Assembly (NCBI GenBank): GCA_900545275.1
Contig: UQYG01000003.1
Coordinates: 99,032 to 163,031, forward strand
DNA from: an uncultured Sutterella sp.
GTDB lineage: Bacteria > Pseudomonadota > Gammaproteobacteria > Burkholderiales > Burkholderiaceae_F
Direction: 5' to 3'
Length of the DNA: 64,000 nucleotides
In this document: positions 1-64,000 of the stretch, piece after piece
Position numbering within the stretch: position 1 is the stretch's first letter
Layout of the letters: each line of letters starts with the position of its first letter
Position numbers and translations under genes: made by a program
Notes under the pieces: model-generated
Database searches by the model: none
The model's input: the letters and a program-made list of their open reading frames with translations, nothing else
What the model was told of the DNA's origin: nothing

Positions 1-123
1 CGAATGAACAGATCCGCTATTGATGGCTATAACATTGACTGACCAAACTTGTTTTAGCGAACATCGCCGACTACAACTGTTATGAGGACCCCGCAATTCC
101 TGCGGGGCCCAGATTGTGTCGGA

Positions 124-3100
124 TCAGAACAGGTAGGAGATGCCACCGGAAATTCGATAGCTTGAAGTACGGTGGTTGCCGATTTCCTTGTCCATGTCGA
201 GATGGATGAGTCCCGACTTCCCAAGGCGACCGGAAAAACCTAAACCGACGTCGAACCACGTGCCTTCATTGCGGAAGGTTTCATCCAACGTTCCAGTGAG
301 GTCGGTGGCTTTGATGTTCTGCTTTCCAAGGAACTCGTGCAAAATGTCGGCCTTGAGCCAAAGACTCCAGTCCTTCTTGTCGCCTGCGTCTTTTCCGAAG
401 ACCATGCCCGCGCGGGCAATGAGACTCGTGATGGAATCAAGTTCCACCTTGGTTTCCTGGGATGTCCTGTAGTCTGCATCCGTAACATAGGCGTATTGCA
501 ACTGAGCCTGAGGCTCGATAAACCACCCTTCGCCGTTGGCGAAATTCCTGCCGAATTCTCCGGAGATCGAGAACACGTCGTTCGAGTAATTACCGTTGAC
601 TCTTGTACCGCTCGCCTTCGTCGTGATGTCGAAGTCATTCTTCAAGTGTCCCCACTTGAAGACGAAGTCGGCATAGCTGCCGTCATCTTTGATCCACGTG
701 TCGAAAAGCCAAACTCCCCAACGATCCATTTCACCCGTTCCGTTTAGACCTTGGTAGTCGGCTTCACCGTCCATGTAGTCCACCGCGGCACCTACGCGGT
801 GTTCTCCTTCGTCGACCGCTCGACGGTAGTCATAGCCGAGTTCGACCATCGTGAGCTTGGATCGGAATGCACCAGAGATGCCGGTTCGGTCGTGGCGAGT
901 ACGAATCCACAGTCCGTCGTCGACCCCCGCTTGGAAGCGGGCATCGCCGCGACGTTGGCGCAGAGTGTCCATATGGAAGACAGCATTGGCATAGTTGGCT
1001 CGACTCATATTGAGAATGGCTTCGCCGCCTTCTGAAGTGCCGGAGCTGTGTTCCGCCGTAATCACCCAGTTGGTGCCGTCGGTGAATTTCTGATCGGCGA
1101 AATTTTCGTTGGTTTTCTCTGCGAGTTGGTTGTTGTAGTCGGCGTTTTCCGTGTCGCTGATGTCGTAGTTCTTTTGCTCCACGGTATATTCGGAGTTGTT
1201 GACGCCCAGGTCGACGACGGCAGCTGCCGTAAAGGTTAGGCCGGAAGCTTCTTTTCCAACCGTAGCAAAACGCAGGTCTTCGCCGTTTTGGATTTTCTCT
1301 AGCGTAGCTTCGTCGAGCGGGTTTTCTAGTAGTACCCGCACTTCGCCGGTGCCGGTTTCAACAAACAGCATGTCACTCTTGGCGTGATCCTCATGATTGA
1401 GATTCATGTATACCGTGAGCGGGGCGTTTTCGGTTCGAAGATTCTTCATGAAGATAAAATCCGAATCAAAATCGGTGTCTCCGGCAACGTCGCTTGCGGC
1501 ATTGTGCATGCGGATGATGCTGTTCTCGGAAGAATTGACCGTTGTGACGAAACTGTTGGCCGTGGAATTCCAAACGGCCCCTGACCCCAGGATCAGTTGC
1601 GTACCGGCATTTTCCTGATTTGCGGCGAGAACATCCTTCAGCGCATCATCGGAAACACTGCCCGTAAGCGAGCCCGTACCCAGGTCGAGAGTAATGGCCC
1701 CATAATTCTTGGAATCACTGGTTCGTGAAGTGGAAAGGTTTCCGGTCACGGCGACGGCTCGTTCTGCATCGTTCGAAACGATCTGAATGCGACCTGAGTC
1801 GCTGGCCATCACATCGCCGGTCAACGTGCTCTGATCCCCAGCATAACGAAGAAGGATCGTGCCGCCGTTTGCGTAGCCGGTGGCCTTTTGGGCTTCCAAA
1901 TTTCCGGAAACTTGCAGTTTGCCCTCAAGGTTGACGCGGGAGTTGGTGCCTGTGGCGCGGATGGCGGCCTCGTTGCCTGAAAGTTCGATTTCATCGGCTC
2001 GAACGGAAACCAACGATTCGGTTTGTAGTTTCAGGGCATCGTCCTGAATGGCGGAAATCCCCACCTCTTGACTATTGATAGTTACAAACTGAGCGGCTTG
2101 ATCGTCTGTATTTTCGATTCGGACTTCATGTCCGTTAATCATGCTGATGCCGTATTTGCTGGCGCTGATTTTGCTTGTTGCCGCAAGTAAGAAAATGCCG
2201 CCTTTCTCAAATCGTTCGTGAAACATACCAGGATCAGAGAACGAATAAAGAGTGGTCTCGTTTTTGATCCCCGTTGCAAAACTTTCAATTTCGATCTGCT
2301 GTGCGTTCAGAGTAATGTTGCCGGTTGCGTGTGCTTCCCAGATGCCAGACGTTCCACTCGTGCCTTCTTCGGCTTGCAGGAGAATTCGACGTTGGGCCGT
2401 CAGAGTAACCGTGCTGATGTCTGTGTCATCGTAGAGGGGCTGACTCTCGTCAACGTAGATTGCGTCTGAGGTGACGTTTTTGAAGATGATGTCTTGCTCA
2501 GCACGAATATCTACAGTCGCGCGCGATTGGGCCAACGAAACGGCTCTTTGGAACCCGTCAACCGTAAAATCGTAGGACTTGGCTGTGAAAGACGCTGCAG
2601 AAACAGGGCTTTGAGGGAAAGCTGGTCCGTTGATAAGGATGGCAGAACGTTTTTTGTTCGATTCATTGGTAAGAAGAATGTTCTTGCCCGCCGCAGCTTT
2701 CAATGAGAGATACCCTGCGCCGTCTTCAGTATTAAAGACGATTGCACCCAATTCTCCGGATGAACTGTGCTCCTTCATGAAATTCAGGGTAAAGTCGCCG
2801 TCAAAGGAAAGAGTAGCGTCGATACCTTCATCGTCGGCGGACTGAACGACAAAGCCGAAGCCCGTCAGTATGGCGTTTTCATCGGTGATCTGAACGTCGA
2901 CATTGCCAGTGTAAACACTATGGCGGTAATCAGCGCCGAAAATCAGACCTTGATTGGAGGTCTTGTGGTCTTGTGTTGCCAGCAGTTCTGCCAATGTGGT
3001 GGTTTCGGCTTGTGCTCCGAAAGAAGTTAAAACCAGAACGAGCGCGGTCAGGAGTGCTCGATTACGAAGGTTCCCGCGAATGGTCCTGGGCTGGATGGTA

Positions 3101-3222
3101 TTAAGGTGCGAAGGGGGGGCTATTGTCATTGATGTATTGATAGATAGAGTGAATAGAATTGTAAAATTAAGTGTGCGAGTGGCGAACGAGAATAACATCA
3201 AAAATGGGAAAAACAGATGCAA
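124..3222 (-). CDS. Autotransporter outer-membrane protein (adhesin-like passenger plus C-terminal beta-barrel translocator)
   Basis: 1032 aa ORF with N-terminal signal-like hydrophobic segment, long Ser/Thr/Gly/Asn-rich passenger, and C-terminal approx. 280 aa with alternating hydrophobic beta-strand pattern ending in ...GGISYLF (terminal aromatic), typical of type Va autotransporter beta-domains. Confidence 0.7.
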   Translation of the reverse strand: MHLFFPFLMLFSFATRTLNFTILFTLSINTSMTIAPPSHLNTIQPRTIRGNLRNRALLTALVLVLTSFGAQAETTTLAELLATQDHKTSNQGLIFGADYRHSVYTGNVDVQITDENAILTGFGFVVQSADDEGIDATLSFDGDFTLNFMKEHSSSGELGAIVFNTEDGAGYLSLKAAAGKNILLTNESNKKRSAILINGPAFPQSPVSAASFTAKSYDFTVDGFQRAVSLAQSRATVDIRAEQDIIFKNVTSDAIYVDESQPLYDDTDISTVTLTAQRRILLQAEEGTSGTSGIWEAHATGNITLNAQQIEIESFATGIKNETTLYSFSDPGMFHERFEKGGIFLLAATSKISASKYGISMINGHEVRIENTDDQAAQFVTINSQEVGISAIQDDALKLQTESLVSVRADEIELSGNEAAIRATGTNSRVNLEGKLQVSGNLEAQKATGYANGGTILLRYAGDQSTLTGDVMASDSGRIQIVSNDAERAVAVTGNLSTSRTSDSKNYGAITLDLGTGSLTGSVSDDALKDVLAANQENAGTQLILGSGAVWNSTANSFVTTVNSSENSIIRMHNAASDVAGDTDFDSDFIFMKNLRTENAPLTVYMNLNHEDHAKSDMLFVETGTGEVRVLLENPLDEATLEKIQNGEDLRFATVGKEASGLTFTAAAVVDLGVNNSEYTVEQKNYDISDTENADYNNQLAEKTNENFADQKFTDGTNWVITAEHSSGTSEGGEAILNMSRANYANAVFHMDTLRQRRGDARFQAGVDDGLWIRTRHDRTGISGAFRSKLTMVELGYDYRRAVDEGEHRVGAAVDYMDGEADYQGLNGTGEMDRWGVWLFDTWIKDDGSYADFVFKWGHLKNDFDITTKASGTRVNGNYSNDVFSISGEFGRNFANGEGWFIEPQAQLQYAYVTDADYRTSQETKVELDSITSLIARAGMVFGKDAGDKKDWSLWLKADILHEFLGKQNIKATDLTGTLDETFRNEGTWFDVGLGFSGRLGKSGLIHLDMDKEIGNHRTSSYRISGGISYLF

Positions 3223-3376
3223 AGCGGTTTTGCTTCGTTTTCTGGCGGTTACACGTTAACGTTTGCACCACTCTTCGAGTGATCAGAAGGGGGCATTGTA
3301 TCGGGAGAAGGTGATCTGAATCAAACTCGTTTAGAGGGAATTATCCCTGGCTACCGCCGAGTTTTTTTCAAGTGTT

Positions 3377-4687
3377 TTAGGCCAAGCCTATGGCTTTGAG
3401 ATTCTCCGCAACCGCCGCTTCGACCTGTGCCTTCACCTCCTTGATGGTGGCGCGTTTTGCGCCGAGAGACAACGCCGTCTCGGAAAAACGGAGGGCTGCT
3501 TCGGCCGTTTGACGGACGATTTCCTCAAGCTTCTCGACGGGCGTCGCCATGAGGCGGCTCATGCGCTCAAGCGCGTCGCGCGTGATGCGCCGTCCGTTTC
3601 CTCCAAAGGACGTGGCGTGCTCTCCGTAAGGACCCGGAGCATAGGTGATGTCGAAGGAGGGCGACAATTCCCAACGTCCGCTGTCGTGAAGGAGAAAGCC
3701 GAAATTCTTCCCGTGGTCGTCTTCGTTTCTGAGGAAGTAGGAAAGAACCGCCCTTCGGAAAAGCTCCTCCATTTCCACCTGCGACTGCGTGAGCCGGTAG
3801 GTGAGTCGCATCAGGTCGAAGTAGTCGAAGACGGGTTCCCGGAAGTTGGCGTTCAAAAGTCCTGCGGCTGAGACGTAGTGAACGCGTCCTGCGGACGTCC
3901 GGTCAAAACGCTCCATCCCGAGCCAGTAAGGGACCTTGGGGCGCCCCCTTCCTTGAGGACCTTCAAAGAGTCTCCACGCGGGCGTGCGGATGCCGGCCTT
4001 CTCCGACGCAGCAAGGGCCGCGGCTTCGAAGAGTCCTTCCTCGTGGCCAAGCGGAAAGTCGGAAGCCGTGAATTTGACGAGCCAAGCCGTGGAATTTTCC
4101 TTCGGGACGAGCGAAGCGCGTGAGAAATCATCGCCGAAGAAAAGCTGCGCCTTGGGACGGGAGCCGCCCGCACTCCCGCAGGCCGTGAGTTCGACAAAGA
4201 ACTCGGTCTCCTTCCCTTCGAAAAACGTTTGGGCGGCGGCGCCAAGTTCCGCAAGGGGAAGACATTCCCGTCGTACGGCGGGCATGTCGTCTCCGGGCTC
4301 GTAGGAGAGCGCTCCGGCAGCGCGATTGCCGACAAAGGCGAGGCGGTCGAGCGGTGCGACGGCTTCCCGCGGCACGCCCGTTCTCTGAAATGCCTTGTCC
4401 ATGAGCAGGAGGCCGTAGCCGTCAGGCAGGCTTTCCGCGAGAAAACCGGGCAGTCCGGCAGGACATTTGCCCGGTGTCGGTTGGAGGGATGCGTCGTAGG
4501 GAAGCGTGAGCGGTGAAAGAGAGCCGACCGCTTCTCCGAAGGCCGCGAGGTATTCGCCGTCGTAGCGGAAGACGATGTTGCCGTTGCGATTCTCCGCGTG
4601 CCCGACCGGCACGCGGCGGCCGTCTTCGAAAGTTCGGAAAATCCGCAGATTCTTGTTCATCGCGACGCTCTTCGAAAAAATGGACAT
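3377..4687 (-). CDS. hipA: HipA-like serine/threonine kinase (type II toxin family)
   Basis: 436 aa; N-terminal HipA-N-like region (RIFRTFEDGRRVPVGH..., LSPLTLP) and length typical of HipA; alternative start at internal MNKNLRIF (approx. 4657). Confidence 0.65.
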   Translation of the reverse strand: MSIFSKSVAMNKNLRIFRTFEDGRRVPVGHAENRNGNIVFRYDGEYLAAFGEAVGSLSPLTLPYDASLQPTPGKCPAGLPGFLAESLPDGYGLLLMDKAFQRTGVPREAVAPLDRLAFVGNRAAGALSYEPGDDMPAVRRECLPLAELGAAAQTFFEGKETEFFVELTACGSAGGSRPKAQLFFGDDFSRASLVPKENSTAWLVKFTASDFPLGHEEGLFEAAALAASEKAGIRTPAWRLFEGPQGRGRPKVPYWLGMERFDRTSAGRVHYVSAAGLLNANFREPVFDYFDLMRLTYRLTQSQVEMEELFRRAVLSYFLRNEDDHGKNFGFLLHDSGRWELSPSFDITYAPGPYGEHATSFGGNGRRITRDALERMSRLMATPVEKLEEIVRQTAEAALRFSETALSLGAKRATIKEVKAQVEAAVAENLKAIGLA

Positions 4688-4851
4688 AACGGAAGCGTCT
4701 TCACCCTACATGATGAAAGTCAAACTCTTTCTTTCATGAAAAAAACGGAGGACCGGGAGGACGGGAGACATGGGCGGCATCGCAAAGGATGCCGCCCGGG
4801 TTCGACGCAGGCGGCTTCGGTTTCTCAAAAAGCCGTCCCATGCGCCGGTCA

Positions 4852-5853
4852 TCAGTAGAGAGCGAACATCTCCTTCACCGCGGCGGGGGAATCCGTGCGG
4901 GTGAGAGCAAGCTGCAAAAGAACGCGGGCCTTCCAGGGAAGAAGCGAGCCCGAGGGAATCCAGCCCGCTTCCTGCCAGTGCGCAAGACCCTCGACCGTCA
5001 TGCCGCCGCCGACGCGCGAGGCGCGTACGACGATGACGCCCGCCTGGGAAGCCTCCGTGAGCGCCTCTTCGGTATTCCCGTGCACCGAACCGTTCCCGGT
5101 TCCTGCATGCACGATCCCTCGGGCCCCCGCCGCCACGGCGGCGCGAACGAGCACGCCGTCGTCGTCCGCGTGGGAAACCACGATGTCGACGCGCGGGAGT
5201 TCGTCGGGAAGGTTCGCGACGGAGAACGGCGTATGAAGCGTGTGGGAGCGGGTGGGGGCGCGGTAGAACTCGATGCGCGGTCCCGCGATCATGCCGATCG
5301 CGCCGAAGTCGCGCGAGAAGAAGGTCGCGACGTTCGTGGGATTCGTCTTCGTTCCTTCGCGGGCGTCGAGAATAAGGTCGTTCAAGACGATGAGGACGCC
5401 CTTTTTGTGGGCGGCCGGGGCGGAAGCGACGCGCACGGCGTTGTAGAGATTGAGCGGGCCGTCGGCGGAGAGGGCCGTCGCGGGGCGCATCGCGCCCGTG
5501 AGCACGACGGGCTTCGCGGTGTTGAGAACGAGCGTCAGGAAGTAGGCGGTCTCTTCGAGCGTGTCGGTGCCGTGCGTCACCACGATCCCGTCGATGTCTT
5601 CGCGCGCGGCATAGGCTTCGATCCGTTCTGCCAGAGCGCGCCACACGCCGTAGGTCATGGAGCTTGAGTCGATGTTGGCGACCTGTTCGACTTCGAGTTC
5701 CGTAATCTTTTCAATCCCCGGCACGGCCGCGACGAGATCGGTCACGCGGAAGTTTTCAATGCCGTAGCCCGTCATCTGGTCGGGGCTCTTCCCGGAACTT
5801 ACGATGGTGCCGCCCGTGGCGAGAAGGGCGATGCGGGGTCGTTCGATCGACAT
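4852..5853 (-). CDS. L-asparaginase
   Basis: ORF 4852..6072 contains asparaginase signature IALLATGGTIVS, HGTDTLEETA, GVLIVLND. The likely start is the internal ATG MSIERPRIALL at 5853, preceded by a plausible RBS. No signal peptide seen. Confidence 0.85.
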   Translation of the reverse strand: MSIERPRIALLATGGTIVSSGKSPDQMTGYGIENFRVTDLVAAVPGIEKITELEVEQVANIDSSSMTYGVWRALAERIEAYAAREDIDGIVVTHGTDTLEETAYFLTLVLNTAKPVVLTGAMRPATALSADGPLNLYNAVRVASAPAAHKKGVLIVLNDLILDAREGTKTNPTNVATFFSRDFGAIGMIAGPRIEFYRAPTRSHTLHTPFSVANLPDELPRVDIVVSHADDDGVLVRAAVAAGARGIVHAGTGNGSVHGNTEEALTEASQAGVIVVRASRVGGGMTVEGLAHWQEAGWIPSGSLLPWKARVLLQLALTRTDSPAAVKEMFALY

Positions 5854-6210
5854 GGAGAGAAATCCTTGCAAAAGAAAAAGTGAGAGTGAGGAGTGTAGCG
5901 CGTCGCATCGGTCTCGAGGAGGCCCGGCATGAGCTTCGGACTGTCTCTTCGCGCCAAGTGCGCCGCCCTCCGATTTTGTCCGGAGCAAGGAATCCCGTGC
6001 GGGGCTTTCTGAGCGGCGTTCGGGCGAAGAGCCGTTTGTTGCGGAAACCGCAACGGTGCGGGACGGGAACACTAAGTTCTGCCGCGGCGTCTCCGGCAGG
6101 GAAAAGGCGTTCGACGCCGCCAGAAGGGCGATGAGTGAAAGAAGAGGCGGGGGTGTGCTGCGTCGGGACGGCCCCCGAGACTTCCGGCCCGGAGGACGTC
6201 TCGCTGTCCG

Positions 6211-7404
6211 TCAGGGCCGAAGCAGAAAGTCGAGAGCCATCGCCGCTTCGATCCGAACCCCCGGCATGAAGCAGCCCTCGTCGGGTCGGAAGGCGGGATG
6301 GTGGTTGGCGTAGGGGTAGCCCTCTTGGGCCGTGCCGCCGCCCAGAATGAGGTAGACGGAGGGAACCTTCTCGGCAAAGGCCGAGAAGTCTTCGGATCCG
6401 GTCATCCCGTTTCCGGTCGCGACCTTGTCGGCGGGCATCACTTCTTTTGCGACCCGCAGCGCCCGTCCGATCATGGCGGGATCCTGAATGGTGGCGGCGC
6501 AGCCCCGAACGGCGTCGATCTCCACCTCGGCGCCGTGCACGGCCGCGACGCTTCGCGCGACGGCTTCAATGCGTTGGAAGAGAAAGTTGCGGTCCTCTTC
6601 GCTCTTCGTTCGGAAGTTGACGCCGATTTTGGCCGTGTCGGGAATGACGTTTACGGCGTTTCCCGCCTGAAAAATCGTGGGCGATACCACCGCAAAGCGT
6701 CCGGGCGGGAGGTTGCGCGAGACGATCGTGTGCATCGCAAGAACCATTTCGGCCCCGACCAGAATCGGGTCGATCCCGGCGTGCGGCATCGAGCCGTGCG
6801 TACCGCGGCCGCGGATCGTGACGGTCACTTCGTCGCAGGTGGTCGTGACGGCAGGCGTCGTCGTGACGCGCACGAGCCCGATCGGATCGTTCATGACGTG
6901 CAGGCCCACGCAGGCGTCGACGCCGTCGAGGACGCCCGCCCTGACCATTTCCGCGGCGCCCCCGGGCGCGAGTTCTTCGGCGTGCTGAAAGAAAAATTTC
7001 ACGGTGCCGGGGATTTCGTCCTTGAGCGAGAGAAGGAGTTTCGCCGTTCCGAGAAGCATCGCCGCATGGGCGTCGTGCCCGCAGACGTGCGAGATGCCCG
7101 GAACGACGGAGCGGCATGCAAGTCCCTCGGCCTCTTCCACGGGGAGCGCGTCGATGTCGGCGCGAAGCGCGATCGTGCGCCCCGGCCCCTTGCCTCCGCA
7201 GAGCGTCGCGACGCGGCTCGTGGGCGTGGGGCTCACGACGTCGTCGTAGCCCATGGCGCGCAGCTCCGCCTCGATGTAGGCGGCGGTTTCGTGCTCTTCG
7301 AAACTCAGCTCCGGATGGCGGTGAATGTGGCGGCGCCAGGCGAGGACGTCTTGACGGAGCTCTTCGGTGAGAAGGGGCTCGATGAGTGCGTTGAGGTCGG
7401 ACAC
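6211..7404 (-). CDS. M20 family amidohydrolase / peptidase (hippurate hydrolase-like)
   Basis: 397 aa; motifs ALRADIDALP, HVCGHDAH, FFFQHAEE typical of M20D amidohydrolases. Confidence 0.8.
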   Translation of the reverse strand: MSDLNALIEPLLTEELRQDVLAWRRHIHRHPELSFEEHETAAYIEAELRAMGYDDVVSPTPTSRVATLCGGKGPGRTIALRADIDALPVEEAEGLACRSVVPGISHVCGHDAHAAMLLGTAKLLLSLKDEIPGTVKFFFQHAEELAPGGAAEMVRAGVLDGVDACVGLHVMNDPIGLVRVTTTPAVTTTCDEVTVTIRGRGTHGSMPHAGIDPILVGAEMVLAMHTIVSRNLPPGRFAVVSPTIFQAGNAVNVIPDTAKIGVNFRTKSEEDRNFLFQRIEAVARSVAAVHGAEVEIDAVRGCAATIQDPAMIGRALRVAKEVMPADKVATGNGMTGSEDFSAFAEKVPSVYLILGGGTAQEGYPYANHHPAFRPDEGCFMPGVRIEAAMALDFLLRP

Positions 7405-7806
7405 GGTTTTCCTCCTTTTTCATGGGTGTGCGTGACGGGAAAGCCTATCCGAGAACCCTCCGTTTCGGCATGAGGAAGCGCGGAAAAACGCGGGTTTCTT
7501 CCCGCAGGGCAAACGGGATCGGGCGGATTCCCTAGCGTGTCGGAAAATGGTCGACCATTGGCGGCCAAAAGAAGGCAAACGGTTGAAAAAGGTCTGCCAA
7601 AATCGACGGTTGGGAGGTTTTGCCCAAGGCGCGCGAAGCTCGCGCAAAGAACCTTCAAATCGTTGTGCGGGAAGACGACGGAAAGGAAAAAAGCGGTGTA
7701 GATTCATCCTCACGACATCGCAAAACGAGGTTCTTCCAAAAGATCGGAGACTTCCGAAGCGAAAGACCAAACCCCTCGACAGACAGACCCCAGGAAGGAA
7801 AACGCC

Positions 7807-8589
7807 ATGCTGAAATTCGGACTCAAATCCAAGTGCTTCGCCCTCTTTGCCGCCGCCCTGATGGCGGGCGGCGTTTCCGCGGCCGAGAAGATCCGCGTCG
7901 CCAGTGAAGGGACCTTCGCGCCCTTCGAATTCATGAATTCGAAGACGGGCCAGCTCGAAGGCTTTGAAATCGACCTCGTCAAGGCGCTCTGCGCGAAGAT
8001 GGGGAAGGAACCCGAAATCACGATGTACAAGTTCGACGGGATTCTCCCGGCGGTCCTCTCGAACGCCGTCGACTTCGCGGCGGCGGGTTTCGCGATCACG
8101 GAGGAACGCAAGAAGAAGGTGCTCTTCACCGATCCCTTCTACATGTCCGGTATCACCGTGATTCTTCCGGCCAACAGCGACCTCAAGGTTGAAAAGTTCG
8201 AAGACCTCAAGGGCAAGAGCATTTCGGTGCAGATGGGTTCGATCAGCCACGACAAGGCCAAGACCATTCCCGACGCCAAGATCACGACCTTTGACCAGAG
8301 TCCCGACGCGATTCTCAACATGATCCAGGGCGGAAGCGACGCGGCGATCAATTCGCTCGCCTCGACCGACTACATGATCGCGACCCGCCCGGCGCTCGCC
8401 AAGCAGGTGAAGCGCCTCGACGTCGAACAAGGCAGCTACATGGCGATGGTCGTGCCCAAGAACCACCCCGAAACGCGCGACGCCCTCAACAAGGCGCTTG
8501 CCGAGATCATGGCCGACGGCACCTACGACAAGATCCACGAGAAGTGGTTCGGACGGCCCGCCACCTGGAACAAGAAGCCCGCCAAGTAA
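7807..8589 (+). CDS. Amino-acid ABC transporter periplasmic substrate-binding protein (PBP type 3)
   Basis: 260 aa with signal peptide (AALMAGGVSAAE) and polar amino acid SBP motifs (GTFAPFEF, GFEIDL, FTDPFY). Confidence 0.85.
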   Translation: MLKFGLKSKCFALFAAALMAGGVSAAEKIRVASEGTFAPFEFMNSKTGQLEGFEIDLVKALCAKMGKEPEITMYKFDGILPAVLSNAVDFAAAGFAITEERKKKVLFTDPFYMSGITVILPANSDLKVEKFEDLKGKSISVQMGSISHDKAKTIPDAKITTFDQSPDAILNMIQGGSDAAINSLASTDYMIATRPALAKQVKRLDVEQGSYMAMVVPKNHPETRDALNKALAEIMADGTYDKIHEKWFGRPATWNKKPAK

Positions 8590-8620
8590 AGGGCTTGGGA
8601 AAGCGGAGTTGCCGCAAACG

Positions 8621-8662
8621 AGGAGAAAGAGAATGAGAGCCTTTCTCCTCGTTATTATTGTC
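8621..8662 (+). terminator. Rho-independent terminator after SBP gene
   Basis: Inverted repeat gaggagaaag...ctttctcctc followed by T-rich tract gttattattg. Confidence 0.5.
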
Positions 8663-8939
8663 TGAAAGAAAAAACTCGACCTTCAGTGCGTCAGGGAGAG
8701 ACGCGTGCCCGCTCATTTTCTGGCGGCGGCGCAAGGCTCCGTAGGGAAAAACGGGACGAGGAGGAGGAAGTTTCGGTCGAAACCGGCGGGTACGCTGCGC
8801 CGACGTCGCCAAAGGACCAAGCGGAAAAAGACTCTTTTCCGGCACGCCGATGAAAAGAAAGCGTAAAATATCGAGAGAATAATTCTCGTTACGGACGAAG
8901 GCGTCCGAACGCAACCGAAATCACGGAAGGGACGAAAAA

Positions 8940-9248
8940 ATGAACGAAACGACCAAGTACGGACTTTTCTTTGCAGGCGGCGTGATCGTGGGCGCGCTCG
9001 GCGCCGTGGCGCTCACGCGCGGGAAGCTTGACGTCAAGCCCCTCGCGACGAATCTGTTGAGTTCCGGCATGGATCTTCGCGACAAGATCATGGCGGGCGT
9101 CGAAGGCGTCAAGGAGGATTTGGCCGACGTCGTCGCCGAAGCCGAAGTGAAGGCGCAGGAACGCAAGCTCGAAAAGGAAGCAAAGGAAGCCGCCGCTGCC
9201 GAAACGCCGGCCGATCCCGCGCAGGAATGCAAGCCCGCCGCGGCCTGA
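8940..9248 (+). CDS. Small hypothetical membrane protein (N-terminal TM helix, charged coiled C-terminus)
   Basis: 102 aa ORF; hydrophobic segment GLFFAGGVIVGALGAVAL then Lys/Glu/Ala-rich tail; sits immediately upstream of P-type ATPase on same strand. Confidence 0.4.
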   Translation: MNETTKYGLFFAGGVIVGALGAVALTRGKLDVKPLATNLLSSGMDLRDKIMAGVEGVKEDLADVVAEAEVKAQERKLEKEAKEAAAAETPADPAQECKPAAA

Positions 9249-9402
9249 GGCCGCGTCGTTTTCGCGTGAATCTCTTTTGGGGCGAGGTGAAGGCCGCGCC
9301 CCGAAACGCGTTTGTCTTCCGGCCTTGTCCGAAGAAGAGGCGGGAACCGCAGGTTCTTCGTTTCTTCGGATTCGCGCTGAAATTACTTTCTAGAGGCCCC
9401 TC

Positions 9403-11877
9403 ATGGTCTTCACTTTGGTTCACGAAGTCGGCAACCGCACCCGTTGGCGCACGGACGGGACGATGAGCCTTGCATCGGCGAAGCTTTTGGCCGACGAACT
9501 CGAACGCGTATCGGGCGTTACGGGTCTTCGCGTCAATCCCCGCACGGGCTCGGTCGTCGTGACGGTGGCGGATTGGGAGGCGCGGGGGCGCGTCGCGGCG
9601 TATTTCGCGTCGCTGGAAAAGTCGCCCCTCATCACCCGCGTCGACACGGCCGCGGCGAGGAGAGCCCTCGCGCGTGCCGCAGAGGGACGGACGGAGACGT
9701 CGGAGAAAACCTCCGCCGCCTGGTCCGGTACGATTGCGACCGTCAACCGCGCACTCTCCGACATGCCGGTTCTGCACGTCTGGCAGCGCCTTTCGCAGCA
9801 CTTTCTCTCGCGCGTTCCGGGGCGAAGCCCGGGCCGTTCGGGCGCGTCCGCCCGGTCGGGCGACTTGACGCCGGTTTCGGCCGGGCGGGAGGAAGGGACG
9901 CTTGATTTTGCGCCTCTCACGCGCTTTCTCTTTTTTCGCCCGCTTCTTCCCGTAGGACTCAATGCGGCGAATGCGCTTCTTGCGAGCGTACCCTTCGTGC
10001 TCTCGGGCGTGAAGTCGCTCCTTCGGGGCCGCTTCGACGTGGCGGTCCTCGACGGCGCGGCGCTTCTCGTCTCGCTTCTTCGCCGGGACTTCCGTACGGC
10101 GGGACTGCTGATCGTGCTCCTGGGCCTGGGCGAAATGCTCGAATCCTATACGCGCAAGAAGTCGATGGCGAGTCTCGCCGACGAACTGGCGCTTCGCGTC
10201 GACAGCGTCTGGGTGCGACGCGGAGACGGGAACGTCAAGATCGCGCTTCGCGCCGTCACGAAGGAGGACGTGGTCGTCGTGCATGCCGGCAACGCCATTC
10301 CCGTCGACGGCATCGTCGTGGACGGGGACGGAAGCGTCAATCAGGCCTCGATGACGGGCGAACCCCTTCCCGTTCACCGCATGAAGGGCGGCACCGTCTT
10401 TGCGGGCACGGTCCTCGAAGACGGCGAACTCATGATCCGGCCCACGGGCGTGGGAGACGGCACGCGTCTGCAGCAGATCGTGCGCTTCATCGAGAATTCC
10501 GAAGCCGCCAAGGCCGGAATCGAAGGAAAGGCCCTCAAGTGGGCGGACCGCATCGTCCCCTACCACTTCCTTCTTGCGGGGCTCGTGTGGCTCGTGACGC
10601 GGGACTTCGCGCGCATGGCCTCCGTCCTCATGGTCGACTTCAGCTGCGCGCTTCGTCTTGCGACGCCCCTGGCGATTCTCACCGCCATGCGCACGGGCAC
10701 GCAGCGGGGCGTCGTCGTGAAGGGCGGCAAGTACCTCGAGGCCCTGGCCGAAGTCGACACCGTGGTCTTTGACAAGACGGGCACGCTCACGGCGAGTGCG
10801 CCGAAGCTCTCGGACGTCGTCTCCTTGGACGAACGCTACGATGCCGACGATCTCCTTCGTCTCGCCGCGTGCCTTGAAGAACACTTTCCTCATCCCGTCG
10901 GCCGCGCCGTCGTGCACGCCGCGGAAGCGAAGGGCCTCGCGCACGCGGTTGAAGCGCACGACGCGAAGATCGACTACGTGGTGGCCCACGGAATCGCCTC
11001 TTCGGTCGAAGGAGCGCGCGTGCTCCTCGGCTCGCGCCATTTCGTCGAAGAAGACGAAGGGGTCTCGGTCGCGGTGGGGCACGAGGCGGCGGAACGACTC
11101 GCGCGCGAAGGAAAGTCGATTCTCTATCTTGCCGTGGGCGGCAAGTTGGCGGGTCTTCTCGGGATTGAAGATCCGGTCCGCGTGGAAGCGAAGGCCGTGA
11201 TCGCGGCCTTGCACGAGCGCGGCGTCAAGGAAGTCTGGATGTTGACGGGCGACGACGAGCGTACGGCGCGGGTCGTCGCCGAAACGCTCGGAATCGATCA
11301 TTACCGCGCGGGGATTCTCCCCGCGGACAAGGCGGCGGTCGTGACGGCCTTGAAGGAAAAGGGCGCCAAAGTCCTCATGGTGGGGGACGGCGTCAACGAC
11401 AGTCCCGCGCTCTCGGCTTCCGACGTGGGCGTCACGCTTCGGGACGGCGCGGACATCGCGCAGGAAGTGGCCGACGTGGTGCTCTCCGAAAACACGCTTG
11501 CGGGACTTCCCGTCGCGATGGATCTGGGCAAGGCCGCGATGGCGCGCATTCGTCAGAATTTCGTCGCGTCCGTCGGGTTGAACGGTTTGTTCCTCGCGGG
11601 CGGTCTCACGGGTACGCTCATGCCCGCGGCCGGGGCGCTCCTGCACAACGGTACGACGATCGGAGTGTGTCTGAACGCCATGCGCGATCCCGATGCGGGC
11701 GGCCTCGACGGCAAGGGATTTCTCGCCGGCGTCGCGGACAATCTCCGTCATGCGCTCTCTCACGTCACCGATTCGCTCGAGCGCGCGGAAGGCGCGAAGG
11801 CGGGGACGGACGGCGTCCACGAATCGGACGCACGCGGGGCGCACGGCGGCCGCGGGCCTTTTCCGGCGCTTTCGTGA
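9403..11877 (+). CDS. P1B-type heavy-metal-translocating P-type ATPase, SCA-motif subgroup (substrate unknown)
   Basis: 824 aa; DKTGTLT phosphorylation motif, MLTGDD, GDGVNDSPAL hinge. Transmembrane motif is FSCALRL (SCA rather than CPC). N-terminal HMA-like fold lacks metal-binding Cys pair. Start could be internal Met at approx. 9463. Confidence 0.85.
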   Translation: MVFTLVHEVGNRTRWRTDGTMSLASAKLLADELERVSGVTGLRVNPRTGSVVVTVADWEARGRVAAYFASLEKSPLITRVDTAAARRALARAAEGRTETSEKTSAAWSGTIATVNRALSDMPVLHVWQRLSQHFLSRVPGRSPGRSGASARSGDLTPVSAGREEGTLDFAPLTRFLFFRPLLPVGLNAANALLASVPFVLSGVKSLLRGRFDVAVLDGAALLVSLLRRDFRTAGLLIVLLGLGEMLESYTRKKSMASLADELALRVDSVWVRRGDGNVKIALRAVTKEDVVVVHAGNAIPVDGIVVDGDGSVNQASMTGEPLPVHRMKGGTVFAGTVLEDGELMIRPTGVGDGTRLQQIVRFIENSEAAKAGIEGKALKWADRIVPYHFLLAGLVWLVTRDFARMASVLMVDFSCALRLATPLAILTAMRTGTQRGVVVKGGKYLEALAEVDTVVFDKTGTLTASAPKLSDVVSLDERYDADDLLRLAACLEEHFPHPVGRAVVHAAEAKGLAHAVEAHDAKIDYVVAHGIASSVEGARVLLGSRHFVEEDEGVSVAVGHEAAERLAREGKSILYLAVGGKLAGLLGIEDPVRVEAKAVIAALHERGVKEVWMLTGDDERTARVVAETLGIDHYRAGILPADKAAVVTALKEKGAKVLMVGDGVNDSPALSASDVGVTLRDGADIAQEVADVVLSENTLAGLPVAMDLGKAAMARIRQNFVASVGLNGLFLAGGLTGTLMPAAGALLHNGTTIGVCLNAMRDPDAGGLDGKGFLAGVADNLRHALSHVTDSLERAEGAKAGTDGVHESDARGAHGGRGPFPALS

Positions 11878-11925
11878 TACCCGGAAAGGACGTGCAAACG
11901 AAAAACGACTGAAAGGAGTTTCATC

Positions 11926-12618
11926 ATGGAACAGTCATTTACCGCCGAGAGTCTCGTCGCTTCCGTGCGTTCCTTCGTCCCGGGGCGGCTTCGCCTTCGT
12001 CATCCGGCTTTGACGGACCTTTCGGACGACTGGGCCGAAGGCCTTGTCTCGTGGCTGCGGACGAAGCCCGGGATGCGCAAGGTCGAGCTCAACCGCCGCG
12101 TGGGCAGCCTGCTTCTTCTCTGGGACGAGTCGGAGGCCGACTGGACCTTTGAAGAACTGGCCCGAGAGGCGGCGGGACTTTTCGCGCTCTTTGCGCCCGC
12201 CGGCGAAGCCGAGACTCAAGAGGACACCGAGGAATGCGTCTGCGGCGCTTCGGCGAAAGCGCCTTCTTCGGAAGCCGAAGGGAAAAGCCGTGAAGCGGCC
12301 GCCGAAGGCGCCAAGCCCTGCGCCCGCGTGAAGGCGTCCGTCGAAGCGGTCACGCAAACGCTCGAGCCCGCCGGCGAGGTGTTGGAGCGTTGCGGACAAA
12401 AGGTCTTGGACCTCGTCGCACCCTTCGTGGTGCCGGAAAAGAAGGCGAAGGCCGGAGGCCGTACGCGCCGCGTCGCGCAGAACCGTCTGATGGGCGGGGC
12501 GCTCGCTGGATCCACCGCTGCGCTCTTCCTTCGCTCCACGGGTGCGCACCTGGCGCTTGGCTGCGTCTTCTTCGGGTTCCTCGCGGTGCACCTCTGGCAG
12601 CACCGCCGCGTGCTCTGA
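11926..12618 (+). CDS. Hypothetical protein with HMA-like N-terminal region related to ATPase N-terminus
   Basis: 230 aa ORF immediately downstream of ATPase. N-terminal approx. 70 aa resembles ATPase N-terminal region (...RTKPGMRKVELNRRVGSLLLL vs ...GLRVNPRTGSVVVTV); C-terminal hydrophobic segment. Confidence 0.45.
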   Translation: MEQSFTAESLVASVRSFVPGRLRLRHPALTDLSDDWAEGLVSWLRTKPGMRKVELNRRVGSLLLLWDESEADWTFEELAREAAGLFALFAPAGEAETQEDTEECVCGASAKAPSSEAEGKSREAAAEGAKPCARVKASVEAVTQTLEPAGEVLERCGQKVLDLVAPFVVPEKKAKAGGRTRRVAQNRLMGGALAGSTAALFLRSTGAHLALGCVFFGFLAVHLWQHRRVL

Positions 12619-12792
12619 GAAACCTCATGCCCGGCGGAACCGCGCCCTGCGGGGCGACGTTCTTTCGGGTAGAGTAGGGCGGACGTCCCGCGCAAAGCCG
12701 TGTTCAACTTTGCTCGGGCGCCCGCCTTTTCCTTTTCGTGCGGTTTGACGCCCCGCCCAACCGCGTTCCTTTGGTTTATCGACAATACATCC

Positions 12793-13197
12793 ATGCCCGC
12801 CAAAACGATCCGCGCGGTGACGCTTGCGATTCTCTTTCTCGTGGCGCTTGCGCTCGCCTTTCTCTCCTTTGCGCTCCTGCTTCTTGCGGTGGTGCTCTGC
12901 ATCTTCTTTGCGCTCCTCGCATTCCTCGCCGCACCCGAAGAGACGAAGGCCTTTGTGCAGGGTTCGCGCGACACGGTCGACGCTTGGGTGCGGGCCATGG
13001 TAAAGCTTGTCGAAGACGCGGGCCGCATGATGGAGGCGTGGATGGCGAGGTTCGCGGGCGGTGCGGCGCAGAAGGCGGCCGACTCGGGCGAAAAGACGCC
13101 CTCGGCCGGGGCGCAGCGTTCTGAAGGGACGAAAGAAGCGGTCAAGGTTCCTGCGAAGGCGGCGGAGCGCGACGGGAAGACCGATTCGGAGAACTGA
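12793..13197 (+). CDS. Hypothetical membrane protein
   Basis: ORF 12700..13197; likely start MPAKTIRAV at 12793; two predicted TM helices (LAILFLVALALAFLSFALLLLAVVLCIFFALLAFLAA). Confidence 0.35.
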   Translation: MPAKTIRAVTLAILFLVALALAFLSFALLLLAVVLCIFFALLAFLAAPEETKAFVQGSRDTVDAWVRAMVKLVEDAGRMMEAWMARFAGGAAQKAADSGEKTPSAGAQRSEGTKEAVKVPAKAAERDGKTDSEN

Positions 13198-13334
13198 GGG
13201 CACAAAGAACTTTCAGACCCGTTCCCGGACGAACGGCACTCCGGAGCGTTCGAAGACCGTCGTCGGCAACGCAATGAAAAACCGGCTCTCCGCTGAACGG
13301 ACGCCGGTTTTTTGCATGGGGGATAAGCGTTCTC

Positions 13335-14108
13335 TCAGGTGAGCGCTTCGGGAGATTCGGGAAGAATCTGTCCGCCGTCCACGACGAGGCTCTGGCCCGT
13401 GACGTAGTGCGCCTCCTTCGAGGCAAAGAAGAGGACGGCCGTTCCGATGTCTTCGGGGGTGCCCAGACGCTTCATCGGAATCGCGCGCGCCATTCGGGCG
13501 AGGTATTCGTCTCCGAGTCCATCAAGACCTTCCGTCGCGATGTTGCCGGGCTGCACGGCGTTCACCGTGATTCCGAAGGGGGCGAGTTCGATCGCGGCCG
13601 TGCGCATGAAGCCGAGTTGCGCGGCCTTCGACGCTCCGTAATGGGACCAGCCGGGATAGCCCGTGATCGGACCCGTGATGGAGCTCGTGAGAACGATGCG
13701 CCCGTATCCCTGTTTTTTCATCGCGGGGATTGCCGCCTGTACGCAGAGGAAGGTTCCCTTGACGTTCACCTTCATGACGCGCTCGAAGTCGTCTTCCGTC
13801 ATGTCTTCGAGCTTTGCCTGCGGGAAAATTCCGGCGTTGGCGCAGAGGATGTCGAGCCGCCCCCAGCGCTGCGTCGCACGGCGAACCATTTCGTCGCAGA
13901 AGGATCGATCGGTGACGTCGCCTGCGATACCCTCGGCGTCGACGCCGAGACCGCGGAGTTCTTCCGCGGCTTCGCGGCACTCGTTTCCCTCCAGGCCCGC
14001 GACGAGCACGTTGGCGCCCGCACGGGCGAGCACCCGGGCAATGCCGCGGCCGATGCCGCGGGATCCGCCCGTAACGACGGCGACTTGGTTGTGCAGATTG
14101 CCGAGCAT
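13335..14108 (-). CDS. SDR family oxidoreductase (3-oxoacyl-ACP reductase-like)
   Basis: 257 aa; TGGSRGIGRGIA Rossmann motif, NAG, YxxxK (YGASKAA) catalytic motif. Confidence 0.85.
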   Translation of the reverse strand: MLGNLHNQVAVVTGGSRGIGRGIARVLARAGANVLVAGLEGNECREAAEELRGLGVDAEGIAGDVTDRSFCDEMVRRATQRWGRLDILCANAGIFPQAKLEDMTEDDFERVMKVNVKGTFLCVQAAIPAMKKQGYGRIVLTSSITGPITGYPGWSHYGASKAAQLGFMRTAAIELAPFGITVNAVQPGNIATEGLDGLGDEYLARMARAIPMKRLGTPEDIGTAVLFFASKEAHYVTGQSLVVDGGQILPESPEALT

Positions 14109-14206
14109 TCGAACACCTCACTCAAAACGAAGGAAAAGGGGCCGCCCTTCCGGAAGAGAAAAAGAACCGGCGGAGAACGGACGCGGATTTCGGGGAAGAG
14201 AAAGAC

Positions 14207-14407
14207 TCAACCGAAAATCTTGCACCAGAGCCAGGCGGGAACGCCGAAGATCACGAGGTAGGTGATGATCATCGCGGCCGCCTGCACGAAGTGGCTCTTC
14301 GAGATGCCCAGAACGATCGGTCCGAGGCCGTCCCACACCTTGAAGAGGAGAAGGAAGCTCGCGACGGCCCAGATGAGACCGAAAACGATGGAGAAAAAGG
14401 TGAACAT
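14207..14407 (-). CDS. Small hydrophobic membrane protein (hypothetical)
   Basis: 66 aa ORF with two hydrophobic helices; no recognisable motif. Confidence 0.3.
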   Translation of the reverse strand: MFTFFSIVFGLIWAVASFLLLFKVWDGLGPIVLGISKSHFVQAAAMIITYLVIFGVPAWLWCKIFG

Positions 14408-14633
14408 GGCGTTTCCTTGTGATCGGGATGAATGGATGGCTCGGACGGATCGGTCTCCGAGCGCTTTTGCGGATCCATTCTAAGGGAGGCGCCTTAATTC
14501 CGACTGAGAGGGAAAACGCTCGGGTCGGCGTCGCGGGAAGGAAAAGATCCGCAGGCGACGCGGGAGGAATTCGACGCGGCAAACGGGAAGCGGACGCGCT
14601 GCGGCATGCCTTGGCGAGAAAGGACGGGAAGAG

Positions 14634-15521
14634 TCACTTCCTCTTCGCGCGCGTGAGCCGGAAAACCATGACGGCGAGGAACGCAATCCCGACGAGTTCC
14701 GCCGCGTTGAGGGTGAGCCCGAGAAGAAGCACGCCCAGGACCACCGCGGTGAGGGGCTCGAAATTGGCGAGAAGCGCCGTGGTCGGGGCCGAGATGTACG
14801 AAAGACTCTTCAGGTAACACCAGAAGGCCGCGACCGTCCCGACGGCGGCGATGTAGAAGTAGAGGGCCGTCGTGACGAAATTCCATTCCACGGCGGCGAC
14901 GTTCGGAGGATCGGCGATGCAGAGGATTGCGCCGCCGAGCGTCATGCCCCAGCCCACGACGACTCCGACCGACAAACGGGAGAGCATGCGCCTGGGTTGG
15001 ACCGTGCAGAAGGCCCCGCAGGCGGCCGAAGCAATGCCCCAGAGCACGCCGGCGGGCGAGAAGTCAAGAGTCGAGAAGTCGCCTTTGGTGACGAGAAGGG
15101 AGACGCCCGCCGTGGCGAGCGCGATCGAAATCCACTCTTCCTTCGTGACGGCGCGGCGCTCGGAATAGGCGGTCCATCCCGTGACGAAGAGCGGTCCCGT
15201 CGTCACCGTCAGCGCCGCCGTGGCGGCGTTGGCGTCTCGGATCGAGAGAAAGAAGGCGAGCTGAATCCCGAGCATCCCGAGAGCGTAGAAAACGAGGTCG
15301 CGCCGGTCCCTTCCGTCGCGAAAGGGAGCGAAGACGTCTTCCCGCAGGACGAAGGCTTCGAGCGCAAGAAGAACGCCCGCTCCCGTGAGACGAAGGGCGG
15401 TGAGGTCGACCGCGTCAAACGCGACCGACTCCATGAGGTATTGCGCGGCAATGCTCATGGAACCCCAGAAGACGCTGGCGGCCGAAGCGAGCGCAATGCC
15501 GAGGACGGAGCGCGAAAGCAT
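14634..15521 (-). CDS. DMT superfamily (EamA-like) transporter
   Basis: ORF 14634..15620; likely start MLSRSVLG at 15521; approx. 10 hydrophobic segments, EamA-like pattern. Confidence 0.7.
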   Translation of the reverse strand: MLSRSVLGIALASAASVFWGSMSIAAQYLMESVAFDAVDLTALRLTGAGVLLALEAFVLREDVFAPFRDGRDRRDLVFYALGMLGIQLAFFLSIRDANAATAALTVTTGPLFVTGWTAYSERRAVTKEEWISIALATAGVSLLVTKGDFSTLDFSPAGVLWGIASAACGAFCTVQPRRMLSRLSVGVVVGWGMTLGGAILCIADPPNVAAVEWNFVTTALYFYIAAVGTVAAFWCYLKSLSYISAPTTALLANFEPLTAVVLGVLLLGLTLNAAELVGIAFLAVMVFRLTRAKRK

Positions 15522-15783
15522 GAGAAAGTCTCTCGAAGAATGAATGAAAAGCGGGAAATGGGCCCTTCGACGTGAGCGTCGAGAATCCGAGACAGTGTAG
15601 CACTGCCGTGCAGGCGGCAAAACCTTGTCGCGTACGGGATTGGGAGAAGGATGAGGAAAGTTGGAGAGGAAACGAAGGGAGGGTAAAGTGGTAACTGCGC
15701 AACAAAATTCTGTAGGAGGGTTTTGTGATGAAATTGACTACTTCTACAACGGATTGCGGGATAAAGTTAGGGTAAACCAGTAT

Positions 15784-15793
15784 GGGGGGGGGG
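15784..15793. promoter_or_regulatory. Homopolymeric G10 tract about 160 bp upstream of porin 1 start, inside a duplicated porin 5' region
   Basis: tatGGGGGGGGGGtaaaag; homologous block upstream of porin 4 carries G7 (20754..20760). Confidence 0.5.
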
Positions 15794-15949
15794 TAAAAGA
15801 TGTGAAAACATGCCTTTGTCCGAACGGCAAAGAAGTCTCTCTCCTGAAGGCAAGCGGGGGAAGGCGGCCGTACCGGATGCGGGATCCGGCGATCCATTCC
15901 ATTCCCGTCGGATCCCATTTCACAGATCAGACTTATACAGAAAAGGTAA

Positions 15950-17134
15950 TTGAACATGTTCAAGAAGTCTCTGATTGCTGTCGCCGCCCTCAGCGCCCTC
16001 GCCGGCTCCGCCATGGCTGCTGACGTCACGATCTACGGTCGTATCGACACGGGCTTCCGTTATCAAAACGTCGACTACGACGTCGCCGGTGTTGACGATG
16101 ACTCCTCGTTTGGGATGGTTTCCGGCAACTACACGGGTAGCCGCGTCGGCATCAAGGGTTCGGAAGACCTCGGCAACGGCCTGACGGTTGGTTTCGTTCT
16201 CGAAAACGGTTTTGACTCCGACGACGGTTCGTTCGACTCGAACGAAGAACTCTTCGGCCGTGAAGCGCTCCTCTATCTCGAAGGCGATTTCGGTAAGGTC
16301 GGTTTCGGCCGCATGGGCATCCTCAACAGCACGGCCGGTTCGTTCGCCATCGGCAACTTCACGCCGTGGGGTACGGGTTGGGGTTCCGTCGGTGACCAGT
16401 CCCTTATCTTCGGCGCCAACATTGGCAACCGTTGGGACAACATGATCTCCTATCGTTCGCCTGAATTCGCCGGCTTCCAGATTCATGCTCAGTACTCCTT
16501 CGGTGCGAATACCGATACGGATGAAGATAAGCTTGCTAAGGAAGGCAAGACCACGACCGACCGTTACTATGCCATCGGCGCCACGTACAAGGTCGGCGGT
16601 TTGAACTTGATCGGTATCGTTGATTCGATTAATGAAAAGCATCAGCCTGGAACGGCAACTGCTCCGACGGAAGATCCTGACGACACGCTTCGCGTGACGA
16701 TCGGTGGTTCTTATGACTTTGGCGTTGTGAAGCCCTATGTGTCGGCGGCCTACTTCAAGGATGCCCGCATGAAGAGCTGGTTGAGCGCTTATTCGAAAGG
16801 TCCTCAAACTACGACTGCCAATCTCAACGGCGACTGGGACGGTTACGGCGTGATTCTCGGTGCTTCCGCTCCGCTCGTTGGTGGCAAGGCCCACATGACG
16901 ATCGGTTACATGGATGCTGAAGCTCAGGACTTTATGTATGGTGCCACCGAAATCGGCGCCGACTTGAAGCGCTATACGTTCGCTGTCGGCTACGAATATC
17001 CGCTCAGCAAGCGCACCACGGTTTACGCTGACGCCGGCTACTTCAAGGATGAAATGGACTACGGCACGGAAGGTTGGGAAAGCCGCGAACCGGAAGGCTA
17101 CCAGGCTGCCGTCGGTCTCGTTCACTACTTCTAA
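15950..17134 (+). CDS. Outer-membrane porin (betaproteobacterial/Neisseria-type general porin), paralog 1
   Basis: 394 aa; signal peptide MNMFKKSLIAVAALSALAGSAMAADVTIYGR, Gly/Asp/Tyr-rich beta-barrel pattern, C-terminal ...GLVHYF. Confidence 0.9.
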   Translation: MNMFKKSLIAVAALSALAGSAMAADVTIYGRIDTGFRYQNVDYDVAGVDDDSSFGMVSGNYTGSRVGIKGSEDLGNGLTVGFVLENGFDSDDGSFDSNEELFGREALLYLEGDFGKVGFGRMGILNSTAGSFAIGNFTPWGTGWGSVGDQSLIFGANIGNRWDNMISYRSPEFAGFQIHAQYSFGANTDTDEDKLAKEGKTTTDRYYAIGATYKVGGLNLIGIVDSINEKHQPGTATAPTEDPDDTLRVTIGGSYDFGVVKPYVSAAYFKDARMKSWLSAYSKGPQTTTANLNGDWDGYGVILGASAPLVGGKAHMTIGYMDAEAQDFMYGATEIGADLKRYTFAVGYEYPLSKRTTVYADAGYFKDEMDYGTEGWESREPEGYQAAVGLVHYF

Positions 17135-17566
17135 TCAGCGTTTGAGCGGGTGTTTAAACGCCTGATCTAACCTGATGAAAGGGCCCTCTCCGAGGAATCG
17201 GCGGGGGCTCTTGTTTTGAGGTAGAGAGGGCGGAGTGAACTTTTTACAACAAAATTTGTTGCAAATCGTTTTGATTGCAACAGTAAGGGAAAAAATGCGC
17301 CTCTCGAGAATTTAAGGGTTATCACCTAGAGGACGGAGGGCGGGCCGTATGAGAGCATGGTCCCGCCTGAGTAGGTGAGGGAACTTCAGGTTCACCGGGT
17401 GCTTGCCAATTTCCCGGGAAAGTCACCGCAAGGGTTGCGACAGATTCCTGATCAACAGGCTACGAAAATCTGTCGATCGGAATGACGGACTTTTCATAGA
17501 GCGAAAGTCCGGCGAAGACACGCCAAGTCCTTCGCCTATTACAACTTATCTTCTAAACATTAAGGA

Positions 17567-18790
17567 ATGGAAATGTTGAAGAAGTCTCTGCTTGCTATTG
17601 CGACCATCGGCGCTTTTGCCGGTTCTGCGGTCGCTGCCGACGTCACCGTTTACGGTTTGGTTGACTACGGCTTTAACTATCAGCACGTTGATGCTGATAT
17701 CCAGGGTGTCGATGCTCAGGACAACTTTGAAATGCGCTCGGGCATGAACTCCGGTTCGCGCTTCGGCTTCAAGGGCTCTGAAGATCTCGGCAATGGTCTG
17801 ACGGTCGGCTTCGTTCTCGAAAACGGTTTCGATGCCGATTCGGGCAATCTCGGCTATGACGGCCGCATCTTCGGTCGTGAATCTCAGGTCTATCTGAGCG
17901 GCAACTTCGGTACCGTCTCCTTTGGTCGTATGGGTCAGCTCGCTAGCGCCAACGGCACCTACGGTCTCCTGAACGGCGACTTCTCGCCCTTCTCTGGCGG
18001 TTGGGCTGATTCGGTTGGTGCGAAGTTCCTCTTCGCCACGGGTTATGCCCGTTACGACAATACGATCACCTACAAGTCCCCTGAATTTGCCGGCCTGAAC
18101 GTTTTTGCTCAGTACTCGTTCGAAAACGACAGCGTCACGGACGGTGCAGGCAACGGTGACGAAGGCAAGAGCAATACCGACCGCTACTACGGTATTGGCG
18201 CCAAGTACAAGAACGGCAACCTTGCTTTGGTAGGTATCGTCGACCAGGTCAACTACCGTACGGAAGGCAACAACGAAGACCAGCTCACGGGCACCCTCGG
18301 TGCTTCGTATGACTTCGGTGTTGTGAAGACCTATCTCCTTGGCCAGTACTTCAAGGACGCTCGCAACGTCGGTCAGAAGTCTGCCATGGCTGGTGAAACG
18401 TTCTTGGGTTACAAGATTGGCTCTAGCGGCTACGGCACCTTTACGGACGGTGATCGTACTCTGAATGCCGCTATGGAAGGCTACGGTTTGGCTCTTGGTG
18501 CCAGCGTTCCGGCGTTTGGAGGTTCCTTCCTCGGCCAGATCGGTTACATGGATGCCGACAATGACAATGGCGATTACGGTGTTGAACTCGGCACTGAAGT
18601 CAAGCGTTGGAACGTCACCCTTGGTTACACCTATAACCTCAGCAAGCGTACGAGCGTGTATGCGGCAGCTGCCTACACGAAGGACGACGTGACCTTCAAC
18701 ACCCAGAATGCCGACAATAGCGTCAAGGATTCGGCTAATTACGACCCGACCCGTACGGAAGTCGTTGCCGGCTTGATCCACAAGTTCTAA
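17567..18790 (+). CDS. Outer-membrane porin, paralog 2
   Basis: 407 aa; signal peptide, ADVTVYGLVDYGFNYQ..., C-terminal ...GLIHKF; RBS region near-identical to paralog 3. Confidence 0.9.
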   Translation: MEMLKKSLLAIATIGAFAGSAVAADVTVYGLVDYGFNYQHVDADIQGVDAQDNFEMRSGMNSGSRFGFKGSEDLGNGLTVGFVLENGFDADSGNLGYDGRIFGRESQVYLSGNFGTVSFGRMGQLASANGTYGLLNGDFSPFSGGWADSVGAKFLFATGYARYDNTITYKSPEFAGLNVFAQYSFENDSVTDGAGNGDEGKSNTDRYYGIGAKYKNGNLALVGIVDQVNYRTEGNNEDQLTGTLGASYDFGVVKTYLLGQYFKDARNVGQKSAMAGETFLGYKIGSSGYGTFTDGDRTLNAAMEGYGLALGASVPAFGGSFLGQIGYMDADNDNGDYGVELGTEVKRWNVTLGYTYNLSKRTSVYAAAAYTKDDVTFNTQNADNSVKDSANYDPTRTEVVAGLIHKF

Positions 18791-18837
18791 TCGACTTGTT
18801 TCATCCTAAGACGGACTTTTCTTAACGGAAAATCCCG

Positions 18838-18872
18838 GCGGAGGAAGGTCTGACGGCCTTCCTCCGCTTTTC
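18838..18872 (+). terminator. Rho-independent terminator between porin 2 and porin 3
   Basis: gcggaggaagg-tctgacgg-ccttcctccgc followed by ttttctc. Confidence 0.6.
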
Positions 18873-18894
18873 TCTATCTTCTGGACATTAAGGA

Positions 18895-20073
18895 ATGGAA
18901 ATGTTTAAGAAGTCTATTGCTGCTTTGGCTGTTCTCGGCGCCTTTGCCGCCGGTTCCGCCGTGGCCGCGGACGTCACGATCTATGGTCGTGCCGACCTCG
19001 GTCTTCGTTTTACGAGCGTCGATTCCGACATGGCTGGAGTTGACGACGTTGATACGTTCGAAATGGCTACCGGCAACTACACCGGCAACCGCGTTGGTAT
19101 CAAGGGACAGGAAGAACTCGGTAACGGCATGACGGTTGCCTTCGTTCTCGAAAACGGTTTTGATGTCGACTCCGGCAACCTCGGTGAATCGGATCAGATC
19201 TTCGACCGTGAAGCCACGCTTCAGTTGAAGGGAGCTTTCGGTACGATCGGCATGGGGCGCTCCTCGATCCTCGCTGCCGATTCCGGCTCCTTTGGTATCG
19301 GCGGTGCCTTCTCCGCCTTTGGTACGGGTTGGGGCGACGTCGGCAATCAGCACCTCCTCTGGGGGGCTGGCTACAGCTCGCGTGTCAACAACATGCTGAC
19401 GTACGTCACGCCGGAATTCGCCGGGTTCAAGGTTTACGCTCAGTACTCCTTCGGTAACGGAGACGGTGACGAAAACAAGTCCAACATCGAACGTTACTAC
19501 GGTATCGGTGCCACCTATAAGAACGGTGCTCTCGATCTCGCCATGGTCGTTGACAGCATCAATGCTGCAACCGTTAAATACAATGAAGACGGTGATCGTA
19601 CCGGCGTGAAGGGAAATCCGGAAGACACGGTTCGCGTGATCGCCGGTGGTTCGTATGACTTTGGCGTCGTCAAGCCCTATCTCTCTGCCGCCTACTTTAA
19701 GGACGGCAAAGTTGGCGACCTTCTTGGCGCCCATGAAAATGCCGGTTTGGATGACGGTCTTGGCTGGTACTACGACGGTTGGGCCGTGATGCTCGGCACG
19801 GACGTTCCCGCCTTCGGCGGAACGTTTAAGGCCTCTCTCGGTTACATGGACGCTGAGTTCCAGGCTACGGAAGATCGTGAAGAGCAGGCCGGCGACCAGA
19901 ACGACATCACCCGTTGGATGGTCGGTCTCGGCTATTCGTATCCGCTCTCGAAGCGCACGGTGGTCTACGCCGATGCCGGTTACTTCAAGGATGACGTCGA
20001 CGCGGGCGGCGAAACCTACGACCGCAAGCCGAGTGCTTATCAGTGCGCTGTCGGTCTTGTCCACATGTTCTAA
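18895..20073 (+). CDS. Outer-membrane porin, paralog 3
   Basis: 392 aa; signal peptide, same family, C-terminal ...GLVHMF. Confidence 0.9.
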   Translation: MEMFKKSIAALAVLGAFAAGSAVAADVTIYGRADLGLRFTSVDSDMAGVDDVDTFEMATGNYTGNRVGIKGQEELGNGMTVAFVLENGFDVDSGNLGESDQIFDREATLQLKGAFGTIGMGRSSILAADSGSFGIGGAFSAFGTGWGDVGNQHLLWGAGYSSRVNNMLTYVTPEFAGFKVYAQYSFGNGDGDENKSNIERYYGIGATYKNGALDLAMVVDSINAATVKYNEDGDRTGVKGNPEDTVRVIAGGSYDFGVVKPYLSAAYFKDGKVGDLLGAHENAGLDDGLGWYYDGWAVMLGTDVPAFGGTFKASLGYMDAEFQATEDREEQAGDQNDITRWMVGLGYSYPLSKRTVVYADAGYFKDDVDAGGETYDRKPSAYQCAVGLVHMF

Positions 20074-20110
20074 TCGGCGAATTGTCTCCCACACCTGACA
20101 TTAGCTGAAA

Positions 20111-20144
20111 GAGAGCCCCTTCCGATTCGTCGGAAGGGGCTCTC
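20111..20144 (+). repeat. Conserved hairpin element downstream of porin 3 (homolog downstream of porin 4 at approx. 22209..22243 and porin 1 at approx. 17190..17225)
   Basis: gagagccccttccg-attcgt-cggaaggggctctc; similar taatcagc..cacctgacat.agctga..hairpin blocks after porins 1, 3, 4. No strong U-tract, so terminator function uncertain. Confidence 0.4.
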
Positions 20145-20753
20145 AACGTATTGGAACACCTCTTTCTCCTCTCCGGATTCCATAGCGCTCTCCGCGCGAA
20201 CTCTTCGTCTCATCTCCTTCAAAAACTCCCCGGGTTACTTCTCAATGGAGCGCCCCGGTCCAAATCGTCCGGTCGACGATTACGAGTACACCCCTCACCA
20301 CCTTCGCAGCCCGGCAAAAGAGTTTGTTTTCGAAAAGGGCGTTCCGATAAGAAAGCTCCACCGAGACATTTGAAACGAAATCTCGCAGACGTCAAGCGTC
20401 GGAAAGCGCCCAAGAAAGATCTTCGCCGTATGCGCGGGGACGAGCGCGACGCGGTCGGAAAAGAGCAGGTACTGCGGGACTTCCTCGCAGTTCGCCGTCG
20501 TCACGTGCATCTGTAGCCTGTCAGCGAACTGCCGCGTCAACCCCCTGTGCCGCTCCCAAGGCTCGCCATGGTAGGTGCTGCACGGGACCTCACTGCGCAT
20601 GCCGCGGTTTTCGAGTCGACTCCGTCGCTCAACACAATACGTCAGCTTCCTGTGCGTGTGGCAATTGTGCAACAAAGACTAGTGTCTGGAAGGGTGGTTG
20701 TTTTCTCATAGTGTCACTAGCCATTTTGATCTTTGTTTGGGGTAAACCCCTAT

Positions 20754-20760
20754 GGGGGGG
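20754..20760. promoter_or_regulatory. Homopolymeric G7 tract in duplicated porin 5' region upstream of porin 4
   Basis: ggggtaaacccctatGGGGGGGtaagacatgtgaaaacatgcc, homologous to block at 15775..15950. Confidence 0.5.
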
Positions 20761-20911
20761 TAAGACATGTGAAAACATGCCCTCATCCGAACGGCAGGCA
20801 AGTCTCGCAAGTAACGGCAAGCACGAGTGAGACGCCGTAAGGATGGGGGATCCGATGCATTCCATTCCCGTCGGATCCCGTTTTTCAGATCAGACATGAC
20901 AAAAAAGGATA

Positions 20912-22171
20912 TTGAACATGTTCAAGAAGTCTCTGATTGCTGTCGCTGCCCTCGGCGCCTTCGCTGGCTCGGCCATGGCTGCGGACATCTCGATCTCCGG
21001 TCGTATCGACACGGGGCTCAATTTTCACGACGAAGAAGTGAAGGTTGGTGGTGAAACGACGGTCGACCAAAACACCTTCCAGATGAAGTCCGGTCAGTAT
21101 TCCGGTTCTCGTATCACCATCAAGGGTTCGGAAGAACTCGGCAACGGCATGAAGGCCGGTTTCATTCTTGAAAACGGCTTCGACGCTGATGACGGTACGT
21201 TTGACTCCAACGGCGATGACAAGATGTTTGGCCGTGAAGCCATCGTTTACCTGGAAGGTGGCTTTGGTCATTTCTCCATGGGCCGTGTCGGTGCCCTGTC
21301 GTCGGGTCTCGGTTCCTACAACGTCGTCTACGGTTACACGCCGTGGGGCACGGGTTGGGGTGATTATGCCGGCAATAAGGGGCAGTTCATGCTCGGCGAT
21401 CGTGGTCGTATGAACAATACTCTCACTTATCGCTCGCCTGAATTCGCTGGCGTTCAGATCTTTGCGCAGTACTCTCTTGAAGCTGATGCGCAGGAAGACG
21501 AACAGTCCGGCAACAATAAGCGCTACGCTGCTTTGGGTGCTTCGTACAATCTCGGAGCCTTTAGCACGGGTCTCGTGGTCGACACCGTGATGAATGGCAA
21601 TGATGACGCTAGCCGCAATACGGAAGACTCCTTCGGTGTGTCGTGGGGTGCTTCGTATGACTTCGGCGTTACGAAGCCTATGATTTTGGTTCAGTACGGC
21701 AAGAACGAGAACAAGCTCGGCGGCTTCTCGGCAACTGGCTTCTACGAAGACTACTTCACCGACGACAAGTTCCGTTTGGGCAAGAACGAAGGTCTGAAGG
21801 GCTACGCGATCTCGCTTGGTGCCGTCACGCCTCTCTTCGGAGGTAATCTCTATACCTCCGTGAACTTCACGGACGGCGAGTTTGACGGAGATGTTCACAA
21901 CCAGAAGAACAAGAATCACGGAGTCCCGGGTGCAGACGCCAATTGGGTTGACGGTGCTCGTTACTTCAACGGCGACATCCAGCGTTGGGGCGTTGCGGTC
22001 GGTTACGACTATCCGCTCTCCAAGCGCACCAAGCTTTATGGTTACGCTGCCTACAACGAAGGCGAACTTAAAGGCAACGAAGTTCGTCCCAACAAGCCGG
22101 GGCTGAGCAGCAGTGGCAAGATCGAAGAAACCGACATGGAAGCCGGTGTTGGCCTGATCCACTACTTCTAA
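20912..22171 (+). CDS. Outer-membrane porin, paralog 4
   Basis: 419 aa; MNMFKKSLIAVAALGAFAGSAMAADISISGR..., C-terminal ...GLIHYF; 5' UTR block homologous to porin 1. Confidence 0.9.
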   Translation: MNMFKKSLIAVAALGAFAGSAMAADISISGRIDTGLNFHDEEVKVGGETTVDQNTFQMKSGQYSGSRITIKGSEELGNGMKAGFILENGFDADDGTFDSNGDDKMFGREAIVYLEGGFGHFSMGRVGALSSGLGSYNVVYGYTPWGTGWGDYAGNKGQFMLGDRGRMNNTLTYRSPEFAGVQIFAQYSLEADAQEDEQSGNNKRYAALGASYNLGAFSTGLVVDTVMNGNDDASRNTEDSFGVSWGASYDFGVTKPMILVQYGKNENKLGGFSATGFYEDYFTDDKFRLGKNEGLKGYAISLGAVTPLFGGNLYTSVNFTDGEFDGDVHNQKNKNHGVPGADANWVDGARYFNGDIQRWGVAVGYDYPLSKRTKLYGYAAYNEGELKGNEVRPNKPGLSSSGKIEETDMEAGVGLIHYF

Positions 22172-23597
22172 TCAGCCTTTGACCGGGTGTCTCTCGCACC
22201 TGACATAAGCTGAGGTGAGCCTCGTCCGATTCGTCGGGCGGGGCTCTCTACGTTTTGAAAAGTTGCGCCCGTCAAAATTTCGTCTCTCGCAATCTTTCTC
22301 GTCTCAGCCAAAGATCGACTCTTCTTCGTTCAGGGAACGCCGCTTTTAGATCATCCCGTTCCGGTTCGAGGGCATCCTCCTCAGAACTTTCGCCACCTTC
22401 CGGCACTGGTCCTTCTTGGGACAGCATGTTACGGCAGGCACGCTCTGCCAAATCCCACAAGCATCGAGCATCAGGAAGAGGAAGTGGAAAATTCCTGTCG
22501 TGCGGGCTGTGCAGACGAGGGCGATGCCAAGATCTTCCTCGCAGTTTGATCCTGTCAGCTTCACCTGCAGCGGGTCGTCGAACCGCGGCGACAATCGCCC
22601 TCATCACTCCGATGGTTTCGTCGCAGTGGGCCGCCGCACGGAACCTCGACGCGCCGCGTTGCAGTCACCGGGTTCGGCCTCGTTGAAACAAGTCGACTCG
22701 GCGAGCACCATATTTCTTGCAACATCTCCCGGTTTGGAATGTTCGGCATCAACGATCGCGTCGTGTTCGTAGGAAGCTCTTCTCCTGCGGACTCCGATGC
22801 GGAAACGATTCGGCGTCAAACCCTTTTCCTATGGTTGACGGAGGAGGGGAGCTTTTGACTCCACGGAGAACCCCGGCGGGAGTTGCCTGTGATCGGTACG
22901 CCGGGCCCTGAGAGAGAATCCTCACGACGTTCGGAAAACGGTAGACGATTCTCTCCACGTCCTCACGTCTGCGCGTTCCGCCAGACGATCGGGATCTCGT
23001 GGGCGGAGCGTGCCGCAGCGGAGCGGATCGACAGAGAAGCCACGGATTTGCGGCAACGCCGCCCTGTTCTTCATCGAAGGTTGCGCGAGATTCACATCGA
23101 CGACACGCTTCGCTCCAACACTCGACGCCGAGAAGAACATCAAGGTCGCCGCAGGGAAACATCGTCATGACTGGCAACATCCGTTGCGTTTTTCTTCGGA
23201 AGCCCGGCGGAATCGTCGGTTGTTTGCAAAATTCTTTCGATTGCCGGTGGAAAAATGAACAACAGGTTGATTTTACAGGGAGGGTGTGGTGATTTTTATT
23301 TCTTCTCCTGCAGGGTATGTGGTGTGAATACGTAAAAATTCGTGTGAATTGGATTTTGCGCCACAGTTTTTTGTGGACCGTTTTTCGATCCTTTCTCTTC
23401 CCCTGCGGGCGTTTCTCCAAAAAGTGCGGTAAAAATCGTTTTCAGGGGGTGCGGAATGCATGTGAGAGCATGAGCCAAGCCCAAACGGGGAGGTCCGCGA
23501 ATCGGCGCGCAATGTCGCGGGCATCCTCTCCGGGGGCGTCAACAAAGGGTTCCGCCGCTCGTTTGGACGGGACCGTCAACCTCAGAAAGGACAAGAC

Positions 23598-24812
23598 ATG
23601 TTCAAGAAGTCGCTCATCGCGCTCGTTACGCTTTCCGCCGCGGCCTTTGCCGCCAACGCCGCCGACGTCACCCTCTCGGGCCGCATCGACGCGGGTCTCA
23701 ACTATCACGACGCCAAGAAGACGGGTCACGAATCGACCGACACGTTCGCCATGAAGTCGGGCCAGTACTCGGGTTCGCGCTTTACGCTCAAGGGTTCGGA
23801 AGAACTCGGCAACGGCACGTCCGTGGGTTTCGTTCTCGAAAACGGCTTTGATTCCGACACCGGCGCCTTCTCGCAGGAAGGCAAGATCTTCGGCCGCGAA
23901 GCCATCGTCTACGTGAAGGGTGAATTCGGTACCTTCGCCATGGGCCGCGTCGGCGCTCTTTCGTCCGGCCTCGGCTCCTTCAGCACCATTTACAACTACA
24001 CCCCCTTCGGCACGGGTTGGGGCGACTACGCCGGCGCCAAGGACGCCTTCATGCTCGCCGACCGCGGCCGCAACGACAACACCATCACCTACGTGTCGCC
24101 GGAATTTGCGGGTCTCACGATTTCCGCTCAGTATTCGCTTCGCACGGACGGCGCCGAAGCCGATCATTCGTCCTTGAACAAGCGCTACGCCGCCTTGGGC
24201 GCCACCTACAAGCTCGGCGCCTTCGGCACGGGCCTCGTGGTGGACACGGTCATGAACGGCCGCGCAGACGATTCCTACAACACGGAAGACTCCCTGGGCA
24301 TTTCCTGGGGCGCTTCGTTTGACCTCGACGTCACGAAGCCGATGATCCTCGTTCAGTACGGTCAGCATGAAAACAAGCTCGGCGGCTTCAACTTCGCTCA
24401 GATGCTTTCGGACTACAGCGACGAAGATCATCCCTATGCGGCTTCCCGCAACGGCGGTCTGAAGGGTTATGCCGTGTCGCTCGGCGCAGTTACGCCGGTC
24501 ATGGGCGGCAACCTTTACACGGCCGTCAACTACACGGACGGCGAACTCGACGGCCGCGCCTACGGCGTGAACTTTAAGGACGACAAACGCGGCGATGAAG
24601 CCGGCTACGTTTCGGCCGACGTCAAGCGTTGGGGCTTTGCCATGGGTTACGACTATCCGCTCTCCAAGCGCACCACGGTCTACGGCTTCGCCGCCTACAA
24701 CCAGGGCGACATCAAGGGTTCGCTCTACGCCATGGACGGCAAGCCCGGCAATTCCGGCAAGCTGAAGGAAAAGGACACCGAAGTCGGCTTCGGCATCCTC
24801 CACTGCTTCTAA
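23598..24812 (+). CDS. Outer-membrane porin, paralog 5
   Basis: 404 aa; signal peptide, most similar to paralog 4 (GSEELGNG, VVDTVMNG), C-terminal ...GILHCF. Confidence 0.9.
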   Translation: MFKKSLIALVTLSAAAFAANAADVTLSGRIDAGLNYHDAKKTGHESTDTFAMKSGQYSGSRFTLKGSEELGNGTSVGFVLENGFDSDTGAFSQEGKIFGREAIVYVKGEFGTFAMGRVGALSSGLGSFSTIYNYTPFGTGWGDYAGAKDAFMLADRGRNDNTITYVSPEFAGLTISAQYSLRTDGAEADHSSLNKRYAALGATYKLGAFGTGLVVDTVMNGRADDSYNTEDSLGISWGASFDLDVTKPMILVQYGQHENKLGGFNFAQMLSDYSDEDHPYAASRNGGLKGYAVSLGAVTPVMGGNLYTAVNYTDGELDGRAYGVNFKDDKRGDEAGYVSADVKRWGFAMGYDYPLSKRTTVYGFAAYNQGDIKGSLYAMDGKPGNSGKLKEKDTEVGFGILHCF

Positions 24813-25252
24813 CCACGGGATTCCTTCCGGAAGCGCCTTCCGGAACACCGACGATACGGGCTTGATGTTTCTTCTCTGAAAAGTTCAGCCCCTGCGACTC
24901 GCTTCCACCGGGCCCGGAAGCGGGTCGCTTTGCATTTGTGCGGGCGTTTTTCCCGTCGGACCGCTTCCCATTTCCGGGAACGTCGTGAGAAAATGACGGC
25001 TCTTTCATTCAATCCCGCGCCGACCAAGCGGCGCATCCGCCGCGACACCGAGGCCCGCCATGACCGATTCCCGAAAACCCAAACTCCACGAGAGTTTCTA
25101 TTCCGTCTTTTCCGCCGTCTTCGGCTGCATCATGTTGGGGCTTGTCGCTTATCTCGCCTACGACTGGCTGCGGGGCTAATCCTTGGTTACGCCGGAGCGC
25201 CGCCCGCACCCGCCGCGCTTTCGCGCTTCCCCGTGAAGAGGGGAGGGGGGCG

Positions 25253-26173
25253 TCACGCCTTCTTCGCGGCCCGCATTTCCTTCACTTCCGCCGCGCAGAA
25301 AACCAGAATCCCCGACCAGATGAAGAGAAGCGGCAGAAGCTCTTCCCGTCCGAAGGGCTCTTCGAACCAGAAAATCCCGAGGAGAAGCGTCAGAATCGGC
25401 GCCAGATACTGACAGAATCCGAGTACGTTCATCGGGAGGTTCATCGCGGCGAAAGTAAAGAGAACGAGCGGAATGGAGGTCACGATCCCCGTTCCGACGA
25501 GCGCTGCGGAGAGGACGGCGTCGCCCGCGAGAAAATGTCCGAGCCCCGCGTTTTCGAGGTGCACCGCATAGAAAAGCGCGAAGGGAAGCATGAGCGTCAC
25601 TTCGAGAAAAATCCCCACCTGCGCGTCGAGCATGAGTTTTTTCTTCATTGCCCCGTACAGCCCCCAGGTGGCGGAGACGCCGAGCGCAATCCAGGGAAAC
25701 TGCCCGAAGGACGCGATCATGAGGGCGACCCCGGCGGCCGCGAGTCCGATCGCGGTCCACTTCACGCGCCCGAGACGCTCCGAGAAAAAGAGAACGCCCA
25801 GCAGCACCGAAATGAGGGGCGTCAAAAAGGTTCCGATTCCGAGCTGCACGACCTGTTCGGTGACGACGCCGATCACGTTGATCCACCAGTTGAGGGAGGC
25901 GAACACCGCGGCCGCGAGCAATAGGCCGGCCCGGCGCGGATCGTGTACGAGCGTCTTCACCGTTTCCGAAATTTCTTTTCCGCGTCCCCGCACAAGGAGC
26001 AGCGCGAGGACGAAAACGAAGGTCCAGACGACGCGGTGGGCGATCACTTCCCAGGAATCGGCCGCGGCCAGAAGATTCCAGTAAAGCGCCATGAAGCCCC
26101 AGAAGAGATAGGAGACGAGGGCGGCGGCAAGGCCGGCTTTTCGGTCGGGACGGTCGGGAGCAGGGTTCGGCAT
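25253..26173 (-). CDS. rarD: RarD-like DMT family permease
   Basis: 306 aa; 10 TM segments; N-terminal motif AALVSYLFWGFMALYW characteristic of RarD/EamA. Confidence 0.75.
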   Translation of the reverse strand: MPNPAPDRPDRKAGLAAALVSYLFWGFMALYWNLLAAADSWEVIAHRVVWTFVFVLALLLVRGRGKEISETVKTLVHDPRRAGLLLAAAVFASLNWWINVIGVVTEQVVQLGIGTFLTPLISVLLGVLFFSERLGRVKWTAIGLAAAGVALMIASFGQFPWIALGVSATWGLYGAMKKKLMLDAQVGIFLEVTLMLPFALFYAVHLENAGLGHFLAGDAVLSAALVGTGIVTSIPLVLFTFAAMNLPMNVLGFCQYLAPILTLLLGIFWFEEPFGREELLPLLFIWSGILVFCAAEVKEMRAAKKA

Positions 26174-26301
26174 GGGATCGGGGTGAGTCGGGAGAGTGTG
26201 AGGAAGTGTAGCGCAGTCCGCAAAACACCGCTTTTCTTCGGGTTTCTCCTTGCTTTTGTCGTTAGAATGACCGAACGCAAATTTTTTCGGGGAGACCTCT
26301 T

Positions 26302-27135
26302 ATGAAGACAAAGCGCGTTTTGGCCGTGCACGATCTGTGCTCCTTCGGGCGCTGCTCGCTCACCGCCGCGATTCCCGTGATTTCGGCGATGGGCATGCAG
26401 GTGTGTCCCCTGCCCACGGCCTTTTTCTCGAACAATCTCACCTACGGCGAATTCACCTTTCACGACTTCACCGACAAGATGACGGGCTTTATGGACCGTT
26501 GGGAGAAGCTCGGATTCCGGTACGACGCCGTCTACAGCGGCTTTTTGGCTTCGGTCGAGCAGATTGAAGTCGTGCGCGACGCCGCGCGGCGCTTCGCTTC
26601 GCACGAGGAGTCGCTCGTCGTGGTGGATCCCGCCATGGGCGACGACGGAAAGCTTTACCCGGTCTTCGGTCCCGAATACGTCGACGCGATGCGCACGCTC
26701 GTCAAGGAGGCGACCCTCATTACGCCCAACTTCACGGAAGCCTGTTTCCTTCTGAACGAGCCCTGCGACATGACGCCTCCTTCGGGCGATAAGCTTCGAG
26801 CGATGACGGAAAAGCTCGTCGGCATGGGCGCCAAGCAGGTCGTGATCACGAGCGTGCCTGCCTCGGAAAACGAAATCAAGGTCGTGAGCTTTGATTCGGT
26901 CACGGGCGAATACGCCGAGCGCACGACACCGCGCATTCCCTTTACGACCTGCGGGACGGGGGACCTCTTTACGAGCGTCGTGACGGGGTCGCTCCTTCGC
27001 GGCGAAACGCTCGCGGCCGCCTCGGCGCTCGCGATGCGGTTCGTGAGCCGCGTGATGGAATTCACCCTGGCGTCGGGGTCGGACCCGCGCGAAGGGGTGA
27101 TCGTGGAGCCGTGTCTCAAGGAACTTCTTCATTGA
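26302..27135 (+). CDS. pdxK: Pyridoxal/pyridoxamine kinase (PdxK/PdxY family ribokinase-like)
   Basis: 277 aa; AVYSGFLAS, VVDPAMGDDGKLY, ITPNFTEACFL, GTGDLFTS motifs of PdxK/PdxY family. Confidence 0.7.
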   Translation: MKTKRVLAVHDLCSFGRCSLTAAIPVISAMGMQVCPLPTAFFSNNLTYGEFTFHDFTDKMTGFMDRWEKLGFRYDAVYSGFLASVEQIEVVRDAARRFASHEESLVVVDPAMGDDGKLYPVFGPEYVDAMRTLVKEATLITPNFTEACFLLNEPCDMTPPSGDKLRAMTEKLVGMGAKQVVITSVPASENEIKVVSFDSVTGEYAERTTPRIPFTTCGTGDLFTSVVTGSLLRGETLAAASALAMRFVSRVMEFTLASGSDPREGVIVEPCLKELLH

Positions 27136-27320
27136 GCCTGAGCTCTTCCGAACCTGACTTGCCCAAGCCCCGGAAGGCGCGATGCTCTCCGGGGCTTTTT
27201 ACGCCGGCACGAAAGGCTGCGGCAAGTCCGAATCAAAGAGAGTCCTCCCGATCCTTCCTTTGCCGAAAGCAAAACCTGCGGACGAAGGGCCTTGAGGGCC
27301 GTTCCGTTCGGTGCGGGCCG

Positions 27321-29324
27321 TCAGCCGACCGACGCTTCCGAAACGCATCCCTGCGCGCCGACCGTCTTCGGGGCGGTTTTGCCGCCTTCCCGCTTTGCCG
27401 TCACTTCGGCCAACTCCGCGCGAATGAAGCTCTCATACTCCGCGACGAACGCGTCGAGCGTCGTCGTGCCGCGCTCGATTTCCTGCAGTTTCGCCTCGAA
27501 CTGCGCCGTCATCACGGCGCTTCGCACCTTGGGGGAGGCGGTGAGGAGCACCTTGCGGCCCTCTTCCGTGCAGTGGAGCTTTTTCCCCTCCGTCTCGAGG
27601 TACTTCTTTCGCTTCAATTCCTGAATGATCATGGAGCGCGTCGCGGGCGTTCCGATCCCGCCCGCTTCCTTGAGCTTTTCCTGCAGATGGGGATCGTCGA
27701 AACTCTTCCAGATCGTCTCCATCGCGGCGATCAGGGTCCCTTCCGTAAAGTAGGCGGGCGGCTTCGTTTGGTCTTCGCGTCCGTCGACCGAGAGGACGTC
27801 GACGACGTCGCCCTTCCGTAGAGGAGGAAGCGTCTGCGAGGCGTCCTCGTCCTCGGTTTCTACGTCGTCACTCCTGCGCTTTTTTGTCGGGCGCTGTTCC
27901 GGAAGGTTCTTCTCCGCCTTTTGGTAGAGCGCCTTCCAGCCCTTCACCGCGACCACTCGTCCGCGGGCCGCGAAGGTTTCGTCCCCGAGGGCGAGTTTCA
28001 CGACCGTTTCGTCGTATTCGTGCACCGGGAAGAACTGCGCGATGTAGCGCTTGGCGATGAGGCGGTAGAGCTTTTGCTCGCGGTCCGTCAACTGCGACCA
28101 GTCGACCGTGTGTGCGACCGGGACGATCCCGTGGTGCGCCGTCACCTTCTTGTCGTTGAAGACGGGACTCTTGAGGTTGGGGTTGGCCTTCTCCACGGCC
28201 CTGGCGGTCGCGGGGAAGGTCTTCGCAATCGCGGAGAGCACGCCCGGGGCTTCCGCGTGCTGGGATTCGGGAAGGTAGGAGGAGTCCGTTCTCGGGTAGC
28301 TCGTCACCTTGTGCTTTTCGTAGAGCGCCTGACAGCCCGCGAGTGTTTCTTCTGCCGTGAAGCCGTAGAGACGGTTCGCCTCAGCCTGAATGTCGGCGAG
28401 CGAATAGACCTTGGGCGGATGGACACGCTTTCGCTTCGTTTCCGCGGAGAGGACCGTCGCTGTCTTTTCCTTGGCGAGCTTTTCGACCAAGGATCGCCCC
28501 AGGGGAATGTCCAAAAGAAGTTTTCCCTCTTCGTCCATCCCCGGCTGACCGGGCTTGGGTTGCCACTTCGCGCGAAACGTCGCGCCGTCTTTGGCGAGAT
28601 TCGCCGTGATCGCGAGATAGGGCTTCGGAACGAAGTGCCGCACGGCGTAGTCGCGCCGCGCGACCATGGCAAGGGTCGGGGTCTGCACGCGCCCGACGGC
28701 GATGAGGCCGCCCGGGCCCGTGAGGGTGTAGGCGCGCGAGAGATTCATGCCGAGAAGCCAGTCCGCTCGAGAGCGTGCCCGGGCCGCGTCGCGCATGCCG
28801 GCGTAGCCCTGGTTTTCCTTGAGCGCGGCGAGTCCCTTCTTGATGGAGGCGGGGTCGATCGCTGACACCCAGAAGCGCTTTACGGGCTTTCGCACGCGGA
28901 AGTGCTCGAGGACTTCGTCGACGAGGAGTTGCCCCTCGCGGTCCGGGTCGCCCGCGTTCACGATGACGGCCGAGGAGCGGATCAGCTTTCCGATGACGGA
29001 GAGCTGGCCCTTGACGCCCTTTTGCTTTCGCACGAGCGTTTTCCACTCGGTCGGGATCACGGGGAGGTCGCGAAGGCGCCACATCTTCTTGCCGCGTTTG
29101 GTGGTCGGGATGTCGTCGGGGAGATAGGCGTCGGGTTCGGCCTGCTCGAACAAATGTCCGAAGCACCAGGTGACGGTCGCGCCGTTGCGGCAGACGAAGA
29201 AGCCGTTTTCCCGGCGGACGATGCCGAGCCCCTCCGCGATGGCGCGGCCGAGCGACGGCTTTTCGGCGATGTAGAGCGTTCCGGTGGCGGGTTCGGGCAT
29301 GCGGACGATGGGGGAAATAGACAA
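27321..29324 (-). CDS. topB: DNA topoisomerase III (type IA)
   Basis: 667 aa; N-terminal Toprim LYIAEKPSLGRAIAEGLG, downstream Topo IA domains; real start may be MPEPATG (approx. 29300). Confidence 0.85.
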   Translation of the reverse strand: MSISPIVRMPEPATGTLYIAEKPSLGRAIAEGLGIVRRENGFFVCRNGATVTWCFGHLFEQAEPDAYLPDDIPTTKRGKKMWRLRDLPVIPTEWKTLVRKQKGVKGQLSVIGKLIRSSAVIVNAGDPDREGQLLVDEVLEHFRVRKPVKRFWVSAIDPASIKKGLAALKENQGYAGMRDAARARSRADWLLGMNLSRAYTLTGPGGLIAVGRVQTPTLAMVARRDYAVRHFVPKPYLAITANLAKDGATFRAKWQPKPGQPGMDEEGKLLLDIPLGRSLVEKLAKEKTATVLSAETKRKRVHPPKVYSLADIQAEANRLYGFTAEETLAGCQALYEKHKVTSYPRTDSSYLPESQHAEAPGVLSAIAKTFPATARAVEKANPNLKSPVFNDKKVTAHHGIVPVAHTVDWSQLTDREQKLYRLIAKRYIAQFFPVHEYDETVVKLALGDETFAARGRVVAVKGWKALYQKAEKNLPEQRPTKKRRSDDVETEDEDASQTLPPLRKGDVVDVLSVDGREDQTKPPAYFTEGTLIAAMETIWKSFDDPHLQEKLKEAGGIGTPATRSMIIQELKRKKYLETEGKKLHCTEEGRKVLLTASPKVRSAVMTAQFEAKLQEIERGTTTLDAFVAEYESFIRAELAEVTAKREGGKTAPKTVGAQGCVSEASVG

Positions 29325-29390
29325 AGACGGGGGAAAGTGTAGCGGGTTCGTGATGGGGACGAGGGAGAAAGGCGGAGCGCCGGATTTCCG

Positions 29391-29409
29391 TGCGACATTA
29401 AATGTCGCA
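29391..29409. promoter_or_regulatory. Perfect palindrome TGCGACATTAAATGTCGCA between divergent topB and higA-like gene (putative operator)
   Basis: 9-1-9 perfect inverted repeat, 49 bp upstream of the higA-like start. Confidence 0.45.
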
Positions 29410-29457
29410 TGGCGTCGTTACACTGAGACTGCAGGAAAACAACACAAGGAGAATTGT

Positions 29458-29733
29458 ATGACCCGCACGTACATTCCACCGCATCCCGGCCGCTATCTCC
29501 GGGAAGATCTCGAAGAGTTTGGGATCGATCCCCGAACCTTTGCAAAACGCATCGGCGTTGAACCGGAGGACCTTCTCGCCGTGCTCGACGAAAAGGCCCC
29601 CATCACGCAGGATCTTGCAGAGAGGATCGCCGGAAACCTCGAAGGCCCGCCCGCGGCCATGTGGTTCGCCATGCAGAAGGAATTCGAGGCGTGGCGGGCG
29701 GCACACAGTACGCCTGACGAACCTTCCGACTGA
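29458..29733 (+). CDS. higA: HigA-family antitoxin-like HTH protein (XRE), apparently orphan
   Basis: 91 aa from ATG at 29458 with RBS aaggag. The HPGRYLREDLEE...GVEPEDLLAVLDEKAPITQDLAERIA stretch matches the HigA/VapI antidote HTH. No higB-sized ORF upstream. Confidence 0.65.
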   Translation: MTRTYIPPHPGRYLREDLEEFGIDPRTFAKRIGVEPEDLLAVLDEKAPITQDLAERIAGNLEGPPAAMWFAMQKEFEAWRAAHSTPDEPSD

Positions 29734-29760
29734 TCGCTCAAACGCTTTTCCAAAACGAAG

Positions 29761-29793
29761 ACGGCTCCGATTTCAGTCTTGAATCGGAGCCGT
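29761..29793. terminator. Bidirectional hairpin terminator between higA-like gene and HNH fragment 1
   Basis: acggctccgatt-tcagtcttg-aatcggagccgt 12 bp stem. Confidence 0.5.
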
Positions 29794-29815
29794 TCGTCGT
29801 AAAGAGGTCGGGGCG

Positions 29816-30052
29816 TTATGCCTTCCACCCGTAGTACTCGCGATGCGCCGCCGTAATCTCGTCGTGCTCGGCTTCCGAGACGAGGATCATGTTGTCGACG
29901 CTGTCGGCGCCGCCCTCGGAAATCGGCTGAATGTGGTGCACCTCGTAGCCTTCGGGAAGCTCGTCGTAGCCGTGCTGCGCGAGGAATTCCGACCGCACAC
30001 AAGGATCCTGCACGGCGTCCTCTGCATCGACGTGCTCGGCCGTTGGCTCCAT
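29816..30052 (-). pseudogene. HNH (colicin-DNase-type) nuclease C-terminal cassette, 5'-truncated copy 1 (78 aa)
   Basis: EHVDAEDAV...GYEVHHIQPISEGGADSVDNMILVSEAEHDEITAAHREYYGWKA matches the HH-x13-N-x8-H-x6-H pattern. About 90% identical to the C-terminus of the 258 aa gene at 33048..33824. Homology breaks at a degenerate CRISPR repeat just upstream. Confidence 0.6.
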
Positions 30053-30114
30053 GCCCGCACCGATGTGGGCGGCATCTTTGTGGCGTCTTTGACAAGATGC
30101 ACGGTTTAAATCAA

Positions 30115-30344
30115 GCTCGAATCAGCCTTTCATCCCTTTAAGATCAGGGTTTCATTCGAACTCTTGCGACTTTCAAAACCTTCTCACAGTGGACTTCCGT
30201 GGGGATATTTCCAATTTTTGGTGGAAGACGGAGAGTTGACCTGAAACTTTGATCAATGCCAAACATCTTGTTTTGCCGATCCCTTTAGGAAAAGTCGGTA
30301 ATTTCTTGGAGAAGACCAATGCGACACTTTAGCACGAATGCCAC
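30115..30344 (-). repeat. Degenerate CRISPR repeat (30115..30151) plus 193 bp leader-like element (degraded cas6 3' end), copy 1
   Basis: ctttcatccctttaagatcagggtttcattcgaac resembles the 36 bp repeat. The following 193 bp is about 85% identical to 32863..33047 and homologous to the 3' end of cas6 at 39262..39440. Confidence 0.75.
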
Positions 30345-30722
30345 TCAGGCTTTCCAGCCGTAGTATTCGCGGTGCGCGGCGGTAATTTTATCGTGCTCGG
30401 CTTTCGTGACGAGTATCATGTTACCGACGCTGTCGGCTCCGCCCTCGGATATGGGGTGGATGTGGTGCACCTCGTAGCCTTCGGGAAGCTCTTCGTAACC
30501 GTGTTGCGCCAAGAACTCCGCCCGTACGGCCGGATCGCGCACGACCTCGTCGGCTTCGACGTGCTCGGCCATCGGGTTCTTCCCCGCGTCGATGAGTGCC
30601 TCGAGGTCCGACTCGTCTCCCACGAATATGCCGTTTTCGACCGAACCTTCCGGCAGGGACGCATAGGTGAAGCTTCCCTCGGGCACGTCGTCGGAACCGC
30701 CAGCATTTGTACCTGCCAGCAT
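30345..30722 (-). pseudogene. HNH nuclease cassette, 5'-truncated copy 2 (125 aa ORF; homology extends to approx. 30765 with in-frame stop)
   Basis: EGSFTYASLPEGSVENGIFVG...EVHHIHPISEGGADSVGNMILVTKAEHDKITAAHREYYGWKA. Upstream in-frame sequence F-I-A-S-L-G-I-G matches the TM region of the full-length copy and is preceded by a TAG stop. Confidence 0.6.
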
Positions 30723-30864
30723 CCCGATACCGAGCGACGCTATAAAAGCGGTACGCTAGGTTGTTCTCTATTTGCGAGAGATCTTTCTGGAAACAGAGCT
30801 TTGGCGTCTGCAGCGAGTCGTGCGTTACCGTTCAGGTTCTCCTTCTAGTCCGTAACGCTTGAGC

Positions 30865-32475
30865 TTAGGTACGCGGCTCTGGCCGAGTACCTTCCTCGGC
30901 GAACAAGGCGTTCAGGTCAAATTCATCAATCTGAAATTCAAGTTTGGCCGTCAATTTCTGTACGGCCTTCTTGATAGGCGCAATCGTCCATTTCCCGTCA
31001 ATCTTAGTAGCCGTAATCTTTCCGAGAATAAGTCGCAGATCTTCAAAAGAAATATTTTTATCCTCGCCAATTCGAGTTATATCTGCCATGCAGTCCATCG
31101 CCATAGTTGCTGACAAGTGATTCAGAAACAACCAAGCTTCCTGGCTAATACGGTCTCGGATGTAGGACGCGTCAAAATCCAAACTTGCCCCATAGGTCTT
31201 GAAAAACTGCTCGATTGACTGACGTTGCTTGTCGGTTCGGTAAACCTGATGACTGTTCAGGTCAGTACGGTTCGTCCGCAAGGTAACGGTTCCCATCTCA
31301 GGAATGTCTTGGAGCACCTTTCTCATGTCCCTGGGCTGCAAGAGATCCATTTGTTCGTCGGTCAGTTTTCCAACTCCCTTTTCTCTGCGCAGCAGCTCTT
31401 TCTGAACCTTGGCGTCATTCTGTTCATTCTTGCGCTCCGTACGCTCTGCGGCATCGGCAAGCTCGTTGGCGTATAGCTGCGTGTCGAGGTAGACGAATAC
31501 ATTGAACCCATTTCCTTCGATTTTGAAGGATTTAATTGCTCTTCCGTTGTACATAAACAGATCAGAGAAGCAATCATCCGTCAAAGGCAAATAGGGCTCA
31601 ACCAATTTACTGCCGCGCTTAATTGGAATCACGTAAGAGAGTTTCTTTTCGGCTAACGCTTTAAAATCTTCTTCCGATGCAAACCCTTTGTCGGCTATTA
31701 CCGTGTACTGACAACTGGAGATTCCAGACTCTTCCAGAACATCAGAAAAGGCGCTGATATCTGGTGTGCTGCCGAGGAATTGCTTGTAGTAGACGGGCAT
31801 GCTGGTGTCGTTGCCGAGCGTGTAAACGTACAGCAAATTAACCTGCGGCTTGAAGCGACGCTTTGAGTCGTACCCCAGTTCCGCCAGCTCCATTGTTTTG
31901 GACGACGTAATCAATCGGTGACCGTCAAAAAGAATAAAGACGTCGCGCTTGTTTACGTCTTCCCTCATGAAGCGTGAGATGGTCTCACGCCGTCGCCCTA
32001 GAGTTTGCAACAAAGAAGAATTGCTCAGCGGATCGAACGAAAGATCGGGAATCAAGTGTGCAAGTAAGCTTGTCTCGTAGTGTGCCTGTAGCCGACGGAA
32101 TCGCGGTTCCTTAATGGCTCGCAGAACGGCTGCGACATAGAGCTTCTCCCAAAGGTCAGGAAAATATTCCTTCAGACGTTCACGCAACGACGCCGTACGT
32201 TCCCAGAAATAAAGCACAGCACCGGCTTCGACAACGTCGGAAATCTGACCAACGGGAAAGGTTTTCTTCTGCTCATCAACGAGTCTTCGTTTCGTGGCAA
32301 CAAGACCGTCGGACGTGATTTTGCCAAGGCATTTCCCGGAGATTTTTCGGCTCCGTTTAATTGCCGGATCGTATTTGCTAAATCGTTCGTAGAGATACCA
32401 GTTGTTCCCGATCTTCTTGATCTCGGTGTTTTTCTGTCGCGGAAAATTCAACACATAGTCCGGTTTTTCAGTCAT
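30865..32475 (-). CDS. DDE transposase (IS4/IS1634-like family)
   Basis: ORF 30865..32541; probable start MTEKPDYVL at 32475; 536 aa, low GC; family assignment from size and architecture only. Confidence 0.6.
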   Translation of the reverse strand: MTEKPDYVLNFPRQKNTEIKKIGNNWYLYERFSKYDPAIKRSRKISGKCLGKITSDGLVATKRRLVDEQKKTFPVGQISDVVEAGAVLYFWERTASLRERLKEYFPDLWEKLYVAAVLRAIKEPRFRRLQAHYETSLLAHLIPDLSFDPLSNSSLLQTLGRRRETISRFMREDVNKRDVFILFDGHRLITSSKTMELAELGYDSKRRFKPQVNLLYVYTLGNDTSMPVYYKQFLGSTPDISAFSDVLEESGISSCQYTVIADKGFASEEDFKALAEKKLSYVIPIKRGSKLVEPYLPLTDDCFSDLFMYNGRAIKSFKIEGNGFNVFVYLDTQLYANELADAAERTERKNEQNDAKVQKELLRREKGVGKLTDEQMDLLQPRDMRKVLQDIPEMGTVTLRTNRTDLNSHQVYRTDKQRQSIEQFFKTYGASLDFDASYIRDRISQEAWLFLNHLSATMAMDCMADITRIGEDKNISFEDLRLILGKITATKIDGKWTIAPIKKAVQKLTAKLEFQIDEFDLNALFAEEGTRPEPRT

Positions 32476-32522
32476 TTGGAGCCTCAGACATACCAACCTA
32501 ATAGGTTGGGTTATTATACAAG

Positions 32523-32550
32523 AAAACGAGGTTGCGCGCAACCTCGTTTT
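32523..32550. terminator. Perfect palindromic hairpin inside IS upstream end
   Basis: aaaacgaggttgcgcgcaacctcgtttt. Confidence 0.4.
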
Positions 32551-32621
32551 CTCAAGTCAGACAGTCTTTTACCCAAAGCTGTCGCTTGCAAAGGAAGTAC
32601 CTAACTCCAAGCGTTACGGTC

Positions 32622-32862
32622 TAGTTTCATCCCTTTGATTGCAGGGTTTCATTCAAGGTAGAGGCTGGGTTGCCGAACATCACTGGAGAGTCCCAATCCC
32701 TTTGCATTCAGGGCTTCATTCGAAGTTGTACGTGGAGGGATGGGGCATGGAAACGCGGTCTCAATCCCTTCGAGATCAGGGTTTCATTCGAACTTGAAAA
32801 CAGAGTTGATTTCTCCAGAGTTTTATGTCTCAATCCCTTCGAGATCAGGGTTTCATTCGAAC
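32622..32862 (-). CRISPR. CRISPR mini-array: two degenerate plus two intact 36 bp repeats (repeat variant cgaGatc), spacers 32-33 nt
   Basis: Intact repeats gtctcaatcccttcgagatcagggtttcattcgaac at 32758..32793 and 32827..32862. Degenerate repeats at approx. 32622..32658 and 32690..32725. Degenerate end abuts the IS right IR. Confidence 0.85.
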
Positions 32863-33047
32863 TCTTGCGACTTCCAGAACCTTCTCGCAGAGGACTTCCG
32901 CGGGAGTATTTCCAATTTTTGTTTGGAGACGGAGACTTGACTCGAAACTTTGATCAACATCAAGCATATTGTGTTTTGCCGGTCCCATTAGGAAAAGTTG
33001 GTAATTTCTTGAAGAAGACCACTGCGACACTTTAGCACGAATGTCAC
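32863..33047 (-). repeat. Leader-like element, copy 2 (degraded homolog of cas6 3' coding end)
   Basis: 185 bp between the last intact repeat and the HNH stop. The 61 aa minus-strand ORF inside (…KIGNTPAEVLCEKVLEVARVRMKP) is homologous to the cas6 C-terminus (…KIGTDPLELNSEKPLTVGAVRMKP). Copy 1 has a frame-disrupting indel, so it is not under coding selection. Confidence 0.7.
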
Positions 33048-33824
33048 TCAGGCTTTCCAGCCGTAGTACTCGCGGTGCGCCGCGGTGATTTCATCGTGCT
33101 CGGCTTCCGAGACGAGGATCATGTTCTCGACGCTGTCGGCGCCGCCCTCGGAAATGGGTTGGATGTGGTGCACTTCGTAGCCATCGGGAAGTTCGACGTA
33201 GCCGTGCTGCGCCAAGAACTCCGCCCGCACGCCCGGATCGCGCACAGCCTCTTCCGCGTCGACGTGTTCGGACGTCGGATCCTTCCCCGCGTCGATGAGC
33301 GCTTCGAGATCCGACGCGTTCCCTACGAACATCCCGTTTTCCACCGAACCTTCCGGCAGGGAGGCATAGGTGAAGCTTCCCTCGGGCATGCCTTCCGCTC
33401 CGCCCGGCTCTGCGTCCGCGTCCACGTCACCTGCGCCGTCGAGAAGACTCGCCCCCGCGAGCGCTCCGATCCCGAGGGACGCGATGAAGGCGGCGCGCTG
33501 GGCATTCTTCCCGTTCGACAAAAAGGCCTCGGGGGACGGCGCTTTGGCGGCGTCTTCGACGAGCTGCGCGGTGCCGTCGAGCGCCTGTCCGAACCCCGCA
33601 ACGACCTGATCGACGCGTCGACCCACGCGGTCGAAGGCCGTTTCGGTGCGCCCGTGACAGACGTCGTTCAAAGCGCTCGCCGCAGTGTTGATCGTCGCGG
33701 CGGTACCCGCAAGAATGCCCGTCGCGAGATGCACGCCCGTGCGACCGGCAAATCCCACGACTTGGCAACCGATGCGTACGGCCCGCGATAGGTTGATTCC
33801 CTTTTCTCTCTGAAAACGCGCCAT
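33048..33824 (-). CDS. Full-length HNH (colicin-DNase-type) nuclease protein with Ala/Gly-rich N-terminal region and predicted TM helix (258 aa)
   Basis: C-terminal approx. 75 aa HNH domain (HHIQPISEGGADSVENMILVSEAEH...H). Hydrophobic segment AAFIASLGIGALAGASLL. No signal peptide. Separated by 46 and 68 bp from upstream genes on the same strand, downstream of the cas operon. Confidence 0.7.
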   Translation of the reverse strand: MARFQREKGINLSRAVRIGCQVVGFAGRTGVHLATGILAGTAATINTAASALNDVCHGRTETAFDRVGRRVDQVVAGFGQALDGTAQLVEDAAKAPSPEAFLSNGKNAQRAAFIASLGIGALAGASLLDGAGDVDADAEPGGAEGMPEGSFTYASLPEGSVENGMFVGNASDLEALIDAGKDPTSEHVDAEEAVRDPGVRAEFLAQHGYVELPDGYEVHHIQPISEGGADSVENMILVSEAEHDEITAAHREYYGWKA

Positions 33825-33892
33825 TTCTTCCTCCTTTTCTTCCGGCGGGAATCGAAACCTTCGGTCCGATTCCCTCGATTCTCCTCCAAACC

Positions 33893-34270
33893 TCAGGGCC
33901 AGGGGCTCATGCCGTTCCTGTTGCCCCAGGGATCCGTGCTCGGACGGTCCACGTAGCCTCCGCTCGGCGTCATCTCGTAGTCGGGCGTGGAGCCGTAGGA
34001 CCCGTCGGGACGGATGTAGCTGTTGTGTCCGGGACCGTAGGAACCGTCCGGATGCATGTGATAGTCACCCGAAGGGCCGTAACTGCCGTCGGGATACATC
34101 TGGGTCGACGACCCAGAGTGGTAGCTGCCGTCCGGAGCCATCGTCATCTTGCCGTCCGGACCGTAGCTGCCGTCGGGGTACATCTGGAAGGCGGCCGCGG
34201 AAAAGCTCACGGCCGCGAGCCCCGCGAAGAGACCGCCCAAAAGCAAGGATTTGGCGAGAGGTTGATACAT
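33893..34270 (-). CDS. Secreted small repeat protein (approx. 7 tandem 14-aa PDGSYGP repeats)
   Basis: ORF 33893..34396; likely start MYQPLAKSLLLGGLFAGLAAVSFSAAAF (signal peptide) at 34270; repeats M-x-PDGSYGP-x4. Confidence 0.55.
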   Translation of the reverse strand: MYQPLAKSLLLGGLFAGLAAVSFSAAAFQMYPDGSYGPDGKMTMAPDGSYHSGSSTQMYPDGSYGPSGDYHMHPDGSYGPGHNSYIRPDGSYGSTPDYEMTPSGGYVDRPSTDPWGNRNGMSPWP

Positions 34271-34316
34271 GGCTTTTCCTCCTTTCTTTTGAAAAATGGG
34301 GTACCGGCGCGGAGAA

Positions 34317-35480
34317 TCAGTGGTTCTCCGCGACCGGGATTTGAATGTCGTCGGGTACGAGCGCAAGTGCGTAGGCGACGAAAGGGCGCTTCCCATAAGT
34401 GACGATCCGAAAACGCGCAGCTGCCGCCTTGCCGAGTTTTTTCGCGAGTGCGGAACCGATCTGTGAGCGCTTTTCCTGGAAGTACTTGAGAAAGTCCTCG
34501 TCGGATCGGATCGCTTTTCGAGCGCGCTCGATGTCCCCAGGACGAGTGGGAAAGAGTCTCTCGTACAAGGGGAAGAACTCTTCCTCGGCGTGCCGAAGTC
34601 CCGGACGAACGGGATCTTCCTTTCTCTTTGCGCGTTCTGCCATCCAATGAAGGGTCGCGTACTGCGCGGGAGCGAGAAGCACGTCGACGCCGTCGCAGAC
34701 GACGCCCCGCGCGTCGTCGCGCAAAGCGAGGGCGGTGGACGGGAAAAGCGTCCGCTGCGCCTCTTCTACGGCACGTCCGTAAGAGGCGTCGCCTGTAAGA
34801 AGATCTTCAGGCAATCCCGTGCGAAGCCGCACGATCGGAATGTCGGCGAGCATCACGCGCGCATCCGAAGAAGAGTAGGCGACGCCGCGGGCGTCCACGA
34901 TTTCCTTTTCTTCGGGCGGCGGATAGAAGAAGTCTCGGTTCGATTCGAAAGGTTCGTTGACGAGCACGTGTGAAACGGAGTCCCGCGCTCTGGCGAAAAG
35001 CGACATGGCGTAACCCGCGAAAAAGCCCATGCTCTTTCGGCCTCCGGCGATCGAGACGTGCACGATGGTGTTCGGGTCCGAACAGGCGTTGCCGATCACG
35101 CGAACGATCGTGTCGGCGGCCGCGGCATTCTCTTCGGGGGTGCGAATGTCGTCGAGTTCCCGTCCATCGCCGCCCTTAATGACGGTGATGGAATCTAAGT
35201 CAAAACGAATCTTTCCGACGAGACCGTAGTCGCGGCAAAAAGCGTGAAAGCGGCCCTCAGCGGGATCAAGCAGGTCGCGCAGAGCACGGTTTCGCCCGTT
35301 GCAGGTGGTGATGAGGCGCACCTCGTCAGGACAGAAACGACGCTCTTTGATCAGCGCCCAAATCGTTTCCGTGACGACCTGAGGCGACATGCCGACGACG
35401 GCGACGAGCAGTCTTCTCGGGACTCGCACCGACGTTTCTTCTTTGGAATTTCCAGGTTTCACGTTTTTCCTCCTTTTCAT
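34317..35480 (-). CDS. CARF-domain CRISPR-associated ancillary protein (NE0113/Csm6-Csx1-like N-terminus; C-terminal effector domain unassigned)
   Basis: 387 aa; N-terminal LLVAVVGMSPQVVTETIWAL resembles CARF domain motif; last gene of cas cluster before PDGSY/HNH genes. Confidence 0.55.
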   Translation of the reverse strand: MKRRKNVKPGNSKEETSVRVPRRLLVAVVGMSPQVVTETIWALIKERRFCPDEVRLITTCNGRNRALRDLLDPAEGRFHAFCRDYGLVGKIRFDLDSITVIKGGDGRELDDIRTPEENAAAADTIVRVIGNACSDPNTIVHVSIAGGRKSMGFFAGYAMSLFARARDSVSHVLVNEPFESNRDFFYPPPEEKEIVDARGVAYSSSDARVMLADIPIVRLRTGLPEDLLTGDASYGRAVEEAQRTLFPSTALALRDDARGVVCDGVDVLLAPAQYATLHWMAERAKRKEDPVRPGLRHAEEEFFPLYERLFPTRPGDIERARKAIRSDEDFLKYFQEKRSQIGSALAKKLGKAAAARFRIVTYGKRPFVAYALALVPDDIQIPVAENH

Positions 35481-35530
35481 TGCTTTTTACTGACGCAAAG
35501 TCAGAAACGCCCCCGCCCTTCGTAGACGTT

Positions 35531-36679
35531 TCATTCTTCCAGAAGCGCTCGGAACACCTCGCCTCCGCGCCGCAGGTCGGAACGGGTGAGAACCTTGATC
35601 TTTTGGTCTTTGGCCCGCTGCAGATCCTTTTCCTTGAGGGGGACGAAAGTCACCAAGACTGCCTGCACGGCGCTTCCCAATCGCTTTGCGAGGAGCCCGA
35701 GCTTGGAAAGTGCATCGTTCGCATCGTTTTTGCCGTAGTCGATCGTCTTGCACTCGAACACGAAAAGTCGGTTGCGGTACCAGACCGGGACGTCGAGCTC
35801 GTTGTGTGTTCCCGAGAGATTCGTTTTCGACTCGTGCCCTTCGCAGTACTCGACCGTGAGGTTCGTATCGACGATAAGACCGGGCAGGTGCAATTTACGG
35901 ATCACGTCGCTCACGTATTCTTCTAGCCAGCCACCGTTGACGAAAAATCTCGTTTCCTCATTGGTGAATCGGATCTTGCTGCCGTGAATCGAGAGAAGAT
36001 CGCCTTCCACAAGTCGGTCTGCCAGGGCGGCGAGTGCCGGATCGCGATCGACGTCCTTGCCGTCAATCGAAAGACTGTCCTTGGCTACTGAAGCCAAGTA
36101 GTTGAGAGTCGGAACGAGTTTGGCGAGAGAATCGCTTTTGACGAGCTCTTCGGAGAGCGTGAGAAGTTCCAGTGTAAAGGGCATTCCCCGCTTCGTTTCT
36201 TCCGCGCGGAATCCATAGGCGCGCAGGTAGGGCAGAAGGGGTTTCGCAAAACGAAGCGGAATCTTCCGGACACCGCGGACGTTCGCACCGAAGTAGAGCA
36301 CTTCTCCCGTGTCGTGCTGGAGGTAGAAGCTGTCGAGATCGGCGAGTTGTGCAACACGTTGCGCAACGAGGCTCATGAGTTTCGTTCCGCCCGTCAGATT
36401 CACCGCGGTACCCTTGTCGAGATTCTCGACGAGCGTCAAAAGAAGGTTTTCGAGCTTCTCTACGTCGTAGGCGTCGTCGAGCGGCACGCGTTCGCATTCG
36501 ATCGGATAGGGGAGAAGCTTGATCGCTTCCTCCAGGCTGCGCGCGGCTTCGGACATCTGGGGCGTCACGGCGAGGAGAACGCGTTGCGGAGCGAAGTCGC
36601 GGTCGAGAAGCGGCAGCAAATTGGCGGCCGCCTGCTGCGAGACGAAGCAAAGGTGAGTGTGCGGGACGGAATCGGACAT
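35531..36679 (-). CDS. can2: Can2/Card1-like cOA-activated nuclease (CARF plus PD-(D/E)xK nuclease)
   Basis: ORF 35531..36772; start MSDSVPHTHLCFVSQQAAANLLPLL at 36679; N-terminal CARF-like region, C-terminal LFVFECKTIDYGKND (E-x-K) nuclease motif. Confidence 0.6.
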   Translation of the reverse strand: MSDSVPHTHLCFVSQQAAANLLPLLDRDFAPQRVLLAVTPQMSEAARSLEEAIKLLPYPIECERVPLDDAYDVEKLENLLLTLVENLDKGTAVNLTGGTKLMSLVAQRVAQLADLDSFYLQHDTGEVLYFGANVRGVRKIPLRFAKPLLPYLRAYGFRAEETKRGMPFTLELLTLSEELVKSDSLAKLVPTLNYLASVAKDSLSIDGKDVDRDPALAALADRLVEGDLLSIHGSKIRFTNEETRFFVNGGWLEEYVSDVIRKLHLPGLIVDTNLTVEYCEGHESKTNLSGTHNELDVPVWYRNRLFVFECKTIDYGKNDANDALSKLGLLAKRLGSAVQAVLVTFVPLKEKDLQRAKDQKIKVLTRSDLRRGGEVFRALLEE

Positions 36680-36768
36680 GGCGAAAGTTTGAAAAGATAG
36701 TGCGGGAGAATGCAAAGGAATCGAAAGGTTCTGCCTTCGGTTTATTTTCACATCAATTCGTGCGTCTG

Positions 36769-37086
36769 TCACGACCCGCGCAGAGGTATGCCGTCGGAGC
36801 GTTTCGTAACGACGAATTCTTCGAGCCGCCCACGGAAGGTACGCACCGCCGTAAGGTCAAGCTCCTTGCCGCGGGCCTCGGGCGTGAGGTCGAGCGTGAG
36901 CGAGAAAAACTGGGCGCCCCTGGCGCAGACCTCGGACGCCAATCCCACGGGAAGTGTTCCGAGCACCGTGTCGCCGGCCTGCACTTCTTCGGAAGAGAGG
37001 TGCTCGACCCAGCGGTCCACGGGGAGCCCTTCGCTCTTGGCCCAGGCCACGGCGCCGGGATGACGGGAAACAAACCAAACGGTCAT
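36769..37086 (-). CDS. Small CRISPR-associated protein, Csx16/VVA1548-like (tentative)
   Basis: ORF 36769..37311; probable start MTVWFVSRHPGAVAWA at 37086 (105 aa); family assignment from memory of the VVA1548 N-terminal motif. Confidence 0.4.
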   Translation of the reverse strand: MTVWFVSRHPGAVAWAKSEGLPVDRWVEHLSSEEVQAGDTVLGTLPVGLASEVCARGAQFFSLTLDLTPEARGKELDLTAVRTFRGRLEEFVVTKRSDGIPLRGS

Positions 37087-37448
37087 GAAAAGAATTTTTC
37101 CTTTGTGCTGAAGAAATCGAGCTTCTCGCAAGAGAGCTCGTCTTCCGGTTCCATCTCGGAGAGTGAAAGCTCTCCGGGCAGGGCGCTCCACGAGATACCT
37201 GCGGGGAGCGTTCCTTTTCCCGAGTGACCGCGTGCCCCGCGGTCGGGAATGCGATAGCAACGGACGTCGTCCTCCCGCAAGTCCACGACGGTTCGCATGA
37301 CCGAAGCGCAACGGAGCGCATCGCTCGGCGTCCCGGACAGGATGAACACGCTGTATTCGATCGGTATCCCGAAACCGAGCATTTTGTGGTGAACTTTCGC
37401 GAGGCGTTTCGGATCCCGTATGTCGTAACCGATAACGTAGGTACTCAA
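37083..37448 (-). CDS. cas2: Cas2 (copy a, downstream of cas1; TTG start)
   Basis: Within ORF 37083..37979. TTG start after RBS aaggag, overlapping the cas1 stop. MSTYVIGYDIRDPKRLAKVHHKMLGFGIPIEYSVFIL...CYRI matches the Cas2 fold pattern (catalytic Asp in YDI). Confidence 0.65.
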   Translation of the reverse strand: MSTYVIGYDIRDPKRLAKVHHKMLGFGIPIEYSVFILSGTPSDALRCASVMRTVVDLREDDVRCYRIPDRGARGHSGKGTLPAGISWSALPGELSLSEMEPEDELSCEKLDFFSTKEKFFS

Positions 37449-37458
37449 GGGGACTCCT

Positions 37459-38409
37459 TTACGAAAGTCGTACGGTCGCCCTCTGCAACATGTCGACGAG
37501 GTCGCATGCGGCGGCGGTAAGCTGTCGGCGCAGTTCTTCGGCGCAGGGTTCCCAGGCCGGATAAAAACGCTCGCGGCCGGCTTTGCCAAGAAGGCAGGAA
37601 CCGTCGTCCGGTGTGGAAAAGTCTTCCGGCCGCAACGTTTGTTCGCGAAAACATTGGATGGAGAATCGATCCACTTCGGGACGTAAGGCCTCAACAACGT
37701 CGCAGGCGAGGGATTCACGACCGTACTCGAGCGCATGGTAGAACCCGACGTAAGGGTCGAGACCGGCCCCGTAGAGTGCAATGGACGCCTCGGCCTGCAA
37801 CAGCGTGTAGCCGAGCGAAAGTACCGCGTTGAAGGGGTCTTTCGGCGGCCGGCGGTTTCGTCCGTGAAATCCCAGAGACTTGGGGAGCACTTCAGCGAGC
37901 GCCTGAAAGTATTCGCGCGCGGCAACGCCTTCGAGGCCGCGAAGCGAGGCAAGATCGGCGCACGCAGCCATCTTCTCAAGGCTTTCCTTCATAAAACGTT
38001 GACGGCGTCCGACAAGAAAGCGGTGTCGAAAGTTCCCGTCCAAGATCGTTTCGAGAAGCGCGATCTGTCCCTTGAGCTTCTTTTTCATCAGCTGCTTGGA
38101 AATTTTCAGGCAAAACTCAGGATTCTGTGACATCCGGAATTGAGCGATGCGGCGCGAGGCATCGTTGTGTGGCGTAGCCATCAGAAGAGAGGGCTCCGCC
38201 TTGCGGCCTGAGAGCACAACCACGCCGATCCCCTTTTCGCCAAGCTTGCCGAGCAGGTTGGCGTGCAGGATAACGTCGCCGCGAAGGAAGACGCGTTCGA
38301 GCGGTGCCAAGGGAATGGTGCCGGCGCGTGCTCCCTTTTCATAAAAGGCGAGCGCTTCGCCGTCGAGGCGAACTTCCACGCCGCGTCGATCAATATAGAG
38401 ACTGCTCAT
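37459..38409 (-). CDS. cas1: Cas1 integrase
   Basis: 316 aa, Cas1-like length and motifs (LYIDRRGVEVR..., LSLGYTLL, conserved acidic/His residues). Confidence 0.85.
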   Translation of the reverse strand: MSSLYIDRRGVEVRLDGEALAFYEKGARAGTIPLAPLERVFLRGDVILHANLLGKLGEKGIGVVVLSGRKAEPSLLMATPHNDASRRIAQFRMSQNPEFCLKISKQLMKKKLKGQIALLETILDGNFRHRFLVGRRQRFMKESLEKMAACADLASLRGLEGVAAREYFQALAEVLPKSLGFHGRNRRPPKDPFNAVLSLGYTLLQAEASIALYGAGLDPYVGFYHALEYGRESLACDVVEALRPEVDRFSIQCFREQTLRPEDFSTPDDGSCLLGKAGRERFYPAWEPCAEELRRQLTAAACDLVDMLQRATVRLS

Positions 38410-38476
38410 GTTGGACCTTGTGAACTGGAATGAGTAAATGGGGATGCTGATCAGATTTGCATGCGGGATCGATGAT

Positions 38477-38755
38477 TCAACAAATCAGAAACGGCCGGAC
38501 GGATTGCCGTTTTGCGGTTCCGAGATAGAGCGGTTTGCTCCGGGGATCGAGTTGAAAATAATGAAGTCGATTCGTTGTCGGATTCATTGTTTTTTGAATG
38601 TTGTTGACCAGGGCGTGTAACTCATTTTGAGACATCAGACACTCGTAAAAGGATTTTTGTCCTCCAATTGCGTGTGCTTTCACAAGGTTGTGAACTTTTC
38701 TTTGAGCGTAGCGGTCGGAAATGTCATAGCAAATTAAGTAGATGCATCGATCCAT
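38477..38755 (-). CDS. cas2: Cas2 (copy b, upstream of cas1; AT-rich gene)
   Basis: 92 aa MDRCIYLICYDISDRYAQRKVHNLVKAHAIGGQKSFYECLM is a classic Cas2; GC content approx. 45% against approx. 62% for neighbours. Confidence 0.8.
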   Translation of the reverse strand: MDRCIYLICYDISDRYAQRKVHNLVKAHAIGGQKSFYECLMSQNELHALVNNIQKTMNPTTNRLHYFQLDPRSKPLYLGTAKRQSVRPFLIC

Positions 38756-38947
38756 GGGGAACCTCCGATGAGGTTATTCTATCGTGCTCAAAGAGAGATC
38801 TTGAAAATCGCAAGTTTGTGATTTTTAATTTTGTTCTTGGAAGGATCTTGGGTCGGCAATCAATGTAGAAATTAGATGGGGTAAATCCATCCCGTACGAG
38901 ATTTTATTCAAATCCATGCATAACCACGGCCGATTCCATAGCGTGGA
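38756..38947. promoter_or_regulatory. AT-rich flank between cas2b and CRISPR array (alternative leader candidate)
   Basis: approx. 190 bp AT-rich with ttgtgatttttaattttg; contains motif caagtttgtgatttt shared with region upstream of cas10 (46544..46562). Confidence 0.4.
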
Positions 38948-39261
38948 GTTTCAATCCCTTCGAAATCAGGGTTTCATTCGAACCTGAGAAAGACGCGAAG
39001 GTCGAGGAGATCAAAAAGTCTCAATCCCTTCGAAATCAGGGTTTCATTCGAACAAAGGTATGCCTGCCAAGTATGCTCCATACGATTCGTCTCAATCCCT
39101 TCGAAATCAGGGTTTCATTCGAACCGCACTCAAGGCGGCGAAAGCCTTCGAAAAGCTGTCTCAATCCCTTCGAAATCAGGGTTTCATTCGAACAAATACG
39201 ATTGTTATTTCATCCAAGAACCAAAGTCTCAATCCCTTCGAAATCAGGGTTTCATTCGAAC
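38948..39261 (-). CRISPR. CRISPR array, 5 x 36 bp repeats, 4 spacers (32-35 nt)
   Basis: Repeat gtctcaatcccttcgaaatcagggtttcattcgaac at 39018, 39089, 39158, 39226. Repeat at 38948 has 1 mismatch (gtTtc). Spacers 34, 35, 33, 32 nt. Probable transcription on minus strand with leader = cas6 3' end. Confidence 0.95.
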
Positions 39262-40287
39262 CGCTCCGACGGTCAACGGTTTCTCGCTGTTGAGTTCCAG
39301 AGGATCCGTTCCAATTTTATCCGTTCTGTCGTGACTTTTCTCTAAGGTTTGATTTGCATCAAGTAGTTTGTACTTTCCCAATCCAAAAACCGCACTCTTA
39401 CCCAGGTGTATCCATTGACCAAGAAAAAGGAAAGTCTGTAACTCCGCAGGCACTTCAAAAAGCGTGAAATCTCCGACAACCCCGCCCAATCGGATCTTCT
39501 GATCCTGACGGCTCGAGTAACGACTCCAATTCCGCCAGCGAAGCTGGTTCTCGCAGCGGATGCCGCGTGCGAGCGCGGACAGGCGCGAGTAGTCAGGTTC
39601 AATTTTCCGGGCGTGAAATTCCATCAGCAGGCCGATTCGTCGAACCAGAGCGTTTAGAAGCGTGCCGGGTACGATTTCTCGAATCCCGATGTTACGCCCG
39701 TTGTTTTGCAGGCGAAGGGGCGTGGCAAAGCTAAGCGTCACGTTTTGCGACTCGGGAAAGTCGGGAAGCTTTACGGTCTTCGGATGTTGGATGACGGAGC
39801 GCTGTGCCGCACCGTACACCGACTGGTAGGTGCCGTTCACTTCGACGTTCACGTTTTCGAGTTCGGCGGAACCCTTGGCAACTTCGCCCGCGAAGGCGCG
39901 CTGCACGGCGAAAATGATGAGCGGCAGTTGGTGGAGCGCCCTTCCGATTAACACCATGTGAAAGGAAAACGCTTCCCCGGGTTCCGACGTGCGCCGTCCC
40001 CACGCGGGAGCTTCGACTACATAGGGGTGCGGAATCTGACTGAATTTCTGCAGAACGTGCTCTTCAGGTGGCGCCGATTCGAAAAGGACGGCGTAAGGGC
40101 AGGTGCGGTAGAGCATGCACTCGGGGCAGGTCGGTCGATGTGTCATGCAGGCCGTTTTGAGCAGAGCTCGACCGATGGCTCCGCGGATCGCGGAGCCAGC
40201 GTAGTCGGGCCAGAGCATCGTTTTCGTCACGCGCAGGTCGAATCGATAGCGCGCAATGGGCCATTCCTTGGGAAGAGGAGCGGTCAT
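39244..40287 (-). CDS. cas6: Cas6 endoribonuclease; stop codon lies inside the terminal CRISPR repeat
   Basis: ORF 39244..40449; start MTAPLPKEWPIARYRFDLRV at 40287; G-rich loop GKSAVFGLGKY near C-terminus; last 5 codons (VRMKP*) encoded by repeat sequence. Confidence 0.75.
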   Translation of the reverse strand: MTAPLPKEWPIARYRFDLRVTKTMLWPDYAGSAIRGAIGRALLKTACMTHRPTCPECMLYRTCPYAVLFESAPPEEHVLQKFSQIPHPYVVEAPAWGRRTSEPGEAFSFHMVLIGRALHQLPLIIFAVQRAFAGEVAKGSAELENVNVEVNGTYQSVYGAAQRSVIQHPKTVKLPDFPESQNVTLSFATPLRLQNNGRNIGIREIVPGTLLNALVRRIGLLMEFHARKIEPDYSRLSALARGIRCENQLRWRNWSRYSSRQDQKIRLGGVVGDFTLFEVPAELQTFLFLGQWIHLGKSAVFGLGKYKLLDANQTLEKSHDRTDKIGTDPLELNSEKPLTVGAVRMKP

Positions 40288-40292
40288 GGAAT

Positions 40293-41816
40293 TCAATTCT
40301 CCTGTCGCAGGGCGCGGAAGACTGCCTTGAGTTCCTTCGCCTTTTTCCCTTGATACATGTTTTTCGCCTTGGCGACGGGGCCGAGTTCTCGGGCGACCTC
40401 GATCTGCAGATCCACGGACCACGAAAGAGCGGTCTGAAGGAAGTTCCACGTTTCGTTGTAGAGTTCGGATCCGGGCTTCACGTCGCCCGAAGTGGCCTTC
40501 AGTTTCTTCACCATGTCTTCGAGAAGAAGTTTCTCGGGCGAAAGTTGTGAGCGGCGAATTTCATCGGCACGGGCGGCCTCTTCGGCAAGCAGGCGCTTCT
40601 TTGCTTCTTCCGCTCGAAGGGCGGTTTCTTCGGCCTCCTTTCGACGAGCTTCTTCGAGAAGGGCCTTACGCTTTTCGAAAAGATCGGTGAGGTCGATGAC
40701 GGGCGTCTCGGGCTGTCGGGCGCAGAAGCTCTTCACCGCCTCCCGCACGGGATCGTCCGAACGTTCCAGGAGACACCACCCGAAGGGAAGGGTTTCCTGT
40801 CCGTCCATGACGCGCCATTCCGTTTTGGTGCTGGTTTTGCCTTTTTCTTTGTAAATGGAAGCAATGCCGCCCTGCAGGACGATGCTTTCCGCTCCGACGT
40901 TTTTCCCGATGCGGATGACCGCGACACGGTTTTGACGGATGTCTTTCTCGAGTTTTCGGAGGAGCTGCGAGAAACTGTCGCTCCAGGCGCGACCTTCTGA
41001 AAAGCGGGCGTACTTTTCGACTTCCTTCTTCAGGATCGGAGTGTAATAGGCGTTGAGATCCGTGAAGATTTCCTTGACGCTTCCGTAGACATGGGAAGCG
41101 CGTTGCCCGGCATTCGGGGGCGTGAGACCGAGCGACCCTTTGAACGGGCGCACTGCGCCACGCTCGAGAATTTCGAAGGCTGCCCAGAACTCCCCTTTTT
41201 GAGTGAGCGGTACGCCGTCACCTTTATAGCAACGTTTTGCAATGATAATGCGCGAGGGAACGGACTGCGTCGTGAGCAAGTCCGCTACCTTCAAAAAGCG
41301 CATGGGAGAATTCGAGAAAGTGCTGTCGAGGACTTTCCGGTCCAAGTCGTCCTTGATGTCGCGCGGCGCGCCGGCGTTCACGCGGTTCAACAGCGCCGTG
41401 TGGATGACGCCCTTGAGGGCGCTGCCGGGGAGGTAGTACGCATCCCCGTCATTTGTCGCGCAATACGTGGTGCGCGCGATTTTGTTCTGGTTTCGACCTT
41501 CTCCCTTTTCCGCCATCAGGCGGTAGGTCTTCACGCATTGTCCGCAGACGGGAAGGGCGTTTTCCGCAAAGACAAGGAAAGTCTCGGCGTTTCGCTGAAA
41601 GAACTTGACGACGGAGGGAATGCTCCCGGAACGTACGGCGGAGAGAAATTCCTTTCGCAGCGCCGCGTCCATCGGCACGACGGCGGGGTCGAACGAATAA
41701 AGGACGTTCTGATGGATGACGTAGTTCGTCGGTTCGTAGTCTTCGCCGCAGCCGATGTGAAGGGGCGACAAAGGCGTGAGGGAAATCGCTTGGCTTGTGA
41801 TCCTGGCGTCAGTCAT
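40293..41816 (-). CDS. csm5: Csm5 (Cas7-family, type III-A)
   Basis: ORF 40293..41921; start MTDARITSQ at 41816 overlapping csm4 stop by 4 bp; RAMP-like. Confidence 0.75.
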   Translation of the reverse strand: MTDARITSQAISLTPLSPLHIGCGEDYEPTNYVIHQNVLYSFDPAVVPMDAALRKEFLSAVRSGSIPSVVKFFQRNAETFLVFAENALPVCGQCVKTYRLMAEKGEGRNQNKIARTTYCATNDGDAYYLPGSALKGVIHTALLNRVNAGAPRDIKDDLDRKVLDSTFSNSPMRFLKVADLLTTQSVPSRIIIAKRCYKGDGVPLTQKGEFWAAFEILERGAVRPFKGSLGLTPPNAGQRASHVYGSVKEIFTDLNAYYTPILKKEVEKYARFSEGRAWSDSFSQLLRKLEKDIRQNRVAVIRIGKNVGAESIVLQGGIASIYKEKGKTSTKTEWRVMDGQETLPFGWCLLERSDDPVREAVKSFCARQPETPVIDLTDLFEKRKALLEEARRKEAEETALRAEEAKKRLLAEEAARADEIRRSQLSPEKLLLEDMVKKLKATSGDVKPGSELYNETWNFLQTALSWSVDLQIEVARELGPVAKAKNMYQGKKAKELKAVFRALRQEN

Positions 41817-42760
41817 TCGAAATCCTCCGGTTGGAGTTCCGGAACGGGCAGCAACGGGGCGTAGCCCTGATGCACCGCGTCGGCATAAGCCGAATGTCCG
41901 GAGATGCCCTTTCCCGTCCATTGCATGGCACGAGGTTCATCGCACCAGAAGAAGGCTCCGGTGTCGGCAAGGACGATCGGCTTCTTGAAGGGCGTGCCTT
42001 CGTTGGCGCGCACGTTGCCGTGCCGGCCGAAATAGGTGATCGGACGATAAAACGAAAGGTCGCCGTCAAAACCGCAGCCCGAGGGCGCCGAGGCGGAAAG
42101 CGCAAGCCACCCGCGGGACGGGGCGTTCTCGGGGAGCTTCGCCATCGCCGCCACGTCGAATTTTCCCGCCCCAGTGCTCGCATCGCGTCCGAAGCCGAAA
42201 CCGCCCACGGCCTCGAGGAGACCTTTGAGTTCGTCGGCCGAGAGACGCTCTTCGTCGAGGTCGACGTAAAGGTCGAGCGTCTGTCCGCGGGCGAAAACGT
42301 TCGCGCTCACGTCATAGGGCGCGAAGGGACCTTCTCCCGTCGTTCCCGTGAGGCGGGAGATGCTGTTGTGCGTGCGCCAGACTTCGCGCACGAAGGGACC
42401 TTCCTGCGTGGCGCTCACGCCGATGTTGTCCCGGGCCTCCTTTTGCCATGCGATCGGAGACTTGCAAAGCGCTTCGACGGGAAGCCACTTGAGGCTTTTG
42501 AGGCGCTTTCTATCCTTGACCGATTCGGCGCGTCGCCAGACGTGGGCGGGAACCGTCGGAACCGGTACGAAGCCGTGCGGGAAGGCGTCCGAGAGGACGG
42601 CGAAGGGACGTCCCGAACAATAGCCTTCGAGGAGCGCCGTCAGGCGCTCTTCGCCGAAAGCCTCCCGAACGCTCCAGGCCACATGTCCGAAGAGCATGCC
42701 GCCCGTCATCGCAGAGGCGAAGGGAGAAAGGGGATGAATCTGCACGCAATAGCGGGTCAT
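41813..42760 (-). CDS. csm4: Csm4 (Cas5-family, type III-A)
   Basis: 315 aa; N-terminal MTRYCVQIHPLSPFASAMTGGMLFGHVAW typical Csm4. Confidence 0.8.
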   Translation of the reverse strand: MTRYCVQIHPLSPFASAMTGGMLFGHVAWSVREAFGEERLTALLEGYCSGRPFAVLSDAFPHGFVPVPTVPAHVWRRAESVKDRKRLKSLKWLPVEALCKSPIAWQKEARDNIGVSATQEGPFVREVWRTHNSISRLTGTTGEGPFAPYDVSANVFARGQTLDLYVDLDEERLSADELKGLLEAVGGFGFGRDASTGAGKFDVAAMAKLPENAPSRGWLALSASAPSGCGFDGDLSFYRPITYFGRHGNVRANEGTPFKKPIVLADTGAFFWCDEPRAMQWTGKGISGHSAYADAVHQGYAPLLPVPELQPEDFE

Positions 42761-42769
42761 AGAGCAACC

Positions 42770-43474
42770 TCAGCGCTTTTCAAAGGCGGGAACGGCGTTG
42801 AAGCGCTCCGTCACGTCTTCTCCGTCGACCGTGACGTTCGCAAAGCGGATCTTCCCGTAACCGCGGGAGGTGGAGCCGCCGAGACCGTCGAGTTCAAGGA
42901 GCTTCATGCCGGCAAAGAGAACGTCGAGCAGGTCCTTTTCCCCGTTGATCACTTTGAGGCCGACGCGGAAACGGAATTTCGCGCCCGCCGGAACGCGTTC
43001 GGTCTGACGGGGATGTTCGGCCGCGCCCGTGATGCGGTTGATCATGTTTTCCGTCTTGACGTCGGTCCAGACGCGGTGGCGTTCGTAGTATTCGCGCGAC
43101 CAGTCGGGGTCGAGCGAGGCGTCCCAGAAGGAAAGACGCGTGGGTCCCACGAAGCGCGCTTCGTCGACGTTCGGGCGATCGCTCGCGGCAAGGCCGAAGA
43201 GCTTCAGAATTCGAAGAGCTTCGTCGTCCTTCGTTTCCTTGTAAGTCTTCCAGGAAAGGGGCGTTTCCTCCACGAGGCCGCTGCGCCACTCAAGCATCGA
43301 GCGCATCTTGCCCTTGAGGCTCGAACCGGGGATGAAGGGTTCGCCCGTGACGGGATCCTTCATGACGCTGTTGTCCACGCCGCCGATGTGCATTTCGGTG
43401 TCGCTCGCGCCCACGTGAAGACCCGTTTCACAGATCAGGTCGGCTTGGACGGTGATGATGTTGTCGAGTTTCAT
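42770..43474 (-). CDS. csm3: Csm3 (Cas7 backbone subunit)
   Basis: 234 aa; GLHVGAS...GSSLKGKMRS RAMP motif. Confidence 0.9.
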   Translation of the reverse strand: MKLDNIITVQADLICETGLHVGASDTEMHIGGVDNSVMKDPVTGEPFIPGSSLKGKMRSMLEWRSGLVEETPLSWKTYKETKDDEALRILKLFGLAASDRPNVDEARFVGPTRLSFWDASLDPDWSREYYERHRVWTDVKTENMINRITGAAEHPRQTERVPAGAKFRFRVGLKVINGEKDLLDVLFAGMKLLELDGLGGSTSRGYGKIRFANVTVDGEDVTERFNAVPAFEKR

Positions 43475-43491
43475 GTTGCGTTCCTCCCGCC

Positions 43492-43884
43492 TTATTTCCG
43501 GATTTCTTCAAAGTACTTCTTGTAGCCCATGAAGGATTCGAAAAGAAGCTTTCCGTTCTTCAGGGTTTCGACGTCGCGGATTTGGTCGGCGAGTCGAACG
43601 AGAAAGTCGAGGCACGTGTCGTCGATGAGGTTGCGCCCGTTGGCGTAGTGAGCCTTCGCTTTGAGCATCTGAATGAAGGGTTCGGCCTTTTGGAAGCCCA
43701 GTTCCGGGTCGCTTTCCTTCAGCACGCGGTCGTGCCAGAAGACGACTTCGTCGTAAAAACGCCGGATTTGGGCCGTGGCGTTCTTTTTCTTCTTGTCTCG
43801 ATCGGGTGTGCAGGCCAGCGCCAGATCGCGGGCCGTATCCGAAAAGAGTGTCCTATCGGGCGCGGACAAATTAAAAGTGATCAT
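43492..43884 (-). CDS. csm2: Csm2 (Cas11 small subunit)
   Basis: 130 aa alpha-helical protein in canonical position between cas10 and csm3. Confidence 0.75.
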   Translation of the reverse strand: MITFNLSAPDRTLFSDTARDLALACTPDRDKKKKNATAQIRRFYDEVVFWHDRVLKESDPELGFQKAEPFIQMLKAKAHYANGRNLIDDTCLDFLVRLADQIRDVETLKNGKLLFESFMGYKKYFEEIRK

Positions 43885-43913
43885 GATGCGGTTCCTATGA
43901 GTGACAGACGGCT

Positions 43914-46550
43914 CTATTTGCGGTACACGCGAATGCGGTAAAAGAGGTTTGTGAGCGGCACGCGGAAGCGTTCGCCTTCGGATTCAATGCCGGCGCCGAT
44001 GACGGAAAGCAGGGATTCGGTGAAGGTCGCTACGTCTCCGTCGTTGCTGCGGCAGGCGTCCCTTGCAAAACGTGCGGTCCGATAGCAAAGACGGCTTCGC
44101 CAGACGCTGCTTCGAGGATCGTCCCGACGACCGGCGAGTTCGAGAAGTTCAAAGAGCGAATAGAGATAACTCGTGGAGAGATCCCAATGTTCGCGAAGGT
44201 GCTCAAGCTTCTCCTCGATGCCGTGCAGTTCCTCCCACTTTTCCCACGGGAAGGTGAGACCGTAGATCGTGACGGCGTTTCGACCCGAAGCCTTGGCGGT
44301 TTCCAGCGCCGCTTCCGCGGCGTCCGAGAGGGCTCGAACGGGAATGCCGGGTTTGGCGACCGTGAAGCCCGCGCTGAAGTGAACTTCCGGATTGTGGGCG
44401 GCAAAGTCCGCAAAGCGCTCGCGAAGCTCCGCGGCGAAGGTCAGGGTCTTTCCGCGCGGACCAATGAAGCTGAAGTCGTCTCCACCCGCGAAGACCGTAT
44501 AGATCGAGGGGTGTTCGCTTCGGCAGAGGAAGGGAACGTAGACCGAGAAGAAGGCGTTCATTTCGCGCGAGAGCTGCGCCGTCTTCGCAAACGTGAGACG
44601 ACGGCGGGGCGTCACGCCCGAACCCTTCAGCACGGGGTCGGCGAGGCCTTCCTGGAAGATGCGTCCGAGCTGATCTACGTCGCCCTTGAGGTGGGCGATC
44701 GCGTCCACGCCTCGGATCGTGCCGTCCTCTTCGAGGGAAAGATCTTCGCGCGAAAGCCAGGAGAAAGGCTTGATGCGTTGCGGTCCCACGTCTTCGGTGT
44801 CGAGTCCTTCATAGACGGGGTTCAGATTTTCCTCGCCCTTCACAAAGCGCGGCACGTAGCGGTTGATCGAGCGGCGTGCGAAGCCCTTCCAGAGAACTTC
44901 GTCCGCCGTGTGCGGGACGGTAAAGTCCCAGGCGCGCCGCACCGCATCGATGCCGCGCTCTTTGACGAGGGCGGAGAATTGCGAAAGACCGGCGAAAACC
45001 ACGCGGTATCCGAAGAGCGGCAGTTCGAGCGCTTCGCAGCCGTTGGGAAGCACGCCGTGCTCGTCATCGCGCAGCAGAAGCAGAAGGGATGTTCTCGGGA
45101 GCGCTTCGCCGATGCGGATCTGATCTCGCGAGACGGCGCAGGAGGGCGTTGCGTCGACCGTGCGGTCGGCCGGCCACCGCCCCTGCCAGGCACAGACGCC
45201 TTCGGGAAAGTCGACGGGCAGCACTTCGGGAACGGACGCCCCCGTGCAAAGATCAAAGCGCTGCAGTTTCGCGCGCTCGAGCGTTCGGACGAGCTTCGTC
45301 ATGAGTGCAGGAAGACGCTCCGCTCGGAGGTCCGAAAGCCGGGCGCCCTGCCACACAATGCCGATTCCCGCTTCCGCACAGGTATGACGGATGAACCACG
45401 CGTCGATCTCGGGACGCAGGGCCTCGAGTTTTTCTCTGGTTGCCGGCGTGTCGGGCGCGACGATCAGGAATTTTCCCGCCGCGTTCGTGAGCTGGGCGGT
45501 CGAGGGAAGATCGAGGGCCTCAAGAATCCGAAGCGCACAGGCTTCGGTGAGAAGCGACACGTAGAAAGACCGACCGCGCAGGATCTTCGCCATCTTGCCG
45601 TTCGTCTTTTCGTGCCCCGAGAAGATGAAGTTCTGGATTCCGAAGAAGTCCCCCTGGATGAAAAGGAGCGAATCCTTTTCCAGGATCGTTTGGTCGTCGA
45701 ACGAGGCGGCAAAGTCTTCATGCGTTTCCTCGCCGGCTTTGATTTGCTCGAGTCCCCATCGCCAAAGCGTAGCGGCAAGCGCGGCAGAGACGTGCGAGTG
45801 GTCGTAGAGCGACACGTCGGGTTCTGCATCGCCCTCGGTGAGGGCGGGAACGGCCTGACCGAAAGTAAGCCAGAGCGTGTCAAAGGCGTCGAGCCACAAC
45901 GAGGAGGACGCCTTGAGTTCCGGCGCGATCGAGTTCCCTGCACGGGAGAAGGCTTCAAAGAGTTGTTTGTACTCTCGTTCTGTCTCGTCTCGACGAAGAA
46001 GAGTGGTTTCCTTTTGCGGGAAGATCGCCGAGGCGCTCAGGGGCTTGAGGGGTTTGCGATACTGAAGCGTACCCGCCTCGCGTTCGCTTCGGTCGAGCCG
46101 CACTTCTTCGAGAAGGCTGCGAAGTCGAATCGTGAGGCCGTCCTCTTTGCAGGACGGTTTGGAGCCGACGGGCGGGAAGCCTGAGGCCGCCTTGTCAGCC
46201 GTTTCAAAAATACGACCAAGGAGTTCCGTGTCTTCGGAAAGCGCCTTCGCAGTCTCGGAGTCGGCGCATTGAACATGGGTGTGCGGGCAGGTTTCAGGGA
46301 ACGCCGCGAAGGCGAGCGCGGCGTGAGCGCCCGCCGGTGAGCCGCTTGTTGGGGACGCCGCAGCTTTCCCAGCCGCCCTTTGGGCCAGGACGTCGAGATG
46401 TCTCAAAAGAGCGGCGTGGGTTACGCGGCCGGTTGTATCGAGAAGGTTCATGGTGGTTCTCAGATCCTGTTGCGTCGAAGCGGGTACGGTTTTCCGATTC
46501 GGCGATGCAAAAACTATATCACGCGAACCAAAATTCTCAAAAAGTTGCAA
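43914..46550 (-). CDS. cas10: Cas10/Csm1 (cyclase palm domains; canonical HD motif not evident)
   Basis: 878 aa; GDFFGIQNFIF (palm 1) and FAGGDDFSFIGP (GGDD cyclase motif); N-terminal approx. 290 aa lack an obvious HD dipeptide motif; start may be internal Met approx. 46451. Confidence 0.8.
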   Translation of the reverse strand: MQLFENFGSRDIVFASPNRKTVPASTQQDLRTTMNLLDTTGRVTHAALLRHLDVLAQRAAGKAAASPTSGSPAGAHAALAFAAFPETCPHTHVQCADSETAKALSEDTELLGRIFETADKAASGFPPVGSKPSCKEDGLTIRLRSLLEEVRLDRSEREAGTLQYRKPLKPLSASAIFPQKETTLLRRDETEREYKQLFEAFSRAGNSIAPELKASSSLWLDAFDTLWLTFGQAVPALTEGDAEPDVSLYDHSHVSAALAATLWRWGLEQIKAGEETHEDFAASFDDQTILEKDSLLFIQGDFFGIQNFIFSGHEKTNGKMAKILRGRSFYVSLLTEACALRILEALDLPSTAQLTNAAGKFLIVAPDTPATREKLEALRPEIDAWFIRHTCAEAGIGIVWQGARLSDLRAERLPALMTKLVRTLERAKLQRFDLCTGASVPEVLPVDFPEGVCAWQGRWPADRTVDATPSCAVSRDQIRIGEALPRTSLLLLLRDDEHGVLPNGCEALELPLFGYRVVFAGLSQFSALVKERGIDAVRRAWDFTVPHTADEVLWKGFARRSINRYVPRFVKGEENLNPVYEGLDTEDVGPQRIKPFSWLSREDLSLEEDGTIRGVDAIAHLKGDVDQLGRIFQEGLADPVLKGSGVTPRRRLTFAKTAQLSREMNAFFSVYVPFLCRSEHPSIYTVFAGGDDFSFIGPRGKTLTFAAELRERFADFAAHNPEVHFSAGFTVAKPGIPVRALSDAAEAALETAKASGRNAVTIYGLTFPWEKWEELHGIEEKLEHLREHWDLSTSYLYSLFELLELAGRRDDPRSSVWRSRLCYRTARFARDACRSNDGDVATFTESLLSVIGAGIESEGERFRVPLTNLFYRIRVYRK

Positions 46551-47116
46551 ATTTGTGATTTTCCCTAGACGGCACGAGATTCCACGGGAGAGTTCTTGCC
46601 GTTGTGCGCCGTGTTGTGCAAGAGTTTGAAGATGTCAGGGGCGTTGCTCCTTTCTGCCTTCAAGTTTGCGGGCGCGGTGTTGCAATGTCTCCGGTGAATC
46701 TTTCACCGCTACGAAAATCGGACGCCCGATGTCGGGCGGTGCGTGGGGAGTTGCCGGCGTTTCTTGAGAGTCCCTCTGTCCGATTCGATGCGGTTTTTTC
46801 CGTTGAACGATGCGTTTTGCTCCTGGAAAACCCTTCGCACCCCTCATCTTGTCGATTAGAGAGGGGTTTCGCAGGGGTGATGGCGCCATAAGGCGGACCG
46901 GTTCGGTCTACAATGAAAACTTCCGAGTCTCGAACCTTTGCGGATGCTCCCCAACGTCCCCGTCGGTTCGACATCTCCGTGCACAAGAATGCCGGGCGCC
47001 GAACATCCCTCCATCATCGGACGCACCGGCCGCGTCGCCCTCCCTCAGGCGAAACGCCGCCGCAGATCCTGCGGTTTCTTGTGCATTCCAATAACCAACA
47101 ACTCTGGAGAATCCTT

Positions 47117-48514
47117 ATGAGTACACGCCAAACCTGGTCGAGCCGTTTGACATACATCCTGACGGTTGCCGGCGCGACCATCGGTTTCGGCGCCACCTGG
47201 CGCTTTCCGTATCTCGTGGGTGAAAACGGCGGCGGCGCCTACGTGCTCACCTTCTGTCTCGTGATGCTGCTCGTGGGCATCCCGATCATCCTCGTCGAAA
47301 ACGTCATCGGCCGGCGCGGCCAGGCCAACAGCGTCGACGCCTTCGTGCGCGCAGGAATCTCCGACGGCAAGAAGCCGAGCGCCCTCTGGAAGATCTTCGG
47401 CTACACGGGACTCTTGGGGGCCTTCGGGATTCTCGCCTACTACATGGTGATCGGGGGCTGGGTGCTCTCCTACATCTGGCACATTCTTCTGGGCGCCGCG
47501 GGCTTTGCGGGCGGGCTCGACCTCTCGAGCCCGATTACGAAGGAAGTCACCGAAGCCTTCTACGCCGACAAGATTGAAAACTCGCCCTTCGCGATCGCGT
47601 GCTTCACCTTCGTCTTCGTGCTCATCAACTGGGTGATCCTGCGAAAGGGGGTGATCGAGGGGATTGAAAAGTCGGTGAAGTACCTGATGCCGGCGCTCTT
47701 CTTGTGCCTGCTCGTCATGGTGATCCGCAACCTGACGCTCGACAACGCCATGGAAGGGGTGCGCTTCTACCTCACGCCCGACTTCTCGAAGATCACGCCG
47801 AAACTTCTTCTCGACGTCTTGGGGCAGGTCTTCTTTGCGCTTTCGCTCGGCTTCGGCGTGATGATCACGCTTTCTTCGCACCTGAACCAGAAGGAAGACA
47901 TGGTGAAGACCGCCGTCATCACCGGCGTCATCAATACGCTCGTCGCCGTCATGGCGGGCTTCATGATCTTCCCGTCGCTCTTCAGCGCCAACCTCGCTCC
48001 GGATTCGGGTCCGTCGCTCGTCTTCAAGTCGCTCCCGATCGCCTTCTCGGAAATGTTCCTCGGCAACTTCTTCGCCGTGGTCTTTTTCCTCCTCCTCATC
48101 ATCGCGGCTCTGACGACGTCGCTCACCATTTATCAGGTGATCATCAGCGTCCTCTTTGAGCGCCACCGCATCCTTCTGCACCGCGCGATCAACTGGGTTC
48201 TGGGCGGCGTCTTCGTCCTCGGGAACATCCCCTGCATCATGGCCTACGGTCCCTGGCGCGACGTGCGCATTCTCGACCGCAACATCTTCGACGCCTTCGA
48301 CTTCGTGAGCGGCAACATCTGCTTCGTCATCACGGCCCTGGGCGCGACCCTTTACGTGGGCTGGGTCATGAAGCAAAACGCCGTCGCCGAAATCGACAAC
48401 AACGGGACGATGATCCACAAGTCGACGGGCGTCTGGTATGCGCTCGTCCGCTACGTGATTCCGGTCGTGATCGTCGCGATCTTCGCTTACGGTCTGCGCG
48501 GCTTCTTCGCGTAA
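47117..48514 (+). CDS. Sodium-dependent transporter, NSS (SNF) family
   Basis: ORF 46913..48514; start MSTRQTWSSRLTYILTVAGATIGFGATWRFPYL at 47117; classic NSS N-terminus. Confidence 0.85.
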   Translation: MSTRQTWSSRLTYILTVAGATIGFGATWRFPYLVGENGGGAYVLTFCLVMLLVGIPIILVENVIGRRGQANSVDAFVRAGISDGKKPSALWKIFGYTGLLGAFGILAYYMVIGGWVLSYIWHILLGAAGFAGGLDLSSPITKEVTEAFYADKIENSPFAIACFTFVFVLINWVILRKGVIEGIEKSVKYLMPALFLCLLVMVIRNLTLDNAMEGVRFYLTPDFSKITPKLLLDVLGQVFFALSLGFGVMITLSSHLNQKEDMVKTAVITGVINTLVAVMAGFMIFPSLFSANLAPDSGPSLVFKSLPIAFSEMFLGNFFAVVFFLLLIIAALTTSLTIYQVIISVLFERHRILLHRAINWVLGGVFVLGNIPCIMAYGPWRDVRILDRNIFDAFDFVSGNICFVITALGATLYVGWVMKQNAVAEIDNNGTMIHKSTGVWYALVRYVIPVVIVAIFAYGLRGFFA

Positions 48515-48588
48515 CTCGTCCTTTCTTCCTCAGGGGCCGTCGGATGCGTCCGGCGGCCTTTTTGCCACCCGGTTTTTCTCTCTTTCCC

Positions 48589-49449
48589 ATGACGACCCCT
48601 TCTTCCTCCCGTCTCGGCCTTGTTCTGGAAGGCGGCGGCTTTCGCGCGCACTACACGGCGGGCGTCCTCGACGTTCTGATCGACGAGAAACTCCCCATTG
48701 AGGGCGTGATCGGCGTTTCGATGGGAGCGATTCACGGCGCATCCTTTGTATCGGGCCAGAAGGGGAGAAGTCTCGAAATCTACACGCGCTACGCCGCGGA
48801 CGAGCGTCTCTGGAGTCTGTGGCGCTGGGTGAGGACGGGAAACCTCATCGACCCGACGTTCTGCTACCGCGAGATTCCCGACCGGCTCGTGCCCTTCGAC
48901 GAAGAAGCCTTCGAAAATTCCGGGAAGGCCTTTTACGCCTGCGCATCAAACCTCGAGACGGGGCGCCCCGAATACCTGCGGCTGCCGAATTTGACGGACG
49001 ACATCGACGGCCTGCGCGCGTCGGCTTCTTTGCCGTATGTCTCGCCCGCCGTGGAATTTCGCGGGATGAAGCTTTTGGACGGCGGCTGCACGGACCGCAT
49101 TCCGCTGGCGGCCTTCGAGCGCATGGGCTTTACGCACAACATCGTGATTCAGACGCATCCGAGAGAGCACGCCGTGCGCGACCGCGACGCCTGGGCGGCG
49201 AAGTGGTGGTACGCGAAATATCCGAAGTTCGTGGAGAGCTTTCAAAAGAGTCCCGAGGTCTACGAGGCGACGCAGCGCCTGATCGACGAGCGCGTCAAGG
49301 AGGGACGCGTCTTTTCGATCCGGCCCGAGCGGCCGATTCCCGTCGGGCGGCTTTCGCGCGATCCAGAAGACGTGCGGCGCGCCTACGGTCTCGGCGTAAA
49401 GGACGCGCAGAAGGCGCTGCCCGCGTTGCTGCAGTGGGTGAACCAATGA
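48589..49449 (+). CDS. Patatin-like phospholipase
   Basis: ORF 48544..49449; start MTTPSS at 48589; GLVLEGGGFRAHY oxyanion motif and GVSMGA (GxSxG). Confidence 0.8.
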   Translation: MTTPSSSRLGLVLEGGGFRAHYTAGVLDVLIDEKLPIEGVIGVSMGAIHGASFVSGQKGRSLEIYTRYAADERLWSLWRWVRTGNLIDPTFCYREIPDRLVPFDEEAFENSGKAFYACASNLETGRPEYLRLPNLTDDIDGLRASASLPYVSPAVEFRGMKLLDGGCTDRIPLAAFERMGFTHNIVIQTHPREHAVRDRDAWAAKWWYAKYPKFVESFQKSPEVYEATQRLIDERVKEGRVFSIRPERPIPVGRLSRDPEDVRRAYGLGVKDAQKALPALLQWVNQ

Positions 49450-49499
49450 GGGCAAAGCGAAGGGACCATGCCGCTTTGTATTAAATCGCAAGCATACTT

Positions 49500-49798
49500 G
49501 GTATTTCATCGATACGGGATTTGCCGCTTGGCTTTGCAATATCCCGTCGGCTGAGGCGCTTCGCAACGCCTGCAACAGCGGCAGTTTCTTCGAAAATATC
49601 GTCATTGTCGAGTTGCTCAAAAGTTGGGTCCGCAACGGCGGGCAGCCGCATTTCTATTTCTATCGCGACACGCGTTTCAATGAGATCGATCTCTCGATTT
49701 TCGACGGAATCGAATGCCATCCCATCGAAATCAAGACGACCGAATCGCCGCAGGTGGGCATGGTCAAAGCCTTCGGCAACATCAAGGGCATCCCTTGA
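49500..49798 (+). pseudogene. C-terminal fragment of DUF4143-family AAA ATPase
   Basis: ...VELLKSWVRNGGQPHFYFYRDTRFNEIDLSIFDGIECHPIEIKT matches DUF4143 C-terminal region; no ATPase N-terminus present. Confidence 0.5.
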
Positions 49799-50295
49799 AC
49801 GTCCTCCGTGAAGCAGGTCTCGGGGACGTCCCGAGAAAGAAAACCTCAGAACTTGTGGGCCATTCCGCAGATGATGCCCATGGTTTTCGCGGAGAATTTG
49901 GCTGCGCCGTCATTACGGTCGACCGCGTGGCCCGGCCCTCGTAGACGTTGGTGCGCTTGCTCTGGGGAGGGGCAACCCAATGCAAGACGCTCGTAGCCAA
50001 GGCGACCGCAGAGGCGGTTTTTGACGAGCGGGGTTTTTCGCTTCTCGCATCCGAACCGGGCACACCGAAACTTACGATGCGGCTGGCCTTGACGGCCGAG
50101 AGTAACCACGATCCCTTCCACCAAATGGATGCGGGCGATCCTGACGAGCGCAGCGCAGGAGTCGGACGAGAAGGGCGCGGGTGGGCGTGAAGAGGGGAGG
50201 AAAGAGGAGAATTATGAAGTTTATCGAGATATAGTGAATTTCACTATATCTCGACATATCTTGCTATATGTTGCTTTTTTTCCCCTCGGGATGGT

Positions 50296-50559
50296 TTAAC
50301 TGCTTTCCCTCTGGCGGCGCATGAAGTCTGCAAAGAGTGGGACAGTGAAGTCAACGAATCCATATGACGTGGAATAAATCATGCCCTTGCGAATGATCGC
50401 CGCACGAATGGGACCGAGCCGAGTCACTTCTTTTCCCATGATTTCCGCAATTTTTCCGGCGGCATAGGGTCCCTCGCCGAGAGCGGCCATGGCAGCGCAG
50501 TATTTCATTTCCGCTTTGGTCAGGCGATCCAAACGGACTCTGAAGAAACCTTCATCCAA
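50296..50559 (-). pseudogene. C-terminal winged-helix fragment of an ATPase-family protein (remnant)
   Basis: 87 aa ORF ...RKGMIYSTSYGFVDFTVPLFADFM resembles C-terminal domain of archaeal-type ATPases (DUF234-like); isolated. Confidence 0.35.
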
Positions 50560-50849
50560 AATGTGAATGGCTTCGGTAGCCGCGGATTCGGCGTCGCCCG
50601 GGCGAGGATGGGAGGGAAGACGCCGGAACGGGCGGTCCGGGAAACTTCGGGCCGCCCGCTTTTTCTTTTAGGGGAGAGCGCTTCGGACGGCGCCAAGCGG
50701 ATTGCGGAAGAAAAATACGACTTTTCTCGCTCGGAAAAGTGCGGATGGGCGCGGGGACGGCAAATCGTTAGGATTTTCCTTCGCTACCGGCGACGTCCTT
50801 CGGGGCGTTCGCTTCCAAAAGTCATTTGCTTAACGAAAAGGAGAAAAGA

Positions 50850-52388
50850 ATGACCATCACCGCCAATCGACGCAAATTCCTCGGAGCCGCCGCGGCGGGC
50901 GTCTTGACGGGCGCGACGGCGCTCTCGGCGAAGGCCGCCTGCCGCGATCCGATGCCCGCGAAATTCGACGAAATGCACGACGTCGTGGTCGTGGGCTCGG
51001 GCTTTGCGGGACTTTCCGCGGCGCTCTCCGCCAAGCTCGCGGGAGCGGACGTTCTGGTCGTCGAAAAGATGGCCTTCATCGGCGGAAACAGCTCGCTTTC
51101 GGGCGGCATGATCGCCGTGCCGAATTCGTCCGTGCAGCACGAGCAGGGGATCGAAGACAAGCCCGAAGCCCTCGAAGCCGACATGATGCGCATCGGTCAG
51201 GGCCTCGGCGACCCCGAACACATCCGCTTCCTCTGCGAGGACGCGGCGGACACCTTTGAATGGACGCGCAAGGAAATGGGCGTCCGATGGCAGACGAATC
51301 TCACGGGCAAAGGCGGCCATTCGGCGCTTCGCTGCATGATCACGGAAGAGGGCACGGGGCAGGGGATCATCAAGCCCGCGGTCGAGCGCCTCGCGAAGCT
51401 CGGCGTCGAAATCCGCCGCCGCACGATTCTCGACACCATCATTCGGGACGCGGACGGGCGCGTGAAGGGCGTCGTCGTGCGCGAAGGCTATGAATTTGGC
51501 AAGCCCTCTTCCGGCAAGCGCCGCACGATCGGGGCGCGCCGCGGCGTGGTGCTCGCCTTCGGCGGCTTCTGTGCGGACGTCAACTACCGCCGCCGGCTCG
51601 ATCCGAAGCTGGGCGCCCAGTACAAGACGACCAATCAGCCGGGCGCCACGTCGGAAGGCTGGCGCGAAGCGAGCCGCATCGGCGCCAACATCATCCAGGC
51701 CGACTGGATTCAGTGTCTTCCCAACTGCTCGCCCGTGGAAGAAGGCATGGGAATTGCGTCCCACTTCGCGTCGATCTCGGGTGCGCTTTTCGGGATCTAC
51801 GTCTCGAGCCTCGACGGGAAGCGCTTCGTGAACGAATTCGGGGACCGCAAGGTTTTGACGGATAGCTTCCTCACGGTCATCAACAAGGGAGGAAAGGCCC
51901 TCTCCATCGCCGACTCCGACGGCGTCGCGCATCTCGAAAAGCTTCGTCCGGGCGCACTCGACAAGATGCTCGCCGCGGGAAGCGTCAAGAAGTATCCCGA
52001 CGCCGATGCGCTCGCAAAGGCCTACGGCTTTGACGGCAAGGTTCTGCGCGCCGAAATCGCGCGCTACAACGAGCTTTTGCAAAAAGGTCGGGACGAAGAC
52101 TTCGGCCGTCCTTTCGACAAGGCCGCCAAGCCCATGAAGGACGGACCCTACTATGTTTCCGAAATGGAGCCGAAGATCCACCACGCGATGGGCGGCATGG
52201 CGACGAAGGTCGATACGGCCGTCGAAGACGTGATGACGGACCGCCCGATTCCGGGGCTCTTCGCCGCGGGCGAATGCGTGGGCGGCATCCACGGAGCCGT
52301 GCGCATCGGGGCCTGCGCCGTACTAGACTGCTTGGTGAACGGCCGCAAGGCGGGCGCCACGGCGGCGTCGCAGAAACCCTGGGCCTGA
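50850..52388 (+). CDS. Tat-exported FAD-binding flavocytochrome-type reductase (fumarate reductase flavoprotein family), paralog 1
   Basis: MTITANRRKFLGAAAAGVLTGATALSAKAA twin-arginine signal; VVVGSGFAGLSAAL, GGNSSLSGG FAD motifs; C-terminal HYTMGG-like active-site region. Confidence 0.8.
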   Translation: MTITANRRKFLGAAAAGVLTGATALSAKAACRDPMPAKFDEMHDVVVVGSGFAGLSAALSAKLAGADVLVVEKMAFIGGNSSLSGGMIAVPNSSVQHEQGIEDKPEALEADMMRIGQGLGDPEHIRFLCEDAADTFEWTRKEMGVRWQTNLTGKGGHSALRCMITEEGTGQGIIKPAVERLAKLGVEIRRRTILDTIIRDADGRVKGVVVREGYEFGKPSSGKRRTIGARRGVVLAFGGFCADVNYRRRLDPKLGAQYKTTNQPGATSEGWREASRIGANIIQADWIQCLPNCSPVEEGMGIASHFASISGALFGIYVSSLDGKRFVNEFGDRKVLTDSFLTVINKGGKALSIADSDGVAHLEKLRPGALDKMLAAGSVKKYPDADALAKAYGFDGKVLRAEIARYNELLQKGRDEDFGRPFDKAAKPMKDGPYYVSEMEPKIHHAMGGMATKVDTAVEDVMTDRPIPGLFAAGECVGGIHGAVRIGACAVLDCLVNGRKAGATAASQKPWA

Positions 52389-52736
52389 TCGGATCCGATG
52401 GGAAAAAGGGAGCATTCGCCGCGGGGCGGGTGCTCCCGACTTTTTCGGGTCTGCCGCAAGAACCGGGAGCGTCTGTGCGGAATGGCGGAACCAATCCGTG
52501 GGAACCTGATCCACTGAAACATGATCCGTCTGAATCCGTTCTCACGGAGGACGAAGTCCCGACGAAGAATTGCGCGTCCCTCTGACCTTCGCCAAGTTAC
52601 CTAGGCAGGTTTCCGGACAAGAATCCCTTCGTGGCAATGAACTTCAGCCCAAAAGTAGGCTGTTGCCGCGACTATCCGAAAGTTCCGCTTCCCTGAATTG
52701 TGTTGCTCGGTGACGAGTTATACTGACAACGTTAGT

Positions 52737-53015
52737 ATGAGGCGGATCATGGCAGTTTTAACAATCAAACTTCCGGATAACGAAATGTCCTGGCTGGACA
52801 TGTTGGCGAAAACGCAAAGGCGGACCAAGACGGAAATCGTCAGATCGGCTTTGCGGCCGGTGTTCGAAGAAAACTTCATCGACAGGCAGCCGATCATTGT
52901 CAGTGAGGGCGAGTTCAACGCGATCATCGACATGCTCGATCAGCCGATGTCGATCGAAGAAATCGAAGGCCGCAAAAGACTTGAGGCCGCGAGAATGTGG
53001 AAACTTCCGAAATGA
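52737..53015 (+). CDS. RHH antitoxin (TacA/DUF1778 family) of GNAT-toxin TA pair
   Basis: ORF 52698..53015; small protein preceding and overlapping GNAT gene by ATGA. Confidence 0.6.
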   Translation: MRRIMAVLTIKLPDNEMSWLDMLAKTQRRTKTEIVRSALRPVFEENFIDRQPIIVSEGEFNAIIDMLDQPMSIEEIEGRKRLEAARMWKLPK

Positions 53016-53491
53016 GGTTTCTACCTCCGGTTCATCTGTGCGAAGAACATCAGTCCGATTTCGTCGGGTTCGATTGCGGCGAAGCGTCGCTCAATTCCTG
53101 GCTCCAAACAAGGGCTCTAACCAACGAAGGAAACAAGTCTTCGCGCACGTATCTGGTTTATACGGATTCAGGCGTACTGGCGGGTTTCTTTTCGTTGAGC
53201 GCCAATTCTATCGTCCATGAAATGATGAACGCCGCGTCGCGATGCAATATGCCGGATCCCGTGCCGGTGATTCTCATCGGTCGGCTTGCCGTCGCTCGGG
53301 AATTTCAAGGATGCCGGCTGGGCGCTGCAATGCTAAGTATGGCCATGGATATCGCCAGACGCATCTCCGAATTGGGGGGCGCCGTCAATGTGGCCGTTCA
53401 TCCGATTTCGGAATCGTCCTCCGGGTTCTATCTGCGTTACGGATTCAGAGCCGCCAGGCAGGGCGGAACGCTGCTTCTGTTCAAGCTCTGA
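53012..53491 (+). CDS. GNAT acetyltransferase toxin (TacT/AtaT/KacT family)
   Basis: approx. 160 aa; ...LIGRLAVAREFQGCRLGAAML... acetyl-CoA binding motif (Q/RxxGxG/A) in typical TA-GNAT context. Confidence 0.65.
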   Translation: MRFLPPVHLCEEHQSDFVGFDCGEASLNSWLQTRALTNEGNKSSRTYLVYTDSGVLAGFFSLSANSIVHEMMNAASRCNMPDPVPVILIGRLAVAREFQGCRLGAAMLSMAMDIARRISELGGAVNVAVHPISESSSGFYLRYGFRAARQGGTLLLFKL

Positions 53492-53570
53492 CGGATTTTT
53501 TTAATAAAACCGAGTGGGTTACCGCCGCGAATATCCTCGGGAAGAGCTTCCCTGAGCGTTGCCGTCGGGA

Positions 53571-54117
53571 TCAACCGATGGAAGATGGCGTTCTTGCGGA
53601 CCGCTCCCGGAGCTTACGGCGCTCCGTCATCGGTTGCATCAGAAGTTGGGGCGGAGTCCTCGAGCGCACGAAAAGAAAGAGCCTTTCGGCATAGGGCTTG
53701 GCGTCGCCCGCCTTGCGGGAGAGTCCGGGCAGACCAGCGCCCGGAAACACTACGGGCGGGTTCGATTGCGCCGTTCGGTGAAGTCCCGCGATGAGGACGG
53801 CCGGTTCCTTTCCGGAGAGGCGCTCCATGTCGTTCACTGCAAGAAGCCGGCCTTTTCCCGTCGCAAGGACATTTTGGCCCGCTTCTTCAAAGAGGTCGGG
53901 GAGAACGAGTTCGGGGATGTCCGCGCAGGTCTTTGCCTCGGGCGGCATCGGGGACGGAAGACATTCGTTGCCGATCGTATTCCGGATCCTCTCCCTTTCC
54001 CTCAAGAGTCCTCCCGCGTCGATGCGTGAGACGAGGAACCCGAGCGATTCGGTCTCAAGTGCGATGCCTTCGAGAAACGCCTGTCGGGCGGTCGCACAGG
54101 GACTGAGAAAGAGTTAA
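53571..54117 (-). CDS. Hypothetical protein (no ATG start; possible TTG start or pseudogene)
   Basis: Open frame extends from the stop at approx. 54117 with a TTG at 54005, so the start is uncertain; no recognisable family; low confidence it is expressed. Confidence 0.2.
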
Positions 54118-54453
54118 ATGCTCCTGTCGTCGGTTCGATCATTTTTAGTGATACTGTCGATAGAATCAACGATGACGGAATTCAAGTGAACGATCAAGGA
54201 TTGACCGGTGTCCGGAGGTTCCTCGAAAATTCCCGCCATGCAAGGTAAAACGGAAGATGTGGCCGACGGATCAAATGATCCGTCCACCTTCCGTCAAGTG
54301 TTTCGACAGTATCGATGGAAACGTATGGCAGGTGCCGATGTCCGCCGGCGATCACATTTCATGACGGTCGCGGGACACGATTTCCGGCGAAAGTGGAGGA
54401 TGTGAGAGTTTGAACGCAAAAGGGTCTTGTCGCCTTCGTTTGCGCCCCGTCAA

Positions 54454-54465
54454 ATTACGCGCGTA
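54454..54465. promoter_or_regulatory. Palindrome TTACGCGCGTAA upstream of flavocytochrome paralog 2 (also 54486..54498 ATGAAGCGTTCAT)
   Basis: Same 12-mer found upstream of porin 6 at 57526..57537. Confidence 0.4.
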
Positions 54466-54514
54466 ACGATCGGCTTGACAATGAAGCGTTCATTGACCAA
54501 TCAAGGAGAGAAAC

Positions 54515-55993
54515 ATGGACAAACTTTCCCGCCGCAACGTCTTGGGACTCGCCGGTGCCGGTCTGATGGCGGGCGCCGCCCGCGCCGCGCATGCGGCTGA
54601 AGCGCCCGCAGGTTGGGACCGCGAATGCGACGTCCTCGTCGTGGGTTCGGGCTACGCGGGCCTTTGCGCCGCGATCGAAGCCCGCACGGCCGGGGCCGAC
54701 ACGCTCCTCATCGAAAAGATGGTGGTGCTCGGCGGCAACTCCGCGCTCTGCGGCGGCGGCATCGCCGCGCCGGGGAGCGACCTGCAGAAGGCCGCGGGCG
54801 TGAAGGACTCGGCCGACCAGCTCTACCGCGACATGCTCAAGTCGGGCGGCGGCCTCGTGCATGAAGAGCTCGCCCGGGTCGTCGCCGACAACGCGCTTCC
54901 CACCTACGAATGGGTGCGCGACGTGATCGGCGTGAAGTTCGACCGCCTCGCCTTCCACGGCGGTCACTCGGTGCCCCGCAGCGCCGCGTATCAGAAGGGC
55001 AACGGCGCGCAGCTCGTCAAGCCCCTCGTCGAAAAGGCCAAGAGCCTCGGCGTGAAGATTCAGAACCGCACGCGCCTGGTCGACATCGTCGTTGAGAACG
55101 GCCGCGTCGCGGGCGCCGTGATCACGGAAGGCTACAAATTCCCGGATGAAAAGAGCGGCAAGAACGTGCGCGTCCGCGTGAAGAAGGGCCTCGTCCTCGC
55201 GGGCGGAGGCTTCTCGCAGAACGTGGAACTTCGCAAACTCCACGATCCACGTCTCGGGCCGCAGCTCGAATCCACGAATCAGCCCGGCGCCAACGGCGAC
55301 GCCCTGATGGCCGCGCAGCGCATCGGCGCGACCGACATTCAGATGGACTGGATTCAGCTCGGTCCCTGGACCTCGCCCGACGAAAAGGGCTTCGGCGTGG
55401 CGCCCAAGATCGTCGAGGCGGTCGTGGGTTACGGCTTCATGGTCGATCCGGAAACCGGGAAGCGCTTCGTGAACGAAACCGGCAACCGCAAGGTCCGCTC
55501 CGACGCCATCGTCGCGACGGGACATCCCGCGGTCTTGGCGGTGAGCGTCGACAACGTCGGACACGTCCCTGCGGAAGCCTTGAAGACGGGCTTGGAAAAG
55601 GGCGTCGTCAAGACCTTTGATTCGGCGGAAGCCCTGGCCGACTTCCACAAGATTCCGAAGGACGTCTTCCTGGCGTCTCTCAAGACCTGGAACGAAGCCG
55701 TGAAGGCGAAGAAGGATCCGGCCTTCAACGCGAAGATCTTCGACGACACGAAGGTAAATCAGGGCAAGTTCTATTCGATCCGCCTCTGGCCGCGCGTCCA
55801 CTACACGATGGGCGGTCTCGCCATTACGCCGAAGGCCGAAGTGATCGGCAACGACTTGAAGCCCATTCCGGGTCTCTACGCCGCGGGCGAAATCTGCGGG
55901 GGCGTCCACGGCATGGTGCGTCTCGGCACGGTGTCGATCGTCGACTGCCTCCTCTTCGGTCGCATCGCCGGCAAGAACGCCGCGACCGCATAA
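54515..55993 (+). CDS. Tat-exported FAD-binding flavocytochrome-type reductase, paralog 2
   Basis: MDKLSRRNVLGLAGAGLMAGAARAAHA Tat signal; VVGSGYAGLCAA, GGNSALCGG; approx. 45% identity to paralog 1 by eye. Confidence 0.8.
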   Translation: MDKLSRRNVLGLAGAGLMAGAARAAHAAEAPAGWDRECDVLVVGSGYAGLCAAIEARTAGADTLLIEKMVVLGGNSALCGGGIAAPGSDLQKAAGVKDSADQLYRDMLKSGGGLVHEELARVVADNALPTYEWVRDVIGVKFDRLAFHGGHSVPRSAAYQKGNGAQLVKPLVEKAKSLGVKIQNRTRLVDIVVENGRVAGAVITEGYKFPDEKSGKNVRVRVKKGLVLAGGGFSQNVELRKLHDPRLGPQLESTNQPGANGDALMAAQRIGATDIQMDWIQLGPWTSPDEKGFGVAPKIVEAVVGYGFMVDPETGKRFVNETGNRKVRSDAIVATGHPAVLAVSVDNVGHVPAEALKTGLEKGVVKTFDSAEALADFHKIPKDVFLASLKTWNEAVKAKKDPAFNAKIFDDTKVNQGKFYSIRLWPRVHYTMGGLAITPKAEVIGNDLKPIPGLYAAGEICGGVHGMVRLGTVSIVDCLLFGRIAGKNAATA

Positions 55994-56266
55994 CCGCTGA
56001 GTTCTTCCGATAAAGGAACCTCCCGTGTCCGAGCGAAGCGGGAGGTTTCGTCGTCTTTGGGGTTTGGAAAAAGGCCCGGCGGGAATGGGAACACCGGACG
56101 ACTCCGTCCCAAGGGAGCGGTCGGGGGCGCGGGAGGGAATTTTGACGATTCCTATCCCGACGAACAGTAAAAACCCCGCAGCCGACGGAGTCGGTGCGGG
56201 GCAGGAATGGAAAAGACCTTGGCGGTTGCGCACGCGGGGGAGGGGCGTGCGCAGCCTGTCGATCGA

Positions 56267-57448
56267 TCAGAAGCGGACCAGGAGACCCGAGAGCACTTCG
56301 TAGGCGATCGGATCGGACGAGTCGGTACCGTCCTTCGTGCTGGCGCTGTCCTTCGTGACGCCGGCGCCCACGTAAACTTCCGCCTTCTTCGAGAGCGGAT
56401 AGACGTAGCCGAGCGAGAAGCCGATGCGGTCCGTGTCGCCGAATTTGTCGGCGTTGTCCGTGTAACGGTGGTCAACCGAGGCGTCCATCCAGCCCAAGTT
56501 GGCCTTCACCGTGCCGCCCCAGGCCGGGACCGTGGTGCCCAACTGCAGGCTGTAGCCCTTGAAGGAAACCTGGTTGCCTTCAGCGGCGGTGGTCGTAATC
56601 GACTGCATGCCGTTGTGGCCCTGGAATTCGCTCGCAAGCATGTCGGAGAAGTACATGCCCGAAGCGTAGAGCTTCATGAAGCCGAAGTCGTAGGTCGCGG
56701 CAAGGCTGAAGCTGAGGGAGTCGTCGGGATCGTAGCCGCCCGTTTCGGCAGTGCGGCCGTAGAGAACGGAGTCGAGCACCGCGGCGACGTGCACGGGACC
56801 GCCCGTGTAGGTGGCGCCCAAGGCCCACTGACGGTCGGTGCTGTTCTTGCCTTCTTCTTCCCAGTCGTCGGCGCCGGCGGCGTCAAGCTGGTTCGAATAC
56901 TGGGCATGGAGCTGCAGGCCCGACATGACGGGGGACTGATAGGTGATCGTGTTGTCGCCCGGCTTGAAGCCGCCCGGCATGATGTACTTGGAGCCGACCA
57001 TGTAGTCGCCCCAGGAGTTGCTGAAGGGGGAGACCTTGCCGCCCCAGATGCCGGTCGTGCCGAAACCGCTGCGGAGCATGCCGGAACGGCCGAGAACGAG
57101 GGTGCCGTAGTCGTCCGACATCAGCATGATCTGCGCGGCGCGGTGGAAGAGGCGGTTGCCCGGCATGAGCGAGCCGTCGTCGCTGTTGAACTGGCTTTCG
57201 AGAACGAAGCCGACCTTGAGGCCCTGGCCGAGATCTTCGGTTCCGCGCAGACCCACACGGTTCGGCGTCGACTGCGAGGACTTCATCTGGAACTTGGACA
57301 CGTCGTCCACGCCGGCGCGGTCGGCGTCGACGTGCTGATAGTTGAGGCCCGTGTCGATGAGGCCGTAGACCTCGACGTTGGCGGCTTGGGCGCTGAGAGC
57401 GAAACCTGCAAGAGTCGCGGCAAGTGCGACGGAAAGCTTGGTTTGCAT
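56267..57448 (-). CDS. Outer-membrane porin, paralog 6
   Basis: 393 aa; MQTKLSVALAATLAGFALSAQAANVEVYGLIDTGLNYQ..., C-terminal ...GLLVRF. Confidence 0.85.
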   Translation of the reverse strand: MQTKLSVALAATLAGFALSAQAANVEVYGLIDTGLNYQHVDADRAGVDDVSKFQMKSSQSTPNRVGLRGTEDLGQGLKVGFVLESQFNSDDGSLMPGNRLFHRAAQIMLMSDDYGTLVLGRSGMLRSGFGTTGIWGGKVSPFSNSWGDYMVGSKYIMPGGFKPGDNTITYQSPVMSGLQLHAQYSNQLDAAGADDWEEEGKNSTDRQWALGATYTGGPVHVAAVLDSVLYGRTAETGGYDPDDSLSFSLAATYDFGFMKLYASGMYFSDMLASEFQGHNGMQSITTTAAEGNQVSFKGYSLQLGTTVPAWGGTVKANLGWMDASVDHRYTDNADKFGDTDRIGFSLGYVYPLSKKAEVYVGAGVTKDSASTKDGTDSSDPIAYEVLSGLLVRF

Positions 57449-57525
57449 GAGGGAATCTCCTTTTTGCTGTAGTTGTCCGCGCGGGCGGTTGAGACGTCCG
57501 CACGGGTCGATTCTCTTTCGCGGAC

Positions 57526-57537
57526 TTACGCGCGTAA
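57526..57537. promoter_or_regulatory. Palindrome TTACGCGCGTAA approx. 80 bp upstream of porin 6
   Basis: identical to 54454..54465. Confidence 0.4.
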
Positions 57538-57945
57538 TTTGCGAAAAGACAAAACTTGACGTGTTTGGAGCGGTTGATCGGGAAAGTCCCTATGAGCCGA
57601 GACGTAGACGACGAGTGGGTCGGTACCGTCGTCACCGCCGCAGAGGACTGTCGGGAAGACCTTTCGAATACGCAAGGCGACTCGTTCGAGGTATAAGGTT
57701 CGGGAACTGTGATCGACTTTGCTCCGGGAAGGAGCCTGCCCCGAGCGGGCTTTTCCTTGTGGCGCTTCCTGTTCGTTCGTGTCGGCGCTCAGTCGTCGAA
57801 GACGACGGGAACGGTAGACGCGCCTTCGACCGCGGGGCGCGGCCCCGCATGGGGCTTGGCGTAGACCGCGGGTTCATTTTTGCTCTGCCACCCGTCGAGA
57901 ACCCGGACGACCTCGAGGTGGTTGAGGTCGGCGTAGAGCGCGTGG

Positions 57946-58176
57946 ATGATCCCGATATCCGATCGGGCGCGGGATCGTCGCGATCCGATGACGACGCACG
58001 TCGACCGCATGAAGGCGAATCTCGAGGTCTTCGACTTTTCGCTCTCGAAGGAGGACTTGGAGAGCCTGCGCCCGCTCGACACGCCCGCGGACTTTTGGTG
58101 GTCGCACCGCAATCCTGAACTCGTGAAGTTCCTCCTCCGTTACGACGAAGAGTTCAATCCGGAACGAAAGCGCTGA
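57946..58176 (+). pseudogene. 3' fragment of an aldo/keto reductase gene
   Basis: ...IPISDRA...NLEVFDFSLSKEDLESLRPL resembles AKR C-terminus (IPKS...EN..VFDF.L); no upstream body. Confidence 0.4.
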
Positions 58177-58351
58177 GTTCGTGCCGATTCCTGCACCCCG
58201 ACGGAAAACGCCCCGCCGGGGCTTTTTCGTTCGCGGCGGGGTGCTCGGGACGGGACGGAGCCCGCGTGCGCGCGGGAGAACCGGGGCGGCGGGCGGACCG
58301 TCAGAAGGGCGGATCGTCTTCGTCGGGATTCTCGATGCGTTCGGGGTCCTC

Positions 58352-61300
58352 TTAGGTCTTGTCGTCCCGCAGCACGTCGCTTTCCGTTACCCGCACGAAG
58401 TCCTCCCGGATCGCCGCCAAAAAGGGCGACTCCCGGCACGAGTAGCCCCAGTCGTTCTCAAGGGGCAGGGTGATCGTGATTGTCTTCTTGGCGCGCGAGA
58501 GCGCGACGTAGAACTTGCGCGCGTCCTCCTCCTTGGCTTCGGGGGTGGAACTCTTGAAGAAGGGATAGACGCCGTCCCTCACGTCGGCGATCACGACGTT
58601 GTCGAATTCGAGCCCCTTCGCCTTGTGCACGGTCGAGAGAAAGACGCGGTCGCGCACGACGTCGCTCGAGCAGAGGTCCGCTTCCTTGAGCGAATTGATA
58701 TGGACGAGATAGCGCTGCAGCTGCGAGTAGAGCGTCCGGCTCTTCTCCTTTTCGATCAGCACGCGGTCGAGATAGGCGTAGAGAAGCGGAAGCTTCTTCC
58801 TGATCTCGTCGATCTGGTCTTGCACTTCCGTGTGGTTCGGCAGGCTCTCGATGAATTCGCGCAGCACCTGCACGAGAATCGCCGGGTCTTCGGGGGACTG
58901 CGGGCGGTAGCTCAGGTTTCGGTGCTCTTCGTAGATTTCCGAAAGGGCGCTTCGCAAGGTCTGCGACATGTTGCGGATCGAAGGCCGGAGCAGAAACTTT
59001 CTCTGCTTTTCGACGAGGGGGCGAGCGAGCTCGTAGAAGTGCGCCAAAAGCCCTTCGGTCGCGGCGACGTCGTCGTCGGCCTTGTGCGAATTCACGCCCT
59101 CGACCCCGAGGATGCGGATGAGGTCCTTGAGTTTGTGGGACGGCAGGCGCTTCAAACCCTTTTCGCGGCAGATGACGCGCTCCAGGGCATAGGAGAGGCG
59201 AAGCGTGTCGTAGCGCTTCATGAGCTCCCCGCGGGCGTAGGCGCGCGGGAGCGCGGAGACGTCGACGTCGTCGTCGAAGGCCTTTTTCATGCGGTCCTTC
59301 AGGACCGCGTACTGGGCGTTCACGATGTTGACGTCGTACTCGACGTTGTGCCCGACGACCGGGGCGTCGCCCACGAAGGCGAGGAACTTCTTGAAGGCGA
59401 GGACGGGAGGAAGGAGCGATCCGCGGGCCTTCTCGGCTTCGTACACCTCCACCATCGGGTTCGGAATGTTGCCGAGCATCTTGGGGATCTCGCGCTCGGT
59501 CTTCAGAAAGAGCTCGAGTTTTTCGACGCATCGGCCGCCCCGGAGTTTGCGGGCCGCGATCTGAATGACGTCGTCAAGACCCACTTCGAGCCCCGTCGTC
59601 TCCGTGTCGAAGACGACGAGTTCGCCCCAATAGGCTCGGGTGAAGTCGTCGAGCAGACTCATGGGCTCTTCGGGATTTTCCGCCGAATAGTGAAGCAGGT
59701 CCGAAGGAAGAAGACCGTAGTCGGGGAATTTGCGCGCGAGATAGTCGCGGATGCGCTTCAACGTCGTGTCCTTTCGCGTGAGGCGCGAGATGAGCTGCGC
59801 CCACGGAGCCGTCTGAAAGTCGTCCTTCAGGATTCCGAGGTAGGCCTTGGCGGTCTTCAAAACATTCATGCGGAAGAGGTCGCTGCCCGAAATCTTGAAG
59901 TGCTCGACCTTCTTTTCCTTGAGGCGGTCGCTCAGGGTGTCGGCCATCGCGTTCGAAGGCACGAGTACGGCCGTCGTCTCGCCCTCGGGCGCGCGGAGGG
60001 CAAGCTCGCTCAAAAGCTCGATCTGGTCCTTCGCGTCGCAGGCGGCGAGAAGCCGAAGCGCTCCCTTGGGGGCCTTCGAAATCTTTTCGGCGCGGGGCAA
60101 CAGAGCGGGATCGGCGTCGAGCTCGTTGACGGCGAACTTGTTGAAAAGATCCAGGAGATACGAGGGCGACCGGAAGTTTCGGTGCAGGTGATGCACTTCG
60201 TGCGTGCGGCTCAAGGCCTGAAGCCTCTCGAGCTTCGCGCCGATGAAGGAGAAGATCGCCTGCTGTTCGTCGCCAAAGAAGACGCAGACGCTTAACGGCT
60301 GCTTCTCGTCCCAAAGCCGCTCGACGATCGCGAGCTGAAGGGGCGAAAGATCCTGCACTTCGTCCACCTGAATCCAGGGGTAGCGTTTCACGAAGGAGCG
60401 CTTGTCCGTCAAAAAGAGCCAAGCTTTCAAAAGTAGGTCATTGAAGTCGAGCAACTCCTGCGACTCCTTGTAGGCGAGGTAGTCGCGGGCGATCGTGTCG
60501 ACGCGGTCCTCGTCCATCTTCGGATTGCGGTTTTCGTCGTACGCGACGAGTCCGAAGGCGGCGAGGAGTTTAAAATTCCTTTGGTTCACTTCCGGCGCGG
60601 GCGACTGCTGGATCGTCTCCTCGGGAAAGCCGCGGTTCCTCTGCAGGAGTTCCGCCGCGCGCTGCTGAATGAAGTCGGCGACGAAGCCGGGGAGGGGATC
60701 TTCCGGAAGGGGAAGCCCTTCCGACGCGGGCGGGCGGTCTTCGAGGAGGCGTTCTCGAACGAGCGAGTCGATCACTTCGCGCGCGTCGTCTTCGTCGAGG
60801 ATGGTGGCGGTTTCGGGAACGGCTTCGCTCTCGAACAAGAGTTTCGAGCAGAAGCGGTGGAGGTTTCCGACGTAGAGCTCTCCCATGCTGCGCTCGGGAA
60901 AGTTCTCGACGATTCGCTCCTGCATGCCGCGGGCCGCGCGGTTCGTGAACGTGAGACAGAGCATGTCGGTGAGCGCGACGCCCGATTCGAGGGCGCGGCG
61001 CACGCGCTCCGTCAGAATCTCGGTTTTTCCGCAGCCCGGAGGGGCGAGCACCAGGTGGCGTCCGCTTTGAAGGCCGATCGCCTCTTCCTGATGTCTGTCG
61101 AAGACGATCTTTCGCTTCTCGCCCTTGGCGTTCGTGCGCACGGTTTCAAGCGGCTGAAAGTCGGGGTAGGGGGCGGACGGATCCCGGCAGGAGAGAAGCC
61201 AGCGGGCGATGTCGTAGCCGTGGCGAAGACAGGTCTCCGCGTCCTCCTTCGTGCGGATTTCGTAGTGCCGCTCGTAGGGGACGGAGGTGAGGAGGTCGTT

Positions 61301-61579
61301 CACCTGAAAGTGCGAGGCCTTGTTGCCGTAGCGCTGCAGGAGCGAAAAGCTCGCCGCGGTTTTGCGGGGGACGACGATCGCGAAGTCGTCGCGGCGCATG
61401 AGGGCCCCGAGACCCTCGTCGTCGTCCGTCACGCGAAAGACCGTTTTGAGGACGCCTTCGGCGAACTGCCGCATCCCCTGGACGCTCTCGCGGTAGTGAC
61501 GGTCGCGGAACAGGTCTTCGCAGTGCTCTCCGAGGGCGGAGAGTTCCGGATAGTACGGGGCGAGCGGTTTGAAGTTCAT
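58352..61579 (-). CDS. UvrD/PcrA-like superfamily 1 helicase fused to DnaQ-like 3'-5' exonuclease domain
   Basis: ORF 58352..61630; start MNFKPLAPYY approx. 61579; Walker A LVLAPPGCGKTE; exonuclease motif VVFDTETTGLE...HNVEYD; C-terminal UvrD motifs VHKAKGLEFD. Confidence 0.7.
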   Translation of the reverse strand: MNFKPLAPYYPELSALGEHCEDLFRDRHYRESVQGMRQFAEGVLKTVFRVTDDDEGLGALMRRDDFAIVVPRKTAASFSLLQRYGNKASHFQVNDLLTSVPYERHYEIRTKEDAETCLRHGYDIARWLLSCRDPSAPYPDFQPLETVRTNAKGEKRKIVFDRHQEEAIGLQSGRHLVLAPPGCGKTEILTERVRRALESGVALTDMLCLTFTNRAARGMQERIVENFPERSMGELYVGNLHRFCSKLLFESEAVPETATILDEDDAREVIDSLVRERLLEDRPPASEGLPLPEDPLPGFVADFIQQRAAELLQRNRGFPEETIQQSPAPEVNQRNFKLLAAFGLVAYDENRNPKMDEDRVDTIARDYLAYKESQELLDFNDLLLKAWLFLTDKRSFVKRYPWIQVDEVQDLSPLQLAIVERLWDEKQPLSVCVFFGDEQQAIFSFIGAKLERLQALSRTHEVHHLHRNFRSPSYLLDLFNKFAVNELDADPALLPRAEKISKAPKGALRLLAACDAKDQIELLSELALRAPEGETTAVLVPSNAMADTLSDRLKEKKVEHFKISGSDLFRMNVLKTAKAYLGILKDDFQTAPWAQLISRLTRKDTTLKRIRDYLARKFPDYGLLPSDLLHYSAENPEEPMSLLDDFTRAYWGELVVFDTETTGLEVGLDDVIQIAARKLRGGRCVEKLELFLKTEREIPKMLGNIPNPMVEVYEAEKARGSLLPPVLAFKKFLAFVGDAPVVGHNVEYDVNIVNAQYAVLKDRMKKAFDDDVDVSALPRAYARGELMKRYDTLRLSYALERVICREKGLKRLPSHKLKDLIRILGVEGVNSHKADDDVAATEGLLAHFYELARPLVEKQRKFLLRPSIRNMSQTLRSALSEIYEEHRNLSYRPQSPEDPAILVQVLREFIESLPNHTEVQDQIDEIRKKLPLLYAYLDRVLIEKEKSRTLYSQLQRYLVHINSLKEADLCSSDVVRDRVFLSTVHKAKGLEFDNVVIADVRDGVYPFFKSSTPEAKEEDARKFYVALSRAKKTITITLPLENDWGYSCRESPFLAAIREDFVRVTESDVLRDDKT

Positions 61580-61836
61580 GACGGTGTCCTTTCTTTTTGC
61601 GGCGGCGGAGAGTTGGTCGGGCCGTCGCAACGGGTGGAGGACATTTTATCAGGCGGGGACGGGCGGTCTTTGCGGGCGGGGGGCAAGGATCACTGGGGAG
61701 AACGTCGCGAAGGAACGAGTGAATTGCGAAGGCGTCGTGCGGGCGAGCCTCCGTTTGGCTTCGCTTTGAATTTTCCCGTGAGGGAGCGGGGGCGGGGGCC
61801 GGCGTGTCGGGGCGGCGTCGGAGGTGAATTGGAGGG

Positions 61837-62130
61837 TTAGGCCCCTCGGCCGCTACGGTCGGATTCGCCCGGAACGGCCACCTCCACGGAGGACCAAAGC
61901 CAGTCGGCCCATTCCGGATGTTCTTGGAGGAGGACTTTCGGGGAAGAGGGTTGCGGAACGAATCCTCCGTCTTCGAGCACGGCTTCGAGCCAGAGTTCGG
62001 CCGATTCCTTGGCGTTGGCGTGCGCCTCTTCGAGCGTGTCGCCCGCGGAATAACAGCCGGGGAGGTCCGGGACGATGACGCCGAAGGCGTGGGTTTCGTC
62101 TCCGGGTTCGATGGCGATGGGGTAGCGCAT
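61837..62130 (-). CDS. hicB: HicB-family antitoxin (UPF0150), apparently orphan
   Basis: 97 aa MRYPIAIEPGDETHAFGVIVPDLPGCYSAGDTLEEAHANAKESAELWLE classic HicB N-terminus; no hicA-sized ORF adjacent. Confidence 0.7.
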   Translation of the reverse strand: MRYPIAIEPGDETHAFGVIVPDLPGCYSAGDTLEEAHANAKESAELWLEAVLEDGGFVPQPSSPKVLLQEHPEWADWLWSSVEVAVPGESDRSGRGA

Positions 62131-62222
62131 GAGGGATTTCTCCTTGTGTTGCGGGTGTGTACGGGTGAAAAAAGAGCGCCCGGTTTTGATGCGGGCGCTC
62201 TGCTCAGTCAGACGATCGGAAA

Positions 62223-64000
62223 TCAGAAGTTCCAGGTTGCGCCGACGTTGACGGTCCAGGTGTTTTCCTTATCGCCGCCGAAGTCATGTTTCGCGGCCGC
62301 CCAGAGGCGGGAATCCGGACCCGTTTCCCAGGTCATGCCGAAGACGGTGTCCCACCAGGTGTCGTCGCCCGAGATGTCGTAGCGCACCGTTTCGTCGATG
62401 CCCGTCATCGTGCCGTCGCGGTCGCCCAGCCACTCGTGGAAGACGTCCGCACCCGCCCACACACTCATGTGGCGGCCGGCGTCCGACGTCAAGACCTTGC
62501 CCATGCGCACGCCGAAGCGTCCGATCAGGCTCTGCGTGTCGTCCGTGTCGACGCGGATGCCGTGGTTCGTCTTGTAGTCGTAGTCGGTGATGTAGGTGTA
62601 CTGCAACTGGACTTCCGGCTCGATCCACCAGGCGCTCGACGACTCGAAGCGGTGGCCCGCTTCAAAGGACGCAGCCGCGGCCCAGTAGTCGAAGTTCCCC
62701 TTCATGTCGTAGACCGTGCCGTTGTAGCGCGTGTAGGCGACGTTCGTTTCGGCGTCGTACCAGCCTGCGCGCAACACGGCGTCGTAGTAGACCCCGTTGT
62801 CGCCCATGTAGGTCTGATAGGCGCTCAGACGATAGCGGTCGGCTTCGGATTCGCCCGAGAGGTTGTCGTAGTCGACGTCGCCCTGCGCGACGTCCAACGC
62901 CGCGCCGCGGAAGAGCTTGCCGCCTTCTTCGGGTTTCATCCATTCGTAGCCGAACTGGAAGCCGTCGGTTTCGGCCGTGAAGCCGTCGAGACCGAAGCGG
63001 TCGTGCGTGTAGCGCACCCACCAGCCGTCTTCCTTCGTGGCGTTGAAGGTCATTTCGCCGCGGCGGTCGCGAAGGGTTTCCATCGTGGTCGCCATGAGGT
63101 AGCCCAAGTTGGCGGCGAGTTCCGTCGTGCCGATCACGGCCATGTCCTTGCGGTTTTCGGCTTCGCCCGTGATGAACCAGTTGACGTTTTGGTCGTGCCA
63201 GTCGAGGCCCTGGTCATACGTGTAGCTGCCGTCGTAATAGCCCAGACCGTCTTCTCCTTCCGTTTTTTCGTCCTTCACGACGCGGTAGGCCGTGTAGGTC
63301 GTGCGGCCTTCGCCGTAGGATTCGGCGGTGACGTTCACCGAGTCCGGAACGCGGGCCACCTGGATGTAGGTGAGCGGCTTGTTCGGATCGATCGTGAGCT
63401 TGTGCTCGTCGCCGATGCCGTCGTTCCAGAGGACGAGGTTGAGGTCGAAAGTCTGTCCCTCACGCTTGATGTTGTCAGCGCCGCGCATTTCGTCGACGAT
63501 CACGAGGTCGTGGTGCTTCGCGTCCCTCGCGTAGATGCGGAAGTTGCCCCACTTCCCGTTGAGCGCCTGAACGCGGAACTTCTTGATGCCGTTGCCATTG
63601 GCGTCCTCGACTTCAATCGTTTCGCCCGGGCGGATCAAGCCGAGGTCTTCCTGTGCCGTCGACATCTGGAAGTCACGGCGCAGGTAGGAGAGGTCCACCG
63701 TGCCGCCGTCAAGCTTCAAGTGATAGACGCCGGCGTCGACGGTCGTGTAAGTTTGGTGCCCCTGATCATCCCTGGGCTTTTCGTTCGCCACTTTGATGGA
63801 GTCGGGAACCTCCCCTTCTTTGAGATGGTCGAGGCGATCAAGATCGTTGATCTTTCCCGAATCAACAGATTCCCCATCCGCCGGGACCGGTTGGTTCGCG
63901 GGCTCGTAACTTCCGTTCTCGGCTTTGACGTGCAGGTTGTACTGGTCGGACGTGTCGTAGTACTCGTAGCCGGTGTTGACGGTGCCGTAATCGTTGTTGC
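62223..64000 (-). CDS. Autotransporter (beta-barrel translocator at C-terminus); 5' end beyond window
   Basis: C-terminal approx. 280 aa beta-domain ending ...NVGATWNF; frame remains open upstream of the annotated GTG at 63791 to the window edge. Confidence 0.7.
   Translation of the reverse strand, partial: NNDYGTVNTGYEYYDTSDQYNLHVKAENGSYEPANQPVPADGESVDSGKINDLDRLDHLKEGEVPDSIKVANEKPRDDQGHQTYTTVDAGVYHLKLDGGTVDLSYLRRDFQMSTAQEDLGLIRPGETIEVEDANGNGIKKFRVQALNGKWGNFRIYARDAKHHDLVIVDEMRGADNIKREGQTFDLNLVLWNDGIGDEHKLTIDPNKPLTYIQVARVPDSVNVTAESYGEGRTTYTAYRVVKDEKTEGEDGLGYYDGSYTYDQGLDWHDQNVNWFITGEAENRKDMAVIGTTELAANLGYLMATTMETLRDRRGEMTFNATKEDGWWVRYTHDRFGLDGFTAETDGFQFGYEWMKPEEGGKLFRGAALDVAQGDVDYDNLSGESEADRYRLSAYQTYMGDNGVYYDAVLRAGWYDAETNVAYTRYNGTVYDMKGNFDYWAAAASFEAGHRFESSSAWWIEPEVQLQYTYITDYDYKTNHGIRVDTDDTQSLIGRFGVRMGKVLTSDAGRHMSVWAGADVFHEWLGDRDGTMTGIDETVRYDISGDDTWWDTVFGMTWETGPDSRLWAAAKHDFGGDKENTWTVNVGATWNF

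Follow-up and report, generated by a model that had tools for sequence, protein, structure and literature searches.

We suggest that two poly-G tracts, located upstream of two of the five tandem porin genes in the genome of an uncultured gut Sutterella, form a probable contingency locus operated by repeat slippage. The tracts are hypermutable and conserved at the same time, which is the signature of such a locus, and they occupy a constant position relative to conserved sequence motifs. On balance, and with confidence somewhat better than even, we favour the explanation that they are hypermutable repeats kept in the core promoters of two out of five porin paralogues, where slippage would tune transcription.

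The window, meaning here the entire 64,000-nt stretch that was analysed, carries the following array of porin genes:

15956–17134 (+): porin 1 gene, 392 aa, Porin_4 (E = 8.6e-52)
17567–18790: porin 2, Porin_4 paralogue by Pfam match
18895–20073: porin 3, Porin_4 paralogue by Pfam match
20918–22171 (+): porin 4 gene, 417 aa, Porin_4 (E = 1.4e-42)
23598–24812: porin 5, Porin_4 paralogue by Pfam match

All five paralogues match the Porin_4 profile over its full length with 147–177 bits, against a curated cut-off of 27, and share 42–55% identity with each other; the cluster comprises five of them, not four. The genes proposed to be controlled by the tracts encode a surface-exposed product, as indicated by the Porin_4 match and a signal-peptide-like N terminus. 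Relatives of the porin 1 protein came only from Sutterella and its allies, the best of them being 84% identical (uncultured Sutterella), with further ones in S. seckii, Candidatus Sutterella merdavium and Duodenibacillus. DNA matches were all derived from human-gut metagenomes.

The two tracts are located as follows:

15784–15793 (+): poly-G tract of porin 1, G10, hypermutable simple sequence repeat, 7–11 in homologous contigs
20754–20760 (+): poly-G tract of porin 4, G7

The surrounding sequence is gtatGGGGGGGGGGtaaaagATGTGAAAACATGcc at 15780–15814 and ctatGGGGGGGtaagacATGTGAAAACATGcc at 20750–20781. Both tract lengths and coordinates agree exactly with the sequence-only reading, which had further placed the tracts about 150–160 bp from the ATG; the porin 4 tract lies 158–164 nt from the ATG at 20918, and the porin 1 tract slightly further away than proposed (163–172 nt from the ATG at 15956). 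A motif that it had reported near the tracts was recovered as well: ATGTGAAAACATGCC occurs exactly downstream of both (15800–15814 and 20767–20781, preceded by g in porin 1 and by c in porin 4), and has no other mismatch-free copy in the window. The same is true of the homology it had proposed between the two upstream blocks, with identities of 74% in a segment of 86 nt, 91% in one of 43 nt and 86% in one that crosses the start codon. Between the encoded proteins, identity is only 43–46%. Since both upstream blocks are homologous, the tracts are of common descent and cannot be regarded as independent coincidences.

Long G/C runs are scarce in the window as a whole (59% G+C), with three runs of at least 7 observed against ~8 expected under a first-order Markov model, and a single run of at least 10 against 0.11 expected under the same model. 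Two of the three long runs take up homologous positions in the duplicated block, which spans from GGGTAAACC to the signal-peptide codons. At G10 and G7 in the window and 7–11 in relatives, the tracts are within the range of about 7–8 or more G/C bases in which frequent slippage can occur.

Tract length was compared in two sets of related contigs, one encoding a porin 1 or porin 4 protein identical to that of the window, and the other obtained by a metagenome scan with both flanks in which any sequence was allowed in between. Combined, these gave 28 usable sequences, with L002, L008 and L040 not counted as independent as they represent the window's own contig (scaffold_22, sample ERZ28578045; 0 substitutions in L002 and L008). 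A scan for the exact pattern of tract plus both flanks, using one genome per species, returned no match. The G-rich segment was present in 28/28 sequences with a span of 7–11 positions, distributed as follows:

7 positions: 3 sequences
8 positions: 6 sequences
9 positions: 7 sequences
10 positions: 10 sequences
11 positions: 2 sequences

It consisted of a pure G run in 24 of the 28, of a G run following one A or T in three (among them L023 and L026, with A or T and then G7), and was interrupted in one (GAGGGAGGG in L037). Length heterogeneity, which the sequence-only reading had put forward as the check to be made, was found between samples: contigs with identical porin proteins carry G9 or G10 upstream of porin 1, and G7, G8 or G9 upstream of porin 4.

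Pairwise comparisons of close relatives single out the tract in the same way. Only 3 substitutions in 4.25 kb distinguish contigs L005 and L006, and their sole internal indel is G7 versus G8; the window differs from L001 by 16 substitutions, with G10 versus G9 as the sole internal indel; and L007 and L009, separated by 51 substitutions, have G7 and G9, respectively, and no other internal indel. Runs of 5–6 bases in the same contigs were unchanged between near-identical strains. When placed on a tree of the flanks (28 sequences), tract length changed at least 15 times, compared to 1.74 changes for the average flanking site and 8 for the most variable one. The tract is thus by far the fastest-changing character of the region, and its repeat number varies far faster than the flanks, recurrently and among close strains. 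At the same time it is kept although the porin 1 proteins concerned are only 63–92% identical to that of the window, and in L018, another Sutterella, a G10 tract is found at the same place upstream of a porin that is only 57% identical. A run of this type is also visible in the spacer of porin 2-type genes (homologous to 17336–17349), where minus-strand genes have a G7 run in L021 (position 7958) and a G6 run in L027 (position 5061); the two spacers differ in length by one base, at the same promoter position as the tracts of porins 1 and 4.

The sequence downstream of the tracts is suggestive of a promoter, in that the motif ATGTGAAAACATG fits the extended -10 element TGn-nAnnAT. The candidate elements, assigned from conservation and alignment, are:

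15803–15811 (+): candidate extended -10 of porin 1, TG at 15803–15804, one base, AAACAT at 15806–15811
20770–20778 (+): candidate extended -10 of porin 4, TG at 20770–20771, AAACAT at 20773–20778
15782–15787 (+): putative -35 position of porin 1, ATGGGG, colinear with ATGACG / AGGACG of porin 2
15788–15805 (+): putative spacer of porin 1, 18 nt
20752–20757 (+): putative -35 position of porin 4, ATGGGG
20758–20772 (+): putative spacer of porin 4, 15 nt
17330–17358 (+): homologous promoter region of porin 2, no homopolymer, AGGACG at 17330–17335 and a 17-nt G-rich spacer
17350–17358 (+): candidate extended -10 of porin 2, TG at 17350–17351, GAGCAT at 17353–17358
23463–23471 (+): homologous extended -10 of porin 5, TGaGAGCAT, after a G5 run
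15770–15778 (+): GGGTAAACC box of porin 1, at about -48 to -40
20740–20748 (+): GGGTAAACC box of porin 4
15696–15713 (+): TGCGCAACAAAATTCTGT motif, ~85 nt upstream of the porin 1 tract, candidate regulator binding site
20665–20677, 17247–17261 and 23257–23266: counterparts of the TGCGCAACAAAATTCTGT motif, candidate sites

Across paralogue classes and species the TG, the A at hexamer position 2 (A-11) and the AT at positions 5–6 (A-8, T-7) never change, being invariant among the 39 unique upstream sequences, which represent four paralogue classes and L018; the matches behind this count were picked by the pattern itself, and every homologous upstream region had one. Variation is confined to the n position and to hexamer positions 1, 3 and 4, giving TGaAAACAT in porins 1 and 4, TGaAAATAT in L013, TGgAAAGAT in L022, TGaGAGCAT, TGcGAGCAT and TGaGAACAT in porin 2 types, TGaGAGCAT and TGcGAGGAT in porin 5 types, and TGcAAAGAT in L018. 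In the sigma-70 extended -10 consensus, TGnTATAAT, it is the TG, the A of hexamer position 2 and the final AT that matter most, and the positions seen to vary here are the tolerant ones.

This conserved footprint lies 12 nt downstream of the tract, with the 9 nt between tract and TG variable in sequence and constant in length, in a region colinear with the 17-nt-spacer promoter of porin 2. In promoters of the tract-less porin 2 type, exactly 17 nt separate ATGACG, ATGGCG or ATGGCA from the hexamer further downstream, and porins 1 and 4 are colinear with them at the G9 allele. This would place tATGGGG at the -35 position and the other Gs in the first part of the spacer, so that spacer length equals the G count plus 8; the predicted spacer is then 16–18 nt long in 23 of the 28 alleles. 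Read 5' to 3', the alignment passes from a variable A+T-rich zone through a sharp onset of conservation at GGGTAAACC to the tract, the 9 length-constant bases and the motif. Nowhere in the intergenic region is the A+T content higher than in the 80 nt preceding the tract (35–45% G+C, 15700–15780). Together these features make a promoter location of the tract plausible, with transcription predicted to start ~7 nt past the -10, at ~15818 for porin 1 and ~20785 for porin 4.

The candidate promoter is weak, its hexamer having no T at -12 and its -35 being poor. A sigma-70 consensus scan of the region returned no plus-strand site, and an E. coli-type matrix gave no score above shuffled controls in six upstream regions. 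It may be that the promoter needs an activator, for which the GGGTAAACC box and the CAACAAAA(TTTTGT) motif, each present upstream of all paralogues, are candidate sites. The box occurs as GGGTTATCACC in porin 2, GGGTTTATCC in L018 and GGGTAAACC in Duodenibacillus (L015), and may act as an upstream activator or UP-like element or, alternatively, as the -35 of another register, TAAACC-N17-AAAGAT. The distance from this GGGT box to the -10 ranges from 30 to 36 nt among paralogues and follows no strict spacing rule. The second register (TAAACC or TTTATC, 17 nt, AAAGAT at G10) is an equally good fit for porin 1 and L018 and also puts the tract in the spacer; it does not fit porin 2 or porin 5. Further upstream, the partly palindromic motif at 15696–15713 is found in the form CAACAAAA(TTTTGT) or (T)GCAACAAA(ATTTTGT) upstream of every porin paralogue, as well as in front of porin genes from other Sutterella (L013, L016, L018). 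A TTGGCA / GTGACA-like hexamer precedes it, the TGCGCAACAAAATTCTGT site is in part a palindrome, ACAAAATTTTGT, in relatives, and the motif may be a binding site for a porin-family regulator.

Several other candidates were considered and set aside. The top matrix matches, TAAAGT (-272, porin 1) and TAAATT (-209, L018), are unconserved in the alignment. A -10 at TAGGGT / AAGGGT within the GGGTAAACC box, which would start transcription just before the tract, has no -35 at a workable distance, and neither porin 4 (TGGGGT) nor porin 5 has a fitting hexamer. Four Logan contigs from different runs (L004, L010, L011 and L012) begin exactly 1 nt before a porin ATG; this was rejected as a transcript end and is an assembly artefact, explained by a 36-nt stretch identical in porins 1 and 4 which breaks 31-mer assemblies.

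We propose the following mechanism. TGaAAACAT would serve as an extended -10, with transcription starting ~7 nt downstream of it, and tATGGGG at the 5' edge of the tract would occupy the -35 position, the remaining Gs filling the upstream part of the spacer. Slipped-strand mispairing during replication would add or remove Gs, and each change in G count would alter the spacing and helical phase of the -35, the GGGTAAACC box and the CAACAAAA operator-like site relative to the -10. As a result, the transcription of one porin could go up or down irrespective of its paralogues. With G10 and an 18-nt spacer, porin 1 is predicted to be expressed in this genome, and for porin 4, with G7 and 15 nt, the prediction is low or no expression. 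The sequence-only reading had likewise proposed phase variation at the promoter, and to this we can add the observed between-strain variation in length and a plausible promoter location; the effect on expression is inferred, as is a role in adaptive bet-hedging under antibody, phage or permeability pressure.

The third long G/C run of the window belongs to a second locus:

3113–3119 (-): poly-C tract, C7 on the coding strand, codons 4–6 of the autotransporter gene
124–3129 (-): autotransporter gene, 1001 aa, ATG at 3129, end at 124

The context of this tract is ATGACAATAGCCCCCCCTTCG. Contigs carrying an identical neighbouring HipA gene were compared, and C7 with the full 1001-aa frame was found in the window's own contig and in L043, from one other sample, while C11, with the frame broken, was found in L041 and L042, from two other samples. 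The tract therefore varies in the manner of an intragenic frameshift-type switch, in frame at C7 and out of frame at C11, and is likely an on/off contingency locus. Thus, each of the three long G/C runs of the window is found at the 5' end of an outer-membrane protein gene and differs from sample to sample, which supports the view that homopolymer slippage is used here as a switch. A broader possibility, to which we would commit only tentatively, is that gut Sutterella keep a set of G/C-homopolymer contingency loci made up of porin promoter tracts and autotransporter tracts, with the porin tract replacing the -35 of an extended -10 promoter. The gene immediately upstream of the autotransporter gene (3377–4687, -) encodes a HipA-like kinase toxin with HipA_C and Couple_hipA domains.

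Downstream of the predicted starts, the following RNA features can be recognised:

15818–15955 (+): predicted 5' untranslated leader of porin 1, ~138 nt, highly conserved
20785–20917 (+): predicted 5' untranslated leader of porin 4
15881–15891 and 15906–15916: arms of an 11-bp leader hairpin of porin 1, with the porin 4 counterpart at approximately 20846–20879

The porin 1 leader folds better than shuffled sequences (z = -2.2). Across 25 sequences its 11-bp hairpin, GGGATCCGGCG ... CGTCGGATCCC, is maintained, the only changes being G-U wobbles, and it may serve to stabilise the mRNA or as a target of regulation. Rfam covariance models had no match window-wide at the gathering threshold, nor within 15650–16000 at E up to 1. 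A G-quadruplex would at best be a weak four-run arrangement, made up of a single run and one GGG.

The tract could also act at the level of RNA. If transcription started upstream of it, the G run could form the 5' arm of a stem, pairing with the pyrimidine-rich GCCYTYRTCC around a AUGUGAAAACAUG loop to serve as a 5' stabiliser or binding site, and changes in its length would alter one arm only, with little or a post-transcriptional effect. RNAalifold does pair the tract with the downstream pyrimidine-rich segment, where C/U changes keep G-C or G-U pairs; the same topology has the lowest energy in each of the five paralogue classes, the tract-less porin 2 (GGCGGG / CCCGCC) among them, and the G-richness of the segment is kept even without a homopolymer. 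However, single z-scores are weak (-0.6 to -2.2), and the fold signal is gone once the tract region is added to the leader (z of -0.28 versus -2.2 for the leader alone). Two-sided changes were seen at no pair, and the pairing of cognate arms is not better than that of arms exchanged between paralogue classes, giving no signal of co-evolution, while L025 and L038 contain a G-A mismatch and the L022 variant disrupts the inner stem. Further to that, there is no convincing promoter upstream, the conserved loop bases coincide with the key bases of the extended -10, and no Rfam match supports the structure, all of which makes the stem quite an improbable explanation. We consider a neutral mutational hotspot to be unlikely as well, if to be taken a little more seriously. 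In that case a G-rich segment is what the promoter or leader needs, and the homopolymer, present by chance in porins 1 and 4, slips mutationally, with lengths between 7 and 11 being tolerated and no selected switch. G runs of 8 or more are indeed intrinsically unstable, paralogues 2 and 5 manage without a long tract, interrupted or substituted alleles exist (L037, L023 and L026, as above), and extended -10 promoters tolerate poor -35 regions. Against this, a pure tract of at least 7 is found in 27 of the 28 sequences and in a distant species despite divergent porins (63–100% range), and it is retained in a window depleted of long G/C runs. The lengths are centred on a predicted spacer of 17–18 nt, and the other long G/C tract of the window is, by all appearances, the on/off switch of a gene for a surface protein.

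Two further explanations fare worse. A sigma-70 promoter on the minus strand (TTCACA at 15806–15801, 16 nt, CATACT at 15784–15779), containing the tract as poly-C in the spacer, would point towards the divergent EamA transporter gene (14634–15521) and transcribe this gene or an antisense RNA, either by itself or in overlap with the porin promoter. The scan found no other sigma-70 consensus match (9/12) near the tract, and the -10 of this one becomes CATAAT in L035. Such an arrangement would resemble the one reportedly described by van Ham in 1993 for Haemophilus influenzae hifA/hifB, where a TA repeat is said to lie in the shared spacer of overlapping divergent promoters, in that the plus- and minus-strand promoter candidates of Sutterella overlap the tract; unlike there, the repeat is not a dinucleotide, and the minus-strand promoter is weakly supported. 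Two such matches in the region compare with 2.9 expected by chance, the final T of the -10 is lost in most lineages (CATAGA, CATAGG, CATAAG), the porin 4 spacer would be 13 nt, and the conserved block extends towards the porin gene and not towards EamA, so that we regard this promoter as very improbable. Least credible of all is an assembly or sequencing artefact, in the form of homopolymer miscalls in short-read metagenome assemblies. Many of the differences amount to a single G, and the assemblies come from different pipelines. Some of the single-G differences could be consensus errors. Yet the range of 7–11 is too wide and recurs in every sub-lineage; between near-identical strains, no variation is seen in shorter runs of these contigs, and the autotransporter tract differs by 4 bases.

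The slippage-tuned promoter that we favour has close parallels elsewhere. In the Neisseria opc gene, a poly-C tract overlaps the -35 position, as is proposed here for the Sutterella tract. The poly-G tract of Neisseria meningitidis porA lies between -35 and -10 and gives graded expression; as in Sutterella, a homopolymer of ~9–11 Gs is located in the core promoter of a major porin, with slippage changing the -35 to -10 spacing (PMC3639595). Sutterella differs in being a gut commensal (Sutterellaceae) in which two of five tandem paralogues carry the tract, and its porin is of the Porin_4 family and not a PorA orthologue. Its promoter also appears to be of the extended -10 type with almost no -35, and both its start and the expression effect are predictions.

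In the spirochaete Treponema pallidum, poly-G tracts in the promoters of tpr (putative porin) genes and of tp0126 (an OmpW homologue) set promoter activity through their length, with the optimum for tp0126 at a 17-nt -35 to -10 spacing (bioRxiv 10.1101/2020.09.28.316414). These tracts are 7–12 long and, as in Sutterella, lie upstream of several paralogous outer-membrane protein genes; unlike the tpr start, which is 4 nt after the tract, the predicted Sutterella start is ~25 nt downstream. Within the same order, Burkholderiales, Bordetella has a C-stretch in the fim promoter and coding-region tracts in autotransporters, and a single-base change in the former alters transcript level (PMC1891110). 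The fim2, fim3 and fimX genes of Bordetella pertussis / bronchiseptica likewise have a G/C homopolymer between an activator site and the -10, and the tracts in the tcfA and bapC autotransporters parallel the C7/C11 tract at 3113–3119. The fim genes encode fimbrial subunits activated by BvgA, unlike the porin targets in Sutterella, where the upstream activator site is only a candidate.

Full-text literature searches turned up no account of phase variation by repeats in Sutterella. The tracts are probably a slippage switch of the Neisseria/Bordetella kind, as yet undescribed in this gut commensal. Sutterella is a common human commensal, and porins are among the most abundant surface proteins, serving for the entry of nutrients, bile salts and antibiotics, as phage receptors and as targets of secretory antibody. 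The picture of phase variation in the gut has so far been dominated by inverting promoters and epigenetic switches. If true, our proposal would give each of the tract-bearing porin paralogues a heritable and reversible volume control, with single cells expressing different combinations of major outer-membrane proteins and heterogeneity built into the Sutterella population of the gut. It would also be the first case of repeat-based phase variation for a prevalent commensal gut betaproteobacterium. Metagenomes give direct access to tract lengths, which makes the hypothesis inexpensive to test and would allow tract states to be tracked within hosts over time.

Some further observations concern the surroundings of the porin genes. 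The window contains no tRNA or tmRNA genes. Downstream of porin 3 (20113–20156) and porin 4 (22217–22260) lie terminator-like G+C-rich hairpins that are 84% identical to each other, and a third terminator-like hairpin (18837–18868) is located between porins 2 and 3, ~30 nt before the ribosome-binding region of porin 3. With a hairpin at this point, expression of porin 3 may depend on read-through from porin 2. The intergenic region between porins 4 and 5 (22255–23420) has at least 6 indels compared to other strains. A called gene of 288 aa without a Pfam match is present in L005 (3144–4010), where the window (22255–23420) has an open frame of 223 aa, and the gene between porin 4 and porin 5 may thus be decaying or variable.

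Follow-up and report, generated by a model that had tools for sequence, protein, structure and literature searches.

Repeated HNH nuclease sequences at the edge of a type III-A CRISPR-Cas locus: a probable series of rearrangements around a secondary CRISPR array

In a human-gut bacterium, copies of a single nuclease sequence are interleaved with CRISPR leaders and repeats where a type III-A CRISPR-Cas locus reaches its distal end, which raises the question of how this layout arose. The 64,000-nucleotide stretch of DNA analysed here (the window) carries three HNH genes on the minus strand, at 33048-33824, 30345-30722 and 29816-30052, as confirmed by their open reading frames and by Pfam HNH matches of the three proteins (E 3e-6 to 3e-5). 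The original prediction described them as paralogs in a layout corresponding to no described system, and considered recombination between CRISPR arrays shuffling nuclease cassettes or a type III-associated effector or toxin module. The analysis favours a more familiar origin: the layout is likely to represent microevolution of the locus, with unequal homologous recombination rearranging the surroundings of a secondary CRISPR array into repeated units. All features below lie on the minus strand unless stated otherwise.

The order of the locus on this strand is cas10-csm2-5-cas6, main array, cas2-cas1-cas2, csx16, card1, a CARF5/NE0113 gene, a small gene and HNH, and its Cas10 carries a GGDD motif. 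The main array with its leader (38948-39374) consists of five repeats (38948-39261) and a 113-nt leader (39262-39374) that doubles as cas6 coding tail, the C-terminal tail of the cas6 ORF (39244-40449) crossing the leader and ending at a TGA inside repeat 1. The upstream partner of the HNH gene, with conserved synteny, encodes a Cas_NE0113/CARF5-family protein without a TM segment (34317-35480). Between the two lies the small gene (33893-34270), with YPDGSYGP repeats, an N-terminal hydrophobic, signal-peptide-like stretch (by eye) and relatives bearing the precomputed Pfam label PF27023 6BHPP. The CARF5-small gene-HNH trio is kept in strains lacking the entire cas10-card1 block. The HNH gene is a conserved type III-linked accessory gene, to which extent the predicted type III-associated module stands; a toxin cassette it is not, as domain searches revealed no secretion or pre-toxin domain in the HNH proteins.

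The full-length gene F (33048-33824, 258 aa) is predicted to encode an intact accessory DNase of a stand-alone, uncharacterised HNH family. The protein comprises an N-terminal helical region, a conserved hydrophobic Gly/Ala-rich segment (residues ~111-129, by hydropathy), an acidic linker and the HNH domain (residues ~155-258; pLDDT >90 over residues 155-258 of the predicted structure), and contains 21 family-invariant residues in the family alignment. The nearest named homologs, in Sutterellaceae and Succinivibrionaceae, share at most 46% identity, and family members with as little as 30% identity keep the full-length architecture. A search for homologs near CRISPR repeats, suggested with the original prediction, found the family recurring in distant taxa near CRISPR arrays, cas1 and CARF5 (NE0113) genes; about 40 distant homolog loci contained no second or truncated HNH copy, and the distant homologs showed no fixed HNH-leader arrangement.

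The other two copies in the window lack the N-terminal 110–180 residues. The copy dB (30345-30760; ORF 30345-30722, 125 aa) has an array-trailer-type 5' junction and a leader-type 3' end; as had been noticed, in-frame HNH homology continues upstream of its ATG to a TAG, and decayed homology extends further, to about nt 220 of the gene. The copy dC (29816-30052; 78-aa ORF) has a terminator-type 3' end, resembling the intact HNH gene of strains without the secondary array. The leader-type 3' signature (..GGAAAGCCTGA/TAA) is found in F and dB, and the terminator type (..GGAAGGCGTAA) in dC, in the truncated copy (delta) of one-unit strains described below and in every full-length gene without an array. 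Both dB and dC are uninterrupted ORFs with nearly all catalytic and invariant residues present; dB retains every family-invariant residue of the HNH domain, and dC carries R195Q at a family-invariant position. The reported SVEN/SVGN/SVDN polymorphism among the domains is correct. Since dS among F, dB and dC is 0.38-0.82, the copies are old alleles rather than close paralogs. Pairwise omega values for the HNH domain (0.04-0.15) indicate purifying selection; those of dB/dC are 0.09-0.22, which alone is insufficient as proof of relaxed constraint, and dN is higher in dB (0.07-0.11 versus 0.02-0.06 among intact genes). The diagnostic sites of dB are mosaic, with no single clean breakpoint seen.

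The element of approximately 190 bp noted 3' of F and dB corresponds to two leaders, leader A (32863-33047, 185 nt) and leader B (30162-30344, 183 nt), which are 86% identical and both precede the main-array repeat GTTCGAATGAAACCCTGATTTCGAAGGGATTGAGAC, in agreement with the shared repeat family originally noted. Leader A, 100% identical across L066-L070, is colinear, when read in frame 2, with the C-terminal tail of Cas6 (a manual count on the translations gives about 39% of 41 residues); the suspected cas6 remnant is thereby supported, and the leader of the secondary array is a diverged copy of the cas6 3' tail and main-array leader. Translation of the intervals between the HNH stop codons and their leaders gave no ORF. 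Array A (32625-32862) contains three spacers, with repeats at 32827-32862 and 32758-32793 (one mismatch each) and degenerate repeats at 32690-32725 and 32625-32657. Its trailer spacer is common to L066 whereas its leader-proximal spacer differs, and such turnover at the leader end shows that the secondary array is active and still acquires spacers. Between the terminal degenerate repeat and each truncated copy lies decayed HNH sequence, termed J, which is common to dB, dC and the delta of L002. Here an IS1634-family insertion sequence (30845-32624; 558-aa DDE transposase, ~28-bp inverted repeats, 4-bp CTAG target duplication) separates the terminal degenerate repeat from J and interrupts unit A, the empty site GATGAAA-CTAG-AAGGAG being found in L066. 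J-B (30761-30844; about nt 220-335 of the gene) joins the array trailer to dB and was assigned by alignment with the junction of L001, L002 and L064 and with the full gene (e.g. GACGCC..AAAGC = VEDAAKAP). At array B there is a single hybrid repeat (30126-30161), its 5' half like the first repeat and its 3' half like the terminal degenerate repeat, which keeps a CCCT/AGGG stem; two repeats and one spacer remain at this position in L066, array B of the window having collapsed via repeat-repeat recombination. It had been supposed that dC begins exactly at a degenerate repeat, but a 73-nt remnant of the decayed junction (J-C, 30053-30125) intervenes, and next to it about nt 280-505 of the gene have been lost in an internal deletion. 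The hairpin noted after dC is an intrinsic terminator (29745-29815; -27.7 kcal/mol, z = -4), common to all structural alleles and 87-91% conserved in relatives, and a convergent HigA-family HTH gene (29458-29733, plus strand, 91 aa) is the right-hand anchor of the variable region.

Comparison of strains for cassette variation, another check put forward earlier, revealed zero, one or two units of the form [leader - array - J - HNH 3' part] at one chromosomal site, fixed in all relatives between SNF/patatin and HigA-topoisomerase. Four alleles occur there: F followed by the terminator, without a secondary array (L055-58, L060, L062); F-leader-array-delta-terminator (L001, L002, L064); the two-unit form of the window (L066, L068, L069); and F followed by a ~7-kb insertion (L005-8, L061). 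As the two-unit arrangement is present in the independent metagenome assemblies L066 (without the IS), L068 and L069 (cut within dB), and proteins identical to dB and dC were found on 45 and 54 contigs, respectively, the layout is not an assembly artefact. Units A and B can be aligned colinearly over 599 nt at 80% identity. The delta of the one-unit strains has frameshifts and substitutions at conserved HNH-domain residues and is a frameshifted pseudogene; F itself is often knocked out among strains (Q87*, frameshift, deletion fusion). Deletion and replacement recombinants are also observed. The full-length gene of L072 (P0110) joins the F N-terminus to the dB C-terminus with loss of unit A, although at a coverage of 1.7x an assembly chimera is possible, and L073-76 carry the same IS at the same site with a dB-5'/other-allele-3' hybrid joined straight to the terminator. 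The proposed shuffling is therefore seen, but the recombining sequences are the HNH fragments, the role of the CRISPR repeats being limited to the collapse of array B.

The layout of the window thus consists of two tandem copies of the unit. On either side of the leader-array segment stands one copy of a directly duplicated sequence, the last ~550 nt of the HNH gene: upstream it belongs to the intact gene F, downstream to a displaced relic beside the original terminator. Given the homology of F to the relic, unequal recombination between homologous copies, probably with DNA from a diverged strain as partner, can add or remove whole units. In the order of events that we infer, the collapse of array B to one hybrid repeat, the internal deletion in dC and the IS1634-family insertion at the end of array A would come later. 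The only demonstrated activity of dB and dC is as recombination substrates; we infer from their sequences that they are non-functional by-products, whose intact look may result from continued overwriting by recombination with functional alleles of other strains.

The same intact look admits a different reading, in which dB and dC would form a silent reservoir of alternative C-termini for the nuclease; recombination would bring these into the expressed gene and so diversify its HNH domain (e.g. for escape from phage inhibitors), like Rhs/CDI orphan modules or antigenic-variation loci. The dB C-terminus of the L072 gene, the intact ORFs, the family-invariant residues all retained within the span of dB, the age of the diverged alleles (dS 0.4-0.8) and the wide occurrence of both copies agree with it. 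However, strong purifying selection acts on the HNH domain, which has no hypervariable tip, the L072 swap is an irreversible deletion in which array A is lost, the orphan is frameshifted in L001, L002 and L064, no cassette is accompanied by an immunity or partner gene, distant relatives have none and F itself is often knocked out. This reading is improbable. A polymorphic-toxin or toxin-cassette system was rejected: the locus has no immunity gene and no secretion or pre-toxin domain, the relatives' fragment is frameshifted and purifying selection acts on the HNH domain (omega 0.04–0.15). What survives of the toxin-like orphan layout originally described is the resemblance to displaced 3' ends, the C-termini being one conserved domain.

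Linkage to the array could instead be regulatory, with the HNH mRNA extending through the leader into the repeats, where cutting of this 3' UTR by Cas6 would control HNH expression, or with the lone hybrid repeat and J acting as a crRNA-like (CreA-like) regulator. The gene and array A are co-oriented 185 nt apart, the hybrid repeat retains its stem, and a hairpin folding scan found no significant terminator downstream of the F stop codon, so that read-through into array A is plausible. Yet many strains have no array here and a strong terminator directly after the gene, so that its function does not require the coupling; J has the sense-strand sequence of HNH, and a crRNA from it could not pair with the HNH mRNA, the spacers match nothing elsewhere in the window and the arrangement is not fixed in distant homologs. 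Regulation of this kind is improbable. Least probable, and already largely refuted, is the idea that HNH endonucleases of the usual mobile or homing kind, from a prophage or ICE, landed by chance beside CRISPR repeats. Such domains are common in mobile elements, and an IS and a HigA-like gene lie nearby, but the PHROG HNH matches of the protein are weak (E >= 3e-4) and limited to a ~35-residue core, and the fixed site, the architecture kept across the family and its recurrence by cas1, CARF5 genes and arrays all argue against it, as does the identity of its best structural and sequence relative, Cas8f-HNH.

Unequal recombination around a secondary array remains the preferred explanation, and its components can be set beside known systems. 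The closest relative of the nuclease domain is the HNH domain of Cas8f-HNH, from the type I-F HNH-Cascade of Selenomonas sp. RGIG9219 (PDB 8W1P, 8YDB, 8Z0K; Altae-Tran et al. 2023, PMC10910872; Hirano et al. 2024, PMC11459484), a locus itself recovered as a homolog (L049). The C-terminal ~105 residues match its chains (profile E 2.7e-28; Foldseek E 5e-8, 37% identity, rmsd ~2.8 A), the next best PDB match being McrA at only 6.6e-6, and the HH...N...H catalytic pattern is conserved. Unlike Cas8f-HNH, the domain here has no Cascade subunit fused to it. It is encoded by a gene of its own in a type III-A locus, and in the protein it follows an N-terminal region of ~150 residues, helical and hydrophobic, and an acidic linker; the likeness is confined to the nuclease domain and does not imply RNA guidance. 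With the type III cOA ancillary nucleases (Card1/Can2, Csm6/Csx1, NucC) and Csx26, an HNH accessory of Sulfolobales type III loci (Shah et al. 2019, PMC6546367), the likeness is one of locus context: a type III locus with a nuclease gene on its margin, beside CARF genes (card1, CARF5/NE0113) and csx16, and with a GGDD-containing Cas10. In contrast to those nucleases, the HNH protein lacks a sensor domain of the CARF or SAVED type, and its trio persists without the cas10-card1 block.

As in Rhs and CdiA orphan C-terminal modules, a full-length gene is followed by 5'-truncated, diverged alleles of its 3' end, and homologous recombination between copies gives new full-length chimeras (L072) and deletions. 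Those modules differ in their secretion or pre-toxin domains, immunity genes and unrelated toxin folds, whereas the HNH tips are all one conserved domain (omega ~0.1), are spaced by CRISPR leader-array units and decay to relics in relatives. Secondary CRISPR arrays with duplicated leaders, and array contraction by repeat-repeat recombination, are familiar from class 1 loci (review PMC8047081), and the present array shares with them a repeat identical to that of the main array, a homologous leader, polarised spacer turnover, degenerate trailer repeats and collapse to one repeat. It is distinguished by a leader copy bearing a recognisable remnant of the cas6 coding tail and by the ~550-nt direct duplication of a neighbouring accessory gene that brackets it, through which whole leader-array units can be gained or lost by recombination outside the repeats.

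The type III-A locus of the window lies on the minus strand in the order cas10, csm2, csm3, csm4, csm5, cas6, main array, cas2, cas1, cas2, csx16, card1, the Cas_NE0113 gene, a small ORF and the HNH gene. The cas10 gene (46550-43914) carries the GGDD motif, cas6 has its 3' limit at 39244 and the main array (39261-38948) has five repeats. A cas1 gene flanked by two cas2 genes (38755-38477 and about 37440-37083) occupies the stretch 37083-38755, and csx16 (Cas_VVA1548), then card1, are located between the second cas2 and the Cas_NE0113 gene (35480-34317), followed by the small ORF (34270-33893) and the 258-aa HNH gene, F (33824-33048). The 3' flank of F contains, in order, a 185-nt element (leader A), four repeats (array A; two good and two degenerate), an insertion sequence and a 125-aa HNH ORF (dB), after which come a 183-nt copy of the element (leader B), one degenerate repeat, a 78-aa HNH ORF (dC), a hairpin terminator, a convergent HigA-like gene and a topoisomerase gene. 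Genes for Cas8, Cas5 and Cas7f were not found in the window, no match was obtained when the entire window was scanned with Rfam, and a promoter/terminator consensus scan of 29600-34500, with counts no higher than in shuffles, was uninformative.

Some neighbouring features were also recorded. The HigA-family antitoxin-like HTH gene (29458-29733, plus strand), convergent with the HNH 3' end and retained in structural alleles 1-3 described below, lacks a HigB partner within the 130 nt preceding it. Tandem paralogous ORFs of ~400 aa (~18895-24850), with 70-79% identity over several blocks and a ~2.66-kb spacing between the pair detected by the repeat finder (20912-22171 and 23598-24812), are probably porin genes, as judged by synteny with the Porin_4 genes of two comparison loci (L001 and L002; L-numbers denote comparison loci or contigs). 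The protein of the small gene (33893-34270, minus strand) has 125 aa, an N-terminal hydrophobic, signal-peptide-like stretch identified by eye and five or six YPDGSYGP-like repeats. Its relatives bear the label PF27023 '6BHPP' from precomputed annotation only, a 167-aa ORF had no match in the Pfam library used and no mention of the name was found in the literature. A second copy of the small gene, 45% identical, occurs near the topoisomerase gene in L005-8.

Degenerate repeats occupy the low-coordinate end of the arrays, perfect repeats adjoin the ~185-nt element and the repeat read on the minus strand ends in ATTGAGAC; therefore, the arrays are taken to be transcribed on the minus strand, with the ~185-nt element as the leader. 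At the main locus, the cas6 ORF extends ~40 codons beyond the Gly-rich C-terminal motif, across the 113-nt leader, to a TGA within repeat 1 (39244-39374, minus strand). Thus, the main leader is itself coding, which requires the array promoter to be within cas6. The called cas6 gene of L002 likewise stops within repeat 1, after 18 nt. Leader A can be aligned with the cas6-tail/main-leader stretch at the DNA level, and while two of its three forward frames contain stop codons, frame 2 is open and aligns with the Cas6 tail, reading GPAKHNMLDVDQSFESSLRLQTKIGNTPAEVLCEKVLEVAR against GLGKYKLLDANQTLEKSHDRTDKIGTDPLELNSEKPLTVGA in Cas6. The cas6-remnant leaders of the original prediction are therefore real.

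The secondary array shares its repeat with the main III-A array and has unique spacers and a degenerate trailer repeat, which fits an array of the adjacent type III-A system, and its leader, homologous to the main leader, is on the side of the new spacers. The leader-proximal spacers vary among L001, L002, L064, L066 and the window and the trailer spacers are common to them; on the basis of this spacer turnover at the leader end, the secondary array is judged to be functional. Spacers searched against the window gave self matches only and spacer A1 had no match in phage genomes. The lone repeat next to leader B is a hybrid of a first and a terminal repeat, and two repeats and a spacer are retained at this position in L066. 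A CreTA-like or regulatory mini-array, where two degenerate repeats would enclose a spacer partially complementary to the promoter or mRNA of a cas or toxin gene, does not fit the single hybrid repeat, the adjacent sequence being a sense-strand HNH remnant, and the spacers being without a match elsewhere in the window.

A protein search with the HNH protein yielded 87 homologs. The close-relative loci were taken from human-gut and other metagenomes. A scan of the genome collection found no relative above 46% identity. These loci occupy one chromosomal site, with an SNF transporter/patatin gene pair on one side and the HigA-topoisomerase genes on the other. The comparison of cassettes between strains, which had been proposed along with the original prediction, recovered four structural alleles at this site, besides recombinants. 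In allele 1 (L055-58, L060, L062), F is followed by the terminator and the secondary array is absent; allele 2 (L001, L002, L064/65) has F, leader, an array of 8-10 repeats, one truncated HNH copy and the terminator; allele 3 is the window form, also present in L066 (which lacks the insertion sequence), L068 and L069 (cut within dB); and in allele 4 (L005-8, L061, L063) F is followed by a ~7-kb insertion. The presence or absence of the cas10-card1 block is independent of the structural allele, and the trio of Cas_NE0113, small and HNH genes is kept either way. L005-L008, L056, L058, L060, L063 and L071 lack the entire block and have the trio at the same site with the SNF gene directly upstream, so that the trio there is either the remnant of a locus deletion or a module working without Cas10.

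A multiple alignment of all the 3' segments separates the gene 3' ends into two kinds. F and dB end in ..GGAAAGCCTGA/TAA followed by a leader, while ..GGAAGGCGTAA followed by the terminator is the end of dC, of the allele-2 truncated copy and of every full-length gene of alleles 1 and 4, which identifies the copy next to the terminator as the original gene's displaced 3' end. A junction segment, J, of ~85-170 nt separates each truncated copy from the terminal degenerate repeat; it is a decayed stretch of the HNH coding region, traceable back to about nt 220, and the same junction is found upstream of dB, dC and L002-delta, the truncated copy of L002. Units A (leader A-array-J-dB) and B (leader B-array-J-dC) run colinearly and are 80% identical across 599 aligned nt. 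The region had been described correctly in the original prediction but for the start of dC, which had been placed exactly at a degenerate repeat and is separated from the last repeat by a 73-nt remnant, and the nature of the copies: profile search matched Pfam HNH to all three HNH ORFs reported as paralogs, but the copies are old alleles (dS 0.38-0.82). An IS1634-family element (30845-32624, minus strand; GC 48% against 59% for the window; ~28-bp inverted repeats; CTAG target duplication) is inserted precisely at the boundary of the array A terminal degenerate repeat with J, and L066 carries the empty site. A different IS (Transposase_mut) occurs within the array-2 leader of L001.

A direct duplication of the 3' part of the HNH gene brackets the leader-array, and in the proposed mechanism, because of this bracketing, unequal homologous recombination between F and a downstream copy would duplicate or delete whole units; in structure, the window is allele 2 with one extra unit. 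Products predicted by such recombination were found. L072 (protein P0110) has a full-length gene combining the F N-terminus with the dB C-terminus, followed by leader B, with unit A deleted; its coverage is low (1.7x) and the contig is present in two samples. In L073-76, from four samples, the same IS is inserted at the position seen in the window and J comes next, followed by a copy of 125 aa whose 5' part is that of dB and whose 3' part is allele-1-type sequence joined to the terminator. These products indicate that recombination inside the HNH fragments is recent, continuing and involves DNA of diverged strains, which accounts for the undamaged look of dB and dC. Mapping of diagnostic sites for the dB breakpoint gave a mosaic with no single crossover point. 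For the founding event, both a Campbell-type integration of a circle carrying the HNH 3' part, leader and array, and homology-facilitated illegitimate recombination fit the data. The structure is real, and is best explained as the products of unequal recombination around a secondary CRISPR array and not as a new toxin/effector system.

The truncated copies could in principle serve as a reservoir for recombination with the expressed gene, and the 5'-truncated downstream copies do recombine with it, as seen in the L072 chimera and the L073-76 hybrids. The remaining evidence on the copies is of another kind. Both dB and dC miss the N-terminal 110-180 residues and no obvious Shine-Dalgarno sequence was seen by eye upstream of their ATGs; dN of dB is raised (0.07-0.11 vs 0.02-0.06 among intact genes); dC carries R195Q at a site invariant across 31 members of the family; and the allele-2 copy of L001, L002 and L064 carries one inserted nucleotide, a deletion of 24 nt and replacements of conserved HNH-domain residues. 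Among intact genes, purifying selection is strong (omega 0.04-0.15, dS 0.2-0.8), hence there is no diversifying selection on the HNH tip, and a second HNH copy was not seen at any distant homolog locus. Pairwise dN/dS is unable to separate functional copies from relics, since most of the divergence predates truncation, and cannot settle the question because L002-delta, a known pseudogene, gives a similar omega (0.11-0.19). We conclude that dB and dC are relics and regard a reservoir role as very improbable. P0124, a member of the dC cluster, is an ORF of 252 aa in which an N-terminus rich in Lys, Pro and Ala is joined to an HNH C-terminus of the terminator type, and is probably a frameshifted or rearranged allele of another strain. 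The full-length gene has been inactivated independently by Q87* (L067-70), a frameshift (L005-8, L063) and a deletion fusing the NE0113 and HNH genes (L071, P0021), and therefore appears dispensable or costly.

Of the polymorphic-toxin-like layout suggested originally, the recombination of truncated copies with the full gene is borne out, but secretion domains, immunity genes and variable tips are lacking: Pfam, NCBIfam and PADLOC detected the HNH core and no secretion/trafficking domain or pre-toxin motif in the full-length protein, no ORF was found in the 183-185-nt leaders after the F and dB stops, dC being followed by the terminator, and the C-terminal tips all belong to one domain and are not hypervariable (dN 0.02-0.11, omega 0.04-0.22). 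A phage or intron homing HNH endonuclease was rejected, as was the prophage or ICE homing endonuclease named in the original prediction as its own counter-reading, given the fixed chromosomal site and PHROG matches that are weak and confined to the core.

The HNH family (30-98% identity) has one fixed architecture. The N-terminal region is helical and is followed by a conserved Gly/Ala-rich hydrophobic segment, whose Kyte-Doolittle value is 1.1-2.0 and exceeds 1.35 in every member except one; an acidic linker then leads to an NGxFxGD...HNH domain, in which 21 residues are invariant in the family alignment. AlphaFold models residues 155-258 with pLDDT >90; the N-terminal 150 residues are of low confidence in the AF2 model and no fold was assigned to them. 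PHROGs and PADLOC gave weak matches to the core only. The best match of the domain is the HNH domain of Cas8f-HNH (profile E 2.7e-28; Foldseek 5e-8, 37% identity), the second-best PDB match being McrA (6.6e-6), and the homologs recovered include the published locus of Selenomonas RGIG9219 (L049). In both sequence and fold, the stand-alone ~250-aa family (33048-33824 in the window; L015-L049) is the nearest relative of the Cas8f-fused HNH domain, and it may be the source of the domain captured by Cas8f; two published Cas8-HNH papers do not take up this relationship.

Members of the family occur in the Sutterellaceae, Succinivibrionaceae, Selenomonadales and Bacillota. An NE0113 gene is adjacent to or near the HNH homolog in the window lineage, L009, L013/14, L022, L027, L028 and L030, cas1 is next to it in L042, and III-A genes with a 24-repeat array in L040. 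As to whether homologs elsewhere adjoin CRISPR elements, as the original prediction asked, at least 11 of the 40 genome loci have an array or cas1 no more than 10 kb away, but many loci carry DUF1848 or UvrD instead, or no cas genes; the linkage is recurrent, not universal, and neighbour clustering of the distant loci revealed no universal partner gene. In several Sutterella and Succinivibrionaceae loci (L012-L014, L017, L022, L025, L030, L034), the HNH homolog directly follows a DUF1848 gene, overlapping it in several, often with a divergent NE0113-136 aa-HEPN(Swt1) cluster; this may be a separate two-gene module.

The NE0113 protein belongs to the CARF5 family, with no TM segment or recognised effector domain, and its comparison with PDB sequences gave nothing useful. 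Pfam, NCBIfam and PADLOC found no CARF or SAVED domain in the HNH protein. Since the CARF5 protein is without an effector domain and Cas10 has GGDD, the HNH protein could plausibly act as a type III accessory DNase. A broader joint reading makes the HNH protein a genuine type III accessory effector, forming with the adjacent sensor-only CARF5 protein a two-gene, cOA-controlled, possibly membrane-associated DNase, the family the evolutionary source of the Cas8f-HNH Cascade nuclease, and the truncated copies and leader units a recombination reservoir swapping the nuclease C-terminus (as in L072), with the secondary array gained or lost as a unit; taken as a whole, this is considered unlikely.

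The cassette series reveals no new defence mechanism. The region is a clean natural case of CRISPR-locus remodelling, in which a duplicated accessory-gene fragment brackets a secondary array, so that leader-array units are added, deleted and exchanged between strains by ordinary homologous recombination, and non-functional gene relics keep an intact look because functional alleles overwrite them. Such patterns are to be expected by annotators and by those mining for "novel CRISPR-linked systems". A lead of greater use is the HNH protein, a member of an uncharacterised stand-alone family that recurs, in Proteobacteria and Bacillota, close to cas1, CARF5 genes and CRISPR arrays, which points to a candidate type III accessory nuclease and whose kinship with the genome-editing-relevant Cas8f-HNH nuclease domain suggests a recruitment source of that domain.

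Like Cas8f-HNH, to which it has specific sequence and fold similarity, the HNH domain of the window conserves the beta-beta-alpha-metal catalytic residues; unlike it, the gene is stand-alone and not fused to a Cascade subunit, and its product is a predicted nuclease. The window resembles Rhs/CdiA/LXG toxin loci in having 5'-truncated downstream copies able to recombine with the full gene, but differs from them in having no secretion/pre-toxin domain, immunity genes or non-homologous tips. Secondary arrays and displaced gene ends are known kinds of structure, and the region is a new variant of them.

Follow-up and report, generated by a model that had tools for sequence, protein, structure and literature searches.

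The CRISPR-Cas locus of an uncultured Sutterella sp. raises the question of why the open reading frame (ORF) of cas6 runs through an entire CRISPR leader and ends inside the first repeat of the array. The features concerned lie within the window (the whole 64-kb stretch of DNA that was analysed) and are listed in Table 1. The overlap seems to be neither a designed feature nor a new mechanism. It is probably a neutral run-on in an ordinary, active type III-A locus, in which the array is most likely expressed by read-through and a second array probably arose by duplication of a module.

Table 1. Positions of the CRISPR-Cas features in the window. WIN denotes the window's own locus, L### related loci and P#### related Cas6 proteins; miniA and miniB are the two mini-arrays.
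Feature	Position	Strand	Remarks
cas10/csm1	43914-46550	-	TIGR02578 equivalog, E = 5e-159, 531 bits (cut-off 170); PF22335 and PF18211
csm2	43492-43884	-	PF03750
csm3	42770-43474	-	PF03787
csm4	41813-42760	-	TIGR01903, above cut-off
csm5	40293-41816	-	TIGR01899, above cut-off
Effector gene block csm1-csm5	40293-46550	-	
cas6 core, codons 1-308	39364-40287	-	Homology with other Cas6 family members
Palindrome TTGAT-N4-ATCAA, CRP/FNR-type consensus	39349-39362	.	Upstream edge of the leader
CRISPR leader, 102 nt (codons 309-342 of the cas6 ORF)	39262-39363	-	Homologous to miniA, miniB and the array flanks of relatives
Conserved leader block AAAATTGGAA	39309-39318	-	TTGGAA invariant in 7/7 Sutterella-clade leaders
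Leader block CCTCTGGAACTC	39292-39303	-	7/12 match to boxA consensus; 42 nt before repeat 1
CRISPR array (five 36-nt repeats, four 32-35-nt spacers)	38948-39261	-	Read 39261 -> 38948
Repeat 1, leader-proximal	39226-39261	-	First 15 nt encode VRMKP
cas6 stop codon TGA	39244-39246	-	Repeat positions 16-18, in the conserved CCCTGA of repeat 1
Terminal (leader-distal) variant repeat	38948-38983	-	3' end ATTGAAAC
Trailer between array and cas2	38756-38947	-	Conserved in WIN, L001, L002, L004 and L013; not in L008
cas2 (92 aa)	38477-38755	-	PF09827
cas1	37459-38409	-	PF01867, E = 1.7e-72
miniA, second array with leader and cas6 3' relic	32623-33030	-	Downstream of an HNH gene (33048-33824)
miniB, single degenerate repeat (30126-30161) with leader copy	30126-30344	-	Downstream of an HNH gene fragment (30345-30722)

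The locus is a complete type III-A (Csm) CRISPR-Cas system. Its genes all lie on the minus strand in the order cas10/csm1, csm2, csm3, csm4, csm5, cas6, the array, cas2, cas1, cas2', csx16, card1/can2 and NE0113. Each identity was confirmed by Pfam and NCBIfam, which bears out the same-strand run from cas10 to a CARF gene, with the array between cas6 and cas2, read by the first-pass annotation from the letters. Cas6 matches PF10040 with 47.9 bits (cut-off 25), and the CARF-type effectors comprise one of Card1/Can2 type and the Csm6-type product of the last gene, NE0113. The five-repeat array next to cas6 was also as described, with repeats at 38948-38983, 39018-39053, 39089-39124, 39158-39193 and 39226-39261. 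Four of these are identical and the copy at 38948 has one mismatch, and no such repeats are expected by chance. Read on the minus strand, the repeat has the 3' end ATTGAGAC and contains a stop codon in two of its three frames. It belongs to a family kept beside this family of Cas6 proteins, the conserved part being the 3' two-thirds in minus-strand reading.

The leader is on the cas6 side, as had been claimed, and occupies the same DNA as the final 39 codons annotated for cas6. This placement is indicated by the variant end repeat, spacers shared at the cas2 end, the homologous flank of the second array and an antisense bias among spacers. The variant repeat ending in ATTGAAAC is found at the cas2 end in WIN, L093, L094, L097 and L099, and the terminal repeats there are more degenerate in L001, L008, L013 and L100; variant or degenerate copies always occupy this end and are never propagated. 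The copy at 39226-39261, which had been taken for the terminal repeat, is the first and leader-proximal one, the terminal copy being the variant at 38948. Spacer content varies among strains: L100 carries only spA, to which L013 adds seven spacers on the cas6 side; L097 carries only spX, to which L094 adds two on the same side; and WIN has a unique spacer adjoining cas6. From these comparisons, new spacers appear to enter at the leader-proximal (cas6) end, and deletion-only scenarios are a less likely source of the differences between strains. A similar spacer (29/34) in the cas6-proximal position of L013 and L004 would, taken alone, indicate the opposite polarity.

Spacer strand was assessed with a codon-usage classifier trained on the called genes of relatives, which is 78-79% accurate. 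In the cas6-to-cas2 orientation, 45 of 65 spacers look antisense to coding sequence by this measure (p = 0.0026). An earlier classifier, for which the window's longest ORFs served as training set, was dropped at 52% accuracy because shadow ORFs had contaminated that set. A search of GenBank phages with 42 concatenated Sutterella-clade spacers gave one marginal match (E = 0.02), antisense to a Ralstonia phage integrase gene, and exact-core spacer scans of IMG/VR gave no match. Rfam yielded sub-threshold CRISPR-DR35 and DR8 matches on the plus strand, judged uninformative for repeat orientation because their scores lay below gathering and DR models are not oriented by transcription. The array was oriented by the ATTGAGAC 3' end, the position of the terminal variant repeat and the antisense bias of spacers; its transcription from the cas-gene strand is supported.

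The cas6 ORF ends GAVRMKP*, and its last codons (GTT CGA ATG AAA CCC TGA) lie, as annotated, in the repeat at 39226-39261. The ORF encodes 347 aa, the final 39 codons consisting of the 102-nt leader and the VRMKP of repeat 1. The Cas6 fold extends to residue ~308 (estimates 306-311): PF10040 covers residues 185-306 and AlphaFold2 is confident for residues 1-311, while pLDDT stays below 50 (30-40) for residues 312-347, where the alignment is shallow, and the 39-residue tail is predicted to be disordered. Most homologues stop 1-6 residues past FGLGxYxL; among the 120 listed, the majority are 304-325 aa long, with a query coverage of 86-88%. The tail is missing from most homologues and shortened in P0005 (L008). 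Between WIN and L008, differences at the three codon positions number 22/17/98 in the cas6 body and 13/11/15 in the tail, and the tail changes 2.4 times faster (0.36 differences per site vs 0.15). Counts are 15/16/13 between WIN and miniA and 11/11/14 in a further comparison of the tail. With changes spread flatly over codon positions and a third-position excess confined to the body, the tail seems to be free of purifying selection on protein and to evolve like non-coding DNA. Synonymous divergence is not lowered in codons 271-300, giving no sign of extra constraint at the end of the core, and the drop in GC3 there is limited to the Sutterella clade rather than family-wide.

Related loci place this tail in context. 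Across 18 loci whose array immediately follows cas6, the distance from the end of the core to repeat 1 is 93-115 nt; in nine of them, not counting L008, the stop comes 1-6 codons past the core. In the sister lineage L008-L011, whose Cas6 is 88% identical, the stop falls mid-leader, 57 nt before repeat 1, with the repeat in the same place and distinct spacers. Read in the cas6 frame, the leader is open in 4 of 16 lineages, compared with 7/16 and 6/16 in the other frames, and shuffled leaders are open with a probability of 0.14-0.40; in a family-wide search for stop-codon depletion, open frames were thus not enriched in the cas6 frame. Two separate clades have run-on ORFs, and each keeps them across considerable divergence. 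Within the Sutterella clade, three of four diverged leader lineages are open, marginally above expectation (p ~0.05), an excess that could hint at weak selection. Alignment of related cas6 3' ends and leaders, which had been suggested as a check, upheld a leader conserved across arrays, but not the run-on tail as a conserved protein. The flat codon positions, the absence of the tail from most homologues, the sister-lineage stop and the predicted disorder all argue that what had been described as the cas6 3' coding region is no selected protein-coding sequence.

The overlapped stretch is instead a DNA/RNA element, with conserved blocks under spacing constraint, that abuts repeat 1. The AT-rich character ascribed to the cas6 3' end is real: GC is 0.40-0.49 over ~39262-39470 (0.40-0.47 in the leader) vs 0.55-0.65 in the remaining cas6. 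Alignments of the leader to the mini-array flanks and those of relatives show no indels over 102 nt, despite ~43% divergence, which fits a spacing constraint and would also fit maintenance of the frame. Its conserved motifs are TCAAA, TTGGAA, GGAAsTC...GAGAA and GTCG, and no match was found to those described leader motifs that could be tested. Inspection by eye revealed no strict IHF consensus (WATCAANNNNTTR) in the leader. Folding of the leader with repeat 1 (z = +0.7) gives no evidence for a structured leader RNA.

Two further copies of the leader are present in the window. The miniA array (32623-32862) contains good repeats at 32827-32862 and 32758-32793 and degenerate copies at 32689-32724 and ~32623-32654; its leader is 32863-32964, beyond which a remnant of the 3' end of cas6 extends to ~33030. 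miniB is a duplicate of the miniA module across an insertion sequence (transposase 30865-32541), and L008 has the same HNH-leader-array arrangement as miniA. Both mini-arrays have, on the high-coordinate side, a flank with homology to the 3' end of cas6. Leader-only local alignments between the cas6 end and these flanks give z ~3.7, scores reached by 3/500 and 9/500 shuffles, and the miniA flank translated in the frame of the repeat matches Cas6 residues 289-347 with a BLASTP E of 2e-10. The proposal that the leader is preserved in mini-arrays that lack cas6 holds insofar as the same leader precedes both arrays. The homology, however, extends past the leader into a relic of cas6 core coding sequence, and it therefore reflects duplication of a segment and not only a possible conservation of function. 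The trailer at the cas2 end is unlike the other flank of miniA, as judged by reading the sequences rather than by formal alignment, and scans found no promoter-like or terminator-like sites in it.

Consensus scans also address how the array might be transcribed. Over 38300-39800, the leader showed no sigma-70-like promoter, and the interval from cas6 to the array showed no terminator-like site; the only minus-strand terminator-like match lies inside cas6 (39737-39751) and is weak and within chance expectation. A sigma-70 and terminator scan of 29900-33900 likewise found nothing in the mini-array leader. The promoter thought to be embedded in the cas6 3' end thus did not emerge by consensus scan, the palindrome TTGAT-N4-ATCAA being the only candidate regulatory site. 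Two perfect copies occur in 64 kb (0.06 expected), at the same position of both leaders, and L001 and L004 have a degenerate version in which the left half-site is lost. This placement suggests a site for a regulatory protein, possibly with a leader promoter invisible to a sigma-70 scan. Relatives carry boxA elements in the leader on the cas6 strand, scoring 12/12 in L090 (Nitrincola), 11/12 in L016, L022 and L073, and 10/12 in L033. In L090, boxA overlaps the last four cas6 codons, so transcription there must begin within cas6 or further upstream. On the minus strand, none of the window's three leaders has a boxA (GCTCTTTAACAA-like) match within three mismatches; the best is 7/12, and CCTCTGGAACTC occupies the position at which boxA (GTTCTTTAACA) is found in L033 and L073. 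In the leaders compared, boxA of at least 9/12 occurs in 0 of 9 run-on loci (~6 lineages) and boxA of at least 10/12 in 5 of 13 earlier-stop leaders, a contrast that is not significant (Fisher p ~0.1). There are published precedents for read-through: it was shown by experiment from cas6 into the array of the Myxococcus xanthus type III-B system (PMC6061681), and the Salmonella type I-E CRISPR-I array has been described as co-transcribed with upstream cas genes (PMC7665894). Given these precedents, the L090 boxA and the absence of an intervening terminator or sigma-70 site from the scans, co-transcription of the array with cas6, as had been proposed for the cas mRNAs, is plausible.

Several other explanations were weighed against this evidence. 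A leader promoter within the run-on ORF, perhaps dependent on a CRP/FNR-type protein at 39349-39362, could be the main source of pre-crRNA and make the array a nested independent unit. It would account for the AT-rich zone, for the two perfect palindromes of the 64 kb sharing one place in both leaders, and for a TAAAAT hexamer noticed on direct reading 29 nt downstream of the palindrome. That hexamer would, however, set a transcription start placing the palindrome centre at ~ -48.5, whereas the canonical centre in class II CRP/FNR promoters is -41.5; miniA, L008 and L012 do not preserve TAAAAT, the left half-site has gone from L001 and L004, and the sigma-70 scan was empty. This origin of pre-crRNA is accordingly regarded as unlikely. 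Placing the leader on the cas2 side (38756-38947), with the array read from the plus strand and the cas6-side homology as inherited coding sequence, is barely credible. The AT-rich cas2-side flank is conserved among close strains, and L013 and L004 share their similar cas6-proximal spacer, but this reading must contend with non-propagated variant repeats always at the cas2 end, trailer-end spacers common to two strain pairs, a ATTGAGAC repeat end that exists only on the minus strand and whose 3' two-thirds are conserved family-wide, the antisense bias of spacers, boxA elements of relatives on the cas6 strand and a second array devoid of the cas2-side flank. The plus-strand CRISPR-DR35 matches that would favour it are below threshold and come from models unoriented by transcription.

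The tail itself might be thought to matter. As a peptide with a function in Cas6 (for instance as a linker or for docking), with leader-like conservation secondary to protein constraint, it would explain why all ~90% identical Cas6 proteins (P0001-P0004) possess it with DKIGTDPLELN invariant, and why the translated mini-array flanks stay open and share KIG...EK. This is highly improbable in view of the flat codon-position differences, truncation in P0005/L008, absence from most of the family, pLDDT of 30-40, and retention of the same DNA blocks both in cas6-less mini-array leaders and, untranslated, in short-tail relatives. It is also quite unlikely that the run-on is adaptive and couples translation of cas6 into repeat 1 to crRNA biogenesis. 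Ribosomes might shield the leader from Rho, replacing the boxA antitermination of relatives, or Cas6 might control its own mRNA by way of translation ending within the hairpin of repeat 1. The persistence of run-ons over large divergence in two clades, the distribution of boxA between run-on and earlier-stop leaders, the Sutterella leaders without recognisable boxA and the stop on the 5' side of a predicted CCCU/AGGG hairpin are in keeping with such coupling. Against it, the boxA contrast is not significant, other frames are open equally often, and the L008 lineage stops mid-leader yet keeps varied arrays; moreover, the rest of the array is untranslated anyway, so Rho could load further downstream. 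The full combination, in which the run-on is a selected alternative to boxA/Nus antitermination that blocks Rho before the array while Cas6 at repeat 1 might feed back on translation, would explain the recurrence in two clades together with the absence of boxA from run-on leaders, and is very unlikely.

The overlap is most likely a neutral run-on because of the spacing survey, the non-coding-like tail, the sister-lineage stop, the disorder and the lack of cas6-frame enrichment. On this neutral reading, a short leader (~95-115 nt) would begin where the Cas6 fold ends throughout the family. In the Sutterella lineage the usual stop just past the fold is missing, so that ribosomes would read through the 102-nt leader. 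Translation would then halt at the TGA in CCCTGA of repeat 1, which is the first stop in frame; as stops occur in two of three repeat frames, an open leader leads almost automatically to termination within repeat 1. The 39-residue tail would be a tolerated, unselected by-product. From strain comparisons and established knowledge of leaders, the leader probably directs polarised spacer insertion at repeat 1. The array would most likely be transcribed by read-through from the cas operon, possibly with a contribution from a leader promoter, before Cas6 cuts each repeat. The second array, after the HNH gene, would derive from duplication of a module comprising cas6 3' end, leader and repeat.

These findings have consequences for annotation. 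The last 39 codons of 347-aa Sutterella Cas6 entries represent leader and repeat rather than enzyme, as do the ends of similar 340-345-aa entries in relatives from Accumulibacter/Rhodocyclaceae, and CRISPR-finders could overlook both the leader and the first repeat if they mask ORFs. The locus adds a gut betaproteobacterial case to the few type III arrays directly behind cas6 that are probably expressed by read-through. It also defines a compact, fixed-spacing leader of ~100 nt for a wide Cas6 family; since some members carry boxA, the family makes a convenient comparative set for leader function and antitermination. An adaptive run-on would represent a new way to couple translation with crRNA production, but present evidence favours a neutral accident. 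In the literature searched, no description was found of a leader or repeat overlapped by the cas6 ORF, or of a Sutterella type III-A system, which is not proof of absence.

Among known systems, the closest in content are type III-A Csm systems with CARF effectors, such as those of Staphylococcus epidermidis and Streptococcus thermophilus. They share the Cas10/Csm1, Csm2-5, Cas6, Cas1, Cas2, Csx16 and CARF proteins, and likewise have a 36-nt repeat with the 3' ATTGAGAC tag sequence. The Sutterella locus differs in having its array between effector and adaptation genes rather than at the locus end, two cas2 genes flanking cas1, and a cas6 ORF that crosses the leader into repeat 1. The III-B CRISPR4-Cas locus of Myxococcus xanthus resembles it in carrying cas6 immediately upstream of a same-strand leader and array (PMC6061681). 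[quoted passage not shown] The M. xanthus system is distinguished by its type, a 304-bp leader after the cas6 stop, the lack of ORF-leader overlap and control by an ECF sigma factor (PMC6061681). In Salmonella and Vibrio type I-E systems with boxA leaders (PMC7665894), the array is also co-directional with and downstream of a cas gene, and relatives of the Sutterella locus carry boxA, whereas its own leaders have none within three mismatches (7/12 at the boxA position). Canonical integration leaders, such as that of E. coli type I-E with IHF and the type II-A leader-anchoring sequence, show the same abutment on repeat 1, blocks at fixed distance, polarised spacer gain and a degenerate distal repeat. 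The Sutterella leader differs from these in that it lies wholly inside an annotated ORF and its motifs match no described one that could be tested.

The cas6 ORF of the window terminates inside the CRISPR array that follows it. Its C-terminus reads ...GAVRMKP*, with the TGA at 39244-39246, and the first 18 nt of the 39226-39261 repeat on the minus strand (GTT CGA ATG AAA CCC TGA) form its last five codons and stop. ORF and repeat coordinates agree with the first-pass annotation in its description of five repeats with the cas6 stop inside one of them; the label 'terminal repeat' was mistaken, because the leader and transcription polarity evidence makes this the first, leader-proximal repeat. 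No description of a cas6 ORF overlapping leader and repeat in this way was found in the searchable literature. Four of the five repeats are identical and the 38948 copy differs by one base, spacers measure 32-35 nt, and shuffled sequence yielded no comparable repeat matches. All genes around the array lie on the minus strand, with cas-locus identities assigned with Pfam and NCBIfam. The Cas6 of one metagenome-assembled genome, which bears the label uncultured Sutterella sp. (L013; L numbers denote the relatives' cas6 loci compared with the window), is 98% identical to the window protein. Identical or ~90% identical proteins are encoded on contigs from ENA and Logan, several of which are labelled human gut metagenome, and on these contigs the genes are arranged as in the window, with the array again placed between cas6 and cas2. 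Some strains carry IS110-family insertions within the cas locus (L009:11682-12881, L004:13924-15297), located directly after the array at the expected cas2 place in L009 and L010, and between csx16 and card1 in L004-L007. The HNH gene keeps its position at the end of the cas string in relatives, and its product has a weak, sub-threshold NCBIfam match to the HNH region of IscB.

Features of the cas locus and of the second, small arrays (miniA, miniB) at lower coordinates
Feature	Coordinates	Strand	Remarks
cas10/csm1	43914-46550	-	TIGR02578, 531 bits
csm2	43492-43884	-	
csm3	42770-43474	-	
csm4	41813-42760	-	TIGR01903
csm5	40293-41816	-	TIGR01899
cas6	39244-40287	-	PF10040; array comes next
Main-array repeats, 36 nt	38948-38983, 39018-39053, 39089-39124, 39158-39193, 39226-39261		
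cas2, first	38477-38755	-	92 aa; after array
cas1	37459-38409	-	
cas2, second	37083-37448	-	121 aa
csx16	36769-37086	-	
Card1/Can2-type CARF nuclease	35531-36772	-	
NE0113/Csm6-type CARF protein	34317-35480	-	
167-aa ORF		-	between NE0113/Csm6-type and HNH genes
HNH protein	33048-33824	-	258 aa; last of cas gene string
Relic frame	32845-33030	-	61 codons, GTG start; through cas6 3' relic and leader 2 to TGA of first miniA repeat
miniA repeats	32827-32862, 32758-32793; degenerate 32689-32724, ~32623-32654		downstream of HNH gene
IS transposase (DDE)	30865-32541		between miniA and miniB modules
HNH fragment	30345-30722		125 aa; downstream copy with miniB
miniB repeat	30126-30161		single, degenerate; after duplicated 3' fragment of HNH gene

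Repeat orientation, variant-repeat position, spacer sharing and antisense bias independently indicate that the leader adjoins cas6, as the first-pass annotation had suggested, and that the array is transcribed on the minus strand. An ATTGAAA(C/G)-like 8-nt tag is the typical 3' end of repeats processed by Cas6, and the repeat read on the minus strand finishes with ATTGAGAC; in this orientation its 3' two-thirds (CCCTGA....AAGGGATTGAGAC) are conserved beside 22 Cas6-family members, while the 5' third is variable. A variant repeat ending in ATTGAAAC, or a more degenerate copy, adjoins cas2 in the window and in L093, L094, L097, L099, L001, L008, L013 and L100, and occurs only once among internal repeats (third of seven in L004-L007). 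The sole spacers of L100 and L097 are the cas2-proximal spacers of L013 and L094, which possess seven and two more, respectively, on the cas6 side; the window and L094 have two spacers in common in the same order, and the window spacer beside cas6 is unique. Transcript-targeting type III systems require spacers antisense to coding sequence, and 45 of 65 spacers read from cas6 to cas2 were called antisense (p = 0.0026) by a codon-usage classifier trained on the relatives' called genes (strand accuracy 78-79% on 33-nt host gene fragments). The sole database protospacer match, which is marginal (E = 0.02), is antisense to a phage integrase gene, and boxA RNA elements in relatives' leaders lie on the same strand as the inferred array transcription. 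One signal runs counter to this: the cas6-proximal spacers of L013 and L004 (L013:5063-5096, L004:11063-11096) are similar (29/34 identical, boundaries equal) in otherwise different arrays, at odds with simple leader-end turnover. This spacer starts GGGATTA(A/G)GAAG, resembling the repeat 3' end.

The Cas6 fold ends well before the stop codon. The Pfam domain ends at residue 306, AlphaFold2 is confident for residues 1-311 (pLDDT 30-40 for 312-347; 20-sequence alignment), and most of the 120 best homologues have 304-325 aa (86-88% query coverage), with C-termini 1-6 residues beyond the glycine-rich FGLGxYxL motif. Codons 309-347 therefore constitute a tail outside the fold, comprising the 102-nt leader (309-342) and part of repeat 1 (343-347). 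Over the last ~35 core codons (39364-39470; codons ~271-308), GC3 falls from ~0.7 to 0.43, with no reduction in synonymous divergence, in the Sutterella clade and not across the family.

Of 80 genome and 12 metagenome loci surveyed, 22 carry an array no more than 700 nt downstream of cas6; the core end and the start of the first repeat are 93-115 nt apart in 18 of the 22. The position of the stop varies within this spacing. Nine loci stop 1-6 codons past the core, leaving the leader non-coding; the L008-L011 lineage (Cas6 88% identical) stops 57 nt ahead of the repeat, and L043, L048 and L050 stop 7-8 nt ahead. Stops fall within repeat 1 at positions 16-18 in the window's clade, 4-6 in L012 (Cas6 56% identical, repeat different), 6-8 in L054 and 8-10 in L062. 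In a neighbour-joining tree of Cas6 cores, these run-on forms fall into two clades, one Sutterella-related and one Accumulibacter/Rhodocyclaceae. In L093 the main array is reduced to a single terminal-variant-type repeat (L093:2273-2308) with leader and trailer (the array-cas2 gap) intact, and the 347-aa cas6 still terminates in it.

On this evidence the overlap most probably arose as a side effect when a stop codon was lost, and it recurs in relatives by chance-level processes. In the window-L008 comparison, differences by codon position number 22/17/98 in the cas6 body (0.15 per site) and 13/11/15 in the tail (0.36 per site); leader differences are likewise flat (window-miniA 15/16/13, window-L008 11/11/14, miniA-miniB 7/6/4). 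Of 16 non-redundant leaders, 4 are open in the cas6 frame, compared with 7 and 6 in the other two frames, and dinucleotide-shuffled single leaders remain open in 14-40% of trials. Because the repeat has a stop in two of three frames, an ORF passing the leader usually ends in repeat 1. In the L008 lineage, which stops mid-leader, the first repeat is not displaced and the arrays contain different spacers. Flat codon differences, unenriched open frames and the L008 stop indicate that the tail is apparently translated leader without protein-level constraint; a functional overlap is not supported. Two weak counter-signals should be considered: three of four diverged Sutterella-clade leader lineages are open (about p = 0.05), and the 102-nt leader has no indels at ~43% divergence. 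The latter is attributed to constrained spacing of leader motifs, since the second array is also indel-free where cas6 is absent.

A promoter embedded in the leader, as had been proposed, finds no backing in a consensus scan of 38300-39800, which detected no sigma-70-like site anywhere in that range. None of its terminator-like matches separates the array from cas6 or from cas2: there are only two, inside cas6 (39737-39751) and cas1, both weak and within chance expectation. Leader RNA shows no unusual structure (z = +0.7). Perfect TTGAT-N4-ATCAA, the CRP/FNR-type consensus, occurs only twice in 64 kb (39349-39362 and 32950-32963; 0.06 expected), at equal positions of two homologous leaders ~95 nt upstream of repeat 1. 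Its left half-site is degenerate in L001 and L004, and the nearest -10-like hexamer, TAAAAT, would put the palindrome centre near -48.5, not -41.5. Pre-crRNA most likely arises by co-transcription with cas6, as the first-pass annotation had suggested; published precedents make this plausible. In the type III-B system of M. xanthus, transcription has been shown to run on from cas6 through the leader to the array, and the leader promoter is negligible (PMC6061681); Salmonella CRISPR-I is described as co-transcribed with its cas genes and boxA-protected (PMC7665894). Cas6 would cut 8 nt ahead of each repeat's 3' end; this point lies beyond the cas6 stop codon, which would thus stay on the cas6 message. 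Leaders of L016, L022 and L073 (11/12) and L033 (10/12) have boxA matches 43-76 nt upstream of repeat 1, and Nitrincola tibetensis has a perfect boxA, GCTCTTTAACAA (L090:4896-4907), 146 nt upstream of repeat 1 and over the last four cas6 codons (...YKLFNN*), meaning that the transcript carrying it must begin in or before cas6. Sutterella leaders contain no boxA within three mismatches, the window block at that position being CCTCTGGAACTC (7/12), and boxA matches in the nine run-on leaders all fall below 9/12; a role of run-on translation in place of boxA antitermination nevertheless seems highly improbable.

The upstream flanks of miniA and miniB align indel-free with the main-array flank on the cas6 side, and their invariant blocks are common to relatives' leaders. 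Translated in the repeat frame, the miniA flank matches Cas6 residues 289-347 (39% identity, BLASTP E = 2e-10), so the second array began as a copy of 'cas6 3' end - leader - repeat'. The claim that the leader persists there without cas6 is upheld by this homology, but the copy includes a relic of the cas6 core. Only the 61-codon frame, probably a relic mirroring the cas6 tail and not a gene, precedes the second-array leader, which supports the leader as a DNA/RNA element. Since L008 has the HNH - leader - repeat order (90% identical over 367 nt), the second array is older than the split of these lineages; it is missing in L001, L002 and L004. The 'HNH gene - leader - array 2' module is partly duplicated about the IS (30126-33824), the upstream copy having the full HNH gene and four repeats and the downstream copy an HNH fragment and a single degenerate repeat; miniA is followed by a strong hairpin (32524-32552).

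The locus is type III-A by gene content, with the tested membership features present, and departs from that type in layout only. The array sits between the effector and adaptation modules; cas1 lies between two different cas2 genes (37083-38755; likewise L001:11947-13622), an order kept in every Sutterella-clade locus and L012; and the annotated window cas6 ORF takes in the entire leader together with the first 18 nt of repeat 1.
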